DNA from: an uncultured bacterium
Lineage (GTDB): Bacteria > Chloroflexota > UBA5177 > JANWHV01
DNA length: 64,000 bases
Assembly: GCA_963827235.1 (NCBI GenBank)
Contig: CAWHAE010000012.1
Location: forward strand, 928,001-992,000
Direction: 5' to 3'
Shown here: one piece after another, positions 1-64,000 of the stretch
Position numbering within the stretch: position 1 is the stretch's first letter
Layout: every line of letters begins with the position of its first letter
Program-made: the position numbers and the translations under genes
The notes under the pieces: generated by a model
Database searches by the model: none
What the model was told of the DNA's origin: nothing
Seen by the model: the letters and a program-made list of their open reading frames with translations, nothing else

Positions 1-205
1 GCCGCTCCTGTCGGCAGGGGTCGTGCCCATCGCCGCGGTACCGGGACCAAGCCGCCGCACTCCTGGCGGCACCGTCCGGGCAGGTTGCCGAGCCCACCGT
101 ATCAGCGGTGGGCTCGGCGGAAAGCCGGCAATTCAGGGCGGCAGGGAGTGCTCCGTCGCTATCGACGATCAGAACCGAGGCCCGTGCCGGCTCGCTCACG
201 TCCAT
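1..205 (-). CDS. 5' part of a possible receiver-like protein (CpaE-like by context), runs off the window edge
   Basis: ATG at 205 preceded by GGGGA; translates MDVSEPARASVLIVDSDG (VLIVD is receiver beta-1-like); directly downstream of cpaB; degenerate. Confidence 0.3.
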   Translation of the reverse strand, partial: MDVSEPARASVLIVDSDGALPAALNCRLSAEPTADTVGSATCPDGAARSAAAWSRYRGDGHDPCRQER

Positions 206-220
206 TCCCCAATAGTTGCT

Positions 221-1228
221 CTACTTGACAGCCACCGTGGGCTGCGGCGTGAAGGTCGCCCTCGGCGTCACGAAGACGTTCGGCAGGCCATTGCCTTGCG
301 GCGTGCCCTTGGTCGAAGCCTCCGGCGTCACCAGGTATTCGGGGAATACCGCGTGCGTCTTCGGCTGCTGGACCTGACCCTTGACATCCTCGCCGGATAT
401 CAGCACGAGGTCGAGCGTGCCGTACGTATCTTTGACGTATTTGAGCAGCAAAGCGTCCTGCAACGTCACGGCGAGGGTGAATGTCTGGGTACCGCCGCCG
501 GCCACAGGCGGAAGACCGACCGCAACGACGCGCGCATCGGTGATGATCTGCTGGGTGTCGATCGGTCCCTTCCAATTCGTGCCGGGGTCGCTGGCGGAGC
601 CACCCGACTGCGGCTGGGGATCGGAGTTCCGGCTATCAATCTCGTGCTGCCGGATACTCAAGAGCAGGTCCACCGAATCGCCGGGCTGGATATGGGCGTC
701 GTCCGACTGCAGATTGGTGACCTGCACTGTCTCGGCCACTCGCCCGGCCGGAACAGACCAGGAGAGGCTATTCGGCTGCGGCACGGGCAGCACCACGTAG
801 TCGGTGGTCAACAGCGCGCTCCGCGCGGTGATCGCCTTGGTGATCTGGATGTCGTTCAGGAAGAGGTTGGCCGTCTCGGAATACACGTGCGTGTAGTTCG
901 TGATCCAGTCGTGGATAGAGGTCACGCGGTCGGGATCGGGCGTGGCCTGGGCCGGAACAGGAACGTCCTCGAAATACTGGTTGATCTTATCTATGCTGTC
1001 CAGCTTGGTCAGCGGCGGTACCTGATACTTGGCCACGACGTAGTGGGGACCCGGCGTTGGGGTAAAGGTCGGCACGACCACGACCGGCGTGGTGACCGCC
1101 GGTCCGCTTGACGTGCTGTTATTCGACTGCTTGCTGAGCACGAGCACCACTATGACGAACGCTACCACCGCGAGAATAGCGCCGATCAGCAGCTGACCTC
1201 TGCTGCTTCGCAACAATTGCATTCCCAT
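221..1228 (-). CDS. cpaB: Flp/Tad pilus assembly protein CpaB/RcpC (SAF domain)
   Basis: N-terminal TM, SAF-like YVVAKYQVP, RcpC-like SLSWSVPAGRVAETVQV...IQPGDSVDLL...ITDARVVAVG...TLAVT. Confidence 0.75.
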   Translation of the reverse strand: MGMQLLRSSRGQLLIGAILAVVAFVIVVLVLSKQSNNSTSSGPAVTTPVVVVPTFTPTPGPHYVVAKYQVPPLTKLDSIDKINQYFEDVPVPAQATPDPDRVTSIHDWITNYTHVYSETANLFLNDIQITKAITARSALLTTDYVVLPVPQPNSLSWSVPAGRVAETVQVTNLQSDDAHIQPGDSVDLLLSIRQHEIDSRNSDPQPQSGGSASDPGTNWKGPIDTQQIITDARVVAVGLPPVAGGGTQTFTLAVTLQDALLLKYVKDTYGTLDLVLISGEDVKGQVQQPKTHAVFPEYLVTPEASTKGTPQGNGLPNVFVTPRATFTPQPTVAVK

Positions 1229-1331
1229 CCTCCATTTCCGTTCACAGACTAGCTATTCGTCGCCTCAGACCGACAAGCTCCGACTCCAGCAGTACGTTCT
1301 GTCCAACCGGCACTCAGTTCTCGCGCTGGCT

Positions 1332-2027
1332 TTACCCCTTGATCCAGCCCTGACGCATCGCATATACCACTGCCTGCGTGCGATCGTTGACGGCAAGCTT
1401 GCGCATGATCGACGTGATATGGTTCTTGACCGTTTGATCGCTGATGCTCATCGCACGAGCGATCTCCTTATTGCTGTTACCTTTCGCGATGTAGTCGAGC
1501 ACCTGGACTTCACGGCTCGAAAGCGGGATATACAGCGGCTCAGCCTCGTGGTCGACCTCCTCTGCAAGGTCTCGGAACGACTTCAGCACTTTGGAAGCCA
1601 ATACGGGCTTGGCAAGCACACTGTCGTTGATCAGGTATTCACCCGCCGCGACACGCCGGAGGACGCGACACATGTCTTCTATGCCGATCGTCTTGAGCAC
1701 GTACGCAGCGGCACCGTACTTGATGGCGTAGAAAAGCTTCTCCTCGTCGTCGCGATTGGTCATCACCACTACGCTAATGTTGGAACCCCTGCGCTTCAGC
1801 TCCCGAATCGCCTCGAGCCCGTCTAGCCCTTCAACCTCGGCGTTCAGCAGGACGACGGTCGGTGCCAGCTCTTCCACCAGGCGAAGGCCATCTCTCCCGT
1901 TCGACGCCTCGCCCACGATGTCCAGCTCCGGGTCCACTTCCTTGACCGTGTGGCGCAGCCCGGCACAGAAGAGCGGCTGGTCATCAATGATCAACACGCT
2001 GAGATTGTCTGCCGTGTCCTTTTCCAT
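1332..2027 (-). CDS. NarL/DegU-type response regulator (receiver + LuxR HTH)
   Basis: VLIIDDQPLF receiver; LSSREVQVLDYIAKGNSNKEIA...TVKNHITSIMRKL LuxR HTH; GGGGAG before ATG 2027; the phospho-acceptor position reads VVLLN rather than D. Confidence 0.9.
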   Translation of the reverse strand: MEKDTADNLSVLIIDDQPLFCAGLRHTVKEVDPELDIVGEASNGRDGLRLVEELAPTVVLLNAEVEGLDGLEAIRELKRRGSNISVVVMTNRDDEEKLFYAIKYGAAAYVLKTIGIEDMCRVLRRVAAGEYLINDSVLAKPVLASKVLKSFRDLAEEVDHEAEPLYIPLSSREVQVLDYIAKGNSNKEIARAMSISDQTVKNHITSIMRKLAVNDRTQAVVYAMRQGWIKG

Positions 2028-2226
2028 CCATCGCTCCCCGATAGGCAGGCCTACCTGCATGGGACGCCAGCCACCGCCGCGAGCGGCACGGCCTCACTGC
2101 TCAGGCTGCGCGCCGTGACCAATCATGCCCGTAGCATAGCCGAGCATTGGGGGAGACACAATAACACAGTTGGTGGTTTCATGCCACAAACATGGGCTAT
2201 CCGAGCCCATTTCAGACCCGGCATTC

Positions 2227-3828
2227 CTATCCGATAGGAATGCCATACCCACCCCCGGGGCGGGGGTTGGCGTAGATTGCGTACTCTCCGGCCCGGTAGA
2301 CAAGGCGCCAGTGAGCCTGCGCGTAGAGGGTCAGCGCGCGCTCCGGGCGGTTCTCGGCATCGAACCGTCGTGTAAACTCGTCCACGACCAGGAACGTCGC
2401 CGCGGGCAGGCTCGTGTCGTAGACAAAGCGGGAGCGATGCAACCCATCCGGGTAGAATGACGTGCCCGTGCCGTAGATGGCAACTGCCTGCAGAAGGTCC
2501 GCCGTCTTGCAGTGGATCAGCCACGCTTCTTCCGGCATGATGATCACCAACGAGGATGGCGAGACGCGGCGATTCACCCACGCTGCCATCGCGCGGGCAT
2601 CCGCGGTAGATCGCGGAAGCAGTGAATCGAGGGCGGTCTTGAAGCGTCCGTTCACTGCCGCCACGTCGCCGGCAAGCATGGAGAGCGCGAACGGCGTGAG
2701 CAACAGAACATAGGCAAGCACCGCTCGACGCCGGGCCCGGCGCCGAGCCTGCGCGCTGTAGCCCGTCTCATCCAGCGCGGGGATGAGAAGGAACGACAGC
2801 ATCCGCCAGCAGCCGAGGAGCACCGTTCCCACGCCGATAGCGAGCAAGGGCAGCAGCGGCTCCGCGGCCCTGAAGTACGGCGACGGATCGCGCACGGCGA
2901 GGACGATGATCAGCAGTATCGCGGTGAGTGCCACCAGCGCATGCCTCGTCCTGCCGCCGCCGGTGAACAACAGCCCCACCAGCCCAACGGCGATCAGCGG
3001 CTCACTCTTCAGGAGATCGGCGAGGCGGGTCGCCAGGGTGACCGGGTCGAAGTCCAACCGCGTGGCCGAGTGCCGTACGTCAAACAGGAATTCGCTCCGC
3101 CGGACGATGAGCATCCAGGCGATGTAGGTGATCGGCGCCATCGCGGTGCCGGCCGCGGCAGCCGCTACTGCCCGGCCGCCGCGGGACCACAGCAGGATCG
3201 CTACGGCGGGCACAAGCGCTATCGCTTCCTGGTCCGTGGCCAGTGCCAGGCCGGTGAGCAAACCGGCGCCGAACGGCGCAGCGTACCTTCCGAGCAACGA
3301 CCGGACACGCGATGCGCCGAGCAGCAGCGTGTTGGCACTATTGTCCCCGGTGCCGTCGAGAAGCGCGATCCACAGAGCAACGGGGACGAACAGCGCGAGC
3401 AGATTGTAGGTGTACGCCCAGCGCTGCTGCACGGCGGCAAGTGGCCAGATAATCAGGAAGACTGCGGCCGCCAGCCCCAGGCCGTGTCCGCGCAGCCGGA
3501 CGCCCAGACCGTAGACCGCCAAGGCTGTCAGCACTCCGCACGCACCCGCCACCACGCGTAGCGCGATCAGGTCGTGCGTCCACAGCCTGATCAGCACCGC
3601 ACCGATCAGGTAGAACAGCGGTGGGTGCTGCACGAATGCGTACCGCAGGCCAAACATCTGCAGCCGGCCCGCGGCCAGATTTGAGGCGATGTTCCAGTTG
3701 TAGCCTTCGTCGCCGTCCCAGCCGGGGTTGTTGGCCAAGTTCGCAAGACGGAGGTACACGGCCAGCAGCAGCAGTCCACCGGCCAGGCTCATTCTGAGCA
3801 GCCCGGCACGGTCCACCGCCTTAGGCAC
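2227..3828 (-). CDS. ArnT/PMT-family (GT-C, GT39/83-like) membrane glycosyltransferase
   Basis: WDGDEGYNW after TM1, QHPPLFY motif, many TM helices; GTG 3828 overlaps the upstream stop. Confidence 0.75.
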   Translation of the reverse strand: MPKAVDRAGLLRMSLAGGLLLLAVYLRLANLANNPGWDGDEGYNWNIASNLAAGRLQMFGLRYAFVQHPPLFYLIGAVLIRLWTHDLIALRVVAGACGVLTALAVYGLGVRLRGHGLGLAAAVFLIIWPLAAVQQRWAYTYNLLALFVPVALWIALLDGTGDNSANTLLLGASRVRSLLGRYAAPFGAGLLTGLALATDQEAIALVPAVAILLWSRGGRAVAAAAAGTAMAPITYIAWMLIVRRSEFLFDVRHSATRLDFDPVTLATRLADLLKSEPLIAVGLVGLLFTGGGRTRHALVALTAILLIIVLAVRDPSPYFRAAEPLLPLLAIGVGTVLLGCWRMLSFLLIPALDETGYSAQARRRARRRAVLAYVLLLTPFALSMLAGDVAAVNGRFKTALDSLLPRSTADARAMAAWVNRRVSPSSLVIIMPEEAWLIHCKTADLLQAVAIYGTGTSFYPDGLHRSRFVYDTSLPAATFLVVDEFTRRFDAENRPERALTLYAQAHWRLVYRAGEYAIYANPRPGGGYGIPIG

Positions 3829-5563
3829 TGTGCGCCACCCGGCGAAACACGTCCACGTCCTGCAGATCGTAGACCAAGACAAAGCCGGGAATTCGGCCCA
3901 GCTCGACGCTTCCCGGCGCTCGCTCGAGCGGGCTGTATACCACCAGTGTGACGTGCTCTCGCGTGACAAGCGCGCTCAGCGCCTTCAGCGCCGCGCCCTG
4001 GCTCCGCGCGCGATAGAAGCGCCACACTTCGGCTTGCCGGAACGCGAGGTTGAACGTCTCGAAATTCTGGCCGACCACGACATGGCAGCTACAGCTACCC
4101 GGCACCAGATTGCCGAAGTTCATGCCGGCCAGTACAACGTCGGATTCAGTCGCATGGTCGCCCAGCCAGCTCACCGCATGCGCCACGCCGGCCGGCGTGT
4201 AGTAGCTGTCGTCCAGCCCCGAGGCGGCAACAGCGGTGTACAGCGCAAGCAGCAGAGGCGTCGAGAAGACCAAGAGGCTGGCCGGTATCGCCGGCAACAC
4301 CCTGACGCCGTCCTTCACGCCGCCTGGTCCGGCGAGCCACAGGAAGCCAAGCAAAGCCAGCGGCACACTGAGCCCCAGCTCCTGGCGTCCCTGCTGCCAA
4401 ACAGGCAGCGTGATGGTACACAGGTTGGCCAGGATCCAGAGAAGCGGGAACCACGTGCTGGCAATCGACATGGGATCCGAGCCCGGCCGCGGCATGCTTG
4501 CCAGGGTGCGCACACCGCCGTAGGCCGCCAGGGCAAGAGCCGCGTATGCAAACAGGAGCAGCCCGGCGCTTGGCACGGCGACCTGAGCCAGCCCGCTGTG
4601 ACTCCAGAGCCGGTCGCCGCGAAACACGGCCACGTAATAGATGCCGAGCAGTCCCGCGGGCAGCAGAGCCACCGCGGTAGGGCGCACGACGGAGAAGAAG
4701 ACCTTGCCGGCGCGCATTGTCTTCTTCGGAGCCGCCGCCGCCGGCCGTGTATACCAGGCGCTACGGGCAGCCACCACAGCGTAGACCAGCAAGACAAGTC
4801 CAACCGTGGGCAGGAGGAAGGGATAGGATAGCGCGAGCAGCAGAAACCAGGCCGTGGCGCTGCCGATGAGGTGGGAGCGCTTGCGCGTGGCGGCCGCGTA
4901 GGACTTTCGCGGCGCCCAGAGAGGATTGCGCGCCCCGGTCGCGCGGAGCATGCAGACGAAGCCCATCAGCTCGGCGGCCAGCCCAAGACTCTCGTGTGGT
5001 GAGTTCAACAGGGTCATGCCTGGGCTGAGCTCGGGAGCAGTAAGGGCCGCGACGTCCACCAGCCGGGGCACGACCCCGCTCAGAGGAAGCGCCAGCCAGT
5101 ACAGGCCCCCGGCAAGTATGACGAACAGCCAGCACGCCCGCAACGCATTGCGCCCCACGAAGAGCGAGCAGAACTGCGCGATGGCAAACAGCAGCACGCC
5201 GCCGCAGAGCACGCGCACGATCTGGTAGACGGCGTCGGGCGAGACGCCCGACAGTATGTGTCCGGCGAGGATGTAGGGAAAGTACATCAGGAGGTGCGAT
5301 GCATGGTCCGGCGAAAACTGATTCGTGTAGCGCCACGCACCCTGCGATCCCTGGCGAATCGCCGCCAGGTATTGGCTCAAGTCACCGGTGTTGTTCAGCG
5401 CGCCCAAAAACGTCTTGCCCTGCGGAGCCAGGAGGTATCCACAGAGATAGGGCACCAGGCTGAGAGCCAGCGTCAGCAGGCCAAGACCGAGAATCCGGCC
5501 GGGTTGCACCGGTCTCCGCGGCCGTGCGGCAGTTCGGGCTCCCGCCTCGCTTCCGCTAGCCAT
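3821..5563 (-). CDS. Polytopic membrane protein, probable GT-C glycosyltransferase
   Basis: GDLSQYLAAIRQG loop, more than 10 TM helices, C-terminal soluble domain (AVSWLGDH...VVVGQNFET). Confidence 0.6.
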   Translation of the reverse strand: MASGSEAGARTAARPRRPVQPGRILGLGLLTLALSLVPYLCGYLLAPQGKTFLGALNNTGDLSQYLAAIRQGSQGAWRYTNQFSPDHASHLLMYFPYILAGHILSGVSPDAVYQIVRVLCGGVLLFAIAQFCSLFVGRNALRACWLFVILAGGLYWLALPLSGVVPRLVDVAALTAPELSPGMTLLNSPHESLGLAAELMGFVCMLRATGARNPLWAPRKSYAAATRKRSHLIGSATAWFLLLALSYPFLLPTVGLVLLVYAVVAARSAWYTRPAAAAPKKTMRAGKVFFSVVRPTAVALLPAGLLGIYYVAVFRGDRLWSHSGLAQVAVPSAGLLLFAYAALALAAYGGVRTLASMPRPGSDPMSIASTWFPLLWILANLCTITLPVWQQGRQELGLSVPLALLGFLWLAGPGGVKDGVRVLPAIPASLLVFSTPLLLALYTAVAASGLDDSYYTPAGVAHAVSWLGDHATESDVVLAGMNFGNLVPGSCSCHVVVGQNFETFNLAFRQAEVWRFYRARSQGAALKALSALVTREHVTLVVYSPLERAPGSVELGRIPGFVLVYDLQDVDVFRRVAHSA

Positions 5564-5760
5564 CAGCCGTATCTCCGGCCACAACTGTCCTCGGTCCGGC
5601 CGGCGCAAGCAAGTGCGCCCGTGTTCGCCACGGCTTCAGCGGGAATTCGCGTTCCAGCCGTGGGCACGCGTGACAGCTGCCTTCCCTGTTGACGGAGGAC
5701 GAGTAACCTTCACCCAATCGGCGATCGGCACGGGCACCGGCCGTGCCCACGGCAGCACGC

Positions 5761-7344
5761 TCAGCCGCACCCATGCCGGTTACCCGTGGCCACGAAGAGC
5801 CGGCTGACCGAGTCGTGGTAGACCAGCCTCCACCCCGGCGTGCGCTGGAGCACCGCTGCAATGCCTGCGCCAGGCTCGACCAGCGCATAGCACAGGCGGT
5901 TGGAGGAGAACAGCGACTGCCAGGAGCTGTTCCCCTCCCAGGCCTGGATATAGTGGTCCATGAAGGCGTCGCCGTACATGTCCGGCCGTCCATCGACGTA
6001 AACATGCCGCTCCGGGTACCAGTTCCAGATGAGGAAGCCGCCCCAGTTGTAGTAGTCGAAGCCCCTGAGAGGAACTCTGTGGGTGTCCATATATTGCAGC
6101 GCGCCAACCGGATACATTGTAGCTACCGAGTGCCGTTGGCTGCTGTCGCTCAGCTTCCCGGCGCTCGACACGGCGACGAGCAGCGCGATGGCTGCCACCG
6201 CGATGAGGTTCACGATCGCTCTGCCCTGCGGAGGAGGTCGCACGGCCCGAGTGCGGCTGTAGCTTTCCGGTAGCGCCGCCATGATGAGCTCGGCGATCAC
6301 GGGTGCCGCCAGCACGGCGAACAGGCTGATGTTCCTCACCGACTCGAAGGCCAGATACAGGAAGGGAAGCAGCAGGGCGACGTCGGCCAGACGCGCGCGG
6401 CGCGGCGCGGCCAGGGCTGCGACAAGCAGCAGCAGCACGAGCGCCTCGAAGAGCAGATACTGCCCCTGGTGAAAATCGGGAGACACCCACTCGGCTATGT
6501 AGCGGGTAGAGGCATTGTTACCCAAATAGGACGCAGGATAGAGCGCGCCGGAGAGGCCGTTGGGATTCACCAGCGTGGCCACGGCCGCCAACACCAGAAC
6601 CCGGAAGCATCGCGGCAGGTCTACCACCGAACGCACCGCCCGGGCAAGCATCGTGCCGCCGCCCTGCTCGATCCCTGCACCCAGCGGCCGAAGCAAGTCC
6701 TGCAGCGCATATCCCGCGGTGCCGAGGCACAGCAGGGCGAGGCCAAAGATGAAGCCGCCGTGAAGATTGACCCACGGCACCATCGCCGCCGCCATCCAGT
6801 ACGGCGGGGCGGGCCGCCTCTGCACGACCATGCGCGTGATGCCCAGCCCGAACAGCGCCATCAGCAGCAGAGAGAGTGTCTGCGGCCTCGTGCCCCACGT
6901 GTGCGCGGAGGCCAGCGCGGCCAGCAGCACGATCGCGGCACTCAGATAGGCGGGCGCCCCGCGCTCACGAGCCGTGACATAGACGATGCCGAACGTGACC
7001 GTGGTAACGATAGCCGTGGCGAGCATGAGCAAGCGGAAGCCGCCCAGACACCAGCCGCCATAGAACAGCAGCTCGGTTACCCACTCGTGCGTGATCCAGG
7101 TGTGATTGAGCGCCGTGAGCGAGAAGATGTCGTGATGGGGAATGACCTGGCTGTTCGCCATATAGCGGCCGGTCGCCAGGTGCCACCAAAAATCGGGGTC
7201 GTCGACCGGTTTCAGCGCTACGGCGAAGATCGTCAGCATGCAACAGGCCACGGCAACGCCGCCGAGACCGATGCGCATGAAGGCCAGCCGTTCCCTGCCA
7301 GGCTCTGCCACCCGCTCGGTGGGGTACACGGCGCTCTCGGCCAC
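5761..7344 (-). CDS. Polytopic membrane protein, probable GT-C glycosyltransferase
   Basis: DPDFWWHLATGRY, HEW, RPQ, WVNLHGGF, YNWGGFLIW, VDGRPDMY motifs; many TM helices. Confidence 0.65.
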   Translation of the reverse strand: MAESAVYPTERVAEPGRERLAFMRIGLGGVAVACCMLTIFAVALKPVDDPDFWWHLATGRYMANSQVIPHHDIFSLTALNHTWITHEWVTELLFYGGWCLGGFRLLMLATAIVTTVTFGIVYVTARERGAPAYLSAAIVLLAALASAHTWGTRPQTLSLLLMALFGLGITRMVVQRRPAPPYWMAAAMVPWVNLHGGFIFGLALLCLGTAGYALQDLLRPLGAGIEQGGGTMLARAVRSVVDLPRCFRVLVLAAVATLVNPNGLSGALYPASYLGNNASTRYIAEWVSPDFHQGQYLLFEALVLLLLVAALAAPRRARLADVALLLPFLYLAFESVRNISLFAVLAAPVIAELIMAALPESYSRTRAVRPPPQGRAIVNLIAVAAIALLVAVSSAGKLSDSSQRHSVATMYPVGALQYMDTHRVPLRGFDYYNWGGFLIWNWYPERHVYVDGRPDMYGDAFMDHYIQAWEGNSSWQSLFSSNRLCYALVEPGAGIAAVLQRTPGWRLVYHDSVSRLFVATGNRHGCG

Positions 7345-7456
7345 GCTATCTCCGGTCGGCCACGTAGTACAGCCATTCGCGGCCAGTGGGCCGCGCTTGG
7401 CTCAGTCTAGTCCCTCGTGGCATGCCCTTCAATAGGTCGAGAGGTCATTATGGCAT

Positions 7457-8554
7457 TCAGGCAGGGCCGGATCCCACGGCGGGCGCCGTGCCTCCGCGGG
7501 CGAGCATGTCCGCCATGAGCGAGGTCGCCTCCTCGGCCCGGTGGCAGGCCACGAAGTGGCCGGGCACCACGTCGCGGAACTCCGGCTCCTCGACGGCGCA
7601 GCGCTCGATCGCCAGCGGGCAGCGCGTGCGGAAACGGCAGCCGCTGGGAGGATTGATCGGGCTGGGCACGTCGCCCTGCAGCACGATGCGGTTCCTGCGC
7701 ACCAGCGGGTCCGGGTTAGGAATAGCGGACAACAGGGCCTTGGTATAGGGGTGCAGCGGATTCTTGTAGAGCTCGTCGCCGGACGCCAGCTCCGCCATCT
7801 TCCCAAGGTACATCACGCCGACCCGGTCGGAGAGGTACTCGACCACCGAGAGATCGTGCGCAATAAACAGGTAGGTGAGCCCAAACTCGTGCTGGAGATC
7901 CTCAAGCAAGTTGAGCACCTGACTCTGCACGCTGACGTCCAGGGCACTCACCGGCTCGTCGCACACAATGAACTTCGGGCGCAATGCCAGGGCGCGCGCC
8001 ACGCCGATGCGCTGCCGCTGCCCGCCGCTGAACTCGTGCGGATACCGGCGCACATACTCCTTGCGCAAGCCCACCACGCTGAGGAAGTACTGCACGGTCT
8101 TCTCGCGCTCCCGCCGATTGTGCATGCCGTGCACGCGCAGGCCCTCCCCGATGATGTCGCCTACCGGCATGCGGGGATTGAGCGAGGAGTACGGGTCCTG
8201 GAAGATGATCTGCATGTCGCGACGCCGGGCCTTCATGGCCGACGAGCTCAGCATGAGGACGTTTTGCCCTTCGAACACGACTTCGCCGCTGGTGGCCTTC
8301 TGCAGGCGCAAGATCGTGCGCCCGGTCGTGGTCTTGCCGCAACCGCTTTCGCCGACCAGCCCGAATGTCTCACCGCGTTTGATATCAAAGGAGACGCCGT
8401 CAACAGCCTTCACTTCGCCGACTCTGCGGCGAAGCACACCGCCCAGAATGGGGAAGTAGGTGCGCAGTTGACGAACGCTCAGCAACACCTCGTCGCTTTC
8501 GCCACTCCTGCGAGTAGCCTCACGTTCGGCAGTCTGCTGCATGCTGTTCACCAC
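7457..8554 (-). CDS. oppF: Oligopeptide ABC transporter ATP-binding protein OppF/AppF
   Basis: Walker [18 protein letters not shown] signature, [10 protein letters not shown]-terminal HPYT...GCRFRTRC domain. Confidence 0.95.
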
Positions 8555-8803
8555 CCCGGCAATTCGTACAGTGATCTCTATAAATAGATAGCTCTTGCTG
8601 CCGATCGACTGGCAGCGCTCGACTGTTGCCCTACCGCGCCGTAGCGCGTCTGCCCTGAGTAATCGGACGGCAGCGTCGCCACGACTGCGATCGACCGGGC
8701 CGCAGGCGCCGCGGGGCCCAAGCTCTCACCATGGTGTGCCGCCCTGCCATGACCGTGCAGAAACAGGTTGGAACCACGCCATTAGTGTACCAGCCGCGCA
8801 CGC

Positions 8804-9811
8804 TCAGTACAGCCAGCACTTGACCTTGATCCCGCCCTCGACGGTCTTGAGCTCCGGCTCCTTCTCCGTGCAGACCCCCATGACCTGCGAGCATCGAGGG
8901 GCGAACGGGCAGCCCTTGGGCAGGTTGAGCGGGCTTGGCACGGTGCCCGGAATGACGTACAACCGCTGGTTCTTCACGCCGAGGCTCGGAATGGAGCTCA
9001 GCAGGCCCACCGTGTACGGGTGTTTGGGATTCTTGAGCACGCTGATCACGTCGCCCTGCTCCACGACCTTGCCGGTGTACATGACGATGACCTCGTCGGC
9101 CATCTCCGCCACCACGCCGATGTCGTGCGTAATCAGCAGCACGGCGGTGTTCACGCGCGTACGGAGATCCTTGATCAGCTCGAGGATCTGGGCTTGAATG
9201 GTCACGTCGAGCGCGGTGGTCGGCTCGTCCGCGATCAGCAGGCTTGGCTGCAGCGCCAGCGCCATAGCAATCATCACACGCTGCCGCATGCCGCCGCTCA
9301 TGTTGTGCGGATGATCGTGGATGCGCCGCTCGGGCGAGGGGATGCCTACCATGCGGAAGAGCTCGACCACGCGCGCATCGGCCTCCTTCCTGGAGACCTT
9401 TCTGTGCACGCGAATGGCTTCTCCGACCTGATTGCCCACGGTAAAGACGGGGTTGAGGCTGGTCATGGGCTCCTGGAAGATCATGGAGATGCGGTTACCG
9501 CGGATGTGACGCATCTGCTCTTCGGAGAGCTTCACCAGGTCCTTGCCGTCGAACATGATCTGTCCGCCGTCGATCCAGCCGGGCGGGTCGATCAGGCGCA
9601 TGACCGAAAGGCTCGTCACGCTCTTGCCGCATCCCGACTCGCCGACCACGCCGAGGGTCCGGCCAGGAGCGATTGCCATGTCCACGCCGTCCACGGCTTT
9701 GACGACGCCGTCCATCGTCTTGAAGTAGGTCTTCAGCCCGGACACCTCAAGCAGGTTGCCGGAGGCGTCGGAGGCGGCGCTGGATTGCCTGGAATCGATG
9801 CTGACGCTAAT
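8804..9811 (-). CDS. oppD: Oligopeptide ABC transporter ATP-binding protein OppD/AppD (probable ATT start)
   Basis: [28 protein letters not shown]...GCPFAPRC; the frame extends above GTG 9745 to include NLLEVSGL; SD GAGGAGGT lies 6 nt before ATT 9811. Confidence 0.93.
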
Positions 9812-9873
9812 CGGAGAACCTCCTCGATCGACTTGAGTTTACATAATTCTAACAGACCGCACTCTGTGGCGCG

Positions 9874-10899
9874 CTAGGCCTTCATTCTCACGTCAAGCGC
9901 GTCGCTGAGACCGTCGCCGACGAAGTTCACGGCGACGACAGTGAGCACCAGAAACACGCCCGGGAAAATGGTAACCCACGGCGCCCCGGCAATACCCATG
10001 GGATCGTTCTCTGCAAATGAGAGTACCGAGCCCCAACTGGTGTCGGGATACTGCAAGCCAACCCCTAAATAATCGATCGCCGCCTCGGTGATGATGTTGC
10101 TGGCCACCGCCAGCGTAGCTGCCACGAGAATGGGACGGAGCGCGTTCGGCAGCATGTGCCTGAACATGATTCGGAGATCGGAGACGCCGACCGCGCGCGC
10201 CGCCTCGGTGTACTCGGCGGTACGCAGGGTCAGGAACGAGGCACGGAGCAACCGGGCGATGAACGCCCACTCGAAGAAGGCGAGAATGCCGATCACCAAC
10301 AGCACTGAGGTGTGGCCATGCCCGATGACCGACGCCGCCACCAAGAGCACGGGCAGGAAGGGCAGGGCGAGGAAGATGTCGACCAGTCGCATCAGCAGAC
10401 TGTCCACCCAGCTTCCGAAATAACCGGCGATCGCACCCACAACGACGCCGATCAGCGCGGCGATGATGGCGGCAGTGAAACCGATCAGCAGCGAGTAACG
10501 CGCACCCCACATGATCTGGGCGGAGATACTGTGTCCGTTGAAGTCGGTGCCCATAGCGTAGCGCAGGCCTTGAGACAGCGTGGGCGCTGCATCGTTGAGG
10601 GTGAGATCGGCAGAGTTCGGGTCGTAGATGTTCTCCGGCGCAAACCATGGTGCCGTGATCGCCATCAGCGTCATGAACACGAGGATGCCCGTGCCGACCA
10701 TCGCCAGGCGGTGCTTGCGAAAGCGCATCCAAGCCAACTGCAGCTGGGTAAGCTGCTTGGTCTCGATGCGCTCGAGCCGCGACTGCTCGAGCTGGGCGGC
10801 GCTAGGCGTGGGTACCGGCGCACCCAGCACTTCAGGCGCCTCCGTCTCGCGTACAGTCATCGTCTCTCTCCCCGGGGTTGAGCCGTTTAGTCTCGCCAT
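9874..10899 (-). CDS. oppC: Oligopeptide ABC permease OppC
   Basis: WMRFRKHRLA, MGTDFNG, EYTEAARAVGVSDLRIMFRHMLPN EAA motif. Confidence 0.93.
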   Translation of the reverse strand: MARLNGSTPGRETMTVRETEAPEVLGAPVPTPSAAQLEQSRLERIETKQLTQLQLAWMRFRKHRLAMVGTGILVFMTLMAITAPWFAPENIYDPNSADLTLNDAAPTLSQGLRYAMGTDFNGHSISAQIMWGARYSLLIGFTAAIIAALIGVVVGAIAGYFGSWVDSLLMRLVDIFLALPFLPVLLVAASVIGHGHTSVLLVIGILAFFEWAFIARLLRASFLTLRTAEYTEAARAVGVSDLRIMFRHMLPNALRPILVAATLAVASNIITEAAIDYLGVGLQYPDTSWGSVLSFAENDPMGIAGAPWVTIFPGVFLVLTVVAVNFVGDGLSDALDVRMKA

Positions 10900-10903
10900 G
10901 GCA

Positions 10904-11917
10904 TTAATCGTATCGGATACGCGGATCGACCCACGCGTAGGTGAGGTCGCCGAGCAGATTCCCCACCAACACGCCAAGGGCTGTGATCATCAAGAGCGCT
11001 TGAAGGAGCGGGTAGTCTGACGAGCCGAGGGCCTCGTAGAATAGCCTCCCCATGCCGGGCCAGGCGAATATCGTCTCCGTGATGATCGCGCCGCCGACAA
11101 GGCCCGGCAGGTTGATGGCGATATTGGTGATCACCGGCAGCAAGGCATTGCGCAGCGCGTGTTTGAGGACGACGGTGCGCCGCTTCAACCCCTTGGCGCG
11201 TGCCGTGCGGATGTAGTCCTGGTTGATCACCTCGAGCATGCTGGCGCGCATGAACCTGCTGTCGTTGGCGACCTGGATGATAGCGAGCACGGCCGCGGGC
11301 AGGGCCAGGTGGCGCAAGAGATCGAGGCTCGCGTGCTCGGGGTGACCGAAGAAGTACGACCAGTAGCCCGGGCCGTTGAAGGTGGGAATGTTCGCCGTGT
11401 CGCCCACGATGCCACCGGCGGGTAGCCAGCCGGCCCAGACGGCGAAGACGAGGATCAGGATGCCGGAGAGCCAGAAGGTCGGCATAGACAGACCGATGTA
11501 GCTCAGGACCGTGAAAAGCGTGTCGAAGAACGAATAACGACGGAGGGCGGCAAAGATGCCCAGCGGCAGCGCAATACACTCGGCGATCAGATAGGCAAGT
11601 CCGCCCAGGACCAGCGTGGCGGGCAGTCGCTCGACTATCTCCTGCGAGACCGAGCGGCCCTGGCCGATGCTCAGTCCGAAATCCCCGTGGGCCACGTTGC
11701 CCGCCCACGTGAGGTACTGCACCGGCAGCGGCTTATCGAGGCCGAGATGCACGATGCAGCCGTGGTAGCGTTCCTGCTGGGCAACGGTCGCGCCGACCGT
11801 CTGCAACGAGTTGCAAGGTCCGCCGGGCGCGATATGCAGCAGCACAAAGAAGAAGATCGATAACCCGAACAATATCAAGAGGGTCTGGAGAAGGCGTCTG
11901 GCGACGAACGTACCCAT
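10904..11917 (-). CDS. oppB: Oligopeptide ABC permease OppB
   Basis: GLDKPLPVQY, GDFGLS, ERLPATL, DYIRTARAKGL...KHALRNA. Confidence 0.95.
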   Translation of the reverse strand: MGTFVARRLLQTLLILFGLSIFFFVLLHIAPGGPCNSLQTVGATVAQQERYHGCIVHLGLDKPLPVQYLTWAGNVAHGDFGLSIGQGRSVSQEIVERLPATLVLGGLAYLIAECIALPLGIFAALRRYSFFDTLFTVLSYIGLSMPTFWLSGILILVFAVWAGWLPAGGIVGDTANIPTFNGPGYWSYFFGHPEHASLDLLRHLALPAAVLAIIQVANDSRFMRASMLEVINQDYIRTARAKGLKRRTVVLKHALRNALLPVITNIAINLPGLVGGAIITETIFAWPGMGRLFYEALGSSDYPLLQALLMITALGVLVGNLLGDLTYAWVDPRIRYD

Positions 11918-12097
11918 CGATTCCCGTTTCCTAAGTCCAGCTCAGTGCCGTCCGTGAGCTACGCGGCCAGCCGCCGTTTCCTGCAGCATTCTCGGCACGT
12001 CCACCGCGCGATTTGCCGCCGTTCAGCATACCGGTCGAGCACGAGGGTGTACCCGGTTTTACAAAAAGCATACATACCATTATGACAAAATGCTTGA

Positions 12098-12127
12098 CGG
12101 CAAGGGGGCGGGTCCGCCCCCTTGCCG
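12098..12127 (-). terminator. Stem-loop after oppA (terminator or mRNA-stabilising hairpin)
   Basis: Perfect 13-bp stem CGGCAAGGGGGCG/CGCCCCCTTGCCG with a 4-nt loop, 18 nt after the oppA stop; no clean U-tract. Confidence 0.7.
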
Positions 12128-12145
12128 CGAAGAAAGGCCGGTTGA

Positions 12146-13999
12146 CTAGGATACCAGGGCCTTTTGGCTGCCCGTGGGATCGTACCACCACTGGTAGGCG
12201 TTCCACTCGTTGCCGGCCTGCGTCGAATTCGGCTTGAAGTTGCCGATCGTGCCCTTGTAGGCAATGATGTTGGGCCGGTTGAAGAGCGAGATGTTGTAGC
12301 CCTGCGTGATCATGTAGTTCTGGTAGTTGGCGTAGTCCGCCTTCCGCTTGGCGTCGTCCAGGGTGGTTCGCGCGTCCATGAAGAACTGCACGAGCTTGGG
12401 ATCCTGTACCTGGATGTAGTTGACCCCGCCCGGAGTCGAGGCGTTGGCGATCTGGGTGGGCAGGAAGTTCTGCACGGCTTGGTCGGGGTCGGGGCTGGTG
12501 CTGAAGGCAAACTCCGCGATGTCGAACGTGTGCCGCGAGAGGATGCCGCCGTCCTGGTAGCTATCGAACAGACCGTTGCCGTTGCTGCCGTAGGAAGGCA
12601 CGTACCGGATCTTGATCGAGATGCCGGCCTGGCCCCAGACGCGCTGCAGGAGCTGGGCGCTGCGAATGCGCGTGGCATTGTTCGTCGTGGTCAGCGTCAG
12701 CTCGAGATGCCTGCCGCCGCCGCTCAGAGACGTAGCGTAGCCGGCGGACGCCAGCAGAGACGCCGCCTTCGCCGAGTCGTACGGGTTGGCCGGTAGCTGG
12801 CTGTTGATCGACCAGGGCGAGACGGCCGGAAGCGGAGAGGTCAGCGCGATGTCCTTCCAGTTCACCGCCGGGAACAAGGCGCTGAGATAGGCCTGCTTGT
12901 TGAGCGAGTAGTAGATGGCCTGGCGCACGCGCACGTCTCGCAAAGCCGGGTTGCCCGGCGCCGCCTCGTTGAGCTCGAGATGCTCGTACTCGAGGGCCGG
13001 CGTGAGCGAGATGTGATACTTGGACTTGTCAAGGCTGGCCACGTCGATGAGCTGGAAGTCCTCGGCCTTGTCGAGTGAGCTGTAGGTGTCGCTGGCCTGC
13101 AGGGCCTGGGTGAGGGCGGTCTCGCTCGAGGAGACGGCGACGAATTGCAGCTTCGCCAGCCGCGGATGGCTCGGGTCGGCAGGCAGAATGTTGTAGTAAG
13201 GGTTGGGCACCAGCGTGATGCGCTGGTCCTGGGTCCACTCACTCAGCATATAGGCGCCGTTGAACACGTCCTTGGGCGAGATGTAGCTGTCGTTCAGCCA
13301 GCTATTGATCAGCTTCTGGAACGACGAGCCCTTGTAGGCGCTGGAGGCGAAGTAGGCCTTGACAGCGTCGTACGTATAGTTGTTCAGCAGACTGGTGGGG
13401 AACTCGCCGCCGTACTTGGACTGGAAGTAATGCACGGGCACAGGCGTGGTATTGTTGGGCAGGCCCGGCTGAGCGTATGAGATGGCCGGGGCGTAGATCC
13501 CGTAGAAGGTCAGCACCATGTCGTCGCCCGAGAAGGTAATCGACTTGATACGACTGTACGGGTCGATCTGATTCACTTCCGGAGCCAGGTCCAGCAGCAG
13601 CGGAGCGATCAAGTCCTGGTGCGTGATCGCCTGGCCGTCGGACCACTTCAGGTTCGGCTTGAGCACGTAGGTGACGACTTCGTTGCCGCCCACGACCTTG
13701 ATTCCGCCATTGGCCGTGGTCGGCACCTGGGTCACCATGTCGGCGTAGAAGTTGCCTTTTGCGTCGAGGCCGACGTACCCGTCGGAGATTGCGCCAATCA
13801 GCTCGGCGTCGGCCACCGATGCCGCCTGATTGCCGCCCAGGTTAGTCTGAGCCGGGAATTGCCAGTCCGTGACTGCAATCGTGCCGGAGTAGCTGGCCCT
13901 GGCCGCCGCGGCGTGAGCCGAGCTGATCGGCAGCGTGGTGGCGACAGTTCCGAGCAGGACGAGCGCCGTCGCCGAAACTGCCAGTTTTCTGTGTAGCAT
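12146..13999 (-). CDS. oppA: Peptide ABC substrate-binding protein (SBP family 5)
   Basis: Signal peptide ending AHA; LKPNLKWSDGQAIT, NGAYMLSEW, LRDVRVRQAI motifs; first gene of the opp operon. Confidence 0.9.
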   Translation of the reverse strand: MLHRKLAVSATALVLLGTVATTLPISSAHAAAARASYSGTIAVTDWQFPAQTNLGGNQAASVADAELIGAISDGYVGLDAKGNFYADMVTQVPTTANGGIKVVGGNEVVTYVLKPNLKWSDGQAITHQDLIAPLLLDLAPEVNQIDPYSRIKSITFSGDDMVLTFYGIYAPAISYAQPGLPNNTTPVPVHYFQSKYGGEFPTSLLNNYTYDAVKAYFASSAYKGSSFQKLINSWLNDSYISPKDVFNGAYMLSEWTQDQRITLVPNPYYNILPADPSHPRLAKLQFVAVSSSETALTQALQASDTYSSLDKAEDFQLIDVASLDKSKYHISLTPALEYEHLELNEAAPGNPALRDVRVRQAIYYSLNKQAYLSALFPAVNWKDIALTSPLPAVSPWSINSQLPANPYDSAKAASLLASAGYATSLSGGGRHLELTLTTTNNATRIRSAQLLQRVWGQAGISIKIRYVPSYGSNGNGLFDSYQDGGILSRHTFDIAEFAFSTSPDPDQAVQNFLPTQIANASTPGGVNYIQVQDPKLVQFFMDARTTLDDAKRKADYANYQNYMITQGYNISLFNRPNIIAYKGTIGNFKPNSTQAGNEWNAYQWWYDPTGSQKALVS

Positions 14000-14085
14000 C
14001 GAGTCTCCCTCTTCCGTATGTGAAAGCCATGTACGTCTACCCGGGCGCTCGAGATGTGAACGTCCCAGAAGCGCCCGAGCCCTAG

Positions 14086-14709
14086 TTACAGGGGCAGCGG
14101 TCCATTGCTCCCCACGTATTGTCCCCGCCCGGCATCACCCCCTTTCGATAGATCCGTTCCCCGGCTCAACGCCTCGTCGACCAGTCTCGGCGGCAGCAGC
14201 ACGGCACCCACCTGGCTCAACGGCACCGCCGAATCGAGATCATATGCCACCTCCGAGACGAGCGTTGCAGGCACGACATGGCCACGAATACGCGCATATC
14301 TGGCCGGATGCTGGGGCGAGCACGATGTGCAGTGCGCCGGTACGTGCGTTGCAACGCCGGCCGGGCCATGCCGATCCAGGCTCGCGCTCGGCAGGCCGCC
14401 ATGGGTCAGGGCCACCAGAGCCACTGCCAGCGCGGCTGCGCCAACGCTGAGCCGGCCTATCACGGTAGCCAGCCGCGGAATACCGCGAGATCTGCGATAG
14501 GCCTGTGCGACCCGCGCGCTCAGGTCGGGTGGCACCCAGCGATCGTCCAATGCCGACTGAATGAGGTGCCGAGTACTCCGGTAATCCGCCAGCACGGACT
14601 GGCATCTGCCGCAGGTCGCCAGGTGCAGCTCAAGGAATTCGCTCTGCGCCGGTACAGTCTCTCCGTCAGCGTAGGCGGAGAGAAGCTCATCGAATTGCGT
14701 GCAGCCCAC
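14086..14709 (-). CDS. Zinc-finger (zf-HC2) membrane anti-sigma factor
   Basis: CTQFDELLSAYADGE...HLATCGRC (HxxxCxxC) followed by one TM; overlaps the ECF sigma stop. Confidence 0.85.
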   Translation of the reverse strand: MGCTQFDELLSAYADGETVPAQSEFLELHLATCGRCQSVLADYRSTRHLIQSALDDRWVPPDLSARVAQAYRRSRGIPRLATVIGRLSVGAAALAVALVALTHGGLPSASLDRHGPAGVATHVPAHCTSCSPQHPARYARIRGHVVPATLVSEVAYDLDSAVPLSQVGAVLLPPRLVDEALSRGTDLSKGGDAGRGQYVGSNGPLPL

Positions 14710-15262
14710 CGAGCTTGGCCTCCGTTCGAGCCGATTCGTAGTGAGCTCGAAACTGTTCTTTCGCCCTGGCAATACGCTTCCGGGCACCCTCGGGCGTGGT
14801 GCCCACGATCTCCGCCACTTCGGCGTAGCTGAAACCTTCCTTGACGTGCAGGAGAAGGCAAGCCGCCCGGTCGCGCGGCAACCGGAATAGTGCCTGCTGC
14901 ACGAGCTCACGCTCCATGACCTGGTCGTCCGGCGCCAGAGACGCGGCGCAGATACTGTTCTCGTAATCGGACAGGCGGTGCAGGTGCAGACGCCCATTCC
15001 TCTTGCGCGCCCGAACGGCGAGGTGCGTGGCGATCCTGTACAGCCACGCACTGAGGGCAAGCTCCGACCGGAGAGAATGGATGCCTCGCAGGGCATTCAC
15101 GAACGTGTCCTGCGTGAGGTCGAGGGCCAACTCCGGGTCGTCGACCAGGCGGTTGATGTAGCGGACTATGCGTCCCTGGTATTCGCGAACTATGGCGTCA
15201 AACGGCTCGCACCGCGCCTCCGCTACCGCCCAGCCTGTGTCGGTGACCTCCGAGTTGACCAT
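14687..15262 (-). CDS. ECF RNA polymerase sigma factor
   Basis: Region 2 ALDLTQDTFV...AWLYRIA; region 4 EGFSYAEVAEIVG...RIARAK. Confidence 0.92.
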   Translation of the reverse strand: MVNSEVTDTGWAVAEARCEPFDAIVREYQGRIVRYINRLVDDPELALDLTQDTFVNALRGIHSLRSELALSAWLYRIATHLAVRARKRNGRLHLHRLSDYENSICAASLAPDDQVMERELVQQALFRLPRDRAACLLLHVKEGFSYAEVAEIVGTTPEGARKRIARAKEQFRAHYESARTEAKLGGLHAIR

Positions 15263-15414
15263 CTCCCACCTCGTGAACCTGAAGCCCCCGTATAGAAATA
15301 AGAGTCACTTGCCTGCCCGATCCGGACACCGCGTAGTAAACTTGACCCGGACCATTCGGCAGCAGACCGATCCATGCGCCGGCGTCGCGGTTCATTCGAG
15401 CGCGAAGACTGGGA

Positions 15415-16446
15415 TCAGCGCGATCTTTTCTGCGTCGCGGCGTATCGGTATGGGCGTTGCAGGCGCTGGCCTGCAGGGGGTGTCCGCCGGAGTACGCGCG
15501 CCACTGCAAATGCCACCACAGCCAGCACGACCGCTATTACAAGAACAGCGCTTACCACCGACCGGATTGTCGACGACGTGCTGTTGTTGTCTGCCTGGTG
15601 CAGGATGTCGCGGCCGATGCCCAGGGCGAGCATACCGGGCCTCGCCAGGCCAGTGGACTTGATCTGCCGGGTGACGATAGCGGCAATCACGCTGCTATCC
15701 AGTCTGTTGCTGGCAGCGGCAGCCTGCCCGGGAGTGACGACCACCACAATGCCACGCTGCAGATCGAGACGGTTGAGCAGATCTTGCGCATAGTCGGCCA
15801 GTCGAGCGTATGGCGCCGGTGTAGCGTCCAGAAACACGATCTTGGCTATGGTATTCGACTGGTTCGTCGCGTCGTCGGCGAACTGCACGATCTGGCCCTG
15901 ATCGGCCAGGCTCACCGACGAGACGAAGCCCGGTGCCACGTAGTATGCCTGCTCAGGATCCTGAAAGACGGAAAACGCCGATCGCGCTTCCTGCTGCGCT
16001 TGCTGCGCAGGGGACGTCTGGACGGTACCGGCCGTCATCGTCGCGTTCTTCATCCCCGAAGGCGGGCCCACGTCGTAGCCGCCTGCCTGCTCGATCGCTT
16101 CCAAGTTCTTCACCGCCGCCGGGTGTGTCGCGCTGAACGCCGAATCCGAAAGCGCCTTTGCCACTGCCCATTCGGCAAAACCCAACTGCTTGGTCTGCTT
16201 GAACGCCAGGCCCAGCTCGTAGTAGGTGCCGGGGTCGTTATGCCCGCGCAAGATGGCCTGCTCGTAGTCGGCCACCGCGTCGCGGTAGTCGCCGTGCCTT
16301 TCCGCCGCTTGCGCCTGGGTGTAATAGGCAGCGCCGATCGCCGCGGCCCGCACGGAGCCCGCCGGCACCCCGGCAGCAAACAACCCGACGACGAGCAGCA
16401 CCGCCCAGACTGCCCACATCCCGGCGGGCGTGCAGCTGCCTCTCAC
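15415..16446 (-). CDS. Exported TPR + TPM-like domain protein with C-terminal TM anchor
   Basis: Signal peptide, TPR-like AVADYEQAI...YYELGLAF, TPM-like alpha/beta region, C-terminal hydrophobic helix and basic tail; start uncertain. Confidence 0.65.
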   Translation of the reverse strand: MRGSCTPAGMWAVWAVLLVVGLFAAGVPAGSVRAAAIGAAYYTQAQAAERHGDYRDAVADYEQAILRGHNDPGTYYELGLAFKQTKQLGFAEWAVAKALSDSAFSATHPAAVKNLEAIEQAGGYDVGPPSGMKNATMTAGTVQTSPAQQAQQEARSAFSVFQDPEQAYYVAPGFVSSVSLADQGQIVQFADDATNQSNTIAKIVFLDATPAPYARLADYAQDLLNRLDLQRGIVVVVTPGQAAAASNRLDSSVIAAIVTRQIKSTGLARPGMLALGIGRDILHQADNNSTSSTIRSVVSAVLVIAVVLAVVAFAVARVLRRTPPAGQRLQRPYRYAATQKRSR

Positions 16447-16860
16447 CTCAGCTACCCCCCAATGGTTACCACACTGCCACATGCAAGAAGCATATGAGCA
16501 ACTGCATGAATCGTCGGTGACCGGACTGCCCCCCAGTGATTACACGCAGTGTAGCAGGTACCGCGAACTCGCTGCCCCGCACGTCGATGCCGTTCGTGCT
16601 CGGAGCCGACGGCCACCGGCCGATCTCGTATCGCAGGCGTCGCGACCTGTACCTCCAGGCTTTCAGGTCAGACGGGCGGCCTGTTCGGTGCATGGTGTGG
16701 CAGGCGCTCCAGTTCCGCGGCGACCCCCGAGCCGAGAAACCGCCGCGAACCACTGGTCGGGCACAACCGGATCGCGAGCGCCCGTAATGCATCTCACGTG
16801 TTGTCGCCGGTCATACCGGGCTGTCTATCACACTGCCGGACAACGACTCCAGTGCCGGCT

Positions 16861-17655
16861 CTACGCGCCGCGATTCCGGCGCCGTCCCGCGGCCGGCGCC
16901 GGTACGTCCGCCATGGTGGGCGCGACCGCCAGCGCGCTGTGTTCCGGCACGCCGGCCCGCCTCGGCAATCCTCCCGGAGTCTCGGCCATCTTCTGGTAGC
17001 GAACGAGGCAACGGCCGATGCTGCCTTCAAGGACGACCGGCGTCACCACGGGCGGTGATGCATGCAGAATCTGCCGCGCGGCTTCGGCCTCCGCGATCTC
17101 GTCGCTCAGCGTGCTTGCTCCCTTGTAGAGGATTACCTCGCCCATGCGGCGTACAAACGGGATCGTGAGCTCGAGCAGGACGTTGGTGCGCGCCACTGCT
17201 CGGGCCACGCAGAGATCGTACGCCGCTCGGTGACCTACCTCGTGCGCCACGTCCTCGGCCCGCCCTTGCACGACACGGAGGTTGTCCAGGCCGAGCTGAT
17301 CTCTGGCCAGATCGAGAAAGCGAACCTTCTTGGCCGTCGCTTCCAGGACCGTCAGGTCCCAGTGAGGGAAGGCGATGGCCAGCGGGATACCTGGAATGCC
17401 GGCACCCGATCCCACGTCCAGGCAGGTGCGCGCTGCGTCGACCCGGTTGCCGGAAATCGCCGGCATGATGGTCAGCGCGTCAAGAAGGTGACGGGACCAG
17501 AGCTCCGACACGGCACCTGGTCCGATCAGATTGAAGCGCTGGTTCCAGCTCAGGAGAAGCTCGGCATAAGCCTCGAAGGTCGCCATCTGGCGTACATCGA
17601 GGCTCATACCAAGCGAGGCACTCCCTTGTCTGAGGAGTGAGCCGTCATCTGCCAT
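16861..17655 (-). CDS. rsmG: 16S rRNA m7G527 methyltransferase RsmG
   Basis: WNQRFNL, RHLLDAL, LDVGSGAGIPGIPLAI, KKVRFL, GRAED, ARAVA, LYKG, PRRAGVP. Confidence 0.93.
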   Translation of the reverse strand: MADDGSLLRQGSASLGMSLDVRQMATFEAYAELLLSWNQRFNLIGPGAVSELWSRHLLDALTIMPAISGNRVDAARTCLDVGSGAGIPGIPLAIAFPHWDLTVLEATAKKVRFLDLARDQLGLDNLRVVQGRAEDVAHEVGHRAAYDLCVARAVARTNVLLELTIPFVRRMGEVILYKGASTLSDEIAEAEAARQILHASPPVVTPVVLEGSIGRCLVRYQKMAETPGGLPRRAGVPEHSALAVAPTMADVPAPAAGRRRNRGA

Positions 17656-17854
17656 CGGTCGGCGTTCCCGTCATCTCTGGTCCGCTTCACGGTATATCCG
17701 GGTTGCGGTGTTCTCGTAGCGCTGATATGGTACACGCGGGGCACTGTCGTGGTCCCTGCCGCCACCCGCTATGAGCGGCGGGCAGAGCTTGGCGGGTGAT
17801 GCCGGTGAGCGGAGATTCGCCGGACCACGGCCACCGATACGTGCGAGAGTTGCG

Positions 17855-19975
17855 ATGGGGAAGTTTCTCGGATTCTGCTTCTTTGCCTGCGGCATGGCGG
17901 CGGTGTACTTCTGGGGCGTCAGGCCGCTGCTCGGACAGACAACGACCGCCACGCCGGCGGATACGGTGACAATCGTGGCACGCGCCACGACGACGCTGCC
18001 GGCACTGAGTACCGACGAGCAGGCTGCCGCGCGCGCCGCCGGGTCGTTCTTGACGGCATGGCAGGGCGGGCGCTACAGCGACATGTACGAGCAGCTGACG
18101 GCCGCGGCGAAGCAACGGATCAGCAGGGCCGCCTTCGCGGCGCGCTACCGAGCGGTTGCCGGCGAAGCGACCATCCGGTCGCTCAGCACGAGCGTGGGCG
18201 GCGTATCCATCGACGTCCCGCTGGCCACGGTCAATTTCGACGTACAGTTCGTCACCCAGGCCCTCGGCCCCGTACGCCAGGCCAACCAGATGCACCTAGT
18301 CTTCGGCGAGGACCGCTGGCAGGTGGATTGGTACCCGGCGCTCATCTTCAAGCAGCTCGTCGACCCCTACGTCGTTCATCTGGAGACCCTACCGTCGCGG
18401 CGGGGATCGATCGTGGATCGCCACGGCACACCGCTGGCCGAAGACGGCGACTTCATTCAGGTCGGCGTGGAGCCGGGCCTGATTCTCGATGAGAAGGGGT
18501 TGCTGGCATACCTCAGCTCCTGGCTGCACATGGACGAGTCCACCATCAAGCATCTGTACACGCTGTCATGGGCGCAGCCGGACTACTTCATGCCCATCAC
18601 CACGATCACCAGTTACCAGTACGAGCACGCGCCGGACGGCCTGGACAGCGCCAAAGCCAACGGGCTCAGATTCCAGCTCAGTCCCGGCCGCACATACCCA
18701 TACCACTCGCTGGCCTCCATCCTGATCGGCTATGTCGACCCTGCCACCGACCACGGCAAGGCTGGGCTCGAGCTCTCTCTGGACAAAGTCCTTGCCGGCA
18801 AAGATGGCGTCGGACTCTACGTCACCAACAGGGCCTACACCATGGTCGCGGCCACTATCGCCAAGCGACCGCCGGTAGACGGCAAGGATGTGTGGCTATC
18901 ACTCGACATAAAGGAGCAACAAGCGCTGGAGAACGCCCTGGGCACGCGAAATGGCGCGGCAGTGGCACTTCAGCCGTCGACCGGCCAGGTGCTTGCCCTG
19001 GTGAGCTCGCCCGGTTACGACCCGAACCGCTTTGAGATTCAGACGGTGGGAAGCGGCATCGGACCCGATCGCTCAATGTTTCCTCGGGCTACGATCGGCA
19101 CCTACCCGACCGGTTCGATCTTCAAGATCGTCACCATGGCGGCGGCGCTCGAGCGCGGAGGGTACCAGGCCGGCACCCTGATCGACGGCCCCGCGATATG
19201 GTACGGACTGGGAGCGTCGAACCCGCTCCACGACTGGTCGGCGGTGGGACACGGCACGATATCGCTGCAGGAAGCGCTCGTACAGTCCTGCGACACGTGT
19301 TTTTACGCCGTTGCCAAGCGCCTGGACGGCATCGACGAGAATATCCTGCCGCAGTTCGCTCGGGCCTTCGGCTTCGGCAAGCCGACAGGCATCGACAACG
19401 TCGCCGAGGCAAGTGGACTGGTGGGGGACAACGCCTGGAAACTGAAGACCTACAAAGACGCCTGGCGCACCGGGGACAGCATCAATCTGTCGATCGGGCA
19501 GGGCTACTTCCTGGCCACGCCCCTGCAAGTGGCCTCGATGCTTGCCTCCGTAGCCGACAAGGGTGTCGTGCACCAACCGCAGCTTGTCTTGCGTATCGGC
19601 ACCGCCAAGCAACCGGGCACCGTCACCGGACACCTGCCGGTCAGCCAGGAGCACCTCTTTACCATACTCAAAGGCATGCTGGGCGTGACCAGCGAGAGCA
19701 CCGGTACGGCGACCTTCGTCTTCAAGGGCTTCGACTGGCAGGTGGCAGGCAAGACGGGTACTGCCCAAAATCCCGGCACTCAACCGCACGCGTGGTTCGC
19801 CGCTATTGCGCCGTACAAGTCGCCCCAGATCGCGCTCGCAGTCGTGCTTGATAACGCCGGGGAAGGCTCGACCGTGGCGGCGCCCATCGCTCGCACTGCC
19901 CTGCAGGCCTACCTGAGCGAGGTGGTGCCGGTCGTTCTTAACGGCGCGCAGCCGCTGCAGGTGCCCGGGGGCTGA
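17855..19975 (+). CDS. Class B penicillin-binding protein (MecA_N-like + dimerisation + transpeptidase)
   Basis: RRGSIVDRHG, GRTYP, GKAGLE; SxxK GSIFK, SCD, KTGTAQ. Confidence 0.92.
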   Translation: MGKFLGFCFFACGMAAVYFWGVRPLLGQTTTATPADTVTIVARATTTLPALSTDEQAAARAAGSFLTAWQGGRYSDMYEQLTAAAKQRISRAAFAARYRAVAGEATIRSLSTSVGGVSIDVPLATVNFDVQFVTQALGPVRQANQMHLVFGEDRWQVDWYPALIFKQLVDPYVVHLETLPSRRGSIVDRHGTPLAEDGDFIQVGVEPGLILDEKGLLAYLSSWLHMDESTIKHLYTLSWAQPDYFMPITTITSYQYEHAPDGLDSAKANGLRFQLSPGRTYPYHSLASILIGYVDPATDHGKAGLELSLDKVLAGKDGVGLYVTNRAYTMVAATIAKRPPVDGKDVWLSLDIKEQQALENALGTRNGAAVALQPSTGQVLALVSSPGYDPNRFEIQTVGSGIGPDRSMFPRATIGTYPTGSIFKIVTMAAALERGGYQAGTLIDGPAIWYGLGASNPLHDWSAVGHGTISLQEALVQSCDTCFYAVAKRLDGIDENILPQFARAFGFGKPTGIDNVAEASGLVGDNAWKLKTYKDAWRTGDSINLSIGQGYFLATPLQVASMLASVADKGVVHQPQLVLRIGTAKQPGTVTGHLPVSQEHLFTILKGMLGVTSESTGTATFVFKGFDWQVAGKTGTAQNPGTQPHAWFAAIAPYKSPQIALAVVLDNAGEGSTVAAPIARTALQAYLSEVVPVVLNGAQPLQVPGG

Positions 19976-19979
19976 ACCT

Positions 19980-21317
19980 TCAAGCGTCGAGCACGATATC
20001 GGCGGGCAGGACCTGGCGAGCGATCGCCAGCAGCTCGTCGTCGGTGGGCTCCGGCGAGCCGCCTTCTGCGTAGTGAGCCATCAGGCGGGCATGCATCGCC
20101 TGCACCGCCGGGTCGGTCTTGGCAATGCGCTGCGAGTCCTTGCCCCCAAGGCGGGTATTCAGCCACCAGGCAACTCCCGCGGCACCCGACTGATCGCTGA
20201 TCACGGCCCGGATCGGCCTCCCCAGTACCTGCTGAGGATCGAACGACATATACGTCTCGGGGTCTTTGAGGAGACCGTCGATGTGCACGCCGGCGCGCGT
20301 CGTGAAGCATTCCTCGCCGAGCATTGGATAATTGGCGGGCACCGGCACCGCGCATATCTCACGCATGTATGAGGCGATCTCCACCAGCACCGGCAGATTC
20401 AGACCCTGCTCACCGGTGAGGCCGACGTACTCGACCACGGCGGCCTCGAGCGGCGTGTTGCCGGTACGCTCGCCGGTGCCGAGCAGAGTGGCATTGATCG
20501 CGGCGCAACCGTAGAGCCACGCCGTGGCCGCACAGGCATGACCCTTGAAGAAGTCGTTGTGTCCGTGCCATTCGAGCTGGCTCGGCGCCACGCCCGCGTC
20601 GTGCACGAGCGCGTGTACCAAGCGGGGCAGGCCGCGGGGCAGGGCAACCGCGGCCCAGGGAGCGGCCACGCCCATGGTGTCGCACAGGCGGATGCTGATC
20701 TGCAGCCCGGCTTCTTCGCCGCGCCTCACGAGCGCCCGCGCGAAAGGCACGACGAATCCGTGAACATCCGCGCGGGTCACGTCCTCGAAGTGGCAGCGGG
20801 GGCGTATGCCGGCCGCGAGCGCCTGGTCGACTACGCTCAGGTAGGCTTCGCATGCCCGCACGCGGTCCAGCCCCAGCTTGGTGTAGATGTGATGGTCCGA
20901 CACGGAGGTGAGAATTCCCGTCTCAGCCAGGCCAAGTTCGCGGACGATCGCCAGATCCTCGGCATTGGCGCGTATCCACGCCGTGACTTCCGGGTACCTG
21001 TAGCCGCGCGAGCGGCACAAGTCCACGATCGCCCGCTGCAATCGCGTATAGACGAAGAACTCGCTCTTGCGGATCAGTCCCACGCCGTTGTCCAGCCGAT
21101 GCAGAAAGTCGAAAAGGTGCGCGACTTGCTCGGCCGAATATGCTGCACGCGCCTGCTGGCCATCGCGAAAGGTGGTGTCGGTTATCCGCAGCACGGGAGC
21201 CGGTTCCATCGGCACCTCGTCGGGCAACAGAATGGTGCGGGGCAGGCCGTAGTACGGGAAGGCGTCCCGGTACGCGTCTGCTCCGGCCGGTGTGCCAGGT
21301 TGCCGGCTGGTGTCCAT
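19980..21317 (-). CDS. Re-citrate synthase (DRE-TIM, LeuA/HCS superfamily)
   Basis: ITDTTFRDGQQAR, SEFF, PEVTAWIRA, ETGIL, SDHHI, PRCHFEDVTRAD, EWHGHNDF, GERTGNTPLE, TRAGVHIDGLLK match the clostridial Re-citrate synthase pattern as I recall it. Confidence 0.82.
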   Translation of the reverse strand: MDTSRQPGTPAGADAYRDAFPYYGLPRTILLPDEVPMEPAPVLRITDTTFRDGQQARAAYSAEQVAHLFDFLHRLDNGVGLIRKSEFFVYTRLQRAIVDLCRSRGYRYPEVTAWIRANAEDLAIVRELGLAETGILTSVSDHHIYTKLGLDRVRACEAYLSVVDQALAAGIRPRCHFEDVTRADVHGFVVPFARALVRRGEEAGLQISIRLCDTMGVAAPWAAVALPRGLPRLVHALVHDAGVAPSQLEWHGHNDFFKGHACAATAWLYGCAAINATLLGTGERTGNTPLEAAVVEYVGLTGEQGLNLPVLVEIASYMREICAVPVPANYPMLGEECFTTRAGVHIDGLLKDPETYMSFDPQQVLGRPIRAVISDQSGAAGVAWWLNTRLGGKDSQRIAKTDPAVQAMHARLMAHYAEGGSPEPTDDELLAIARQVLPADIVLDA

Positions 21318-21395
21318 GCCAATCCTCCGTCTCGTCCCTAGAGCAAGGTGCAGTGTCAAACTACATTGACTTACCTGCACGTTACATGATTTATA

Positions 21396-21407
21396 TTGAT
21401 TCATCAA
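21396..21407. promoter_or_regulatory. Palindromic operator TTGAT-N2-ATCAA between the Re-citrate synthase and HTH genes
   Basis: TTGATTCATCAA within an AT-rich patch that also has ATTGAC half sites (21365, 21415). Confidence 0.5.
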
Positions 21408-21691
21408 GACGGCGATTGACGGGCGCCGCGGCGGCTGCCTACACTGAGCACGTTGCCGGGCAGCTTGGCACGTTTCTCCGCGGTCGGCGCCGGTCGGACT
21501 GCACGGATTCATGCTCGGCCGCCCGGCCTTCTGGCCTGCACTGCCAGAACGCGAACGACGCTCGCCGCGGGAAGAGTGCCGGACGGCCGACGGATCAACG
21601 GCAGCGACGCTCAGGCTGAGGCATGGCCGCCGCCGGCCGGAAAGGCGCGGCGTCTCGAAGCGAATACCAGTACGATGGGGTGGAAAGGCAT

Positions 21692-21928
21692 ATGGCGCAG
21701 ACTCTCGAGGGCGAAGAGTATCTCACCGTGGAGGAAGCCTGCGCGGTGCTGGAGGTCAAGGCCGCGACACTCTACGCCTACGTCAGTCGCGGCAAGCTGC
21801 GGAGCTATCGCCAGGGCATCCACCGTCAGCGGCTGTACAAGCGCTCCGAAGTCGAGGCACTCGCCCGCTTGGGCCCCAGCCGGCACGTCAATCTGCCCTT
21901 GGTCGATCCCTGGTCTGACATGCATTGA
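21692..21928 (+). CDS. Stand-alone excisionase/MerR-like HTH protein
   Basis: YLTVEEACAVLEVKAATLYAYVSRGKLRS...RLYKRSEVEAL; GAAAGG RBS. Confidence 0.85.
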   Translation: MAQTLEGEEYLTVEEACAVLEVKAATLYAYVSRGKLRSYRQGIHRQRLYKRSEVEALARLGPSRHVNLPLVDPWSDMH

Positions 21929-21965
21929 GCCGGCGAAGCCGGCCGGTACCACGGGCACGCCTGCT

Positions 21966-22760
21966 TCACGACGGCGGTACGTCCTCAGACGAGCCGCGGA
22001 CGGCGGCGGCGTTTCGATAGAGACCGCGCAGGTCGTCGATCCTGATCCGCACCAGGTCGAGCGTCATGCTGAGCGTGTCGGGAGCCGCCCGCACGCGCGA
22101 ATCGTCGTTGAAGTACCAATCGATGCCCACGACCTTCATGGAATATCCGCGCTTCCGCGCCAGGAACAGCACCTCGGCGTCGAAGCTGAAGCCATCCATG
22201 CGCTGGCGAGCAAAGAGATCGCGCGCCGGGCCTCTGCGGAAGCCTTTGAATCCGCACTGCGTATCGTCCAGGCCGCGGATGACAAGCACTTTCACCAGCA
22301 GATTGAAGACACGGCCCATGACATGGCGCCGGGCAGGCTCGCCGTAGCGTTGGGCGCCGGGGCCTTCTCTGGACCCGACCGCGAGATCGAATCCGCCATC
22401 TAGGGCTTCGATGAACCGGTCGAGATCGTCTATGGGCATCGAAAGATCGGCATCGCAAAACACGACGTAGGGCATGGTCGCCGCCAGCATACCGGCGCGC
22501 ACCGCGGACCCTTTGCCGCGATGCGGCAGCGCGATCAAGCGCAGACCTGGCATCTGGCGGGCGCGCAGTTCCACCAGGGCGCCCGTGCCGTCCTCGCTGC
22601 CGTCATCGCAAACAAGCACTTCCAGTGGCCTGCCGAGGTGCGTGCCGTAGCGGGCAATCTCGTCCAGGGCCCGAGGCAAACGGCGCTCCTCGTTGTAGGC
22701 GGGAATGACGATGCTTAGCCCGGGTCCGGCCGGAAGGCCTTCTTGCGTGTCGTCCGTCAT
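21966..22760 (-). CDS. GT2 polyprenol-phosphate glycosyltransferase (DPG/DPM synthase-like)
   Basis: SIVIPAYNEERRL, DDGSEDGT, GKGSAVRAG, DADLS, DTQCGFKGF, FSFDAEVL. Confidence 0.9.
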   Translation of the reverse strand: MTDDTQEGLPAGPGLSIVIPAYNEERRLPRALDEIARYGTHLGRPLEVLVCDDGSEDGTGALVELRARQMPGLRLIALPHRGKGSAVRAGMLAATMPYVVFCDADLSMPIDDLDRFIEALDGGFDLAVGSREGPGAQRYGEPARRHVMGRVFNLLVKVLVIRGLDDTQCGFKGFRRGPARDLFARQRMDGFSFDAEVLFLARKRGYSMKVVGIDWYFNDDSRVRAAPDTLSMTLDLVRIRIDDLRGLYRNAAAVRGSSEDVPPS

Positions 22761-22956
22761 GGTGTCGGGTCACCTCCGGGCTTCCTGGCGCTGGCCCCCA
22801 GCGGCTTGCCAACACGGGATGGCGGCGCGCTTCCTGGACGGCAGCGCCTATGCTCACCCGCCCTACCGCGGCGCGAACTGAATCCAGAAGGCACGATATC
22901 CCATCCGGCCGATCACGAGCAGCCCGTCGATGCCCACGAGCGCGGCACGTGACCCA

Positions 22957-23649
22957 CTAGGTCGGCTTGCCCGTGAGGACGACGCCGATCACCGGCGCCT
23001 TCACGCGGTCGAGCAGATCTCGCGCCCGGCGCGCGTCAAGCCGATGCGTCTTCCCGGGCTTGACGGCAATGATCACGCCATCCACCAGCCTGGCCAGATC
23101 CAGGCCGTCGACCTGCTCAAGGATAGGGGCGCCAATGATAATCACCCTGTCCGCGCTCTTCTTGAGCTGCTGCAGCACCTCGGGCAGGCGCTTGGCTCGT
23201 CCGATGCCTCCCGGAACGGGCGCGGCAGAACCGGCGCCGATCAGGTGCAGACCCGGCACCTCGGGCACGGCGTTCAAGGCAGCCACGAAATCGGGGGACT
23301 CGTCCTGGATGAGATTCTTGAAGCCGAGCGTAGCGGAGAGAGAAAACAGCGACTCCAGGCTGGGCGTGTGCGGATCGCCGTCTATCAACACCACGCTCTC
23401 ACCGTCCTTTGCCGCCAGAATAGCCAGATTGACGGCAACCGAGCACGCCGCGGCAGACGCATCGATGGCACTGACCAGGATACTGGTCCCCTCGGCTGTC
23501 ATGAGCTCGTACTTCACGTTCAGAAATGCCTGCTCGTAGGCCTTCCGGAGCGAATCCGGACACGCCGATTCCGTCACGAGCGCACCGGTACCGTGCGACT
23601 GTGCTATGGCGGTGCCTACCCGACCACTATATCCCTGCGTACCAACCAT
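22957..23649 (-). CDS. CpsD/CapB-like BY-kinase homolog, catalytically degenerate
   Basis: AVNLA...VVLIDGD...PSL, LHLIGAG, VDGVII, IGVVL; Walker A and B altered; no Tyr cluster. Confidence 0.8.
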   Translation of the reverse strand: MVGTQGYSGRVGTAIAQSHGTGALVTESACPDSLRKAYEQAFLNVKYELMTAEGTSILVSAIDASAAACSVAVNLAILAAKDGESVVLIDGDPHTPSLESLFSLSATLGFKNLIQDESPDFVAALNAVPEVPGLHLIGAGSAAPVPGGIGRAKRLPEVLQQLKKSADRVIIIGAPILEQVDGLDLARLVDGVIIAVKPGKTHRLDARRARDLLDRVKAPVIGVVLTGKPT

Positions 23650-23721
23650 CAGTGTGTATTCCTGTCATTCTGCCTGCTCTCATGCCGGCAATTTCTCCAT
23701 GACGTAGCGCCAGGGAAACGA

Positions 23722-24450
23722 TCACTTGCCATTCGGCAAGACGCCAAGCGTCGCGGTGTGCATCCAGATCCGCACGTCCTGCTCGTCGTGAATGCTCTCA
23801 TCCAGATACTCCCACAGGAATGCGAGAGCGATGCCGAGGACCACGCCGGCCAAGGCCTTGGTAAGCCAGCTCAAGACCGTGGAAGTCAGCGACATCGTGG
23901 TCGTGCTCGGTGGATCGAGTGTGCGCCAGGTTATCGGGAATTCCTGTAATTCCCCGCCGGGAGCAGTTTGGAGCGCGGTCTTGTTATATTCAGGCAGGAA
24001 ATCGCGACTCAACACCACCACGGCGGCGTTGACGAGGTCAAGCGCCTTGCTTTGACTGGAAGACTTGTACTCCAGCTCCAGGTCCCGTCCGCCGGTGACG
24101 TTGGCGCCAAGTACGGAGCGTATCACCTTCCAGTCGATCTTGAGATTGTAGTGCTGGAGAATGTACGCCTGAAGCGACTTGGGGTACTGCAGCTGAGTGG
24201 TGAAATACTTCGCCGCGCCGGTGGCGCTTCCCGCGTTGCCCAGGGCGGCGCCAATCGGATCGATATAGATGTTCGCGGTCTTGTAAATCGGTGCTTCTTG
24301 GGAAAACTCGATAGTCGTCTGTGCCTTATAGTAGCTGCCATACAACGTGTACGCGGTATATGCCGCCGCCAGTACGGCCACGACGACAACGGTCGTCACG
24401 ATGATACGCCACTGACGCTGCAATACGCGCCAGTACCAACGAAGTTCCAA
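23722..24450 (-). CDS. CpsC/CapA/Wzz-type polysaccharide co-polymerase
   Basis: TTG start after GGAGGT; ELRWYWRVLQRQW + TM, YKAQTTI, second TM then EYLDESIHDEQDV...LGVLP. Confidence 0.82.
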   Translation of the reverse strand: MELRWYWRVLQRQWRIIVTTVVVVAVLAAAYTAYTLYGSYYKAQTTIEFSQEAPIYKTANIYIDPIGAALGNAGSATGAAKYFTTQLQYPKSLQAYILQHYNLKIDWKVIRSVLGANVTGGRDLELEYKSSSQSKALDLVNAAVVVLSRDFLPEYNKTALQTAPGGELQEFPITWRTLDPPSTTTMSLTSTVLSWLTKALAGVVLGIALAFLWEYLDESIHDEQDVRIWMHTATLGVLPNGK

Positions 24451-24609
24451 GAGCGAGTACCTCCCTATGCTTTCCAGTCGATGGTAATAGATCGGGCCTA
24501 CTTCAGGCCAGGGACATCTCCGCCGCCCGACGAGGCGCAGAGCAAGTATTCGGCTCGGGCCTACCGAGCGCGAGCGCATTCGGCGGACGCGCCGGGTGAG
24601 CAGGCATTG

Positions 24610-26184
24610 CTAGTAGGCGCCGTTGCGCGTGATCACTGCCAGGATGGTGCGCAGCATGATCTTGATGTCGAGCGTCAGCGACCAGTTGTCAATATAGTAG
24701 GTATCCATGATGATGATCTCTTCGAAGCTCTCGATGTTGCTTCTGCCGCTGACCTGCCAGTATCCGGTAATGCCGCCTATCACCTCGAGCCGCTTGAAGT
24801 GGTGCGGCGCGTAGTTCGCCACCTCGCTGGGCAGCGGAGGGCGCGGCCCGACCAGGCTCATGTCACCCCGCAGCACGTTGATCAGCTGCGGCAGCTCGTC
24901 GAGCGATAGCCTGCGCAGAGAGCGGCCCACGCGGGTGCGCCGGGGGTCGTTCCTGTCCTTGAAGATCCGCGGGTCGGCGATTCCCTTCTCCGCGATCAGC
25001 TTGTCCAGCATCTCGCCGGCATTGACGTACATCGAGCGGAACTTCAGGAACGTGAACGGCTTGCCGCCTTTGCCGATGCGCTGTTCCTTATAGAGAATGG
25101 GCCCACGAGAGTCCAGCTTGACGGCAAGCGCGATCAGCAGGAGCACCGGCGAAGCGATCAGCAATGCCAGACCGGCCAGCACGATGTCGGCCGTGCGCTT
25201 AACGGCGCGCGCCACGCGGCTATGCCGCCTGCGTTCCACGTCGATCAGCGGAATCCCGGCAATGTGATCCATGCGCACGCGGGAGAGACTGAGCTCGAAG
25301 AGATCCGGCACCAGCTTCACTGCCACGTCGGCCGCTTCACAGTGCGCGCAGATCGCTGCGATGTCGTCGTGATTGGTAGCAGGCAGGGTGATGATCACCT
25401 CGTCAATCGCCATGTCGCGCACGATGTCGGTAATGCGAGAGACGTCGCCCAGGCAGGCGAAGCGACCGAAGTTAGCGTACGCGCACGACGCGTCTTCCGG
25501 CGAGACCTCGTCGAGCGAGAGCAGCGATTCGCGCACGAAGCCGATCAGGTGGTAGCCGTGATTCCGCTTGGTGAGTAAGTTCTGCATCACCATCTTGCCG
25601 ACGGGCGTTGCGCCCGCCACCACCACGCGCCGCGTATTCCAGCCGCTGCCGTGCAGCCGGGCCAGGAGAGCATACAGGAAAAAGCGACCGAGAATCAGCA
25701 GTGCCACCAGCAAGAACCAGGCATAGACGATGACCAGGCGCGATTCGACTTTGACCGGCATATAAGCGGTGACGATGGATATGAGGCCGACCCCGACCAG
25801 GCTGCTGCGGCACAGGTCGAGCAGCTCGTCGGGGAGGTCTCGTCCCAGCCTCAGCCTATAGGCCCCACCGAAAATCAGGCTCAGGCTCTCGATCACGCTG
25901 AACACGATGCCGAATGGGATCCAGTCCTGAAATGGGACCCAGACAAGACCGCGCTCCACGGGCACCCACTGTACGACGTAGCGCAACATGTACGCGCAGC
26001 AAAATGCCAGCCAGATCAGCGTCGAGTCCAGAACGGCGCCGATCACCGCCAGCTCGAGGCGAGCACGTCGCTGTGCCTCCGGCAACACTCGGGTGAGACC
26101 GGCCCGCCCCGGATCCCCGCTCAGCACCTCGATGCGCGTTGTGACGGCAAGCGACGGATCGACAATTGTAGGAGCCTGTGCCAT
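24610..26184 (-). CDS. Undecaprenyl-phosphate sugar phosphotransferase (WcaJ/CpsE family)
   Basis: KRTADIV, KFRSM, DPRRTRVG, SLDELPQLINVLRGDMSLVGPRP, GITGYWQVSGR. Confidence 0.93.
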   Translation of the reverse strand: MAQAPTIVDPSLAVTTRIEVLSGDPGRAGLTRVLPEAQRRARLELAVIGAVLDSTLIWLAFCCAYMLRYVVQWVPVERGLVWVPFQDWIPFGIVFSVIESLSLIFGGAYRLRLGRDLPDELLDLCRSSLVGVGLISIVTAYMPVKVESRLVIVYAWFLLVALLILGRFFLYALLARLHGSGWNTRRVVVAGATPVGKMVMQNLLTKRNHGYHLIGFVRESLLSLDEVSPEDASCAYANFGRFACLGDVSRITDIVRDMAIDEVIITLPATNHDDIAAICAHCEAADVAVKLVPDLFELSLSRVRMDHIAGIPLIDVERRRHSRVARAVKRTADIVLAGLALLIASPVLLLIALAVKLDSRGPILYKEQRIGKGGKPFTFLKFRSMYVNAGEMLDKLIAEKGIADPRIFKDRNDPRRTRVGRSLRRLSLDELPQLINVLRGDMSLVGPRPPLPSEVANYAPHHFKRLEVIGGITGYWQVSGRSNIESFEEIIIMDTYYIDNWSLTLDIKIMLRTILAVITRNGAY

Positions 26185-26185
26185 G

Positions 26186-27331
26186 CTAGGCGCCCTCCAG
26201 CGCTTCGGCGTAGATCTCGGCCACCTGTTCCGTTGTGCGGCACCAGTCGAACCGGCTCGACTGAGCGAGCCCGCGGCGTACGAGGTCCGCGCGAAGTTCG
26301 CCGTCGCCCGCCATACGGCACAGTGCCTCGGCCATGCATCCTCCGTCCTCGGCATCCACGAGGATCGCTGCATCGCCTGCCACCTCGACCAGGCTGCTGT
26401 TGCGTGCCGTGATCACCGGGCAGCCGCAGGCCATCGCTTCCGCCACGGGCAGGCCAAAGCCTTCGTAGAGCGACGGGTACACGAACGCCGCCGCGGATCT
26501 GTACCAGAGCGGTTGATCCTCGTCCGCCACGTAACCGGGGAACTGCACGCAGTCCTCGAGGCCAAGAGCCTTCACACGCTCGAAGATCTCCTCGTACAGC
26601 CAACCTTTGGCGCCGACCAGCACGAGCGGCCAGTCAACGCCCTTGAGACGGGCGGCATGGTAGGCGTCGACGAGGCGCACCAGGTTCTTGCGTGGCTCCA
26701 GCGTGCCCATAAAGAGAAAGTAGCGGTCGGGCAGCGCGTGCTCTTCGCGAAACCGAGCCAGGCGATCGTCGGCGAGCGGCTCGCGAAAGCGATCCTCCAC
26801 GCCAAGATAGGCCACGCGCACGCGCCGCTCGGGCACGCCGAGCAGCCGGACCACGTCGCGCTTGGTGTTCTGGGAGCTGGCGATCACGCGACGAGCGCCG
26901 CGCGCGCTGAGCCGCGTGAAGGTGGAGAGGTACCGGCGGCGTCCCGGCAGGAAACGCTCCGGGAACAGCAGAAAGCTCACGTCGTGAATCGTGACCACGC
27001 CGGGAATGCGCCTGGCGAGCGGTAGCACGTTCAGGGTGCCGTGAACCACGTCGATCCTGTGCCGGGTGAGAAGGGCGGGCAGGGCCGTCTGTTCCCACAG
27101 AATGCGCTGCGCGGGCTTCTCCGTGTTGAGCCTGCTGCGTACCACCTCAAAGCGGCCGTCGCCGTGCAGCGACAGCGCCGTACAATCGGCGTTGGTAAAG
27201 ATGGTGTACTGGTTGGGTGTGGAGAGCGACGGCAGCGTGCGGAGCAGGTGATAGATGAAAGCTGCTGCACCGGCGTTGCGATACGTTCGCGCGAAGGTCA
27301 ACAATTGCGCATTGATACCGATCCGCGCCAT
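26186..27331 (-). CDS. GT4 glycosyltransferase (MtfB-like)
   Basis: VVTIHD, GTLEPRKN, YPSLYEGFGLPVAEAMACGCPV. Confidence 0.93.
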   Translation of the reverse strand: MARIGINAQLLTFARTYRNAGAAAFIYHLLRTLPSLSTPNQYTIFTNADCTALSLHGDGRFEVVRSRLNTEKPAQRILWEQTALPALLTRHRIDVVHGTLNVLPLARRIPGVVTIHDVSFLLFPERFLPGRRRYLSTFTRLSARGARRVIASSQNTKRDVVRLLGVPERRVRVAYLGVEDRFREPLADDRLARFREEHALPDRYFLFMGTLEPRKNLVRLVDAYHAARLKGVDWPLVLVGAKGWLYEEIFERVKALGLEDCVQFPGYVADEDQPLWYRSAAAFVYPSLYEGFGLPVAEAMACGCPVITARNSSLVEVAGDAAILVDAEDGGCMAEALCRMAGDGELRADLVRRGLAQSSRFDWCRTTEQVAEIYAEALEGA

Positions 27332-28146
27332 ACCACTCCCGCGTGACCACGACGCCAAGGACGCCCGATCTTCACCGCCTTCTCCGCTCGCGCCGGAGGC
27401 GCATGCGACTCCGGCCGAGCGTGGACAATGATGTGAGTATACCGCGAGCGGCCGTGACGGCACGCCGATCCGGCTTGCCACTACAGATTCGCCCTGGCCA
27501 CCGTGGTCATGCAATAGTTGTCTCTACCTGTGGCCAGATTACAGTTCTACGGCACGGACACGTACATGCTCATCGCCAGACTGCCCCACTTGTACTTAGG
27601 CGACTGTGAGCTGAGTGGGCTGTGTCTAGCCGGCCCATGGGGACCGCCCTTGTAGGTGGCCGCCGGCATCGTGGTTCCTGCACCGAGCGCACGGTTAGTC
27701 CCACCACAGTTCCAGCAGGCGCGCCGGCCGGTCGTCGTGCAGGCTGGGACATACGAAATCGACGTACCCCCTGCTCGACCACCTCCAGCAGGTCGAGTTG
27801 TAGCTGCTGCACCCAGGCTTGCAAGTCCTCGAGATGCAAGGCGTCCCGTAGGAGGAACAAGCGGTGGCCGCCTCGAACGTGATGGGCAAGCCGCCTACGT
27901 GCCCATACGTCGGGTGCGCCAGGTGTTGCGGTGCGCCGCCTTACCCGGGCGCAGACCTCGGCAGCCGAGCTTTACCGCCTGAAGCCGCTCACTCATGTTG
28001 CGATTGGGGCATACGGCATGTAGGGCGAGGCCATGTCGTCGAGTGCCGGTAGGGAGCGTCCGGCATGGATGAGCCTGCACCGGCAGCCGAAGGCGGAGCG
28101 TGGCTGGCGCGCTGGCAGCAGCTTGCCCCTCGTCCTTTGGCCCTGA

Positions 28147-28175
28147 TTGACAGGGGGCAACTCGAATCGTAGCAT
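28147..28175 (+). promoter_or_regulatory. sigma70-type promoter of the LCCL-hcp operon
   Basis: TTGACA (28147-52), 17 nt, TAGCAT (28170-75); GGGAGGTG RBS downstream. Confidence 0.65.
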
Positions 28176-28253
28176 GGGGGCAAGTCTGCTTGAGCTCGCT
28201 GAAGGACGAGCCCAAACGGCCGTCCCAGCGAAGATTGAGTCCGGGAGGTGCCT

Positions 28254-29504
28254 ATGGCGCTGCGACTGGCTCGGCTGGCGTTTGCCTCACTGATCATCGT
28301 ACCGCTTGCGCTCCTCAACCGCTCTCCCGGTCAGCTCTCCTCGGCAAGAGCGTCGAGCGCGACCGGCATCGCATCGGCTCGACACGCTGCGCTGTCCAAC
28401 GCCGCCGTCAGTCGCGTCACAGCGGCGGCTCTGCCTGCCTTGACGGTGCCCGGTGGGGCGGACTGGGCGGCATCGGCGAAGGACGTGCCCGGCGATGCCG
28501 GAACACAGTCTCTGTTCGTCTGCCCCGCCAAAGGTACGCTAGACCAACCAGTGTGGGGCACAGACACCTATACCGATGATTCGGCCGTCTGTGTGGCCGC
28601 TGTCCACACCGGGGCGATCACGGTGGACGACGGCGGCTTCGTCACCATCGAGATTCGACCGGGGCTCGACAGCTACGCGGGCAGCACGCGCAACGGCGTG
28701 ACGAGTGAGGACTTTGGCTCATGGGATCGGAGCTTTGCCATCGTCACTGCCATCAGAGGCAGTGGCGAGGACGGCGTGGCCGTGGGAGGCGGCTCGTGGG
28801 ACGCGACGGCCACGGATTTTGCGGACTCGACAGGATCCCGGTACCTGTACCTTTGCCCACCGGGTGGCCACGCCAGGCGTGTATGGGGCACGTACACCTA
28901 CACATCCGACTCATCTGTCTGCACGGCAGCTGTGCACATAGGACTCATCACCGCCGCGGCCGGCGGCTACGTGACGGTGCTCTTGGGTGGCGGTGCTGAC
29001 TCGTTCGAAGGCTCAGCACGGAACGGCGTGACGACCAGCGACTATGGTTCATGGGGAGCCACATTCACGTTTCCCTCTGCGCCGCTACCGGCCACAGCGA
29101 CCGCCTCAGCGGCTCAGACTGTGCCTTCGACGAGTCCGTCTGCGACACCAACCGCGACGGCAACTCCTGCGCCGGTCCTGGCGCCGCAGATCCGGGTGAG
29201 CTATCACTACCTCGCAGGGTACCGCGCGATCGTGGCAGGCACAGTGCTGCCCGTGCGCGTGATGGCCACGCCGGGCAGCACTGTGACGGTACGCATATCG
29301 CTGCGGCTAGATGAGCCGAACTCGTCTGCAGTCGTGTTCAAACGGCAGAACAGTGTCAAGATCGGCGACATGGGCGTCGCCACGGCGGCGGTGTACATAG
29401 ACACCCGACCGACGCGGTGGGAGTTCGCCGTGCTGACCGTTTCGGCTATCGCGGCCGATGGTAGTAGCGATACGCAGCATCTGCAGGTCGTCATCTTTCC
29501 TTGA
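28254..29504 (+). CDS. Secreted protein with two LCCL domains, Pro/Thr linker and C-terminal beta domain
   Basis: Signal peptide; VWGTDTYTDDSAVCVAAVHTG and VWGTYTYTSDSSVCTAAVHIG, each followed by GSxRNGVT(S/T). Confidence 0.85.
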   Translation: MALRLARLAFASLIIVPLALLNRSPGQLSSARASSATGIASARHAALSNAAVSRVTAAALPALTVPGGADWAASAKDVPGDAGTQSLFVCPAKGTLDQPVWGTDTYTDDSAVCVAAVHTGAITVDDGGFVTIEIRPGLDSYAGSTRNGVTSEDFGSWDRSFAIVTAIRGSGEDGVAVGGGSWDATATDFADSTGSRYLYLCPPGGHARRVWGTYTYTSDSSVCTAAVHIGLITAAAGGYVTVLLGGGADSFEGSARNGVTTSDYGSWGATFTFPSAPLPATATASAAQTVPSTSPSATPTATATPAPVLAPQIRVSYHYLAGYRAIVAGTVLPVRVMATPGSTVTVRISLRLDEPNSSAVVFKRQNSVKIGDMGVATAAVYIDTRPTRWEFAVLTVSAIAADGSSDTQHLQVVIFP

Positions 29505-29573
29505 GAGGTGACGGAAAGTCCGCAGTATCGAAGGCGCGCATGACTGCGTAGCAGGCAAGGAAGAAGGGAGAAC

Positions 29574-30089
29574 GTGACCGTGGCCTATGAGTTTTACCTC
29601 CAGCTCGTCGGACGGAAGACGGGCCAAATCAAAGGTGCGTCGACCAGAAAGGGCTATGAGGGCTGGATACCGGGCCTCCACATGTCCCACTCCATCGTCT
29701 CCCCGCGAGATGCGCAGAGTGGCTTGCCGACCGGCCAGCGCTTGCACAGGCCGTTCACCTTCATCAAAGCCTGGGATGCAAGCAGCGCCTTGCTGCTGAA
29801 CATGCTCTGTACAAATGAGGAGGTATCGAAGTGCACCATTGACTTCGTGCATACGGTGATGGTACCGGGCGGCGCGTCACTGCAGCCGTACTTCACGATT
29901 CAACTCACAGACGCCAACTTTGCGTCGTATGACGCATTCACCGCGAACGCCGATCAGCTGAACCTGTACGACGCCGAAGACCTGGAGGAGTGGTCCCTTA
30001 CCTACCAGAGTATCGACTGGTCCGTGCCATCCGGGATCTCGGCCACCGATGACCGGGTACGAATGTCGCCCGCCACATTGGGCAGTTGA
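29574..30089 (+). CDS. hcp: Hcp/TssD-family tube protein (orphan)
   Basis: FYLQLVGRKTGQIKG, SHSIVSPRDAQSGLPTGQRLHRPFTFIKAWDASS, YFTIQLTDA, LEEWSLTYQSIDW. Confidence 0.9.
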   Translation: MTVAYEFYLQLVGRKTGQIKGASTRKGYEGWIPGLHMSHSIVSPRDAQSGLPTGQRLHRPFTFIKAWDASSALLLNMLCTNEEVSKCTIDFVHTVMVPGGASLQPYFTIQLTDANFASYDAFTANADQLNLYDAEDLEEWSLTYQSIDWSVPSGISATDDRVRMSPATLGS

Positions 30090-30105
30090 CAGGGGGATAC
30101 AAGCG

Positions 30106-30657
30106 ATGAACGATATCGAGAAGGCGCTGTATGGGCTCTCCGAGCGAGTTGCAGCGCTGGAGGTCGAGAACGCTCGGCTGCGTGCCGAGCACCACGGACG
30201 GACTCAGGCGGTCAGTGGAACGGCCACGTATAGCCGGCGCGGTCTGCTGGCCGGGAGCGCCGGGATGCTCGGCGCCGTGGCGGCCGCAGTGACGCAGGTG
30301 CCTGTGGCAGCCGGTGCCGCTCCCGCGTCGAACGAGGGGGTCGTACAGGCCACGCAGTACCGTGAGCCGCACATCCTCGGCACCCGAGTGCGGCTGACGC
30401 CTCAGCACGGGGGCGGCGCCTACTCCGCACGCTACGTCTGGGACATGGATGGAACCTTCGCCGGTGACGAGCCCCCAGCCGTGATCGCGGCTGCCTCAGA
30501 CGACTATCACGGGAGCAGTGAGCGCGCCGAGCCCACGATTGCCGTTGCGCTACGGCGGAGCGGGCGTACGTGGCAGGCAGAGATAGTAGTGAACCACGTC
30601 GGCCACCTGGCAGCCGAAGTGACGTTGAACGCGATCGCATTCGGCTCGCGGTCGTAG
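30106..30657 (+). CDS. Hypothetical protein: N-terminal coiled coil + twin-arginine-like signal + small beta domain
   Basis: LSERVAALEVENARLRAE followed by YSRRGLLAGSAGMLGAVAAAV...VAAGA; GGGGGA RBS; third gene of the operon. Confidence 0.7.
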   Translation: MNDIEKALYGLSERVAALEVENARLRAEHHGRTQAVSGTATYSRRGLLAGSAGMLGAVAAAVTQVPVAAGAAPASNEGVVQATQYREPHILGTRVRLTPQHGGGAYSARYVWDMDGTFAGDEPPAVIAAASDDYHGSSERAEPTIAVALRRSGRTWQAEIVVNHVGHLAAEVTLNAIAFGSRS

Positions 30658-30752
30658 CTCACAGAGCATCCGCTCAAGCAAGTCCAAGAATCCAGCGTCC
30701 GAGACGAGGGCGCCAGACGCGTGCGAGCCGGTGAATTCACATGTCAGGTCGC

Positions 30753-31430
30753 TCAAACGCGCTGTGCCCGCTTCAACTCGACGATGATGCCCCAATCATC
30801 GGTCTCGCCAATGTTTTCGACGTCGTGCCAGCCTCCAGCCGACCAGTTGGCGACGCCCTGGCGGATGTCCGTCTCCCGCGCCGTGCCGTCAGGCAAGGAG
30901 AAGCGCACCCGTGCGGTGCTCAGGGCATAGGCCACGCACGGCGGGTGCGAGTGCATCCCGGTGCTCTCGCCAGGCCTGATTCGCAGTTCCAGCACGCGCA
31001 CCGCGTCATTATCGAGCAGCACGGTGTGGTCCTTCGGCGGCACGGAGGCAGCGGGAGCAGCGGCATCGGGCATCACCGCCTGCGTGCTGAAATCCACGGC
31101 GACGTACGGCGCTTCGCCGATCACCCAGGTGTCATGGCCTGCCGGTATGGCGAAGGCATCCCCCGCCGCCACCTCGCGCTCGGTACCGTCGGCCATACGA
31201 ATTCCGGCCCGGCCCGACACGACGTAGCCGGTGTGCGGGATCATGCACAGGTCGGTCCCCGCCGCCGGCCTGGCATGCTCCGTCCAGCGAAAACCTGGCT
31301 GGAAGGTGACCCGATTCGCCACGGTCTCGCCAAGTTGGATTACCTCGACGCGGGCCATGCTTCCCATCGGGAAGGTCTGGTCCGGCACATCAAAGCTCTT
31401 GGCCAGGGTCAGGGTGGTCATGGTGGTCAT
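30753..31430 (-). CDS. Tandem-cupin protein
   Basis: FQPGFRWTEH...CMIPHTGYVVSG...IPAGHDTWV and IRPGESTGMHSHP...WHDVENIG. Confidence 0.82.
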   Translation of the reverse strand: MTTMTTLTLAKSFDVPDQTFPMGSMARVEVIQLGETVANRVTFQPGFRWTEHARPAAGTDLCMIPHTGYVVSGRAGIRMADGTEREVAAGDAFAIPAGHDTWVIGEAPYVAVDFSTQAVMPDAAAPAASVPPKDHTVLLDNDAVRVLELRIRPGESTGMHSHPPCVAYALSTARVRFSLPDGTARETDIRQGVANWSAGGWHDVENIGETDDWGIIVELKRAQRV

Positions 31431-31516
31431 GGGCTTGTCCTCCGTTTCTCCTGCTCGTCGCGCGGGCCTCATCAGGCCCACTGCGTCCAGCCTACGCGGG
31501 ACATCGCCGCGTGCCG

Positions 31517-31577
31517 TCCCCCAGAGGGGATAGTCTGGCGCGCCGGAGGGGGATATATTCGCTCCCCAGGGGGATAG
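31517..31577. promoter_or_regulatory. Three GGGGATA boxes between the LuxR-ATPase gene and the cupin gene
   Basis: GGGGATA at 31526, 31549 and 31570 (spacing 23 and 21); two lie within TCCCC-n-GGGGA palindromes. Confidence 0.6.
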
Positions 31578-31607
31578 AGGCGCAACGCGTTGGTGTACCC
31601 CGTGGGC

Positions 31608-34067
31608 CTATAATGCCCCGGGCGCCCGTGCCAGTCCCTGATCGACCGCCCACCCGGCGATCTGCGTGCGGGAAGTAAAGCCCAGCTTGCTCAGAATGTG
31701 CTTGACATGCAGCCGGGCCGTACCCTCGGTGATGAAGAGGGCACCACCAATCTGGCGGTTCGTCAGGCCCTGCGCGACCAGCGCCACTACCTCCCGCTCG
31801 CGGACAGTCAGGCCGAGCTCCTGACGGTTACCGGGCGGGTCGCCTGCCTGCTCGGCAAGTGCCTCGGTGATCATCCGCTCTAGTGGCAGTGCGCGCCCCG
31901 CCGCCCAGGCTGCCGCCAGCCCGGCCTTGCCCAATCTGCCGAGGACCTCGCTCAGGGTGCGGTCATAACTGGCTTCGTTGGCAGGCCACATCGTGGCCCC
32001 GATTGCCTCGCGAAGCGCTTCCGCCGCTCCAAGTAGCTGCGCTGCGCGTTCCGGCTGCTTCAACGCAGCCAAGACGCCGGCAAGACCGGTCAGGCAATCG
32101 GCGACACCGCGCTGATCCCCTTGGTCCCGGAACAGCCCGAGGCTCTCTCGGAATAGCCTGCGCGCCCGCTGGGGCTCTCCTCCGCGCAACGCCACAGCGC
32201 CCAGGTTATGGAGCAGACTGGGCACACTGCCGGTGAGGCCTTGCCGCCGCAGTAGCGTGAGAGCTTCATCATAGCGCACTCCGGCGCCCGCGAAGTCGTC
32301 CTGGCTCCGAGCCAGATCGCCAAGCATGTTGAGCACCTGCGCTATGCCCCAGTCGTCGCCAAGTGCCCGGAACCACGCAAGTGCCTCCTGCAGCTGCGCC
32401 TGTCCCCGCCCCGAGGGATCGCCGTCGCTGATCAGCGCAGAGAGATCCAGCGCTGCCATGGCCATGGCCACGCCCCAGGCGTCGCCGATCTCTTTGAACA
32501 GCCTCAGGCTCTCCGCGGTCGACGCAGCCGCTTGCGGATGGCCATTCGCCATCGGCAGCGATTGCAGGGTGTAGGCAAGCCCGCGCTTGTCGTCGAGCGA
32601 GCGAAACAGTGAGGCACTCTCTTCCGCCCGCGCCCGCGCCAACTCGTTCTGGCCCACCAGCCAGGCCAGCTCGGCGGAGGCGTAGAGTGCCTTCGCGCGA
32701 ACAGCCGGAGCGGCGTCCTGGCCCCCGGCCAGCGCCGCTTCAAGCCAATCGAGTCCTTCGCTTACCTCACCGCGCAGATTCCAGAACCAGCCAAGCGCCC
32801 CGGCCAGCCGCAGACCCAGCTCTCGTGCGCTCGCCTCGGCGGCACGCCTGCTCCAGCCTAGCGCCGCGCGCAGGTTGTCCTGGTTCTGCGCCAGGCGCTC
32901 CAGCCAGGGGCCACGCTTCCCGCTCATGAGCCTCGGCTCGGCCATCTCTGCCAGTCTCCCGAAGTAGCGCGCATGGCCGCGCTCCGCGCCACCGGCTTCG
33001 CCGCTCATAGTCAGGCGCTCCAGAGCGTACTGCCGCACCGGTTCCAGCAGGTGGTAGCGCGCCTCCCCCAGCTGCATTGTTGGCTCGACGAGCGACTTCT
33101 CGACTAACGCCGTCAGGAGCGGCAATACGTCGGCCGGCGCAATCTCCCTGTCACTGCAGACGCTCTCCGCCGCCTCGACCTCGAAGCCTCCAGCAAATAC
33201 CGCCAGCCGGCGGAAGAGTGCCTGCTCCGCGTCACACAGCAGCGCATGGCTCCAGTCAAGCGTCGCTCGCAGCGTTTCCTGCCGCGGCTGAGTCCGGCTG
33301 CCGCCGCCGAGCAGGCGGAGTCCGTTGTCCAGCCTGCCGACAATCTGATCCGGTGTCAACGTCCACAACTGCGCAGCGGCCAGCTCGATCGCCAGCGGAA
33401 GACCTGCGAGCTGCCTGCAGATCGCCGCGACGGCGGGCGCAGTCTGGGCGGACAGCGCGAAGGCAGGCTGCCGTGCGCGAGCTCGATCGAGGAACAGCGC
33501 TACCGATTCGACCTGAGCGAGAGACTCCGGCGATGGGAGTGGTTGCACGCCGGGCACAGCGAGCGACGGCACGCGCCAGGTGACCTCGCCGGGTATACGC
33601 AGCGGCTCGCGGCTGGTCGCCAGAATCCGCAGGCTCGGACAGGCCCGTAGCAATGTCTCTGCCAGCCGGGCACAGCCGCCGATTAGGTGCTCGCAATTGT
33701 CGAGTACAAGCAGGATCTGCCGCGAGGCCAGTGCGGCTACCAACGTCGCCACCATCGAGCGGCTCGCGGCCCCGCGTATTCCCACCGCGGCGGCGACGGC
33801 CCGTGGCACGAAGGCCGAATCGGTGAGCGGTGCCAGCGGCACGAACCAGACGCCGTCGGGAAAGCTCTGCGCAGCGTCGGCAGCAGCGCGCACCGCAAGC
33901 CGCGTCTTGCCGCAACCGCCGGCACCGGTCAGGGTGAGCAGCCGCGCCCGCGCCACGAGGCGCCTGATCTCGGCGATCGCGCCCTCGCGGCCGACAAAGC
34001 TGGCGATCTCGGCAGGAAGGTTGTGCTTGGCAGGCGTGCCGTGGCTTACCGGCGACAAGTGGACCAT
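31608..34067 (-). CDS. STAND-type ATPase + TPR + LuxR HTH transcriptional regulator
   Basis: HNLPAEIASFVGRE, GAGGCGKTRL, LVLDNCEH, TSREPL, GLPLAIELAAA, TPRs, LTVREREVVALVAQGLTNRQI. Confidence 0.92.
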   Translation of the reverse strand: MVHLSPVSHGTPAKHNLPAEIASFVGREGAIAEIRRLVARARLLTLTGAGGCGKTRLAVRAAADAAQSFPDGVWFVPLAPLTDSAFVPRAVAAAVGIRGAASRSMVATLVAALASRQILLVLDNCEHLIGGCARLAETLLRACPSLRILATSREPLRIPGEVTWRVPSLAVPGVQPLPSPESLAQVESVALFLDRARARQPAFALSAQTAPAVAAICRQLAGLPLAIELAAAQLWTLTPDQIVGRLDNGLRLLGGGSRTQPRQETLRATLDWSHALLCDAEQALFRRLAVFAGGFEVEAAESVCSDREIAPADVLPLLTALVEKSLVEPTMQLGEARYHLLEPVRQYALERLTMSGEAGGAERGHARYFGRLAEMAEPRLMSGKRGPWLERLAQNQDNLRAALGWSRRAAEASARELGLRLAGALGWFWNLRGEVSEGLDWLEAALAGGQDAAPAVRAKALYASAELAWLVGQNELARARAEESASLFRSLDDKRGLAYTLQSLPMANGHPQAAASTAESLRLFKEIGDAWGVAMAMAALDLSALISDGDPSGRGQAQLQEALAWFRALGDDWGIAQVLNMLGDLARSQDDFAGAGVRYDEALTLLRRQGLTGSVPSLLHNLGAVALRGGEPQRARRLFRESLGLFRDQGDQRGVADCLTGLAGVLAALKQPERAAQLLGAAEALREAIGATMWPANEASYDRTLSEVLGRLGKAGLAAAWAAGRALPLERMITEALAEQAGDPPGNRQELGLTVREREVVALVAQGLTNRQIGGALFITEGTARLHVKHILSKLGFTSRTQIAGWAVDQGLARAPGAL

Positions 34068-34281
34068 CCCGCTCTCTCCTGGACAGCATCGACGACCAAC
34101 CACGCACACGCTCAACGGACTGACGCTCACACGACACCGGTCGCAACCGACAGGTGTCACCAATCGCACGCCCACTATCAGGCTTGCGAAGGTGATGTCA
34201 TAAGGGTACACATCCTGGATCTCACGGGCATGGTCGGCCGGCATCGTCGCCCTTCATCGGCGCCTGGATCGCGCTCAGCTT

Positions 34282-34647
34282 GTGGCTGTGCCTCGCCCTG
34301 GTTGTAAAGCAATCAAGCTGGCGGATGTAGTTGTACTCACGATCCCAGCCGGGCGCGAGGCGAGTGACCAACACTACCTGCTCGAGGCCGGAGGTGGGAG
34401 AGCTATGCAGCTGGGCGGCATGGGCGTCCAGTTCAAGCTGGGGAGCGCGCAGAGCCAGCGCCTGCTCGCGGTGGTCGAGCACCCGCTGGAGGTCGTGGCC
34501 GAGTTGCTCGCGGCTGCCGGGAGCAGTGGACCAGACCCTCATGCCATCGTGGAGTCGGCGGCGCGCCACGACCTCTCAGTAACGAACCCGGAATGGATAC
34601 CCGAGCTGACCGACAAGTACCACCTCAAGCTGCTCAAGGAGCCATAA
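34282..34647 (+). pseudogene. Internally deleted cupin-family gene
   Basis: N-part LGGMGVQFKL...AVVEHPLE joins directly to C-part VAELLAAAG...PDP...PEWIPELTDKYHL; the metal-binding core is absent. Confidence 0.55.
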
Positions 34648-34762
34648 GCAGCTTGGTGCGGAGGCAAACGTGGACTGGGGCCTGGAGCGGCGGCCGAAAG
34701 AGACCGGCTCCTCAGGGGCCCGTCCTGCCGCTCCGGTGTTTCGCCCGGTCCGCGTCTACTCG

Positions 34763-35314
34763 CTACCCAACTTCTACTCTCGCCTGCGTCGGCTCGCGGA
34801 GCACCCCATTCTGCGATACCGAGGGTTCGGTACAGAGGTTACGGTTAAAGCAACAGGGTCGTCGCATGCCGGCTTTGAGCTTCGAGCAGGCCACCTCAAC
34901 GCGTCGCCGGCGCGTTTCCGATTGGTTCGTTGCACGGATCCAGCGAATCCAGTCCCACTGCGCATGCGGCGTGATCTGCATCCATAGCGTGTGCGCCCGT
35001 GGGACGGTCACGAGAGCGTTCTGCAAGTCCGCTGGCACCTCGGGCGCCGGCCATTCTTCGGCTGGCTCAATCTCCAGCCTTACCGTATCGCCTGCGTCTG
35101 CTGCCGCGGCTTCGCGCACGGTCTCGTCGACCCTGAACCAGTGGCTGCCCTTCCCGTCGGGTTCGAGCGGGGCTTGAAAGCGGGACCCATTGATGGTGCC
35201 CTCAACCATGGTCATGGCCCGTGATGGAAGCAGCGCGCTTGCGCTCTTTGGCAGCCTGAGAACGGTCCATGAGCCGATCGTAAGCAGTTGAGCTTCAAAT
35301 CGGATTGTCGCCAT
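34763..35314 (-). CDS. DUF1905 + YdeI/OmpD-associated family protein
   Basis: LPSRAMTMVEGTING, LEPDGKGSHW, EVPADLQNAL, WDWIRWIRAT...TRRRRV; AAGGAG RBS. Confidence 0.85.
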   Translation of the reverse strand: MATIRFEAQLLTIGSWTVLRLPKSASALLPSRAMTMVEGTINGSRFQAPLEPDGKGSHWFRVDETVREAAAADAGDTVRLEIEPAEEWPAPEVPADLQNALVTVPRAHTLWMQITPHAQWDWIRWIRATNQSETRRRRVEVACSKLKAGMRRPCCFNRNLCTEPSVSQNGVLREPTQARVEVG

Positions 35315-35441
35315 ATGTCCTTGCTCCTTGACTCCGTGTCTCATCAATCGGGGGCATCCAACTCTCATCTGGATGACCGGCGACAGCAAAGGAGTGTGAC
35401 CGAGGGATCAGCACGAGACCAACGAGGTCTCTTGCCTGCTC

Positions 35442-36059
35442 GTGCTGATGTTGCTCGCAGCCTTTTGCCCTACGCCAGCGGTGTCGTTTTCGTCGCCGGC
35501 GCCGCGATCGTGCATGCCACCCGCCGGGATCGCGCTCACGCTGGACGTTCAGGCCGGCGTCCACGAGCCTCCCGGCACCCCCGTCAGGACCTTTCCGCTG
35601 GCCGAGGGCATCCCGCCACACGCCGCCGGATCCTACCTACCCGCAGACGTGGTGAGGGCGCAGACCACGACTTGGTACTACCCCGCATTCGTGGTGGGGC
35701 TGGAGGCCACGGCTTCCGCGACACCCGCGCCGACTCCGCCGCTGAATTCCGTCACGACCGTGACGATTACCGATCCCGTCGCGCTCGCCGTTCTGGTCCA
35801 CGCGATCGACTCGCTCACCGACATATGGCCCGCCGAATCGCCCGGGTGCACCGGGGGTCCAGACTTCGCCACCACGCTCGTCTTCAGCCGGAGTAATGGG
35901 CAACAGATCACTGTGCATGCCGATCCCAACGCGTGCGCAGGTGTCGCCGTGGACGGCTATGCGCTGCTGATGGACCCTTCGGACGTCGTCTGGAACGCGA
36001 TCGCAGCGCTGGTGTATCCACAAGGCACTCCCACGCCCTATCCGATACGGGCAGGCTGA
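35442..36059 (+). CDS. Hypothetical exported protein
   Basis: Hydrophobic N-terminus, Pro/Thr-rich, paired Cys; start uncertain. Confidence 0.5.
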   Translation: MLMLLAAFCPTPAVSFSSPAPRSCMPPAGIALTLDVQAGVHEPPGTPVRTFPLAEGIPPHAAGSYLPADVVRAQTTTWYYPAFVVGLEATASATPAPTPPLNSVTTVTITDPVALAVLVHAIDSLTDIWPAESPGCTGGPDFATTLVFSRSNGQQITVHADPNACAGVAVDGYALLMDPSDVVWNAIAALVYPQGTPTPYPIRAG

Positions 36060-36371
36060 GAAGAAGAAGGCAACACCTGCCAACGGCGCGTCCGCGGGGA
36101 CGTTGCGTGGCGGGACGTGGCAGGCACACGACACCCTTGGCGGTAAGCTCCTCGTACGCGGCGCCCACGTCGGCCATTCCACGCGCTACGTCATTCCCGT
36201 TGTCACCTGCAGCTGAGTGAGGCAGATCGCCTTCGCATCCCTGTCCGGATCCGACGCCGGCGGTAGAAGCGGTAGCACCAGTGGCATGGGCGCGGCAGGT
36301 GGCGCTGCGGGCCTGCCAACCAGCAGCAGGGGTGTCCCTACGCGCCCATTGGGTGCGGACGTTCGCCGTGC

Positions 36372-36469
36372 CCCAAGACCCCAGCGCGGTAGCACAAGAC
36401 GCACCGCATGCCCGGAGGCGGAACACTCGCCGCGCGTGCAAGAAGCGTGCAAGAACCGCGGACTATACT
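36372..36469 (+). promoter_or_regulatory. Phased CAAGA-box promoter, copy 1
   Basis: CCCAAGA 36372, CACAAGA 36393, TGCAAGA 36437, TGCAAGA 36448, -10 TATACT 36464. Confidence 0.7.
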
Positions 36470-36601
36470 CGTGGCACAAGACGCACCAAGCGCGTGGCCA
36501 GTCGAGGATTGCCGCACCCAGTCGACGCGGGCCATCCACGGTATGCTGCGCAGGCGGTGCTTGGCCGCCGATTGGTCATGAGCGTGGAAGGAGGAGACAA
36601 G

Positions 36602-36990
36602 ATGCGGGCTTTCGCGCATTGCACAGTCAGGCGCGCTGTGCTGCGCACGACGACCCCTACTACATCACGCTTGATTTCGACTCCGACAGCTTGCCCGGCC
36701 ATACTCGCCTCAAGACGATCGACTCGAACGACGACCCGTGCGTCGCCACGCACGACCAAGGCAGCACAGCGTCGATCTCGGTAGACCTAGACCACAATGG
36801 ACTCGTCTACAATGTCGCTGGGCATCCGAGCAAGCATTCGCGCAACGCTCATGTGATCACCGGCAAGGTGATCACGATCGATGAGGTGCCCGACAGCGAG
36901 CACGGCACGGCGACGACCACCATTTCCTGGAGCTTGCGCTACTGCCAGATGATGAGCACCCTTGCTCCACTGTCGCCAATGAAGTGCTAA
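36602..36990 (+). pseudogene. Frameshifted or deleted gene remnant
   Basis: Strong AAGGAGGAG RBS before ATG 36602, but the protein-like sequence (DDPYYITLDFDS...TTTISWSLRYC) is in another frame. Confidence 0.4.
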
Positions 36991-37360
36991 GGCCCAGCGC
37001 TGCCTGCAGGCTGGCCGGGGCCACCGAGCAGACGATCGCGCTGTCGCTGGAGCAGGCGCGAAAGCGACTCGACCTAGCAGGCGGTACCGGCGTGTGTGCG
37101 AGCCGGCCGAACGCGCGAGGGGATGCGTGGAATGCACTCGGAAAGGCTGCCAGCGACGACGATCCTGGCCAGTCGTATCTTGGAGTTGACCATGCCGTAA
37201 CTGGGGCCGTACGGCGCCGCGCCCAGACACTCGACACGGCGCTCATCTCTCTCTCGGGCCCGCAGCAGAGAACTTGACGGGCCCGTGCGACTGCGGCACA
37301 CTCTAGCCGGCGGCCCTCCGCGGCCGCGATCGGGCACCCATGCAAGGAGGAAACCCACCT

Positions 37361-38422
37361 ATGGAGTCCTCTGGCGAGCCCAAACGACCCCACTTTCATC
37401 TGCCCTGGCATCACGCGGGTCCCGAGCAAGAAGCCGCCAAGGAGGAAGAACGACGACGACGGGCTGAACTCGAGCAGCAGGCCGAGGTCAACCGCCGCGC
37501 GGAAGCCGATCGCCAGGCCAAGGATCACTGGCTGCTCGGCGGCGGCGGAATCCCCACGATGGCGACAGAACGCCTGTCGAAGGCACGCGGGACGGATCCC
37601 GAGAAGAGCGTGTTCTCCAGTGACCTGTCGCCTGACGAAGCCGCCCTCCTGCGGCGCAACGGTTATCGAGCGCTGGGCCTGGTCAGCGGAAGCGCCATGT
37701 ATCACGTCGGTATCGTCTATGCCTCTGCCTACCAGGACTCGGAGATGAGCGTGCTCTCCGGGGCCTACGACGAGGCGACCAGGCTGGCAGTCTCGCGCAT
37801 GCAGAAGGAGGCAGCGGCATTGGGCGCGCACGGCGTGGTAGGCGTGCGCTTCAACATGGTGCGGCGCGAGTGGAGCGAGAAGAGCGTCGAGGTGCAAATT
37901 CTCGGCACCGCGGTCGCCGGCCCAGCGCAAGACGCTCCCAGCGCGCCCTGGCTGTCCGATCTATCCGGCCAGGAGTGGTGGGCACTGTATCGGGCCGGCT
38001 ATAGTCCGGTTGGTCTTGTGTACGGTCATTCTGCCTGGTTCATCCTCACCACGCAGGACGACGAGTGGGACGAGAGCGGCGGCTACAACACGGAGCTCAC
38101 GCATTTCAGCATGGCACTCACGCAGTGCCGGAACCGCGCTGCCGCAACTGTCGTCGGCATGGCGCGGCACCTCGGCGCGACAGGCATCGTCGGCGTCCAT
38201 ATCTCACGCCGCGTGGAAGAGATGCGGCTGAGTGGCACCGACGAGAATCCGGCCTACGAGCGAGAGCATCATAGCCTGTTGCTGAGCTTGATCGGCACGG
38301 CGATCCGGCTTCGGCCGGACGCCCCGGCAACGCTGCGCGCCACCGGCAACGTGCTGTCGCTGCGCGATGGCCGATTCGTGCCGCCGGTAGTCTCGACGGC
38401 CGAGGCGACGTTCGAGGAGTGA
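37361..38422 (+). CDS. Tandem YbjQ/UPF0145-domain protein
   Basis: FSSDLS...LGLVSGSAMYHVG...AVSRMQKEAAALGAHGVVGVR...LGTAV, repeated twice; AAGGAGG RBS. Confidence 0.85.
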   Translation: MESSGEPKRPHFHLPWHHAGPEQEAAKEEERRRRAELEQQAEVNRRAEADRQAKDHWLLGGGGIPTMATERLSKARGTDPEKSVFSSDLSPDEAALLRRNGYRALGLVSGSAMYHVGIVYASAYQDSEMSVLSGAYDEATRLAVSRMQKEAAALGAHGVVGVRFNMVRREWSEKSVEVQILGTAVAGPAQDAPSAPWLSDLSGQEWWALYRAGYSPVGLVYGHSAWFILTTQDDEWDESGGYNTELTHFSMALTQCRNRAAATVVGMARHLGATGIVGVHISRRVEEMRLSGTDENPAYEREHHSLLLSLIGTAIRLRPDAPATLRATGNVLSLRDGRFVPPVVSTAEATFEE

Positions 38423-38491
38423 GGCCCGACACCGCAATCGTGGTTGACGTACGTGGATGCGCCCGCGAGGGTGGGAGGAGAGGCGAGAATC

Positions 38492-39322
38492 ATGGACGAG
38501 CAGACCAAGGATGCAGAGTTTGAGACCCTACCGGCGCACGCACGGGAGCGCTTGGTGGAGATGCGCGGGCGCGACGAAGAGAAGCGGCTCTTCACCAGCG
38601 ATTTTTCGACCAGCGAGTTCCTGCTCGTGAAGGAAGCCGGATTCGATCCCATCGGGCTGGTGGTGGGTTCCAGCATCTACCATGTCGGCTACCAGCAGTC
38701 GAGCTGGAGCCAGAACCAGGAGATGACCGTCCTGACCCAGGCCATGTATCATGCGCGCGAGCTGGCCATGGACCGCATGGAAGAGGAGGCCAACGCCCTG
38801 GGCGCGGACGGCGTGGTGGGCGTGCGACTGGAAGTGAACCACAAGGAGTGGGGCGAGCACGTGGCCGAATTCGTGGCCATCGGCACGGCCGTCCGGCATC
38901 GCAACGACTCGACGCGCTTCAAGAACAAACACGGCAGACCGTTCACGAGCGACCTGTCCGGACAGGACTTCTATATTCTCTTGCGGTCGGGTTACCGCCC
39001 GCTGGGCATGGTGATGGGCAACTGCGTGTACCACGTAGCCAAGCAAGCGTTCGGCGCCTTCATGCGCGGCATGGCCCAGAATCAGGAGCTCGTGCAGTAC
39101 ACGCAAGCGCTCTACGACAGCCGCGAGCTGGCCATGGAGCGCATGCAGCAGGAGGCCGAGGCGCTGGATGCCAAAGGCATCGTGGGTGCCGACATCCACG
39201 AGCACTCGCATGCCTGGGGCAGCCACGTGATTGAGTTCTTCGCAGTAGGCACGGCAGTAGACGAGCTGAGCAAGGATCACGTGATCGAGCCGCCCTTGCT
39301 GGTGCTGCCCCTCATCGACTAG
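38492..39322 (+). CDS. Tandem YbjQ/UPF0145-domain protein
   Basis: FTSDFS...GLVVGSSIYHVG...ARELAMDRMEEEANALGADGVVGV...AIGTAV, repeated twice. Confidence 0.88.
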   Translation: MDEQTKDAEFETLPAHARERLVEMRGRDEEKRLFTSDFSTSEFLLVKEAGFDPIGLVVGSSIYHVGYQQSSWSQNQEMTVLTQAMYHARELAMDRMEEEANALGADGVVGVRLEVNHKEWGEHVAEFVAIGTAVRHRNDSTRFKNKHGRPFTSDLSGQDFYILLRSGYRPLGMVMGNCVYHVAKQAFGAFMRGMAQNQELVQYTQALYDSRELAMERMQQEAEALDAKGIVGADIHEHSHAWGSHVIEFFAVGTAVDELSKDHVIEPPLLVLPLID

Positions 39323-39537
39323 GAGGCGCGAGCGGTCGGCTCGCTGACCGAGCACTGCATCTCCCTGTCCTCCATGACGCCCAGCTGGAGCCCTGGCAAT
39401 CGAGGGGTCGACGAAGCCCGGAAGCGCTAGGTCACCGGTAGTTTGGAGGCCGAGCAATGCGACGTGACAGGGGCGATGCAGACGATCTCAGACCGGCGAG
39501 GCGGTTGACATGCCGGGCGCGCGTTTCCGGGGGGACT

Positions 39538-41775
39538 ATGCGCGTGGCGCACGGAGCGTGTGACGGCGAGTCCGGCCACGGCGACCACGAACAGGCTGTG
39601 AGGACGCCGGCCGGCGGGCCACAGGTGCCTTCGAGGCGCCAACGCCGCTACCCGGTCGCCGTCTGCATCTTGGCGCTGCTCATCGCGCTACTACCAGCAC
39701 TGGCGGTCGACTGTGCGCTGGCCGGCGCGCCGTTCGCGCCCGCCCCGACCGCCCGCGCGGATGCCAGCGGTCCGGCGGCACTGCCGCTTGCCTGGACCAC
39801 CTTCCTCGGCGGGAAGGCTCGCGACGGCAGCGAAGGAGTCGCCGTCGACGACGCCGACGACGTGGACGTGACCGGCTCCACCAACTCCTCCGACTTCCCA
39901 GCCGGTGGAGGGGCTGCCCAGCCGCACTTTGCCGGCGGCACCGACGCATTTGTCGCTCAGTACACGCCGAGTGGGCAGGTGCGCTGGGCCTCCTATCTGG
40001 GCGGAAAGGCCGAGGACATCGGGTATGCCGTCACCGCGGACAGGCGAGGCAACGTCTACGTCGCCGGCGAGACCGCTTCCCTCGACTTCCCCGTGTCCGC
40101 AGGCGCGGCCCAATCCCACTATGGGGGAGGCGAATACGACGCTCTGGTGGCGTCCTTCACGGCGGATGGACGGCTGCGCTGGGCGACGTACCTGGGTGGG
40201 ACAGGGGACGACGACGGCGGCGGCATCGTCGTCGACGCGCTGGGCAACGTCTACGTGACCGGCTTCACCACGTCCCGCGATTTCCCGGTCAGCCCCCGGG
40301 CCGCCCAGCCGCACTTCGGCGGCGGCCTTGCCGATGCCTTTCTGGCCAGCTTTGACACCGGCGGCCGTCTGCGCTGGGCCACCTACCTGGGCGGCACGGG
40401 CGACGACGGTGCCAATGGCGTCGCCGTAGACGGGGCGGGGAACGCCTACGTGACCGGCTCGACGGAGTCGATGGACTTCCCGGTGACTGCAGGCGCCGCG
40501 CAGCCCCACTATGGCGGCGGAGATGATATGTGGGGCGACGCGTTCGTGGCATCCTATGCCGCCGGGGGACGGCTGCGCTGGGCCACCTACCTGGGCGGTG
40601 AGGCTGGGGAGGGCGGGCACGCGATCGCCGCGGACGCCCAAGGCACCGTCTACGTCGCCGGTATTGCCGTGCCGATCCTCGACGCGGCCGGCAGCACCGT
40701 GCTGCCCGACTTCCCGGCCAGCCCGCAGGCCGCCCAGCCGCACTGCGGCGGCTCTGAGGATGCCTTCCTAGCCAGCTTCGACACCGGCGGCCGTCTGCGC
40801 TGGGCCACCTACCTGGGCGGGACGGACAACGACTGGGCCAACGGCGTCGCCGCGGACGAGCAGGGCGGCGCCTACGTGGTCGGTGACACGCTGTCGACAG
40901 ACTTCCCGGTGACAGCAGGCGCCGCTCAGCCTCAGTATGGCGGTGGAGACGACACGCTGGGCGATGCGTTCGTGGCCACCTATGATGCTGGGGGACAGAT
41001 GCGCTGGGCCACGTACCTGGGCGGGACGGGCGACGACAGTGCCAGCGGCGTCGCCGCGGACCGACAGGGCGGCGCCTACGTCACCGGCGAGACGGCTCTC
41101 ACGCAGGACGAATTGGTCGCCGATTTCCCGGTCACGGCGGGTGCCGCGCAGTCGCTCTCCCCGGGCAGCGACGACGGCTTCCTTGCCCGGGTGGTTGCCC
41201 CGCGCGTTCGGCCGCCCGGCCTGAGCCCCACCAAGCCGCCGGCAGCGGGCTCCGCCCACACCCGGTACTTCCCGCAGACCCACCACGCGCTGGCCGGCGC
41301 CGCGCTGGCCTATTGGGACCAGTTAGGCGGCATCACCACGCTGGGCCTGCCGCTCTCCGAGCCCTTCACCCTGGCTGGCAAGCGGATGCAGGCTACCGAG
41401 CGCGCCGTGCTGCTCCTGCCGTTGGGCGGGGTCCGACTGCTACCGCTAGGCAGCCTGCTGGGCTCCGCCCGTGCCACCAGCCCGCTGCCCGCCTCGCCAA
41501 GTAGCGCCAGCCGGCTCTATTTCCCCAGCACCGGGCATAGCCTCAGCGGGCCGTTCCTGGCGTACTGGCGAGCGCACCAGGGCAGCGTGCTGCTAGGGGC
41601 GCCAATCGCGGAGCCGGACCGGGAGGCCACGGGGGACGGGACCGGCCATACCTATCTCGTGCAGTGGTTTGCCAACGGCCGGCTGGAGCTGCACGCCGAG
41701 GCGCAGGATCCGCGCTACCAGGTGATGCAAGGGCGCGTGGGCTACGAGTATCTGCACCGGCTCGGCTTTGCGTGA
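39538..41775 (+). CDS. Secreted SBBP-repeat beta-propeller protein with Chloroflexota-type C-terminal surface repeats
   Basis: About 7 repeats WATYLGGxxxD...VAxDxxGNxYVTGxTxSxDFPV; C-terminal RYFPQTHH/YFPSTGHSLSGPFLAYW...LGAPIAE...VQWFANGRLE. Confidence 0.88.
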   Translation: MRVAHGACDGESGHGDHEQAVRTPAGGPQVPSRRQRRYPVAVCILALLIALLPALAVDCALAGAPFAPAPTARADASGPAALPLAWTTFLGGKARDGSEGVAVDDADDVDVTGSTNSSDFPAGGGAAQPHFAGGTDAFVAQYTPSGQVRWASYLGGKAEDIGYAVTADRRGNVYVAGETASLDFPVSAGAAQSHYGGGEYDALVASFTADGRLRWATYLGGTGDDDGGGIVVDALGNVYVTGFTTSRDFPVSPRAAQPHFGGGLADAFLASFDTGGRLRWATYLGGTGDDGANGVAVDGAGNAYVTGSTESMDFPVTAGAAQPHYGGGDDMWGDAFVASYAAGGRLRWATYLGGEAGEGGHAIAADAQGTVYVAGIAVPILDAAGSTVLPDFPASPQAAQPHCGGSEDAFLASFDTGGRLRWATYLGGTDNDWANGVAADEQGGAYVVGDTLSTDFPVTAGAAQPQYGGGDDTLGDAFVATYDAGGQMRWATYLGGTGDDSASGVAADRQGGAYVTGETALTQDELVADFPVTAGAAQSLSPGSDDGFLARVVAPRVRPPGLSPTKPPAAGSAHTRYFPQTHHALAGAALAYWDQLGGITTLGLPLSEPFTLAGKRMQATERAVLLLPLGGVRLLPLGSLLGSARATSPLPASPSSASRLYFPSTGHSLSGPFLAYWRAHQGSVLLGAPIAEPDREATGDGTGHTYLVQWFANGRLELHAEAQDPRYQVMQGRVGYEYLHRLGFA

Positions 41776-41978
41776 GCGGCGCCATCGCGCAGGGCGTGCT
41801 CGTTGACGCGGTCCCGCACTGCCGCCCGGACGGGGCTGGCCGCGCGCGGTGCGGGATGATGCTGCGGCGGCGGGAGATAGCCACAGGCTGACAAGCGGGC
41901 TCCAGCGGTCTATAGTGGTGCTGTTGAGTCCGGCCTGTCGCGAGTATGGCGGCCGGAGCCGGGAACGGGAGGTTGCTC

Positions 41979-44396
41979 ATGCTGGCGCGCTCGGTTGCCC
42001 TCTCATGCTGGTTGGCCGCTCTGCTTCCACTGTTTGCCCCCGCGCCGACCTCGGCGAGCACCGGGGCGCTGCCACAGGCGCTCGTCGGCAGTTGGTCGAA
42101 CGGCAGTGTCTCCCTCGTCACGTACCAGAACGTGGCAACGGGAGAGTTTGCCCCGGCCAGCGGCACCGGCGAGCTCTACACTGTCTCAGCCAACGGTCAC
42201 TATATCTGGGCGCACGTGCAGCAGGTATCGCTCTACAGCTGCACCAGTCTGATCTTCTCGGCGAGCGAAGGCACGGCGACAGCCGGCAAGGCCAGCATGG
42301 TGCTCACCCCCAGCAAGAACACGGAGATAGGACGATTCTCCTGCCAGACAGGGAGAAACTACGTGCGGCAGCATCCATTGACCCGCCAGACCTATGGCTG
42401 GAAGCAAGACACGTATCAGCGCGGGACGAAGCTCTGCCTGCTGCAACCGGTGGCCAGGGCAAAGCCGGATTGTTTGTGGCTCGACGGCAAGCTGCCAGCG
42501 ACGGCGACGACGGTGCAGACGGGCAGCGGGAGCGCCGCGTGGAAGAGTCGCGCCTCGGGCACCAAGGACGACTTCGCCGGCGCCAGCTGCGGTGGGGGCT
42601 ACTGCCTGGCGGCCGGCTACAGGTGGGACATCGACGCCGAGCGAGGAGAGACGTCGCTGGTAAGCAGCGCGGACGGCGGCGCAACCTGGACGAGCCAGGT
42701 GCATGCGAACAGCCTAGGCAGGCTGCAAGGCGTGAGCTGCGTGGGCGCAGGCCGGTGCGTGCTGGTGGGCAAAGGCACGGTCTGGACCACCGACCAGGAC
42801 AACGCGGGCTGGGTCAGCGACGCCTTTGCTGCCGGCGAGGAGACCTTTCACGGCATCGGCTGCGCGGGGACGGCCTTGTGCGTGGCCGTGGGCGAGGACG
42901 GGGCAGTGCTCACAACCGCCAACGGCGGCATCAGCTGGACGGGCCGGACGCCGGGCACGCTGCACACGCTCAACGCTGTGAGTTGTCCCAGCAGCGGCCT
43001 GTGCGTGGCCGTGGGCGACGAGGGAACCATCATCACCACCGTGGACGGGGGGATGACCTGGACGAGCCGGACCGCCGGCGTTGAAAACGACCTGGCCGCC
43101 GTAGCCTGCCCAAGCACGAGCCTGTGCCTGGCCGGGGGCGCCGACAACGTCGTGTTGGCCAGCACCGATGGCGGCGCAACGTGGAGCGAGCACAGCCTGC
43201 CTCCTGGCGTCTGGCTGAAGAGCATCGCCTGTCCGAGCACCAGTATGTGTCTGGCCGGCTACGCCGGCACCATGGTAGCCAGCAGCGACGGTGGTACCAC
43301 CTGGACCAAGCGCACGCCGCCTGCCGACGATCTGACCGCGATCACGTGCCCGAGCAGTACAGCCTGTCTGGCCGTGGGCCAGGGAGGGTCGGTCTTCACC
43401 AGCGCGGACGGAGGCAATACGTGGAACAGCCATAGCATGGGTACGCAGAGCCTCTACGGTGTCACCTGTCCGACGCAAAGCCAGTGCCTGGCTGCAGGGA
43501 CGAACGGCACCATTCTCGGCAGCTCGGATGGCGGCGCCACGTGGACCAGCCGGGCGTCGGGCACGAGCGACAACCTGTGGGGGATAGCCTGCCCGAGCAC
43601 GAGTGACTGCCTGGTCGGCAGCATGCACGGCGTGTTGACCAGCACCGACGGCGGCGCGAGCTGGTCGAGCGGGACCAAGGGGCTGGCTGCCACGCTCTAC
43701 GGGGTGAGTTGCCCGAACGCGAGCACGTGTGTCGCCGTGGGGAACAGCATAGACGCGGCCACGGACAACAGCATCGGTGCGATCCTGACGAGCGCGGATG
43801 GCGGTGCCAGCTGGACCAGCCGGAGGCTGGGCACCACCAAGACGCTCGAGGCCGTGAGCTGCGCACGCCCGGGCGTCTGCGTAGCGGCGGGCGATAACGG
43901 GACGGTGCTGACCAGCAGCGACGGCGGGGCAAGCTGGACGATCCGGCAGTCAGGCAGCACCGCGTACTCGCTCTACGGGGTGAGCTGCCCGGGCAGCAGC
44001 TTCTGCGTGGCCGTTGGCGGTGGGGCGTTCGACGGGGTGATCGTGACGAGCAAGGACGGCGGGTCGAGCTGGACGAGCTACAACTCCGGCTTCGACAGCC
44101 TGCTCAGCGGCACCTTCTCGCCGGTGGGGACGATCACGGAGCTCACCCTCAGGTGCGCGACCGGCTCCCTGTGCAGCGGCGAGGCGCTGCGAAGCGTGAG
44201 CTGCCCGAGCGCCAGTTTCTGCGCTGCCGTAGGTGACCAGGGCACGATTCTGACGACCGCGGACGCGGGAACGACCTGGACGGGCCAGGTCGCGGCCGGC
44301 GGCAGTGCCACGGTGCAGTTGACTGGTGTGAGCTGTGCCACCGTGCGTGCTTGCGTGGCAGTGGGTCAGGGAGGCGAGCTCCTGCGCATGAGCTGA
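41979..44396 (+). CDS. Secreted protein: unknown N-terminal beta domain + Cys-rich Asp-box (BNR/YCF48-like) propeller repeats
   Basis: Signal peptide; about 15 repeats of LxxVSCPSxxxCxAVGxxGTILxSxDGGxTW. Confidence 0.85.
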   Translation: MLARSVALSCWLAALLPLFAPAPTSASTGALPQALVGSWSNGSVSLVTYQNVATGEFAPASGTGELYTVSANGHYIWAHVQQVSLYSCTSLIFSASEGTATAGKASMVLTPSKNTEIGRFSCQTGRNYVRQHPLTRQTYGWKQDTYQRGTKLCLLQPVARAKPDCLWLDGKLPATATTVQTGSGSAAWKSRASGTKDDFAGASCGGGYCLAAGYRWDIDAERGETSLVSSADGGATWTSQVHANSLGRLQGVSCVGAGRCVLVGKGTVWTTDQDNAGWVSDAFAAGEETFHGIGCAGTALCVAVGEDGAVLTTANGGISWTGRTPGTLHTLNAVSCPSSGLCVAVGDEGTIITTVDGGMTWTSRTAGVENDLAAVACPSTSLCLAGGADNVVLASTDGGATWSEHSLPPGVWLKSIACPSTSMCLAGYAGTMVASSDGGTTWTKRTPPADDLTAITCPSSTACLAVGQGGSVFTSADGGNTWNSHSMGTQSLYGVTCPTQSQCLAAGTNGTILGSSDGGATWTSRASGTSDNLWGIACPSTSDCLVGSMHGVLTSTDGGASWSSGTKGLAATLYGVSCPNASTCVAVGNSIDAATDNSIGAILTSADGGASWTSRRLGTTKTLEAVSCARPGVCVAAGDNGTVLTSSDGGASWTIRQSGSTAYSLYGVSCPGSSFCVAVGGGAFDGVIVTSKDGGSSWTSYNSGFDSLLSGTFSPVGTITELTLRCATGSLCSGEALRSVSCPSASFCAAVGDQGTILTTADAGTTWTGQVAAGGSATVQLTGVSCATVRACVAVGQGGELLRMS

Positions 44397-44623
44397 CAGG
44401 CGCCGCCGATCTCGCTTGCGAATTCCGGCCTGGAGGTCCTGAGCGATGCTCCTCCCGAGCGGCGGGCCGTGTCCGCTACCGCCATATCTCCGATCGCCAA
44501 CCGCTCGGCTGCCCGTTTGATGCCGGTCACTGGACGCACGATGCGATCGGCGAGGAACGGGACGAGCGTAACAACGCCCAGGAAGGTGTTCCCCTGCAAC
44601 ACCGGCGCCGTCACGCCGAACAT
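44366..44623 (-). pseudogene. HAMP-domain (chemoreceptor-like) gene fragment
   Basis: TM followed by LADRIVRPVTGIKRAAERLAIGDM; no complete ORF. Confidence 0.45.
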
Positions 44624-44704
44624 ATCGACGTTCGAGCCACCGTCGTCAAAGAAGGGCTCGGCGATAGAGGGCCGACGCGTCTGCTTGGGCCCGGAATACC
44701 GGGT

Positions 44705-45127
44705 CTAACCGGGATCGTGACAGTTGTAGAAGGCGTCCGTGAGATTGGGCCAGCCCGCGAGAGAGAGATCCCACGTCTGACCGCCATCCGCGGTACGCAG
44801 AATGTGGAACGCGGACGCCGTGCCGGCGATGCAGGTGTTGATGGTGGAGCAGGCGAGACCCCAGGGACCCGGATCGGCGCCCGCAAGCAGCGACTTCCAG
44901 GTGCTTCCGCCGTTGCGCGTCCCGACGACTGTGCCCTGCGCTGCCGTGGCGCAGCAGACCCGGCGGCTGGGACAGGCGATCACGTATATCTCGCTGCCGG
45001 TCTGGCTGTCGACCGCGACCCACCCGGCGGACGACGAAGCGGAGGTCGCCGCCACACTCGGTGCGTCCAACACAGCCACAAGCAACGGCAGGAAAAGGAG
45101 CAGGACTGCCCGGAGATGTGCGACCAT
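44705..45127 (-). pseudogene. Truncated Cys-rich Asp-box repeat protein
   Basis: AAGGG RBS, signal peptide, only two repeats (IACPSRRVC...TRNGGSTW; LACSTINTC...TADGGQTW) before the stop. Confidence 0.6.
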
Positions 45128-45507
45128 ACGTCATACCCTTCCGGGGCCGACAGCGAACCGGGTCCGGCCGCAGGTTACGACCATGTGCCCAGCATAGCAA
45201 GCACGACCGCCCCACCGCACGCGTGGAAGAAGGCGATCAGCGCGGATCGACAAGATTTAACGCTGTCTTCATCGGCAGTTAACATGCCGACGCCGCACAT
45301 TCTCATTGCTATGCACCGAACCGGACCGTGAGCAGCCCATGCGGCAGCGGCTCGAATCGAGGCACACCGATGCCGACCACAGGCGCCGGCCATCCAGGGA
45401 TGCTCCGGAGCTTGCTGCCGTGAACCGCCGCGGGGGAGCTCGCTCCACCATCGAGTCGTCGCCCGGGATGCCCTACGCCTAGAAAGCAGCAGCACCTCTC
45501 AGCGGAC

Positions 45508-45667
45508 GAGCGCGCTGGGCTCGTCTCACCGCGTTCCACAAGACAGCGCGACATAGCACAAGATCGGCCAAGCTCATCAGAGGAAGCGTCGCGCCGCTCC
45601 TGCAACAACGGTGCAAGATAGCCCGCGTATGCTGGCTCTGTGTCGACGACTACCCACTGGAGTTGCG
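45508..45667 (+). repeat. ~160-bp non-coding repeat containing the phased CAAGA promoter, copy 2
   Basis: Aligns by eye with 48115-48275; boxes at 45537, 45557, 45601, 45612; -10 TATGCT 45628. Confidence 0.85.
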
Positions 45668-46116
45668 TCTGGCTGCGCTCGCACTCTACCCGGCCGGCGT
45701 GCCCGGTGGGGCAACTGCGTTCTGCATGCGGGACAGGATGCCGCGTGTGGGCAGAATGGGCGCCAACGTGCACAGTACTGGCGGGGCGAGCTGGCACAGC
45801 GTGGGCTCCGAAGGGACAGCCACTCGAGCGGCTGCAACCGCCCCAGCAGCAGTGGGCACCTGGCCGTGCGCGAGGTCGGCACGATCCTGGCCGCGACGGG
45901 CGGCGGCGACCACAGGCTCCAGACGAACTTGGGCCGAGTGCGTTGGGGGTCACGCTGATGCAGCCACGGCGCCCCCACGAAGATCGACGGCGGAATCCAC
46001 CGATGAGTGCGGAGGTTGAGCATGATACCCCGCGTCCGTCCGTTCTCGCCGCCGCGCGCTGCAAGGCTGCCCGGGTAGTAGGTATGGAAATGGTGTCACC
46101 ATCGGGGAGGTTGAGC

Positions 46117-48048
46117 ATGTTACGGCGTTTCCCACTCCTGGCGTGTCTCGCGATCGGCCTGATTCCTGCGTTCGCCTTTGTGCAGCCGACCGCGGCAGCC
46201 GGAGGCCGGGCCTGGACCTGGCAGAATCCGCTGCCGCAGGGTAGCACGCTTCGCGCGGTGGTCTGTAGCACCGGTCGCTGCGCGGCCGTCGGCGACGGCG
46301 GAGCGTCGCTCACCTCCACTGACGGGGGTCGCACCTGGACCGTCCAGGCCGGAACGGGCATGGCCTCGCCCCGGGCGCTGGCCTGCCCCACCCCGGAAGT
46401 CTGTGTCGCCGTAGGCACAAAGGGGACCATCCGCACTACCACGAACGGCGGCCGCACCTGGCATCGGCGCCATTCCGGCACCTCGAGGGACCTGGAGGCC
46501 GTGAGCTGCTCGTCGCTCTCAGCGTGCGCGGCAGTGGGCCTGGACGGTGCCGTAGCTACTACCGCAGACGGCGGCACGCGCTGGAGCGATCACAGCGTGG
46601 ATTCGACGATGAGCCTGTGGGGCGTGAGCTGCCCGACCGCGACGGCGTGCTTCGTCGCGGGCAACGTCGTCAGCCCGGGCACCAAGTACACCGTGCCGCT
46701 CGTCATGACCAGCGTGAATGGCGGCACGACCTGGACGTCCGGCCACGCCGCGCCGCACGGCTCGCTCGGAGCCGTTTCCTGCTGGAGCGCCACCGACTGT
46801 TTGGTCGCCGGCTCACAGGACGCGACCGCGTGGACGTCGGATGGCGGCGCAACCTGGTCGAAGGCCGGCGCTGACCAGCAGGCGAGCACCCTCCTGACGC
46901 AGCTGAGCTGCCCGGGATCCGGCGAGTGCGTGGCAGTTGGCATGACGCCTCTTACCGGGAAGATTCCTGGGAACCAGTGGGTGGGCGACGTGTACTATAC
47001 GGACGTTGACCATCTGATCGAGCGCACCCACGACGGCGGCAGGACCTGGCGGCACGTCTACTCGAACTACCCTAACTGGCCGAAGCCGCCCCTCGCCGTC
47101 AGCTGCCCGACCGAAAGCCGCTGCGTGGGTGTGGGCGTCTACGGGATCGTGGAGACCAGTGCCGACGGCGGCGCCGAGTGGGTCCGACAGGGGTCGGGCC
47201 CACTCGGTGATCTCAAAGGCATCGCCTGCCCTAGCAGCACGACCTGCTATGCCGTGGGCGACGGTGCCGCTCTCTCGAGCACGGACGGCGGCGCGACTTG
47301 GGTGGCCCTGGCCGCAACCGGCCTGAACGTGACAGTGTCGGGCATCGTCTGCACCAGCACCAGCACCTGTCTTGAAACTGGTGGTGGCGATACACGACGT
47401 ACTGTTGACAGCGGCAAGGCGTGGGCACAGGTGAAAGGGGGTCAATGGATTGGGAGCATCGCCTGTCCCACGCCCACCGCCTGTGTCGGGGTCGGCGGCA
47501 CCGAAGGGAACAGAGAAGGAGACATCTACACGAGCGCGGACGGAGGCGCTACCTGGACCCAAGCGAAGGCCAAGCTGTCCCGCGAGCTGACCGCCGTGGC
47601 CTGCCCTGCCGCCGCGGTCTGCGTGGCGATCGGCTACCACGGCGACATCCTGACGACCGGCGATGGCGGCGCCACGTGGCACAGCCGCCGGTCGGGCGTG
47701 AGCGCTCAGTTGCACGGCGTGGCCTGCCCGAGCGCGACAGCCTGCTTTGCGGTGGGCGACCACGGCACCCTGCTGCACACGAGCGACGGCGGTGCCACCT
47801 GGAGCGCACGCGTGCTGGGCAGCCGCGGGCACGACCTCCTGGCGATCGGCTGCACGAGCGATACCTCCTGTTTCGTGACCGGCAGCAGCGGCAGCCCGCT
47901 CTATGCCACAGCAAACGGCGGCAGTACGTGGACATCCGAAGAGACGGCAGACGCCGGAGCGCTGAACGCCATCGCCTGCGCGACTGCAACCCGGTGTTTC
48001 GTTGCCGGCGACGGAGGCGCGATCCTGGCGTCGATCAGCGGAAGCTAG
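46117..48048 (+). CDS. Secreted Cys-rich Asp-box (BNR/YCF48-like) propeller protein
   Basis: GGGGAGG RBS, signal peptide, WTWQNPLPQG start motif, about 14 CP...C...DGG.TW repeats. Confidence 0.87.
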   Translation: MLRRFPLLACLAIGLIPAFAFVQPTAAAGGRAWTWQNPLPQGSTLRAVVCSTGRCAAVGDGGASLTSTDGGRTWTVQAGTGMASPRALACPTPEVCVAVGTKGTIRTTTNGGRTWHRRHSGTSRDLEAVSCSSLSACAAVGLDGAVATTADGGTRWSDHSVDSTMSLWGVSCPTATACFVAGNVVSPGTKYTVPLVMTSVNGGTTWTSGHAAPHGSLGAVSCWSATDCLVAGSQDATAWTSDGGATWSKAGADQQASTLLTQLSCPGSGECVAVGMTPLTGKIPGNQWVGDVYYTDVDHLIERTHDGGRTWRHVYSNYPNWPKPPLAVSCPTESRCVGVGVYGIVETSADGGAEWVRQGSGPLGDLKGIACPSSTTCYAVGDGAALSSTDGGATWVALAATGLNVTVSGIVCTSTSTCLETGGGDTRRTVDSGKAWAQVKGGQWIGSIACPTPTACVGVGGTEGNREGDIYTSADGGATWTQAKAKLSRELTAVACPAAAVCVAIGYHGDILTTGDGGATWHSRRSGVSAQLHGVACPSATACFAVGDHGTLLHTSDGGATWSARVLGSRGHDLLAIGCTSDTSCFVTGSSGSPLYATANGGSTWTSEETADAGALNAIACATATRCFVAGDGGAILASISGS

Positions 48049-48114
48049 CTGCAGATGCGACGAAGCAGCGCCATTCCAGATCAATGTCGTGCACGCGTGA
48101 CGCGAGTGGCGGAG

Positions 48115-48275
48115 GAGCGCGCCGGGCTGGCCTTGTCGCGTTCCACAAGACAGCGCCGGCTTAGCACAAGATGAGCCAAGCCCCTCAGAGAAAGTGTCGC
48201 GCCGCCGCCGCAACAACGGTGCAAGATAGCCCGCACATGCTGGCTCTGTGCCGACGACCATCCGCTGGGTTTGCG
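48115..48275 (+). repeat. ~160-bp non-coding repeat containing the phased CAAGA promoter, copy 3
   Basis: Boxes at 48144, 48165, 48209, 48220; -10 CATGCT 48236; lies upstream of the LCCL gene. Confidence 0.85.
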
Positions 48276-48326
48276 CCGGCGGTGGAGCGACCTGCCTCGG
48301 CGTGCACGATCCGGGAGTAAAAAGAC

Positions 48327-48845
48327 ATGAGTACGCGGCGAGCAAGGCGAGCACGAGTGGCCTGCAGTGCCCCCGTAACGCTGTGCTTGAGCCTGGTGCC
48401 CGCGGTGGGCGGATTGCCGGCGCAGCCGGTCTGGCCGGCCCTGGCGGCGGTGAGCGCGGTTGCCGTCCCCACCATTATCAGCGGGGACTCCTGGGACGCG
48501 GACGCGTCGAACCTGGGTGCCGCCGGCGACATCGGCAAGACCTTCACCTTCATCTGCCCCGCTACCGACGACTCGCCGGGCTCGTTCTCCGTGGAAGGCG
48601 CGACCACCTACTACGCGAACTCCGACGTGTGCGCGGCGGCGGTGCACGCGGGTGTGCTCGGCGGTACTAAGCTGGGCGATATCGTAACAATATCGCTGCA
48701 GCAGGGCCAGCCAAACGGCCTCACCGGCTCCTCTGCCCATGGCATAACGAGCGACGTCTGCGCCAGCTGCACCGACACGACTTTCACCGTGCAGGCGAGC
48801 GACGGCGGGACAGCGGCCGGGCAGCCCACCCTGCCCCTGGGCTGA
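48327..48845 (+). CDS. Secreted single-LCCL protein, probably truncated by the IS4 derivative
   Basis: Signal peptide; GDSWDADAS...FICPA...YYANSDVCAAAVHAG...GSSAHGITS; the stop TGA lies inside the IS inverted repeat. Confidence 0.75.
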   Translation: MSTRRARRARVACSAPVTLCLSLVPAVGGLPAQPVWPALAAVSAVAVPTIISGDSWDADASNLGAAGDIGKTFTFICPATDDSPGSFSVEGATTYYANSDVCAAAVHAGVLGGTKLGDIVTISLQQGQPNGLTGSSAHGITSDVCASCTDTTFTVQASDGGTAAGQPTLPLG

Positions 48846-49146
48846 TCCTTACCACTTTTCCTCTCCTGAGAGGACGGAGTGAAGACTTGGAACATGTAGG
48901 TCATGTCGACCAGGCGGCCCAGGCCCCGCCAGAGGACGAGGACGCCGGGCTCCCCATCGAGCTTGCGGCCCACAAAGCCGCCCAGTTCGGCCAACCAGCG
49001 GTACGCCTGGTCCAGGCTCGGTGGGGCGTTAGGGGGCGTCGGCGTGCGGTGCACGGCACAGTACAGGTCCTGCCACCTGCCGGTCCCGATCCTCCCTGCA
49101 GCCTAGCACACCCACACCGAACACCCTATTTGTAAGTAAGGATCAG
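48842..49146 (-). mobile_element. Miniature, internally deleted IS4 (IS50/Tn5-like) element
   Basis: 11-bp terminal inverted repeats CTGATCCTTAC (48842) / GTAAGGATCAG (49136); contains only the transposase C-terminus PPSLDQAYRWLAELGGFVGRKLDGEPGVLVLWRG. Confidence 0.85.
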
Positions 49147-49309
49147 GGCTGAAGCCACGGGCATCAGGCCCGCAGCCAAGGGCGAATGGCCGCATTTCCT
49201 ACTTTACTGAACGGTATTGCGTCTAGTTCCACCGCGGCGTTGCCCGCCCGAGGAGCACCGCCTGTCGGGCCGCGGGGGCCAACGCCAGAATCTCGAGGGC
49301 CGCCGACGG

Positions 49310-50192
49310 CTAGGCTCGAGCCTTCCTTGTGCCGTGCCATGTGCCGCTGTTGCCGTTCGAGTCGGTCCACGTACCGGCCCAGCTCGCGCTCCCGTCGGGG
49401 TGAAACGTGATCGTTCCCCGATTGTGCGACACGTAGCCGCCGCCACTGATCGTCGCGAGCATCGTGCCGCCGTGCAGCTCGCCCGCTACCGATAGCTGCC
49501 CGTCGGTCCCTGAGAATGCACCGGTGATTGGGTCATAGAAGTTGATCACTATCGGGTTGCTGAATCTCCGTCCCTTCAGCGGGCCGGCCGTGACCAGCGT
49601 ATACGTGTCACTCCATGCGCCGACCGGCGAGCTCGTGGACAAACCCCATGCCGAATCCAGCTTGGTCTCATCCGCGGTCAGGCGCGCTTCGGCGTCCTCG
49701 GCATTGGCAATGTCCGCGTACACGCCCGGAATATGCTTGATGGTCCCCCCAAGATACTGCTGCAGGAGGACCCCCATGTCGATCGAGTTGTCGAGCAGGC
49801 GCCGCATCTGGAAGACCAGGTCGACCACGGTGTCGTTCGCCCTCAAGACCGATGGCAGGGCGGCGCGGATCGACGTCGCTGTGCTTCCGAATCGAATCCA
49901 TGGCGTGCAACGCTACCTGGCACCCAGCAATCATCGGGCCGAGCGCGGCCTTGACAGCCGCTACATCGCCCTCTCCCGCACGCAGGCTTTTCAGCTCCGG
50001 GCCGAGAATCTCCAGGTCACTGATGCATCGCTCTACAGGCGCACGTATGGGCGTCACGGTCGCACGAAAGGCAGCGACCTGTTGAGCGACCGTCGGGATC
50101 GCCGCGGCACGGCCCTCGACAACTCCCGGTGCCACGCTCAGCAGCGCGCTCGCGACCCCAAGGAGCACGGCAGCGCGGATCCTGTTGATCAT
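49310..50192 (-). pseudogene. Frameshifted secreted hypothetical protein
   Basis: GGGAGG RBS and signal peptide MINRIRAAVLLG; the coding frame switches near 49850 to ANDTVVDLVFQ...GNSGTWHGTRK. Confidence 0.6.
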
Positions 50193-50401
50193 CCTGTGCA
50201 CCTCCCGGTGGTCTGCAGGGATCGGGCTCTCGGCGCAGGCTGGTGCCGAAAGGAATCGTCCCGGGTAGCAGTCTAGCACGCATCGGCTGTGGCCGCTAGA
50301 GACTGCAGTGTTGGCACAGCGCGGTCAAAGACGTGCGGCAAGGAAAGGCCGTGGACCGGTCAATCCCCGGCCGGAGGTGCTCCTGCGTCGATGCCCATCA
50401 C

Positions 50402-51217
50402 CTATCCGGCAACCTTGAGGCAGACCGCATAAGGCGTCAGCGTGGGAAAATCGGGACCGGCCGGTCCCTTCACGGTGATGTCCCACTCGGTTGCCGGAGC
50501 GGACGAAGCGCTCACGGGGAACGATCGCAGATTCCCGGACTGCAGGACTATGACGTCTGATGCCGCGCCGGGCAGTATGCTCAGGGGAGTCTGGCTGTTG
50601 GAGAAGCCGCCCGAGACCGCAGCCTCGCCGTTTGGGCAGATCGCGCTCAGGTTCGCAAGCTGGAAGGAGCTGCTGAACGCCACGGTGGCGCCAAGCTGGA
50701 GCAGATAGCCTGGACTACCTGCCGATCCTGGATCTCCCTTCTGGCCCTGTGGGCCCACAGGGCCCGCCGAACCTTGTGGTCCCTGCGGACCGGTTTTGCC
50801 CGCAGGACCCTGTGGACCGGTGTTGCCCCGCGCTCCGGCCGGGCCGGTCTGGTTCCACGTCAGGGCGGTCTCGGTGGCGGCGCAGTGTTGCTGCTTGCCG
50901 GTGTCGATTACCCGGAGTATTTTGTTGCCATTCTTGCCGTAGCACGCATGAATCACGCCGGAGTGATCGGGGATGCTGGCAAGCACGCTTGCCAGCCCGG
51001 AGTCGACCGGGCTGTTCGTGAACGGGTTCGCGGCGAGCCCGAGCGCTACCAAGCAGACGACAAGTGCTGCTCGCGCGAGACGCGCCCAGCGCGCTCCAGT
51101 GGATGAAGCAGCTTGACGACGGCGCAACGCGAGCACCTCCGATTCGAGGGCCGCGATTCTCAACTCGAGCCTGGCCGCAGTGCGATCATCGGCCTGCACG
51201 TTGGGTTCCATTGGCAT
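50402..51217 (-). CDS. Collagen-like exported protein with N-terminal coiled coil
   Basis: [17 protein letters not shown], hydrophobic helix, [12 protein letters not shown]...LRVID...C...ALTWNQTGP, about 15 Gly-X-Y triplets, [11 protein letters not shown]...YAVC C-terminal domain. Confidence 0.85.
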
Positions 51218-51258
51218 ACTTCCTTCCTGCACCTTCCAGCTCAGAGCAGCCTGCTCGT

Positions 51259-52089
51259 TCAGGATCGCGTTGGGAATACCCCTTGCAGCGCGATGATAAA
51301 GTTCACACAGGTATATGGCTGGACATTGGCATGCGGCTGGCTGCTGCCGGCAGTGCCTATAGCTCGCGGGTCCATGGTCGTGTCGGGTGCATTGGCGTCG
51401 TAGACCGTCGTCACCCCCTGTGACTCCGCGGCCCAAACGGCGCCCTTTGGCGATCGCTGCTGCTGTGAGTCGCCTGCGGTGCTGAGGCAGTTAGCCGGGT
51501 GGGTATGTGTCGGCAACTGGTTAGTGGTCAGCGTTACCTGCTCCGAGCCGCCAGTCTGACCAAGGCTATATGAGGAGAGCCCGGCACCCTGACCTGGATG
51601 AACTGGTACTCGACCGCGCAGGTCAGGGAGTGCAAACGTCGACTTGCCATCGCCGCCATAGGTAGTGCCAAGAATCGAAAACAGCGCCGTGTTCTGCGAT
51701 ATGGGGAGTAGCTGGCCGTTGCACAGGGCCCAGCCGGCCGGAGCGAAGTTGCCGCAAAAGAGCGCCAGCTCACCCAACAAAGGTTCCGCTTGCGCCAGGG
51801 CATGGCCCGGGCGAGCAACGGTTGCCGCGGCAGCTCCGGCCGCCCCCAGCACGCCGGCCTTTAGCAACCGCAACCGAGAGACTCGCCGCATCATGCCGTT
51901 CGGGCCTTGAGACAGGTTGCCGGTGGCCACGGCGCTGCTCTGCACGGCCGCGTTAGCGCGCAGAGCTTGAATCTCTGTCCGCAGATCCCGTATCTCCGCC
52001 TGCTGTGCCTGCAGGGCGGCGAGGACCGCGGCCATATCAGGGCCCGTAGGTCCGTCAGAAGGCGACTCGACGGCTTTGGTTGGCTCCAT
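51259..52089 (-). CDS. Phage tail-collar domain protein (MdpB-like) with coiled coil + Tat-like leader
   Basis: [56 protein letters not shown]...HTH...PHANVQPY...[10 protein letters not shown]. Confidence 0.92.
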
Positions 52090-52488
52090 AACACTTCCCC
52101 TTCTCGCCACTCGACCGGCAGGTTGCTCACCGGAGAATCACCTGCCTGCGCGGACATTCTCCTGACCACTCTATCGTGGGCCTGCTAGTTGTCAACGTCG
52201 TGAGCTGCCGCAGGGTCGTGGATCGGTCTTCGTACTGGTGATGAGCCGTCGCCTTCGCGGAGCTGCATGGCCGCAACTGATTACTCTGCAATCCCGGCGT
52301 GGACACCGACTTGCGCACCCTACCCAGGGCCTTGGCAAAGAGGGCTAACCTCGACGCACGAGACTGGGGCGCAAGCATTCAGTCCACGCAGGGCAACATC
52401 GAGCAGGATGCTGCCGGCTTCCGCTCGGCGCCGGTGCCGCAGCGAGGCGCGCGGGCATACGGTAGCTCCGGCGCATCATGCAGGGAGA

Positions 52489-53235
52489 TCAGCGCACGTC
52501 GCGGGCGATGAGCGACCGGTGCACAGTATTGCCCGGTTGCCTGGGAAGCGCAGCCGCCGTCTCCGCCACTTTCTGGTAGCGCACCAGACAGCCGCCGATG
52601 CTGCCCGCCAGCACCGCCGACGTCACCACCGGTGCCGACGCACCAAGCACGTGCCTCGCGGCTTCGGCCTCGTCCAGCTCATCGCGCAGTGACTTCGCGC
52701 CTTTGTACAGGATGACCTCGCCGCCCAGGAGCACGAAAGGCAGGGTCAGCTCCAGCACTGTCGCGGTGCGTGCAACAGCACGAGCGACGCACAGATCGTA
52801 GGCCCCCCGGTGCATCGTGTCGTGCGCCAGATCCCGGGCACGGCCGCCCACCACGCGCACGTTCGCAAGCCGGAGATGGTCCCTGGCTCGCTCGAGGAAA
52901 CGCACCTTCATGGCCGTGCCTTCCAGGAGCGTGACCTGCCAGCACGGGAAGGCGATGGCCAGCGGGATACCGGGGATACCGGCGCCCGAGCCCACGTCGA
53001 GGCAGGTCCGCTCCTGCTCGACCGGCGTGCCCGGCAGAGCCAGCACGACCGTCAGCGCGTCGAGACAGTGGCGCGCCCACATTGCCGCGGCAGCGCGCGG
53101 GCCCAACTGAGTGAAGCGCCGGTTTCCGGCGAGCAGCAGCTCCGTGTAGGCCGCGAACGTGGCAGCCTGGTGCTCGTCGAGGTGAATACCGAGGGCAGCG
53201 CTGCCTTCCAGCAGGGTGCCTACGCTCTCTGCCAT
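52489..53235 (-). CDS. rsmG: Second RsmG paralog
   Basis: LDVGSGAGIPGIPLAIAFP and AYDLCVARAVART shared with the copy at 16861; NL and RAE motifs altered. Confidence 0.8.
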   Translation of the reverse strand: MAESVGTLLEGSAALGIHLDEHQAATFAAYTELLLAGNRRFTQLGPRAAAAMWARHCLDALTVVLALPGTPVEQERTCLDVGSGAGIPGIPLAIAFPCWQVTLLEGTAMKVRFLERARDHLRLANVRVVGGRARDLAHDTMHRGAYDLCVARAVARTATVLELTLPFVLLGGEVILYKGAKSLRDELDEAEAARHVLGASAPVVTSAVLAGSIGGCLVRYQKVAETAAALPRQPGNTVHRSLIARDVR

Positions 53236-53483
53236 CGGACGGATCTCCCCACCACACACGGGGCCGGCATGCCGCGTGTCCGGCCCGCGGCGATGCTGCC
53301 GCGCTGATAGGGTACACCGGACGCGATGGGAGCGTTGCAAGTCGTCTGCCACTTCGGTGGCGGCGTTGCAACCGAGGCCTCCCGGCGCGAGTGCCGGCCC
53401 GCGCCGGGAGGCCAACGGGAGGCGACATAGGCGAGGCGGCCAGCTCGGGCACCGCGCCCATCTGCAGCGGCCAGCGAGCGTAG

Positions 53484-54119
53484 TTAGTACCGCGACACGA
53501 CGAATGAGCCGGAGAAGTCGGGGGGCGCCATGGAACCGTAGTTCGGCATTTCATCCTTGTAGTACCCCGGCTGCGCTTCAATCGCCCAATAGTCTATGGG
53601 ATACGGGCCTCCCGCCCAGTCGGGACGGAACGGATTGTGCACCTCGCGCACGGTCTTGGCGCCATAGAAGGTCATCCATTCCTCGGCGAGTATGAACTCC
53701 GGCACGGCGTTACTCTGGTCGAAGTGGCCTGTGCCGTGCGTGGTGACGTGGCAGGTGCCCTGCAGCAGCTTGCTGGTGAACAGCCGGGCGTTGCACTGGG
53801 GACTGACCCCGCTGCTATCGGCCACAAACGTCTCCTCGGCCTTGAACGTGACGCGCTGGCCGGAGGCATCGCTCACAATATCCATGGTGATAGCCGTCGT
53901 CACCTTCTGGGTTGGCAGCGTTGTGCGGAAATTGGCGTCCGTGAGGCCCCACCGCCAGTCGCCCAACGTGAGGGATGGGTCGTCCACCCACATGCCCTGG
54001 AAGACCCAGTGACCTGCCAGGCTCTGGCTTCCGGTCGCCGCGTGGATGTGCACCGGCACTCCCGCCGCCAACGACGAGACCAGCATGAGACCAATCGCCA
54101 GGTAACGATGTGCACGCAT
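53484..54119 (-). CDS. Secreted hypothetical protein
   Basis: AAAGGAG RBS, signal peptide ending IHA, beta-rich. Confidence 0.7.
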   Translation of the reverse strand: MRAHRYLAIGLMLVSSLAAGVPVHIHAATGSQSLAGHWVFQGMWVDDPSLTLGDWRWGLTDANFRTTLPTQKVTTAITMDIVSDASGQRVTFKAEETFVADSSGVSPQCNARLFTSKLLQGTCHVTTHGTGHFDQSNAVPEFILAEEWMTFYGAKTVREVHNPFRPDWAGGPYPIDYWAIEAQPGYYKDEMPNYGSMAPPDFSGSFVVSRY

Positions 54120-54149
54120 GTTCGTCGCTCCTTTGCGCGCTACTATCGC

Positions 54150-54677
54150 TCATTGGGCGTTGCCGCGGTCGGCGAATATCTTTCTTGCATTCATGGTGAC
54201 GATTGGCAGCACGCTCGTGCCATCAGGCAATACCAGCGATGTCAGCATCGCCCGCATCTCACTCGCGTTGTCCACGATCACCACCGCCCAAGTCGCCGTG
54301 CGAAGCAACGTGCCCGACTGGTCGTAGAGGCGGACCGCTAGTGTGCCGGTGCAGTCGGAATTCACCGTGCTGGTGCCCTTGATCGTGTTCGCGGCGATGC
54401 TGCCGCCCACGCTGGCGGTCTGCGTGCCCGACACATTACCCTGGGCATCCCAGTTGGTTCTGCCGACGGCCGCGAAGAGGACCGCGCCGGTCGGCCGGAT
54501 GAGCGTGCCGGTGAGGCTGTGTCCCCACGCTCCTGCCACGGCGGCGTTTGAGCACGTGCCGGCACGCTGGCCCCGAGCCTGAGCGGGCGTTCGCGCTCCC
54601 GCGGGAGCCCCAACCGCCGCCACCCCTAGCAAGAGCGTGGCGACGAGACAGCATATCCGCACAGCATTGCGCTTCAT
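54150..54677 (-). CDS. Secreted hypothetical beta-barrel-like protein
   Basis: GGAGG RBS, signal peptide, CSNAAVAGAWG...TVNSDCTG. Confidence 0.72.
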   Translation of the reverse strand: MKRNAVRICCLVATLLLGVAAVGAPAGARTPAQARGQRAGTCSNAAVAGAWGHSLTGTLIRPTGAVLFAAVGRTNWDAQGNVSGTQTASVGGSIAANTIKGTSTVNSDCTGTLAVRLYDQSGTLLRTATWAVVIVDNASEMRAMLTSLVLPDGTSVLPIVTMNARKIFADRGNAQ

Positions 54678-55077
54678 GGATGTCCTCCATTTCCATCATC
54701 GTGGTGCTAGGCTGATGAACCACAGACTCGGGCCGATACCGCGCCGACGGCGCCGGCCCTTTTCCTTGGCCCTGCGTGCTGCCCTCCTTCCTGGCACTCC
54801 CGATAGAATCGCGAGTGTCTCTAGGTGCAGGTGGCCCAACCGCACCGTACCGTGCGCCTCCCTGGACCCCGCCGTCCGGCCTAAGGGCGCTCTACTTCGC
54901 CCAGCCACAGCGCGTCGCCGACCGCCGCGGGCGCACCCTCCGGCCGCCCGGCGCGGCGGTTTCCTGCGGGAGCGGGACACATCCGGGTCCGCCCACGGCG
55001 CTTCTTCCGGCGAGACGGCAGGCCGCGAGGAGCCTCGCCCTTCCCTCCAGAGTGCGCCTGGCCGGTGACGCACACCA

Positions 55078-55140
55078 GGCACAGCAGCGGCACAATGGCG
55101 GAACAACTCCGGCACAGTGCCTTTGCCGGCGTGCTATGAT
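55078..55140 (+). promoter_or_regulatory. Four GG(C/A)ACA direct repeats at 11-bp period plus -10 box
   Basis: GGCACA 55078, GGCACA 55089, GGAACA 55100, GGCACA 55111; TATGAT 55135. Confidence 0.65.
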
Positions 55141-55190
55141 GGTGCCGGCAGCGGGAGCAAGGCGGTGCCGTAAAGCGCGGGTAGGGTGCG

Positions 55191-58100
55191 ATGGCTGGCA
55201 CAGTCCCGCAGGTGTTTGGCAGGCTGCTCCGAGAGTATCGCTTGGCCGCCAGCTTGACACAGGAGGAGCTGGCGGAGCGATCGGGCTTGAGCGCGCGCGG
55301 GCTCAGGTACCTCGAGCAGAGCGCCCGCCACGCCCATCCGGACACGGTGCGCCGGCTCGCCGATGCCCTTGGCGTGACGCCCGCCGACCACGATCGCTTG
55401 CTTGCGGCCGCGCGTGCCTCGCAGCGGGATGCTGCAATCGCGCCGGAGCTGTGGCTCGGCCCCGTGGCGGAAGACCAACCACCGCTTGCCGGGCGGGTGG
55501 TACTGGCGCCCGCAGAACGCACGTCCTTCGCCTTCGTGGTGCATGCGGCGGAGGACGGCGCCGTGGCGGAACGCGTGCTGGCCGACCTCGCCGCACACGG
55601 CATCGCCGGCTGGGCCGATGGCGCCGAGCTCCGGCCCGGGGCGGACTTGCCGGAAGTGCTGCGGGTGGCCATGCGCGCCTGCGGCGCGGTGCTGCTCGTC
55701 GTGTCGCCCGCCACCCGTCCTTCGCGCCTCGTCGGCTTGGAGCTGGGCCTGGCCGAGATGTACGGCCGTCCCATCGTGCCCGTCTGGTCGGCAGGGGATG
55801 ATTGGCACGACTGCGTGCCGGCGGAGCTGGCCAGCGTGCCCTACGTGGACGCCCGCGGTGCACGCTATCCCGAGGCAGTCGTCGCGCTCGTGGCCACGCT
55901 GGGCACGCTGTCCGCCGGCTCTCCCATGGGGGACGTACCGCCTGCGACCCGCACGCCCCTGGTACCGCGCAACCCCTACAAGGGCCTGCGCGCCTTTGCC
56001 GAGGAGGACGAATCCGACTTCTTCGGGCGCACCGCTGTGGTGCCGACGCTGGTGGAGGCGGTGGCGGCCACCCTGGCCCCTGGCTCTGCCGCACCGGCAC
56101 GGCTGCTGGCCGTGGTGGGGCCAAGCGGCTCGGGCAAGTCTAGCCTGGTCCGCGCCGGGCTCATCCCACGTCTCAAGGGCGGCGCCCTGTCGGGGAGTGA
56201 GGGCTGGATCTATCTCGACCCGGTCCTGCCCGGCGCTCGGCCCGTGGAGGCCCTGGCCGTGACGCTGGCAGGCAAGTCTGAGCGCAGCATGCATACGCTG
56301 TGCGAGGACCTCGACGCCGACGACGCTCGTGGGCTGCACCTGTGGGCGCTGCAGCTGGTGTCCCGTCCCGAGCAGCGGGTGGTGTTGCTGGTCGACCAGC
56401 TCGAAGAGCTGTTCACCCTCACCACGGATGAGCAGGAGCGACGGCGGTTCTTCGACCTGCTGCTCACGGCGATCACCGAGCCACGCGGCCCCCTGCTGGC
56501 CATCATCACTCTGCGGGCCGACTTCTACGACCGGCCGCTGGCCTATCCGGCATTCGGCGCCCTGCTGCAGACCCGCGGCAACGTGGTGCTGCCCATGGGC
56601 GTGGCCGAGCTGCGCGAGATCATCGAAGAGCCGGTACGGCTGCCCGACGTGCAGCTGTGCTTCGAGCCCGGGCTGGTGGGCGACCTGCTGTATGAGGTGG
56701 CAGGGCAGGCGGGGGCGCTCCCCCTGCTGGAGTTTACCCTCGAGCAATTGGTTGGCCGCCGGCAGGGATCGACCCTGACCGTGGCCGCCTACCAGGAACT
56801 GGGCGGGGTGCGCGGCGCGCTGAGCCGGCAGGCCGAGGCGACGTACGCTGCCCTGCCCGCAGACGAGCAGCGCCAGCTGGCCCGCGCGCTCTTCCTGCGG
56901 CTGATCGACCCGGGCGCCACCGAGCAGGACACCACCCGCCGCCGGGCAGCGTGGAGCGAACTGACGCTGCTTGACGCCGAACGCACCGGGCTGATGCGGG
57001 CGGTTGCCGGCGCCTTTGTGGCGGCGCGGCTGCTAACCGCGAGCGAGCAGGGCGGCACGAGCCGGTTGGAGGTCAGCCACGAAGCGCTGATCCGCGAGTG
57101 GCCGCGGCTTGCCGACTGGCTGCGCGAGGCGCGTGAGGACATCCGTCTGCAGCAGAGCATCAGCGCCGATGCCGCGGCCTGGACACGACGGGGCTGTCCG
57201 GCGGACCACCTCTACCGCGGTAGCGCTTTGGAAGAGGCGCTGGGATGGGCGGCGCGGAACACGCCCAGCGCAGAGGAGCAGGCCTTCGTGGAAGCGGCCG
57301 CGCAAGCCGAGCGAGCGCAAGCAGCGGCGGAGCGGGACCGGCAGGCGCGCGAACTGGCGCTGGCGCGCGAAGCGGCTCGAGCCAACCGGCGCGCAGCAGC
57401 CCGGCTGCGTGTGCTGGCTTGGGTGCTGGCCCTCTTTCTGCTGGTCGCCGCCGGCTTGAGCGCGGTCGCCATCAACAACGCGTCGATCGCCTCGGATGCC
57501 AGAACGCGGGCGGTCGCGGCCCGCAACGCGGCGGTGGCCGAGCTCTCGCGCGAGCTAAGTCTGCGGGCCGGCACGCTCCTGGACAGCCAGCTGCAAGTCG
57601 CGCTGCTGCTGAGCGTGGAAGCCGATCGGCTGGGCAGCTCGCCGCAGACCCATGCCGACCTGCTGCAGGCGATCAACCACAGCCCCCGGCTGATCTCGTT
57701 TCTCACCACACAGACCAGCCCCGTGCTGAGCGTCGCCTTCAGCCCCAAGGGCACGATCCTTGCCGCAGGCAGTGAAGACGGCACGGTACGGCTGTGGGAC
57801 GTGGCCCGCCGGCGACTCCTCGGCCCGCCCCTCGCCGGCCATGCCGACGCAGTGAGTAGCCTGGCCTTCACTGCCGACGGCACGATCCTCGCCTCGGCGA
57901 GCAACGATGGCGGGGTACGGCTGTGGGACGTGGCCCGCCGCCGGCTCCTCGCGCCACCCCTGGTCGGGCAGACAGGCTTTGCGCACGGCGTGGCCTTCAG
58001 CCCGAACGGCAGGATCCTCGCCTCCGGCGGTGGTGCCGGCACGATCCAGCTCTGGGACGTGGCGGGCCGCCGGTCGCTCGGTCCCCCGCTACGCGGGCAG

Positions 58101-59609
58101 AGCGGATTGGTGTTTTGCCTGGCCTTCAGCCCGGACGGCTCGATGCTGGCCTCCTGCAGCCGTGCCGGCACGATCCGGCTGTGGGATGTGGCGCGACGCC
58201 GGTCCCTCGGCGCCCTGTTCGGCGGGCCCACCTTCGCGGCGCTGAGTCTGGCCTTCAGCCCCGACGGCAGGACGCTCGCCTCCGGGAGTCAGGACAGCAC
58301 CATCCGGCTGTGGGACGTGGCGAACCGGCGTGCCTCCGGCTCGGCCCTCATTGGGCACACCGGTCCGGTGTATACCGTGGCCTTCAGTCCCGACGGATTG
58401 ACCCTCGCCTCCGGGAGTCAGGACAGCACCATCCGGCTGTGGGACGTGCCGGACGAGCAATCCCTTGGTCCGCCACTCAGCGGACATGCCGGCCCGATGG
58501 ACAGCCTCGCCTTCAGCCCCGACAGCAGGACGCTGGCGTCAGGCGGCGACGACGGCGCGATTCTCCTCTGGAACGCGGCGGGCGTGGCCACGTTCAGCCG
58601 GATGCTTGCCGGGCACAAAGAGACGGTGGAGAGCCTGGCCTTCAGCCCCGACGGCACGACTCTGGCGTCGGGCAGCAAAGACGCGACGATCCGGCTGTGG
58701 AACGTGGCGAGGGGCAGGCAGGTCGGCCCACCGCTCGCCGGGAACGCGGGTTCCGTGCTGAGCGTGGCCTTCAGCCCCGGCGGCACAACCCTGGCTTCTG
58801 GCAGCGCCAATCCGGCCACCGGCGTCGCGACCTTCCACCTGTGGAACGTGCGCAGCGGCCGGCCGCTCGGCCCATCGCTCATCGTGAAGGCGGTCTCCAG
58901 CGCTGCGTACAGTCCCGATGGCAGGATCCTAGCCACCGGCAGCAGTGACGGCAGCGTCCGGCTGTGGGATGTGGCGCGCCGGCGACCCCTTGGCCCGGCG
59001 CTGACCGGGCACACCGGCCCGGTGCTCAGCGTGGCCTTCAGTAGCGACGGTCAGACGCTGGCCTCCGGCGGCGCCGACACGACCGTCCGTGCCTGGAACG
59101 TAGCGACCCGGCAATCGCTCGCTCACCCGCTCACGGGGCATACCGGCCCGGTGAACAGCGTGGCATTCAGCCCGGATGGCAGGATCGTGGCTTCCGGCAG
59201 CAATGACGGCACGATCCGGCTGTGGGACATAGCGCATTGGCGGCCGCGCGGTCCGGCGCTCACCGGGCACACTGATGCGGTGCTCAGCGTGGCCTTCAGT
59301 CCCGACGGCCAGATGCTGGCCTCCGGCAGCGCCGATGGTACCATCCGCCTGTGGGATGTGGCGAGCGGGCAGGCGCTCGGTCCGGCCCTCGCCGGGCACA
59401 TAGAGCCGGTCGCGAGCCTTGCCTTTAGTGCCGACGGTACAACACTGGCCTCCGGCAGTTGGGACACAACCATCCGGCTGTGGCCCATCGGGCGTGAGTC
59501 GCTTGCTCAGCGTGCCTGCGCGATCGCCAATCGCAACCTCACGCGGCAGGAATGGCAGCAGTATCTTGGCTACCTACAGTACCGCATGACGTGTGCGAAC
59601 GTCCCTTGA
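55191..59609 (+). CDS. XRE HTH - TIR - nSTAND1 NTPase - TM - 14x WD40 (NLR-like protein)
   Basis: FGRLLREYRLAASLTQEELAERSGLS; TIR-like AFVVHAAED...VLLVVSP...SRLVGLEL; RNPYKGL..F...FFGR, GPSGSGKSSLVRAG, LLVDQLEELF, TLRADF, ALPLLEF; TM RVLAWVLALFLLVAAGL; 14 AFSPDG-type repeats. Confidence 0.93.
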   Translation: MAGTVPQVFGRLLREYRLAASLTQEELAERSGLSARGLRYLEQSARHAHPDTVRRLADALGVTPADHDRLLAAARASQRDAAIAPELWLGPVAEDQPPLAGRVVLAPAERTSFAFVVHAAEDGAVAERVLADLAAHGIAGWADGAELRPGADLPEVLRVAMRACGAVLLVVSPATRPSRLVGLELGLAEMYGRPIVPVWSAGDDWHDCVPAELASVPYVDARGARYPEAVVALVATLGTLSAGSPMGDVPPATRTPLVPRNPYKGLRAFAEEDESDFFGRTAVVPTLVEAVAATLAPGSAAPARLLAVVGPSGSGKSSLVRAGLIPRLKGGALSGSEGWIYLDPVLPGARPVEALAVTLAGKSERSMHTLCEDLDADDARGLHLWALQLVSRPEQRVVLLVDQLEELFTLTTDEQERRRFFDLLLTAITEPRGPLLAIITLRADFYDRPLAYPAFGALLQTRGNVVLPMGVAELREIIEEPVRLPDVQLCFEPGLVGDLLYEVAGQAGALPLLEFTLEQLVGRRQGSTLTVAAYQELGGVRGALSRQAEATYAALPADEQRQLARALFLRLIDPGATEQDTTRRRAAWSELTLLDAERTGLMRAVAGAFVAARLLTASEQGGTSRLEVSHEALIREWPRLADWLREAREDIRLQQSISADAAAWTRRGCPADHLYRGSALEEALGWAARNTPSAEEQAFVEAAAQAERAQAAAERDRQARELALAREAARANRRAAARLRVLAWVLALFLLVAAGLSAVAINNASIASDARTRAVAARNAAVAELSRELSLRAGTLLDSQLQVALLLSVEADRLGSSPQTHADLLQAINHSPRLISFLTTQTSPVLSVAFSPKGTILAAGSEDGTVRLWDVARRRLLGPPLAGHADAVSSLAFTADGTILASASNDGGVRLWDVARRRLLAPPLVGQTGFAHGVAFSPNGRILASGGGAGTIQLWDVAGRRSLGPPLRGQSGLVFCLAFSPDGSMLASCSRAGTIRLWDVARRRSLGALFGGPTFAALSLAFSPDGRTLASGSQDSTIRLWDVANRRASGSALIGHTGPVYTVAFSPDGLTLASGSQDSTIRLWDVPDEQSLGPPLSGHAGPMDSLAFSPDSRTLASGGDDGAILLWNAAGVATFSRMLAGHKETVESLAFSPDGTTLASGSKDATIRLWNVARGRQVGPPLAGNAGSVLSVAFSPGGTTLASGSANPATGVATFHLWNVRSGRPLGPSLIVKAVSSAAYSPDGRILATGSSDGSVRLWDVARRRPLGPALTGHTGPVLSVAFSSDGQTLASGGADTTVRAWNVATRQSLAHPLTGHTGPVNSVAFSPDGRIVASGSNDGTIRLWDIAHWRPRGPALTGHTDAVLSVAFSPDGQMLASGSADGTIRLWDVASGQALGPALAGHIEPVASLAFSADGTTLASGSWDTTIRLWPIGRESLAQRACAIANRNLTRQEWQQYLGYLQYRMTCANVP

Positions 59610-59658
59610 AGTCCTTTGCGCTCAGGGTCGACGCGAGCAATTACGCAAGGGCCGGCAG

Positions 59659-60462
59659 CTACTGCAGCGCGACCCTTGTTGTGCTGCCTGGGTCGGTCGC
59701 TTGCGTGCCGAAGGCCACGTCCACGCCGTAATGCGCGGGTGCTTGAAGCAGTGTCCGCCATTGCTCCTGGTCATGGCCGAATATCACCGTGGTGTTGGGC
59801 CGCTGCGCCTCGTCGCGCAAACGCGCGACCGATGCCCGTCCTGCTTCCGGATTGAGCATCGCCCCCAACGCGTCTTCGTCCCAGTTCGCCTTCGTATACA
59901 CGGCGTCACCCGTGAACAGGAGTCGCTGCCCATCGTCGAGGGTTATCACTACCGACTGGTGGCCCGGCGTATGGCCGGGCGTGAAGATGAGGTCGATTCC
60001 GTCGCACAGGCGGTGATCGCCGCAGATCGTGTCGTACGTCACGCCAGGGGCGTCCCAGCCGGGCCAGCCGGGGCCGTTTCCTTGTCGCGCCGCTTCGAGC
60101 TCGGCTTCTTGCAGCAATATCGGCCGTCGCGTGAAGTGGGCGTTGCCTCCCGCGTGGTCGAAGTGCAGATGGGTGTTCACGACACAGGTGACATCGTCCT
60201 CGCTCATGCCCAGTGACTGCAGGCGTGACATGATCGCGTCGCCGGCGGACATGTGGGGAAAGATCTCCGCCCCTTCAGCAACGCTTCCCGTCCGGTCAAT
60301 GAGGAAGTCCGGCATGCCGGTGTCGATCAGGTATGTGCCGGCGGGCGTCTGAGCGACTAGCGCTGGGATCGGGATCGGAACGAGCCCGCTCCGGCCCGTG
60401 TTCGGTATTAGCAGGTCGAACGCTATGTCGCAGCCGCCGCATTGTACGAGAAAGAGACGCAT
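59659..60462 (-). CDS. N-acyl homoserine lactonase family metallo-beta-lactamase (AiiA-like)
   Basis: YLIDTG, THLHFDHAGGN (HxHxDH), TPGHTPGHQS, TGDAVY, FGHD; AGAGGAGG RBS. Confidence 0.85.
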   Translation of the reverse strand: MRLFLVQCGGCDIAFDLLIPNTGRSGLVPIPIPALVAQTPAGTYLIDTGMPDFLIDRTGSVAEGAEIFPHMSAGDAIMSRLQSLGMSEDDVTCVVNTHLHFDHAGGNAHFTRRPILLQEAELEAARQGNGPGWPGWDAPGVTYDTICGDHRLCDGIDLIFTPGHTPGHQSVVITLDDGQRLLFTGDAVYTKANWDEDALGAMLNPEAGRASVARLRDEAQRPNTTVIFGHDQEQWRTLLQAPAHYGVDVAFGTQATDPGSTTRVALQ

Positions 60463-60968
60463 GTTTCGTAATCCTCCTCTGGCTATTCCACTCCACCTTC
60501 TCTTCCCGTTGGGCTCGGTAAGATATCGCTCACGGATGCGGCGGCCGCGCCCGGCAGTGCGGTTCTGTCCTATTGATACTACCGCGACTATAGTCGGGCC
60601 AGGGCGGAACCTGCTGGCATCGACTTGCCCATTATGCAAGTTCGGTATGTTCTAAGTAAGCAAATTTGTCCAAGCCGGGCGGGCAGCGAGCACGGCCGCG
60701 ACAACGGATGCTGTAGCGAGAGAGGTACCACGCGGGCCTCGCGGACATCCCGGGGGTCCGAGAAATCGACAAGATCGACGCCAGTGCGCTGACAGCCGTC
60801 TCGTGGGGCCGCTCGCGCCAACTCCTGGTAAGCCTACAGGGGTGCGTGGAAGAGGCAGGGCCGACGACGCCTCGTGGGCCATCCGGAGGCGTATGGCGGA
60901 GGGGGCGGCGATCCCGGCAGTCGCCACGAACCAACACGCCTGCCACCTGAGCACAGAAAGAGCACGAC

Positions 60969-62702
60969 ATGAGCACCCCCAACGGCTCCGGCAGTCGACC
61001 AGCGCTGCTACCCAGCGCCTCCGGTGCAGCCGCCACCGGCATATTCACCCACCGGCAGGTCCTGACCATTCTCACCGGGCTCATGCTGGGGATGTTCCTG
61101 GCAGCGCTGGACCAAACCATCGTTGCCTCCGCCATTCGTACGATCGGCGACGATCTCGACGGCCTGTCGTTTCAGGCGTGGGTCACCACCGCCTACCTCA
61201 TCACGTCGACTATTTCCACGCCGCTTTACGGCAAACTCTCCGACCTGTATGGACGGAAGCCGTTCTTTCTGTGCGCGATCAGCGTCTTCATCGTCGGGTC
61301 CGCCGCCTCGTCCTTCTCCACGTCGATGTACATGTTGGCGGTGTGCCGCGCCTTCCAAGGGCTGGGTGCGGGCGGGCTCTTCTCCATGGCGCTGTCGATC
61401 ATGGGCGACCTCGTCTCGCCACGGGAGCGCGCCCGGTACCAGGGCTACTTTCTTGCCGTGTTCGGCACGTCCAGCGTACTGGGCCCGGTCGTGGGCGGCT
61501 TCTTCGCGGGCCAGAGTAGCATTCTGGGTATCGCCGGCTGGCGGTGGGTATTCCTGGTCAACGTGCCGATCGGGTTGGCTGCCCTCGTCGTCGTGTGGTA
61601 CACGCTGAATCTGCCAGTCAGGCGCCGCGCGGCCCGGATAGACTGGTTTGGCTCCCTGGCCTTGATCATCTGCTTGATACCTATCCTGATCGTGGCTGAG
61701 CAGGGCGACACCTGGGGCTGGGGCTCAGGCAGGGCCTTCCTGTGCTACGCGATCGGCGCGGTCGGCCTGGCCTTCTTTGTCACGGCGGAGTACCGCATGA
61801 AGGACGACGCGCTGATTCCCCTGCGCTTCTTCCGCAACCCGGTGTTCAGTCTCTGCTCCGGGGTCGCAGTGGTGGTCGGCATGGGCATGTTTGGCGGGTT
61901 GTCCGTCCTGCCGCTCTATCTGCAGATCGTCAAGGGTGCCTCCCCCACCGAATCGGGATTACTGCTACTGCCCTTGACCGGCGGCCTCATGGTCTCGTCG
62001 ATCATTTCGGGCCAGCTCATTTCGCGAACCGGCCGCTACAAGATCTTCCCCATTGTCGGCGCGGCGCTCATGATGGTTGCGCTGACGATCATGCACTTTA
62101 TCGGAGCCGATACCCCTTTGTGGCAAACCGGCGTCTATACAGCGCTGTTCGGCCTCGGAGTCGGCAACCTCATGCAGCCGATCACGCTGGCGACACAGAA
62201 TGCGATGCCGCCGAAGGACATTGGCGTCGCCACCGCCTCGTCGACCTTCTTTCGACAGATGGGCGGCACCCTGGGTACCGCCGTGTTCCTCTCGGTGCTT
62301 TTCAGTACCGTCGGTAACAACATCCGGACCGCCTTCCAGCGTGCCGCACAGACGCCGGCGTTACGCTCGGCCCTTCACGATCCGAAGGTGGTGAGCGATC
62401 CGGCAAACAAACCGATTCTGGCGCTGGTCCATGGTGGCGGAAAGGTCGGCACGGCGACGCTCAATGACACCGCGTTCCTCAAACACGCGGACCACCGTCT
62501 CGCCGAGCCCTTCTTCGTGGGCTTCTCCCAGTCCATGGATTTGGTATTCATCATCGCCGCCGCCATCGTGGCAGTGGGGTTCATTCTGGTGTTGTTTCTG
62601 CGCGAGCTACCGCTCCGCACGATGTCGGGCTTGCAAGCGCAGCACACTGCCGTGGCGCCTACAGCCATGCCCACGGACCGTGCGTCAGCCGCAGCGGGGT
62701 GA
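60969..62702 (+). CDS. MFS drug:H+ antiporter (DHA2, EmrB/QacA-like)
   Basis: FLAALDQTIV, WVTTAYL, YGKLSDLYGRK, GPVVGG, WRWVFLVNVP; about 14 TM helices. Confidence 0.93.
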   Translation: MSTPNGSGSRPALLPSASGAAATGIFTHRQVLTILTGLMLGMFLAALDQTIVASAIRTIGDDLDGLSFQAWVTTAYLITSTISTPLYGKLSDLYGRKPFFLCAISVFIVGSAASSFSTSMYMLAVCRAFQGLGAGGLFSMALSIMGDLVSPRERARYQGYFLAVFGTSSVLGPVVGGFFAGQSSILGIAGWRWVFLVNVPIGLAALVVVWYTLNLPVRRRAARIDWFGSLALIICLIPILIVAEQGDTWGWGSGRAFLCYAIGAVGLAFFVTAEYRMKDDALIPLRFFRNPVFSLCSGVAVVVGMGMFGGLSVLPLYLQIVKGASPTESGLLLLPLTGGLMVSSIISGQLISRTGRYKIFPIVGAALMMVALTIMHFIGADTPLWQTGVYTALFGLGVGNLMQPITLATQNAMPPKDIGVATASSTFFRQMGGTLGTAVFLSVLFSTVGNNIRTAFQRAAQTPALRSALHDPKVVSDPANKPILALVHGGGKVGTATLNDTAFLKHADHRLAEPFFVGFSQSMDLVFIIAAAIVAVGFILVLFLRELPLRTMSGLQAQHTAVAPTAMPTDRASAAAG

Positions 62703-64000
62703 TCGTGCTAGCGCATCCCGCCACTGAGCACGCCACGGAGGTACGGAGCAAGTCGGTGCTGCCGATGAGCGTGACCGAGCTGCGCGAGACTATCGAGTTG
62801 CCCGCCGCCCTGCCCGACGTGGGCCTGCGCTTCGAGCCCAACCTGGTCGGTGATCTGCTCGCGGATGTGGCCGGGCAGCCGGGAGCACTGCCCCTTCTTG
62901 AATTCACGCTCGAGCAGCTCGTGGTCCACCGGCAGGGCGCCACGCTGACCGTGGCCGCCTACCAGGCGCTGGGCGGGGTGCGCGGCGCCCTGAGCCGGCA
63001 GGCCGAAGCCACGTACGCCGCGTTGCCCTCCGACGAGCACCGCCACCTGGCCCGCGCCCTCTTCCTAAGGTTGATCGACCCGGGTGCCTCTGAGCAGGAC
63101 ACCACCCGCCGGCGAGCGGCAATGAGCGAATTGGCCCTGCCGCGAAGAGCACGAGACCGCCTTGATGAGGGAGGTCGCCGACGCCTTCGTCGCGGATCGA
63201 TTGCTCACCGCGAGCGAGCAGGTCGGGGTGGGCCGGCTGGAGGTCAGCCACGAGGCGCTCATCGGCGAGTGGCCGCGGCTGGCCGAGTGGGTGCGTGAGG
63301 CCCGTGAGGATGTCCGCCTGCAGCAGACGATCAGCGCGGATGCCGCGGCCTGGGTGCGGCGGGACAAGCCGGCGGACCATCTCTACCGCGGCAGTGCCCT
63401 GACGGAGGCGCTGGGCTGGGCGGCGCGGAACACGCCGAGTGCCGAGGAGCAGGCCTTCCTGGAGGCGGCTGAGGCAGCGCAGCTTGAGCAGGCGGAGGGG
63501 GAGCGGGCGCGGCAGGCGCGCGAGCTGACGCTGGCCAGAGGGCGCGCGGCCACGCGGCTGCGCCTGCTGGCCGCGGTGTTGGCCGTCTTCCTGGCGGTCG
63601 CAGCGGGCCTGGGTGTGGTCGCCCTGAATAACGCCTCGGTAGCCTCGAATGAACGGACACGCGCGGTGGCCGCCCGCGATGCGGCGGTCTCCGAGCTGGC
63701 GCGCGGGCTGGGTTTGCGGGCCGGCACGCTCCTGGACAGCAATCTGCAGGTCGCGTTGCTATTGGGCGTGGAAGCCGACAGGCTGGGTAGCTCGGCGCAG
63801 ACCCATGCCGACCTGATCCACGCCATCGACCGCGACCCCCGGCTGCTCACATTTCTCACCGCGCAGGCGAGGCCCATGCGGAGCGTGGCCTTCAGCCCAG
63901 ACGGTGCGATTGTGGCCGCGGGGAGTGACGACGGCACCGTCCGGCTGTGGGACGCGTCCCGCCGGCAGCCCCTCGGCCCGCCGCTCCCGGCCCACACTGC
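62699..64000 (+). pseudogene. 5'-truncated, frameshifted paralog of the nSTAND-TM-WD40 gene (runs off the window)
   Basis: From ~62755 it matches ~56585 onward (VLPMxVxELRE...ALPLLEFTLEQLV...RLIDPGA.EQDTTRRRAA); +1 frameshift at ~63143; lacks HTH, TIR and Walker A/B. Confidence 0.85.

Follow-up and report, generated by a model that had tools for sequence, protein, structure and literature searches.

The presence of Hcp is taken to indicate type VI secretion (T6SS). We asked what an hcp gene might be doing in a bacterium whose genome gave no match to the T6SS core families that we searched, and in which the gene is accompanied by others encoding proteins with export signals. The gene lies in a 64,000-nucleotide stretch of DNA (hereafter, the window) from the genome (G000) of an uncultured member of the Chloroflexota. 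It is the middle member of a three-gene set that spans positions 28248–30657 and encodes a protein with a Sec signal and two LCCL domains, Hcp and, as the third product, a protein of 183 aa whose leader carries a twin-arginine (Tat) motif and which we refer to as ORF3. A sequence-only reading of this DNA had described three closely spaced co-directional genes downstream of one sigma-70 promoter. All three genes were indeed found at that place, on the forward strand, and those for Hcp and ORF3 are only 16 nt apart. The promoter fared less well. A sigma-70-like match is present at 28147–28175 on the forward strand (TTGACA, 17 nt, TAGCAT; 10 of 12 positions), but with one promoter-like site found against 0.4 expected from shuffled sequences it is weak evidence, a match to the consensus only. 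As for the wider gene content, gene calling based on GC3 missed both the LCCL gene and a GT4 gene, so that its gene lists are incomplete.

The Hcp protein and its genomic setting

The Hcp gene occupies positions 29580–30089 on the forward strand. In its record form, the protein has 169 aa from the GTG at 29580, with GAAGGGAG preceding the start; an alternative GTG is located at 29574. There is little doubt about the family. The protein matches PF05638 at 2.7e-25 (89.6 bits against a cut-off of 23.5) and TIGR03344 at 3.6e-25 (88.8 bits against a cut-off of 58.9), so that the initial identification of an intact Hcp/TssD is borne out by the curated cut-offs of both models. Moreover, a profile built from the window Hcp and 22 relatives matches the solved structure of Hcp3 (3he1) at 1.5e-42. 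The protein has no signal peptide. Nor could a leader be accommodated, since the stretch between the two stop codons of this frame measures just 181 aa. Genome annotation labels such genes 'T6SS tube protein', and the closest named relatives of the window Hcp come from Myxococcota, Bacteroidota, Fibrobacterota and Acidobacteriota. Comparison of genomes G003 and G004 of the same genus gave dN/dS values of 0.14 for Hcp, 0.15 for a second Hcp type and 0.21 for ORF3; both the Hcp and the ORF3 genes are under purifying selection.

Is there a T6SS to which this Hcp could belong? The genome (7.98 Mb in 21 contigs) is 95.9% complete, with 9% contamination. Our search for T6SS and extracellular contractile injection (eCIS) genes comprised six core families, with TssB, TssG, TssK and TssM lying outside it, and an E. 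coli control was positive in each T6SS core gene search. Across the whole genome, there were no matches to TssC (PF05943), TssF (PF05947), gp25/TssE (PF04965), VgrG-type proteins (PF05954), PAAR (PF05488) or phage sheath (PF04984). A Pfam scan of 40 further open reading frames (ORFs) in the window likewise revealed no T6SS or eCIS gene, in agreement with what had been said about the 64 kb from the letters alone. Thus, a true Hcp is encoded in an organism without any of the six T6SS/eCIS core families searched. Omp85 also had no match in the genome, which fits a single-membrane envelope. By contrast with these null results, TatC (PF00902) is present at 4.4e-54 on contig C8.

The situation is not peculiar to this genome. 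Hcp was detected in 16 of 401 sampled Chloroflexota genomes, and TssC in none of the 15 Hcp-bearing genomes other than that of the window. Both counts include one unpublished genome, G018, without which they become 15 of 400 and 0 of 14.

The LCCL protein and the Tat-leader protein

The first gene of the set (28248–29504, forward strand) encodes a secreted protein of 418 aa composed of a Sec-type signal, two LCCL domains, a Pro/Thr/Ala linker and a C-terminal domain of about 100 aa. Both parts of its earlier description, a signal peptide and two LCCL domains, could be confirmed: Pfam assigns two PF03815 domains (6.8e-42; 142 bits against a cut-off of 22.6), and the N-terminus, read directly, is that of a Sec signal (MPMALRLARLAFASLIIVPLALL...SSARA). 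At the DNA level, the trio is an insert specific to G000 that follows a conserved polysaccharide cluster, and the syntenic position in G001 lacks it.

ORF3 is encoded at 30106–30657 on the forward strand. The 183-aa form (P0001) starts at the ATG at 30106, with AGGGGGA 9 nt before it, and for this form 12 relatives were found; the longest ORF (30049–30657) would give 202 aa. A search of 1.84 billion representatives yielded 16 clusters for this protein with E values of 1e-10 or better. Pfam gave no family for ORF3 at E 0.1 or better, including no Tat-signal match.

The most unusual part of ORF3 is its leader. According to the AF2 model and the alignment, residues 3–31 (30112–30198, forward strand) form a leucine-zipper-like helix with the heptad core I4, L8, L11, V15, L18, N22 and L25, of which L11, V15, L18, N22 and L25 are invariant in all ten aligned family sequences. 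Matches of this helix to GCN4 are weak (E 0.007–0.02). The helix is followed, within 30232–30324 on the same strand, by SRRGLL at residues 43–48, a weakly hydrophobic Gly/Ala-rich stretch and a probable Ala-rich signal-peptidase site (to about residue 73). A Tat motif consists of S/T-R-R-x-hydrophobic-hydrophobic, followed by a weakly hydrophobic stretch and an Ala-x-Ala site, and the ORF3 leader agrees with this definition. The conservation follows the same pattern: S43, R44, R45, L47 and L48 are invariant in the ten sequences and A71 and A72 nearly so, while in a 16-sequence alignment R44 is invariant and R45 nearly invariant. ORF3 also matches the Tat-target model TIGR02811 (E 1.2e-4), at 22.3 bits, which is below the cut-off of 48.45. 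The internal SRRGLL motif reported by the sequence-only reading is real, but sits behind the zipper-like helix, and a helical N-region of 43 residues is atypical for a Tat leader. In G000, this leader occurs only on three ORF3 paralogues, each of them near an Hcp.

Downstream of the leader, residues 89–180 (30370–30645, forward strand) are modeled by AF2 as a seven-strand β-sandwich with pLDDT of about 90. Two independent aligners gave H-type lectins (2ccv, 3wmp, the discoidin C-terminal domain) and the C-termini of tailspikes and R-pyocin fibres as its best fold matches. These comprised Helix pomatia agglutinin 2ccv (Z 8.3, rmsd 2.4, 84 of 99 residues), SLL-2 3wmp (Z 7.7), as well as the C-termini of phage tailspikes and the tips of pyocin fibres (Z 6.7–8.1), where a Z of about 8 is also the typical best score of models without a clear match and a Z below 8 may reflect a common arrangement. 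Foldseek matched the same proteins, the best E value being 1.7e-3. The scores are borderline (Z 6.7–8.3; Foldseek E at least 1.7e-3) and ORF3 has no Pfam match to H_lectin (PF09458), so that sugar binding is a prediction. In the Protein Atlas, residues 75–183 reached scores of only 0.83–0.87, at the level of leads, and one cluster, at rank 30, carries H_lectin on 26% of its members. ORF3 and the LCCL protein are probably both exported, sugar-binding proteins.

Gene linkage and Hcps with export signals

How stable is the association of these genes? Hcp is present in all five genomes of the genus, which together contain ten ORF3-family loci. At six of the ten, an Hcp lies within 2.5 kb (contigs C12, C10 and C9 of G000, G001:C8, G002:C701 and G003:C141), and at C10 the Hcp and ORF3 reading frames overlap. 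Two more loci stop at a contig edge where the syntenic G003 locus has Hcp; the remaining two, without a nearby Hcp, are a partial copy and a frameshifted one. The Hcps that accompany ORF3 belong to three different lineages, so common descent is not by itself enough to account for the linkage. Metagenome contigs show the same association, with Hcp directly upstream in two of three ORF3 loci and the third contig cut 114 nt before the gene.

The LCCL gene is a less constant companion. The sequence-only reading had let its case depend on the LCCL–Hcp–Tat linkage being conserved in some other genome, and conserved it is. The order is repeated on two metagenome contigs, L124 and L126, with 57% and 32% Hcp identity to the window and 62% and 57% identity of the Tat protein, respectively; however, none of the other genomes of the genus (0/4) has a PF03815 match. 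In L124, the protein upstream of Hcp is 56% identical to the window LCCL protein over both LCCL domains, and the C-terminal 140 aa of the window protein are 35% identical to their counterpart. In other genomes of the genus, the neighbors of the pair are CHAP, DUF6345 or methyltransferase genes, a methyltransferase being found beside some loci of the set studied here; CHAP amidase-like proteins occur near the pair at two loci, and there are neighbors with Sec signals. Conservation thus centers on the pair of Hcp and the Tat protein, and it is the latter, not the LCCL protein, that is the steady partner. Over evolutionary time, hcp is linked to the Tat-leader gene and, in this subtype, also to the Sec-exported 2xLCCL protein.

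Several searches for additional members were negative. The ORF3 family had no match in the genomes of L044, L072 and L045, and a scan of genome contigs with the ORF3 alignment returned 58 pattern matches, none of which was confirmed. Two candidates were discarded: L006:8830-9369(-), considered as an ORF3 paralogue, aligned poorly (the real C9 paralogue is C9:140161-140709), and L005:8775-9290(+) proved to be a spurious gene, an Arg/Pro-rich wrong-frame product.

In some relatives, the export signal resides on Hcp itself. Among the best 120 matches to P0063, 26 are Hcps of 242–272 aa covering at least 96% of P0063, and 13 of 15 retrieved sequences combine a coiled coil, TRRDLL and Hcp. Named holders of such zipper/Tat-leader Hcps are a Ca. 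Limnocylindria MAG and a Mycobacteriales MAG. Hcps with Sec, lipoprotein or anchor signals were found in Chloroflexota, Nannocystis and Nitrosopumilales MAGs. In the phylogenetic tree, well-supported branches force at least two changes, meaning that Hcp has gained export signals more than once. The window Hcp groups with the signal-less Hcps P0014 and P0015 (SH-aLRT 86) rather than with the signal-bearing ones, in a tree that is poorly resolved.

Another type of Tat partner was identified in G324 and G223, where a dirigent/AOC-like barrel is encoded directly upstream of Hcp. The host is indeed a member of the Chloroflexota, as had been suspected: G324 shares its phylum with the window genome and reappears, with identical contig, coordinates and scores, as G407 in the class of the Ca. 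Limnocylindria MAG that contains L044. The two arrangements are alike in that Hcp adjoins a small β protein with a Tat leader in T6SS-less Chloroflexota. They differ in that the window has Hcp before its partner, with the LCCL gene first, that the leader of ORF3 has a zipper whereas that of the barrel has none, and that ORF3 is unrelated to the barrel. Indeed, hhalign gave a probability of 1.3% for the ORF3 family against the G324 barrel, ORF3 has no Pfam Dirigent or AOC_like match, and such barrels are absent from the 50 structural matches listed for it.

Where Hcp may act

With the Hcp of T6SS, the window protein shares clear membership in the family by sequence and the lack of a signal peptide. 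It differs in that neither the six core families nor Omp85 was found in its genome, that its partner has a Tat leader, and that it has relatives with Tat, Sec and lipoprotein signals. In the auxiliary hcp-effector islands of T6SS, Hcp serves as chaperone and carrier of small cargo. The window resembles these islands in that a small partner gene comes after hcp and the secreted neighbors vary, but here the partner has its own Tat leader, the neighbors have Sec signals, and there is no T6SS to fire Hcp. Another known system, the Tat hitchhiker complex, is exemplified by the small and large subunits of hydrogenase. As in such complexes, a protein without a signal is encoded beside a partner with a twin-arginine leader, and TatC is present; in contrast, the window proteins are not redox enzymes that carry a cofactor, the N-region of the leader is zipper-like and 43 residues long, and co-export is our deduction. 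Tat hitchhiking is established for other substrates, such as PaoABC (PMC4273604 and PMC10924467), and PMC3482391 mentions Hcp-fused toxins.

In light of these comparisons, we tentatively propose, as possible rather than probable, that the genes form a type-VI-independent Hcp module in which Hcp works outside the cell, probably having crossed the membrane on its Tat partner. The signal-less Hcp would fold in the cytoplasm and bind the Tat-leader protein, and the two would then cross via the Tat translocase with a signal on only one of them ('hitchhiking'). The zipper/Tat leader would next be cleaved off by signal peptidase, at the Ala-rich site that the family conserves. Beyond the single membrane, Hcp may team up with the lectin-like sandwich and the LCCL protein to form a scaffold or carrier that acts on glycans, either those on the surface of the cell itself or those of a neighbor. 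The zipper of the leader might pair two precursors or, more speculatively, hold the signal until the complex has formed. Binding and co-export of Hcp and ORF3 are what we infer from a linkage demonstrated for the genes. An assembled Hcp hexamer, owing to the size of the ring, would be a large Tat cargo, so export would need to proceed as monomers or small complexes. The grouping of the window Hcp with signal-less Hcps counts against co-export.

Some of the same observations would suit Hcp staying inside the cell as a dedicated cytoplasmic chaperone that binds ORF3, by its helical leader or its folded sandwich, until TatBC takes over, with only ORF3 and the LCCL protein being exported. Chaperones that bind Tat substrates are represented by TorD and DmsD, and Hcp is a chaperone and receptor of T6SS effectors. 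The window Hcp has neither a signal nor space for one and clusters with Hcps that also lack it, the unusually long, helical and invariant leader of ORF3 resembles a binding site, and the tight coupling of the genes (16 nt in the window, overlap at C10) fits a chaperone and its client as well as it fits co-export. We nonetheless consider this role fairly unlikely, as in related lineages this leader, or else a Sec or lipoprotein signal, precedes Hcp itself, which suggests that the family acts outside the cell, and as Hcp is also paired with the unrelated Tat barrel, whose leader is zipper-free.

Could the locus instead be a remnant hcp-effector island, acquired from a double-membrane bearer of T6SS, with a functionless Hcp whose neighbors are there by chance or through shared mobility? 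The intact frames with dN/dS of 0.14–0.21, the occurrence of Hcp throughout the genus (5/5 genomes), one genome even having three paralogous pairs, the gene order kept on other contigs at 32–57% Hcp identity and the repeated gain of export signals by Hcp make this very unlikely, even though the phyla of the closest named relatives, the sporadic distribution of Hcp in the phylum (16/401 genomes), the syntenic place in G001 without the trio, and the CHAP amidases near the pair, recalling T6SS amidase effectors, would all fit such an origin. Amidases are known among T6SS effectors. It is highly improbable, in our estimation, that Hcp is the tube of an unrecognized or diverged contractile or tail-like apparatus, encoded elsewhere or unassembled, with ORF3 as its fibre tip. 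The ORF3 sandwich does resemble tailspike C-termini and R-pyocin fibre tips, but non-viral H-type lectins are among the same fold matches, PHROGs had no match for any of the three window proteins, and a fibre tip would need no Tat leader of its own. Likewise, a genome completeness of 95.9% and a search covering six core families leave some room for such an apparatus, yet no sheath, gp25, VgrG-type spike or PAAR was found in the genome, and TssC was seen in 0/15 other Hcp-bearing genomes.

The T6SS-independent use of Hcp put forward by the sequence-only reading is therefore supported: the six families searched gave no sign of a T6SS or eCIS elsewhere in the genome, and the LCCL–Hcp–Tat order does recur. 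A broader version of our proposal, which we regard as unlikely as a whole, is that single-membrane prokaryotes use Hcp in a second way that does not involve T6SS. Hcp would be exported either under a Tat, Sec or lipoprotein signal of its own or, already folded, together with a zipper-bearing Tat partner, and on the cell surface it would join lectin-like and LCCL proteins in a ring, tube or fibre that binds glycans. Our literature search turned up no report of Hcp being exported by Tat or Sec, of Hcp in Chloroflexota or of Tat leaders that contain a zipper.

What does this mean for the Hcp family? Hcp is kept under selection in bacteria without the searched T6SS core genes or the outer-membrane marker Omp85. 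Should its site of action be extracellular, metagenomic surveys that count Hcp would overestimate T6SS, a new class of cargo would be added to those of the Tat pathway, and Chloroflexota, Actinomycetota and even archaea would have turned a ring-forming tail-tube fold to uses in surface or glycan biology. An extracellular glycan-binding ring, tube or fibre of Hcp would, if true, be a new extracellular structure built from the phage-tail-tube fold.

The LCCL–Hcp–ORF3 trio

The three co-directional genes at 28248-30657 encode a protein with two LCCL domains (2xLCCL protein), an Hcp (the T6SS tube protein, TssD) and a small protein, ORF3. All three had been proposed in the sequence-only reading, and closer analysis bears them out. 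The 2xLCCL protein (28248-29504; 418 aa) carries two LCCL domains (PF03815, 6.8e-42), and its N-terminus looks like a Sec signal, in line with the signal peptide claimed earlier. The second gene, starting at GTG 29580 or 29574 and ending at 30089, is by its sequence a true Hcp and intact, as proposed: it scores 89.6 bits against PF05638 and 88.8 bits against TIGR03344, both above the curated cut-offs, and a profile of this Hcp and 22 relatives matched the solved Hcp3 (3he1) at 1.5e-42. Since its frame is open for just 181 aa, no hidden leader is possible. ORF3 (183 aa in its recorded form) is best read from ATG 30106, which is 16 nt past the Hcp stop and preceded by AGGGGGA. The proposed sigma70 promoter fared less well: a promoter-like hexamer pair does lie at 28147-28175, but one such pair was found against 0.4 expected.

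We dissected ORF3 into four parts using a 10-member family alignment and an AF2 model (mean pLDDT 74.5, about 90 in the sandwich). The first is a helix (residues 3-31) with a heptad core of I4, L8, L11, V15, L18, N22 and L25, of which L11, V15, L18, N22 and L25 are invariant. A buried Asn, as here, also occurs in the GCN4 zipper; matches to GCN4 were weak. The second part is the S43-R44-R45-x-L47-L48 motif, invariant across all 10 members, followed by a Gly/Ala-rich helix, and the third is an Ala-rich conserved site near residues 71-72. This N-terminal architecture is that of a twin-arginine signal whose N-region is of unusual length, in keeping with the internal Tat signal claimed earlier. 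The only curated model matching the leader, TIGR02811 (22.3 bits), falls under its cut-off; TatC is encoded in the genome. The fourth part is modeled as a seven-stranded sandwich (residues 89-180), for which the top fold matches were H-type lectins and the C-terminal domains of phage tailspikes and R-pyocin fibres. Both aligners agree (Foldseek best E 1.7e-3; VIA Z 8.3 to 6.7), but because these scores are borderline, the predicted lectin-like or fibre-like assignment is consistent rather than strong.

The remaining genes of the window encode polysaccharide synthesis, transporters, regulators and secreted repeat proteins. The latter form a run at 39457-48845, with an SBBP beta-propeller (39457-41775), two BNR/Sortilin-type propellers (41946-44396, 45640-48048) and a second, single-LCCL protein (48327-48845); LCCL and BNR are joined in one chain in the LCCL proteins of metagenome contigs L124 and L126. 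The window also holds a 1472-aa nSTAND1 NTPase with WD40 repeats (55191-59609, +), a second nSTAND1 fragment (62699-63298, +) and, within 36 kb, two RsmG/GidB-family methyltransferase genes (16861-17655, -; 52489-53415, -).

Hcp linkage to a Tat-leader protein is conserved and selected

The ORF3 family is rare: a search of 5.8 billion clustered proteins turned up 12 relatives, and one of 1.84 billion representatives gave 16 clusters at 1e-10 or better. It is present in all four other genomes of the genus (G001-G004). Of 56 further genomes sampled from the class and phylum, 55 gave nothing; G017, whose two matches (E 5.9e-4 and 7.1e-4) are weak, partial and set within 336- and 939-aa frames, was rejected as a carrier. 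The window's own genome (G000) has three Hcp loci and ORF3-family matches at four places; only the three full-length copies bear the leader, and each is near an Hcp. Across the five genomes of the genus, an Hcp lies within 2.5 kb at six of 10 ORF3-family loci. Two others end at a contig edge precisely where the syntenic G003 locus has Hcp, and the two lacking Hcp are a partial and a frameshifted copy. The linked Hcps fall into three lineages: the window type, the 'SPRD...GKR.H.P' type (G003, G004) and the 'MAVDYFLK' type (contigs C10, G001:C8 and G002:C701). For orthologue pairs, dN/dS is 0.14-0.21.

STAND-type large regulators lie beside three Hcp–ORF3 loci (window 31608-34244, -; L019:10148-13366, +; L020:5544-8774, -), with AAA-TPR-LuxR, BTAD-AAA-TPR and cyclase-AAA_16 make-ups. 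Given how common such genes are in these genomes, the association may be fortuitous.

The LCCL gene might have been a chance neighbour, as PF03815 is missing from all four other genomes of the genus. Gene order in a metagenome overturned this idea and gave the anticipated linkage beyond this genome. Three loci turned up in a metagenome scan with the ORF3 alignment. On two of them, the contigs L124 and L126 from a single metagenome, the 2xLCCL gene is followed by Hcp and then by ORF3; the third locus breaks off 114 nt upstream of ORF3. Over its two LCCL domains the L124 protein shares 56% identity with that of the window, against 35% in the C-terminal domain, and an extra BNR propeller lies in between. 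The window Hcp shares 57% and 32% identity with the metagenome Hcps. The order being retained at such identities, the trio has been kept over considerable divergence. Thus, in the window's subtype, the Hcp/Tat-leader linkage extends to the LCCL protein.

At other Hcp–ORF3 loci the third gene varies. Some have a Sec-signal CHAP protein. In three genomes of the genus it encodes a protein of 737-754 aa that has a Sec signal and matches DUF6345 weakly, and it is convergent (tail to tail) with ORF3 (L021:9475-11688, -; L023:133-2397, +; L025:14-1732, +); in G003 this gene sits between ORF3 and Hcp. On contig C9 of G000, ORF3 is accompanied by a methyltransferase and a tandem double Hcp of 293 aa (L006:9252-10133, -, equal to G000:C9:138251-139132), with two degenerate Hcp domains (PF05638, two stretches, 6.1e-14). 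This gene follows the ORF3 paralogue (P0043) and the SAM methyltransferase and precedes genes for an ECF sigma factor and for Rieske/cupredoxin proteins. Speculatively, the tandem Hcp could form a trimeric pseudo-hexamer.

No core machine genes found in the genome

In the G000 genome (7.98 Mb in 21 contigs; completeness 95.9%, contamination 9%), searches for TssC, phage sheath, VgrG-type spike, PAAR, gp25/TssE and TssF found nothing, with positive controls in each; for these six families, this answers the genome-wide check for T6SS or eCIS genes called for by the sequence-only reading. Hcp occurs in 16 of 401 sampled genomes of the phylum (15 of 400 without the unpublished G018), and TssC in none of the 15 other Hcp-bearing genomes (none of 14 without G018). 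Taken with the dN/dS values and the copy number, these searches make a decayed T6SS island and an undetected contractile system less likely. Omp85 also had no match in G000 and was detected in all seven double-membrane control genomes; in a published survey, monoderm genomes showed none of the diderm-type secretion systems (PMC4793230).

The polysaccharide-synthesis block upstream of the trio (to about 27360) is 77-79% identical to G001:C11, so the contig is not a contaminant. The host belongs to the Chloroflexota: G324, which shares the window's phylum, recurs with identical places and scores as G407 in the class of the Ca. Limnocylindria MAG that carries L044. At the DNA level the trio is absent from the syntenic place in G001, and its stretch (within 22024-31088) has no match in the four other genus genomes except that the ORF3 C-terminus matches the frameshifted copy in G001:C10.

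Export signals on and beside Hcp

Immediately upstream of Hcp, G324 and G223 encode a protein that has a Tat motif and matches Dirigent/AOC_like weakly; it is unrelated to ORF3 (hhalign probability 1.3%). The strongest indirect case for a role of the pairing in export, or in hand-over to Tat, is that signal-less Hcp has two unrelated small Tat-leader proteins as partners.

Moreover, relatives include Hcps with predicted export signals of their own. The weak tail of an exhaustive ORF3 search held proteins sharing just the leader, and two of them, P0063 and P0068, are Hcps; the P0063 Hcp domain is 40% identical to the window Hcp. A P0063 search gave 613 matches, and among the best 120, 26 have 242-272 aa and at least 96% coverage of P0063. 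Thirteen of 15 sequences inspected combine a coiled coil, TRRDLL and Hcp. Two carriers could be named, a Ca. Limnocylindria MAG (L044:2034-2783; 81% to the query) and a Mycobacteriales MAG (L045:2335-3093; 48%). Both loci share an MTS-type methyltransferase (MTS/PrmA-like, divergent, 478-491 aa) and, downstream, Big_9/cadherin-repeat proteins (1111 and 635 aa). Hcp has a Sec-type signal in Chloroflexota genomes G154 and G263, a lipoprotein signal in G358 and a membrane anchor in G035; Nannocystis MAGs also have Sec-signal Hcps. In two Nitrosopumilales (archaeal) MAGs, where binning error is possible, a putative protein joins a signal or anchor, a collagen-like Gly-X-Y run and Hcp (L063:1286-2080, L114:7686-8486).

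Two T6SS-less Chloroflexota have Hcps with other C-terminal additions: a Tectonin (lectin-type) domain (L041:1080-2000, G162) and a 220-aa extension of no known family (L043:1459-2571, G324). The zipper/Tat leader also precedes passengers without Pfam match (P0066, P0074, P0076, P0080; P0072, P0077; P0079, P0084), one set ending in ...LWFCKGGT.W, and may serve some Chloroflexota or Actinomycetota as an export tag in general use.

We propose that Hcp binds ORF3 and would be co-exported with it through Tat, much as in known Tat hitchhiker pairs (PMC4273604, PMC10924467), and that the extracellular targets of the LCCL protein, Hcp and ORF3 would be glycans. In the main rival reading, the signal-less Hcp stays inside the cell as a chaperone of the ORF3 leader. 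The literature searched yielded no description of a Tat- or Sec-exported Hcp, of any Chloroflexota Hcp or of Tat leaders that bear a zipper. The component families are known and their use here is not; what distinguishes this orphan-Hcp module is a new partner family, ORF3, and an operon led by an LCCL gene.
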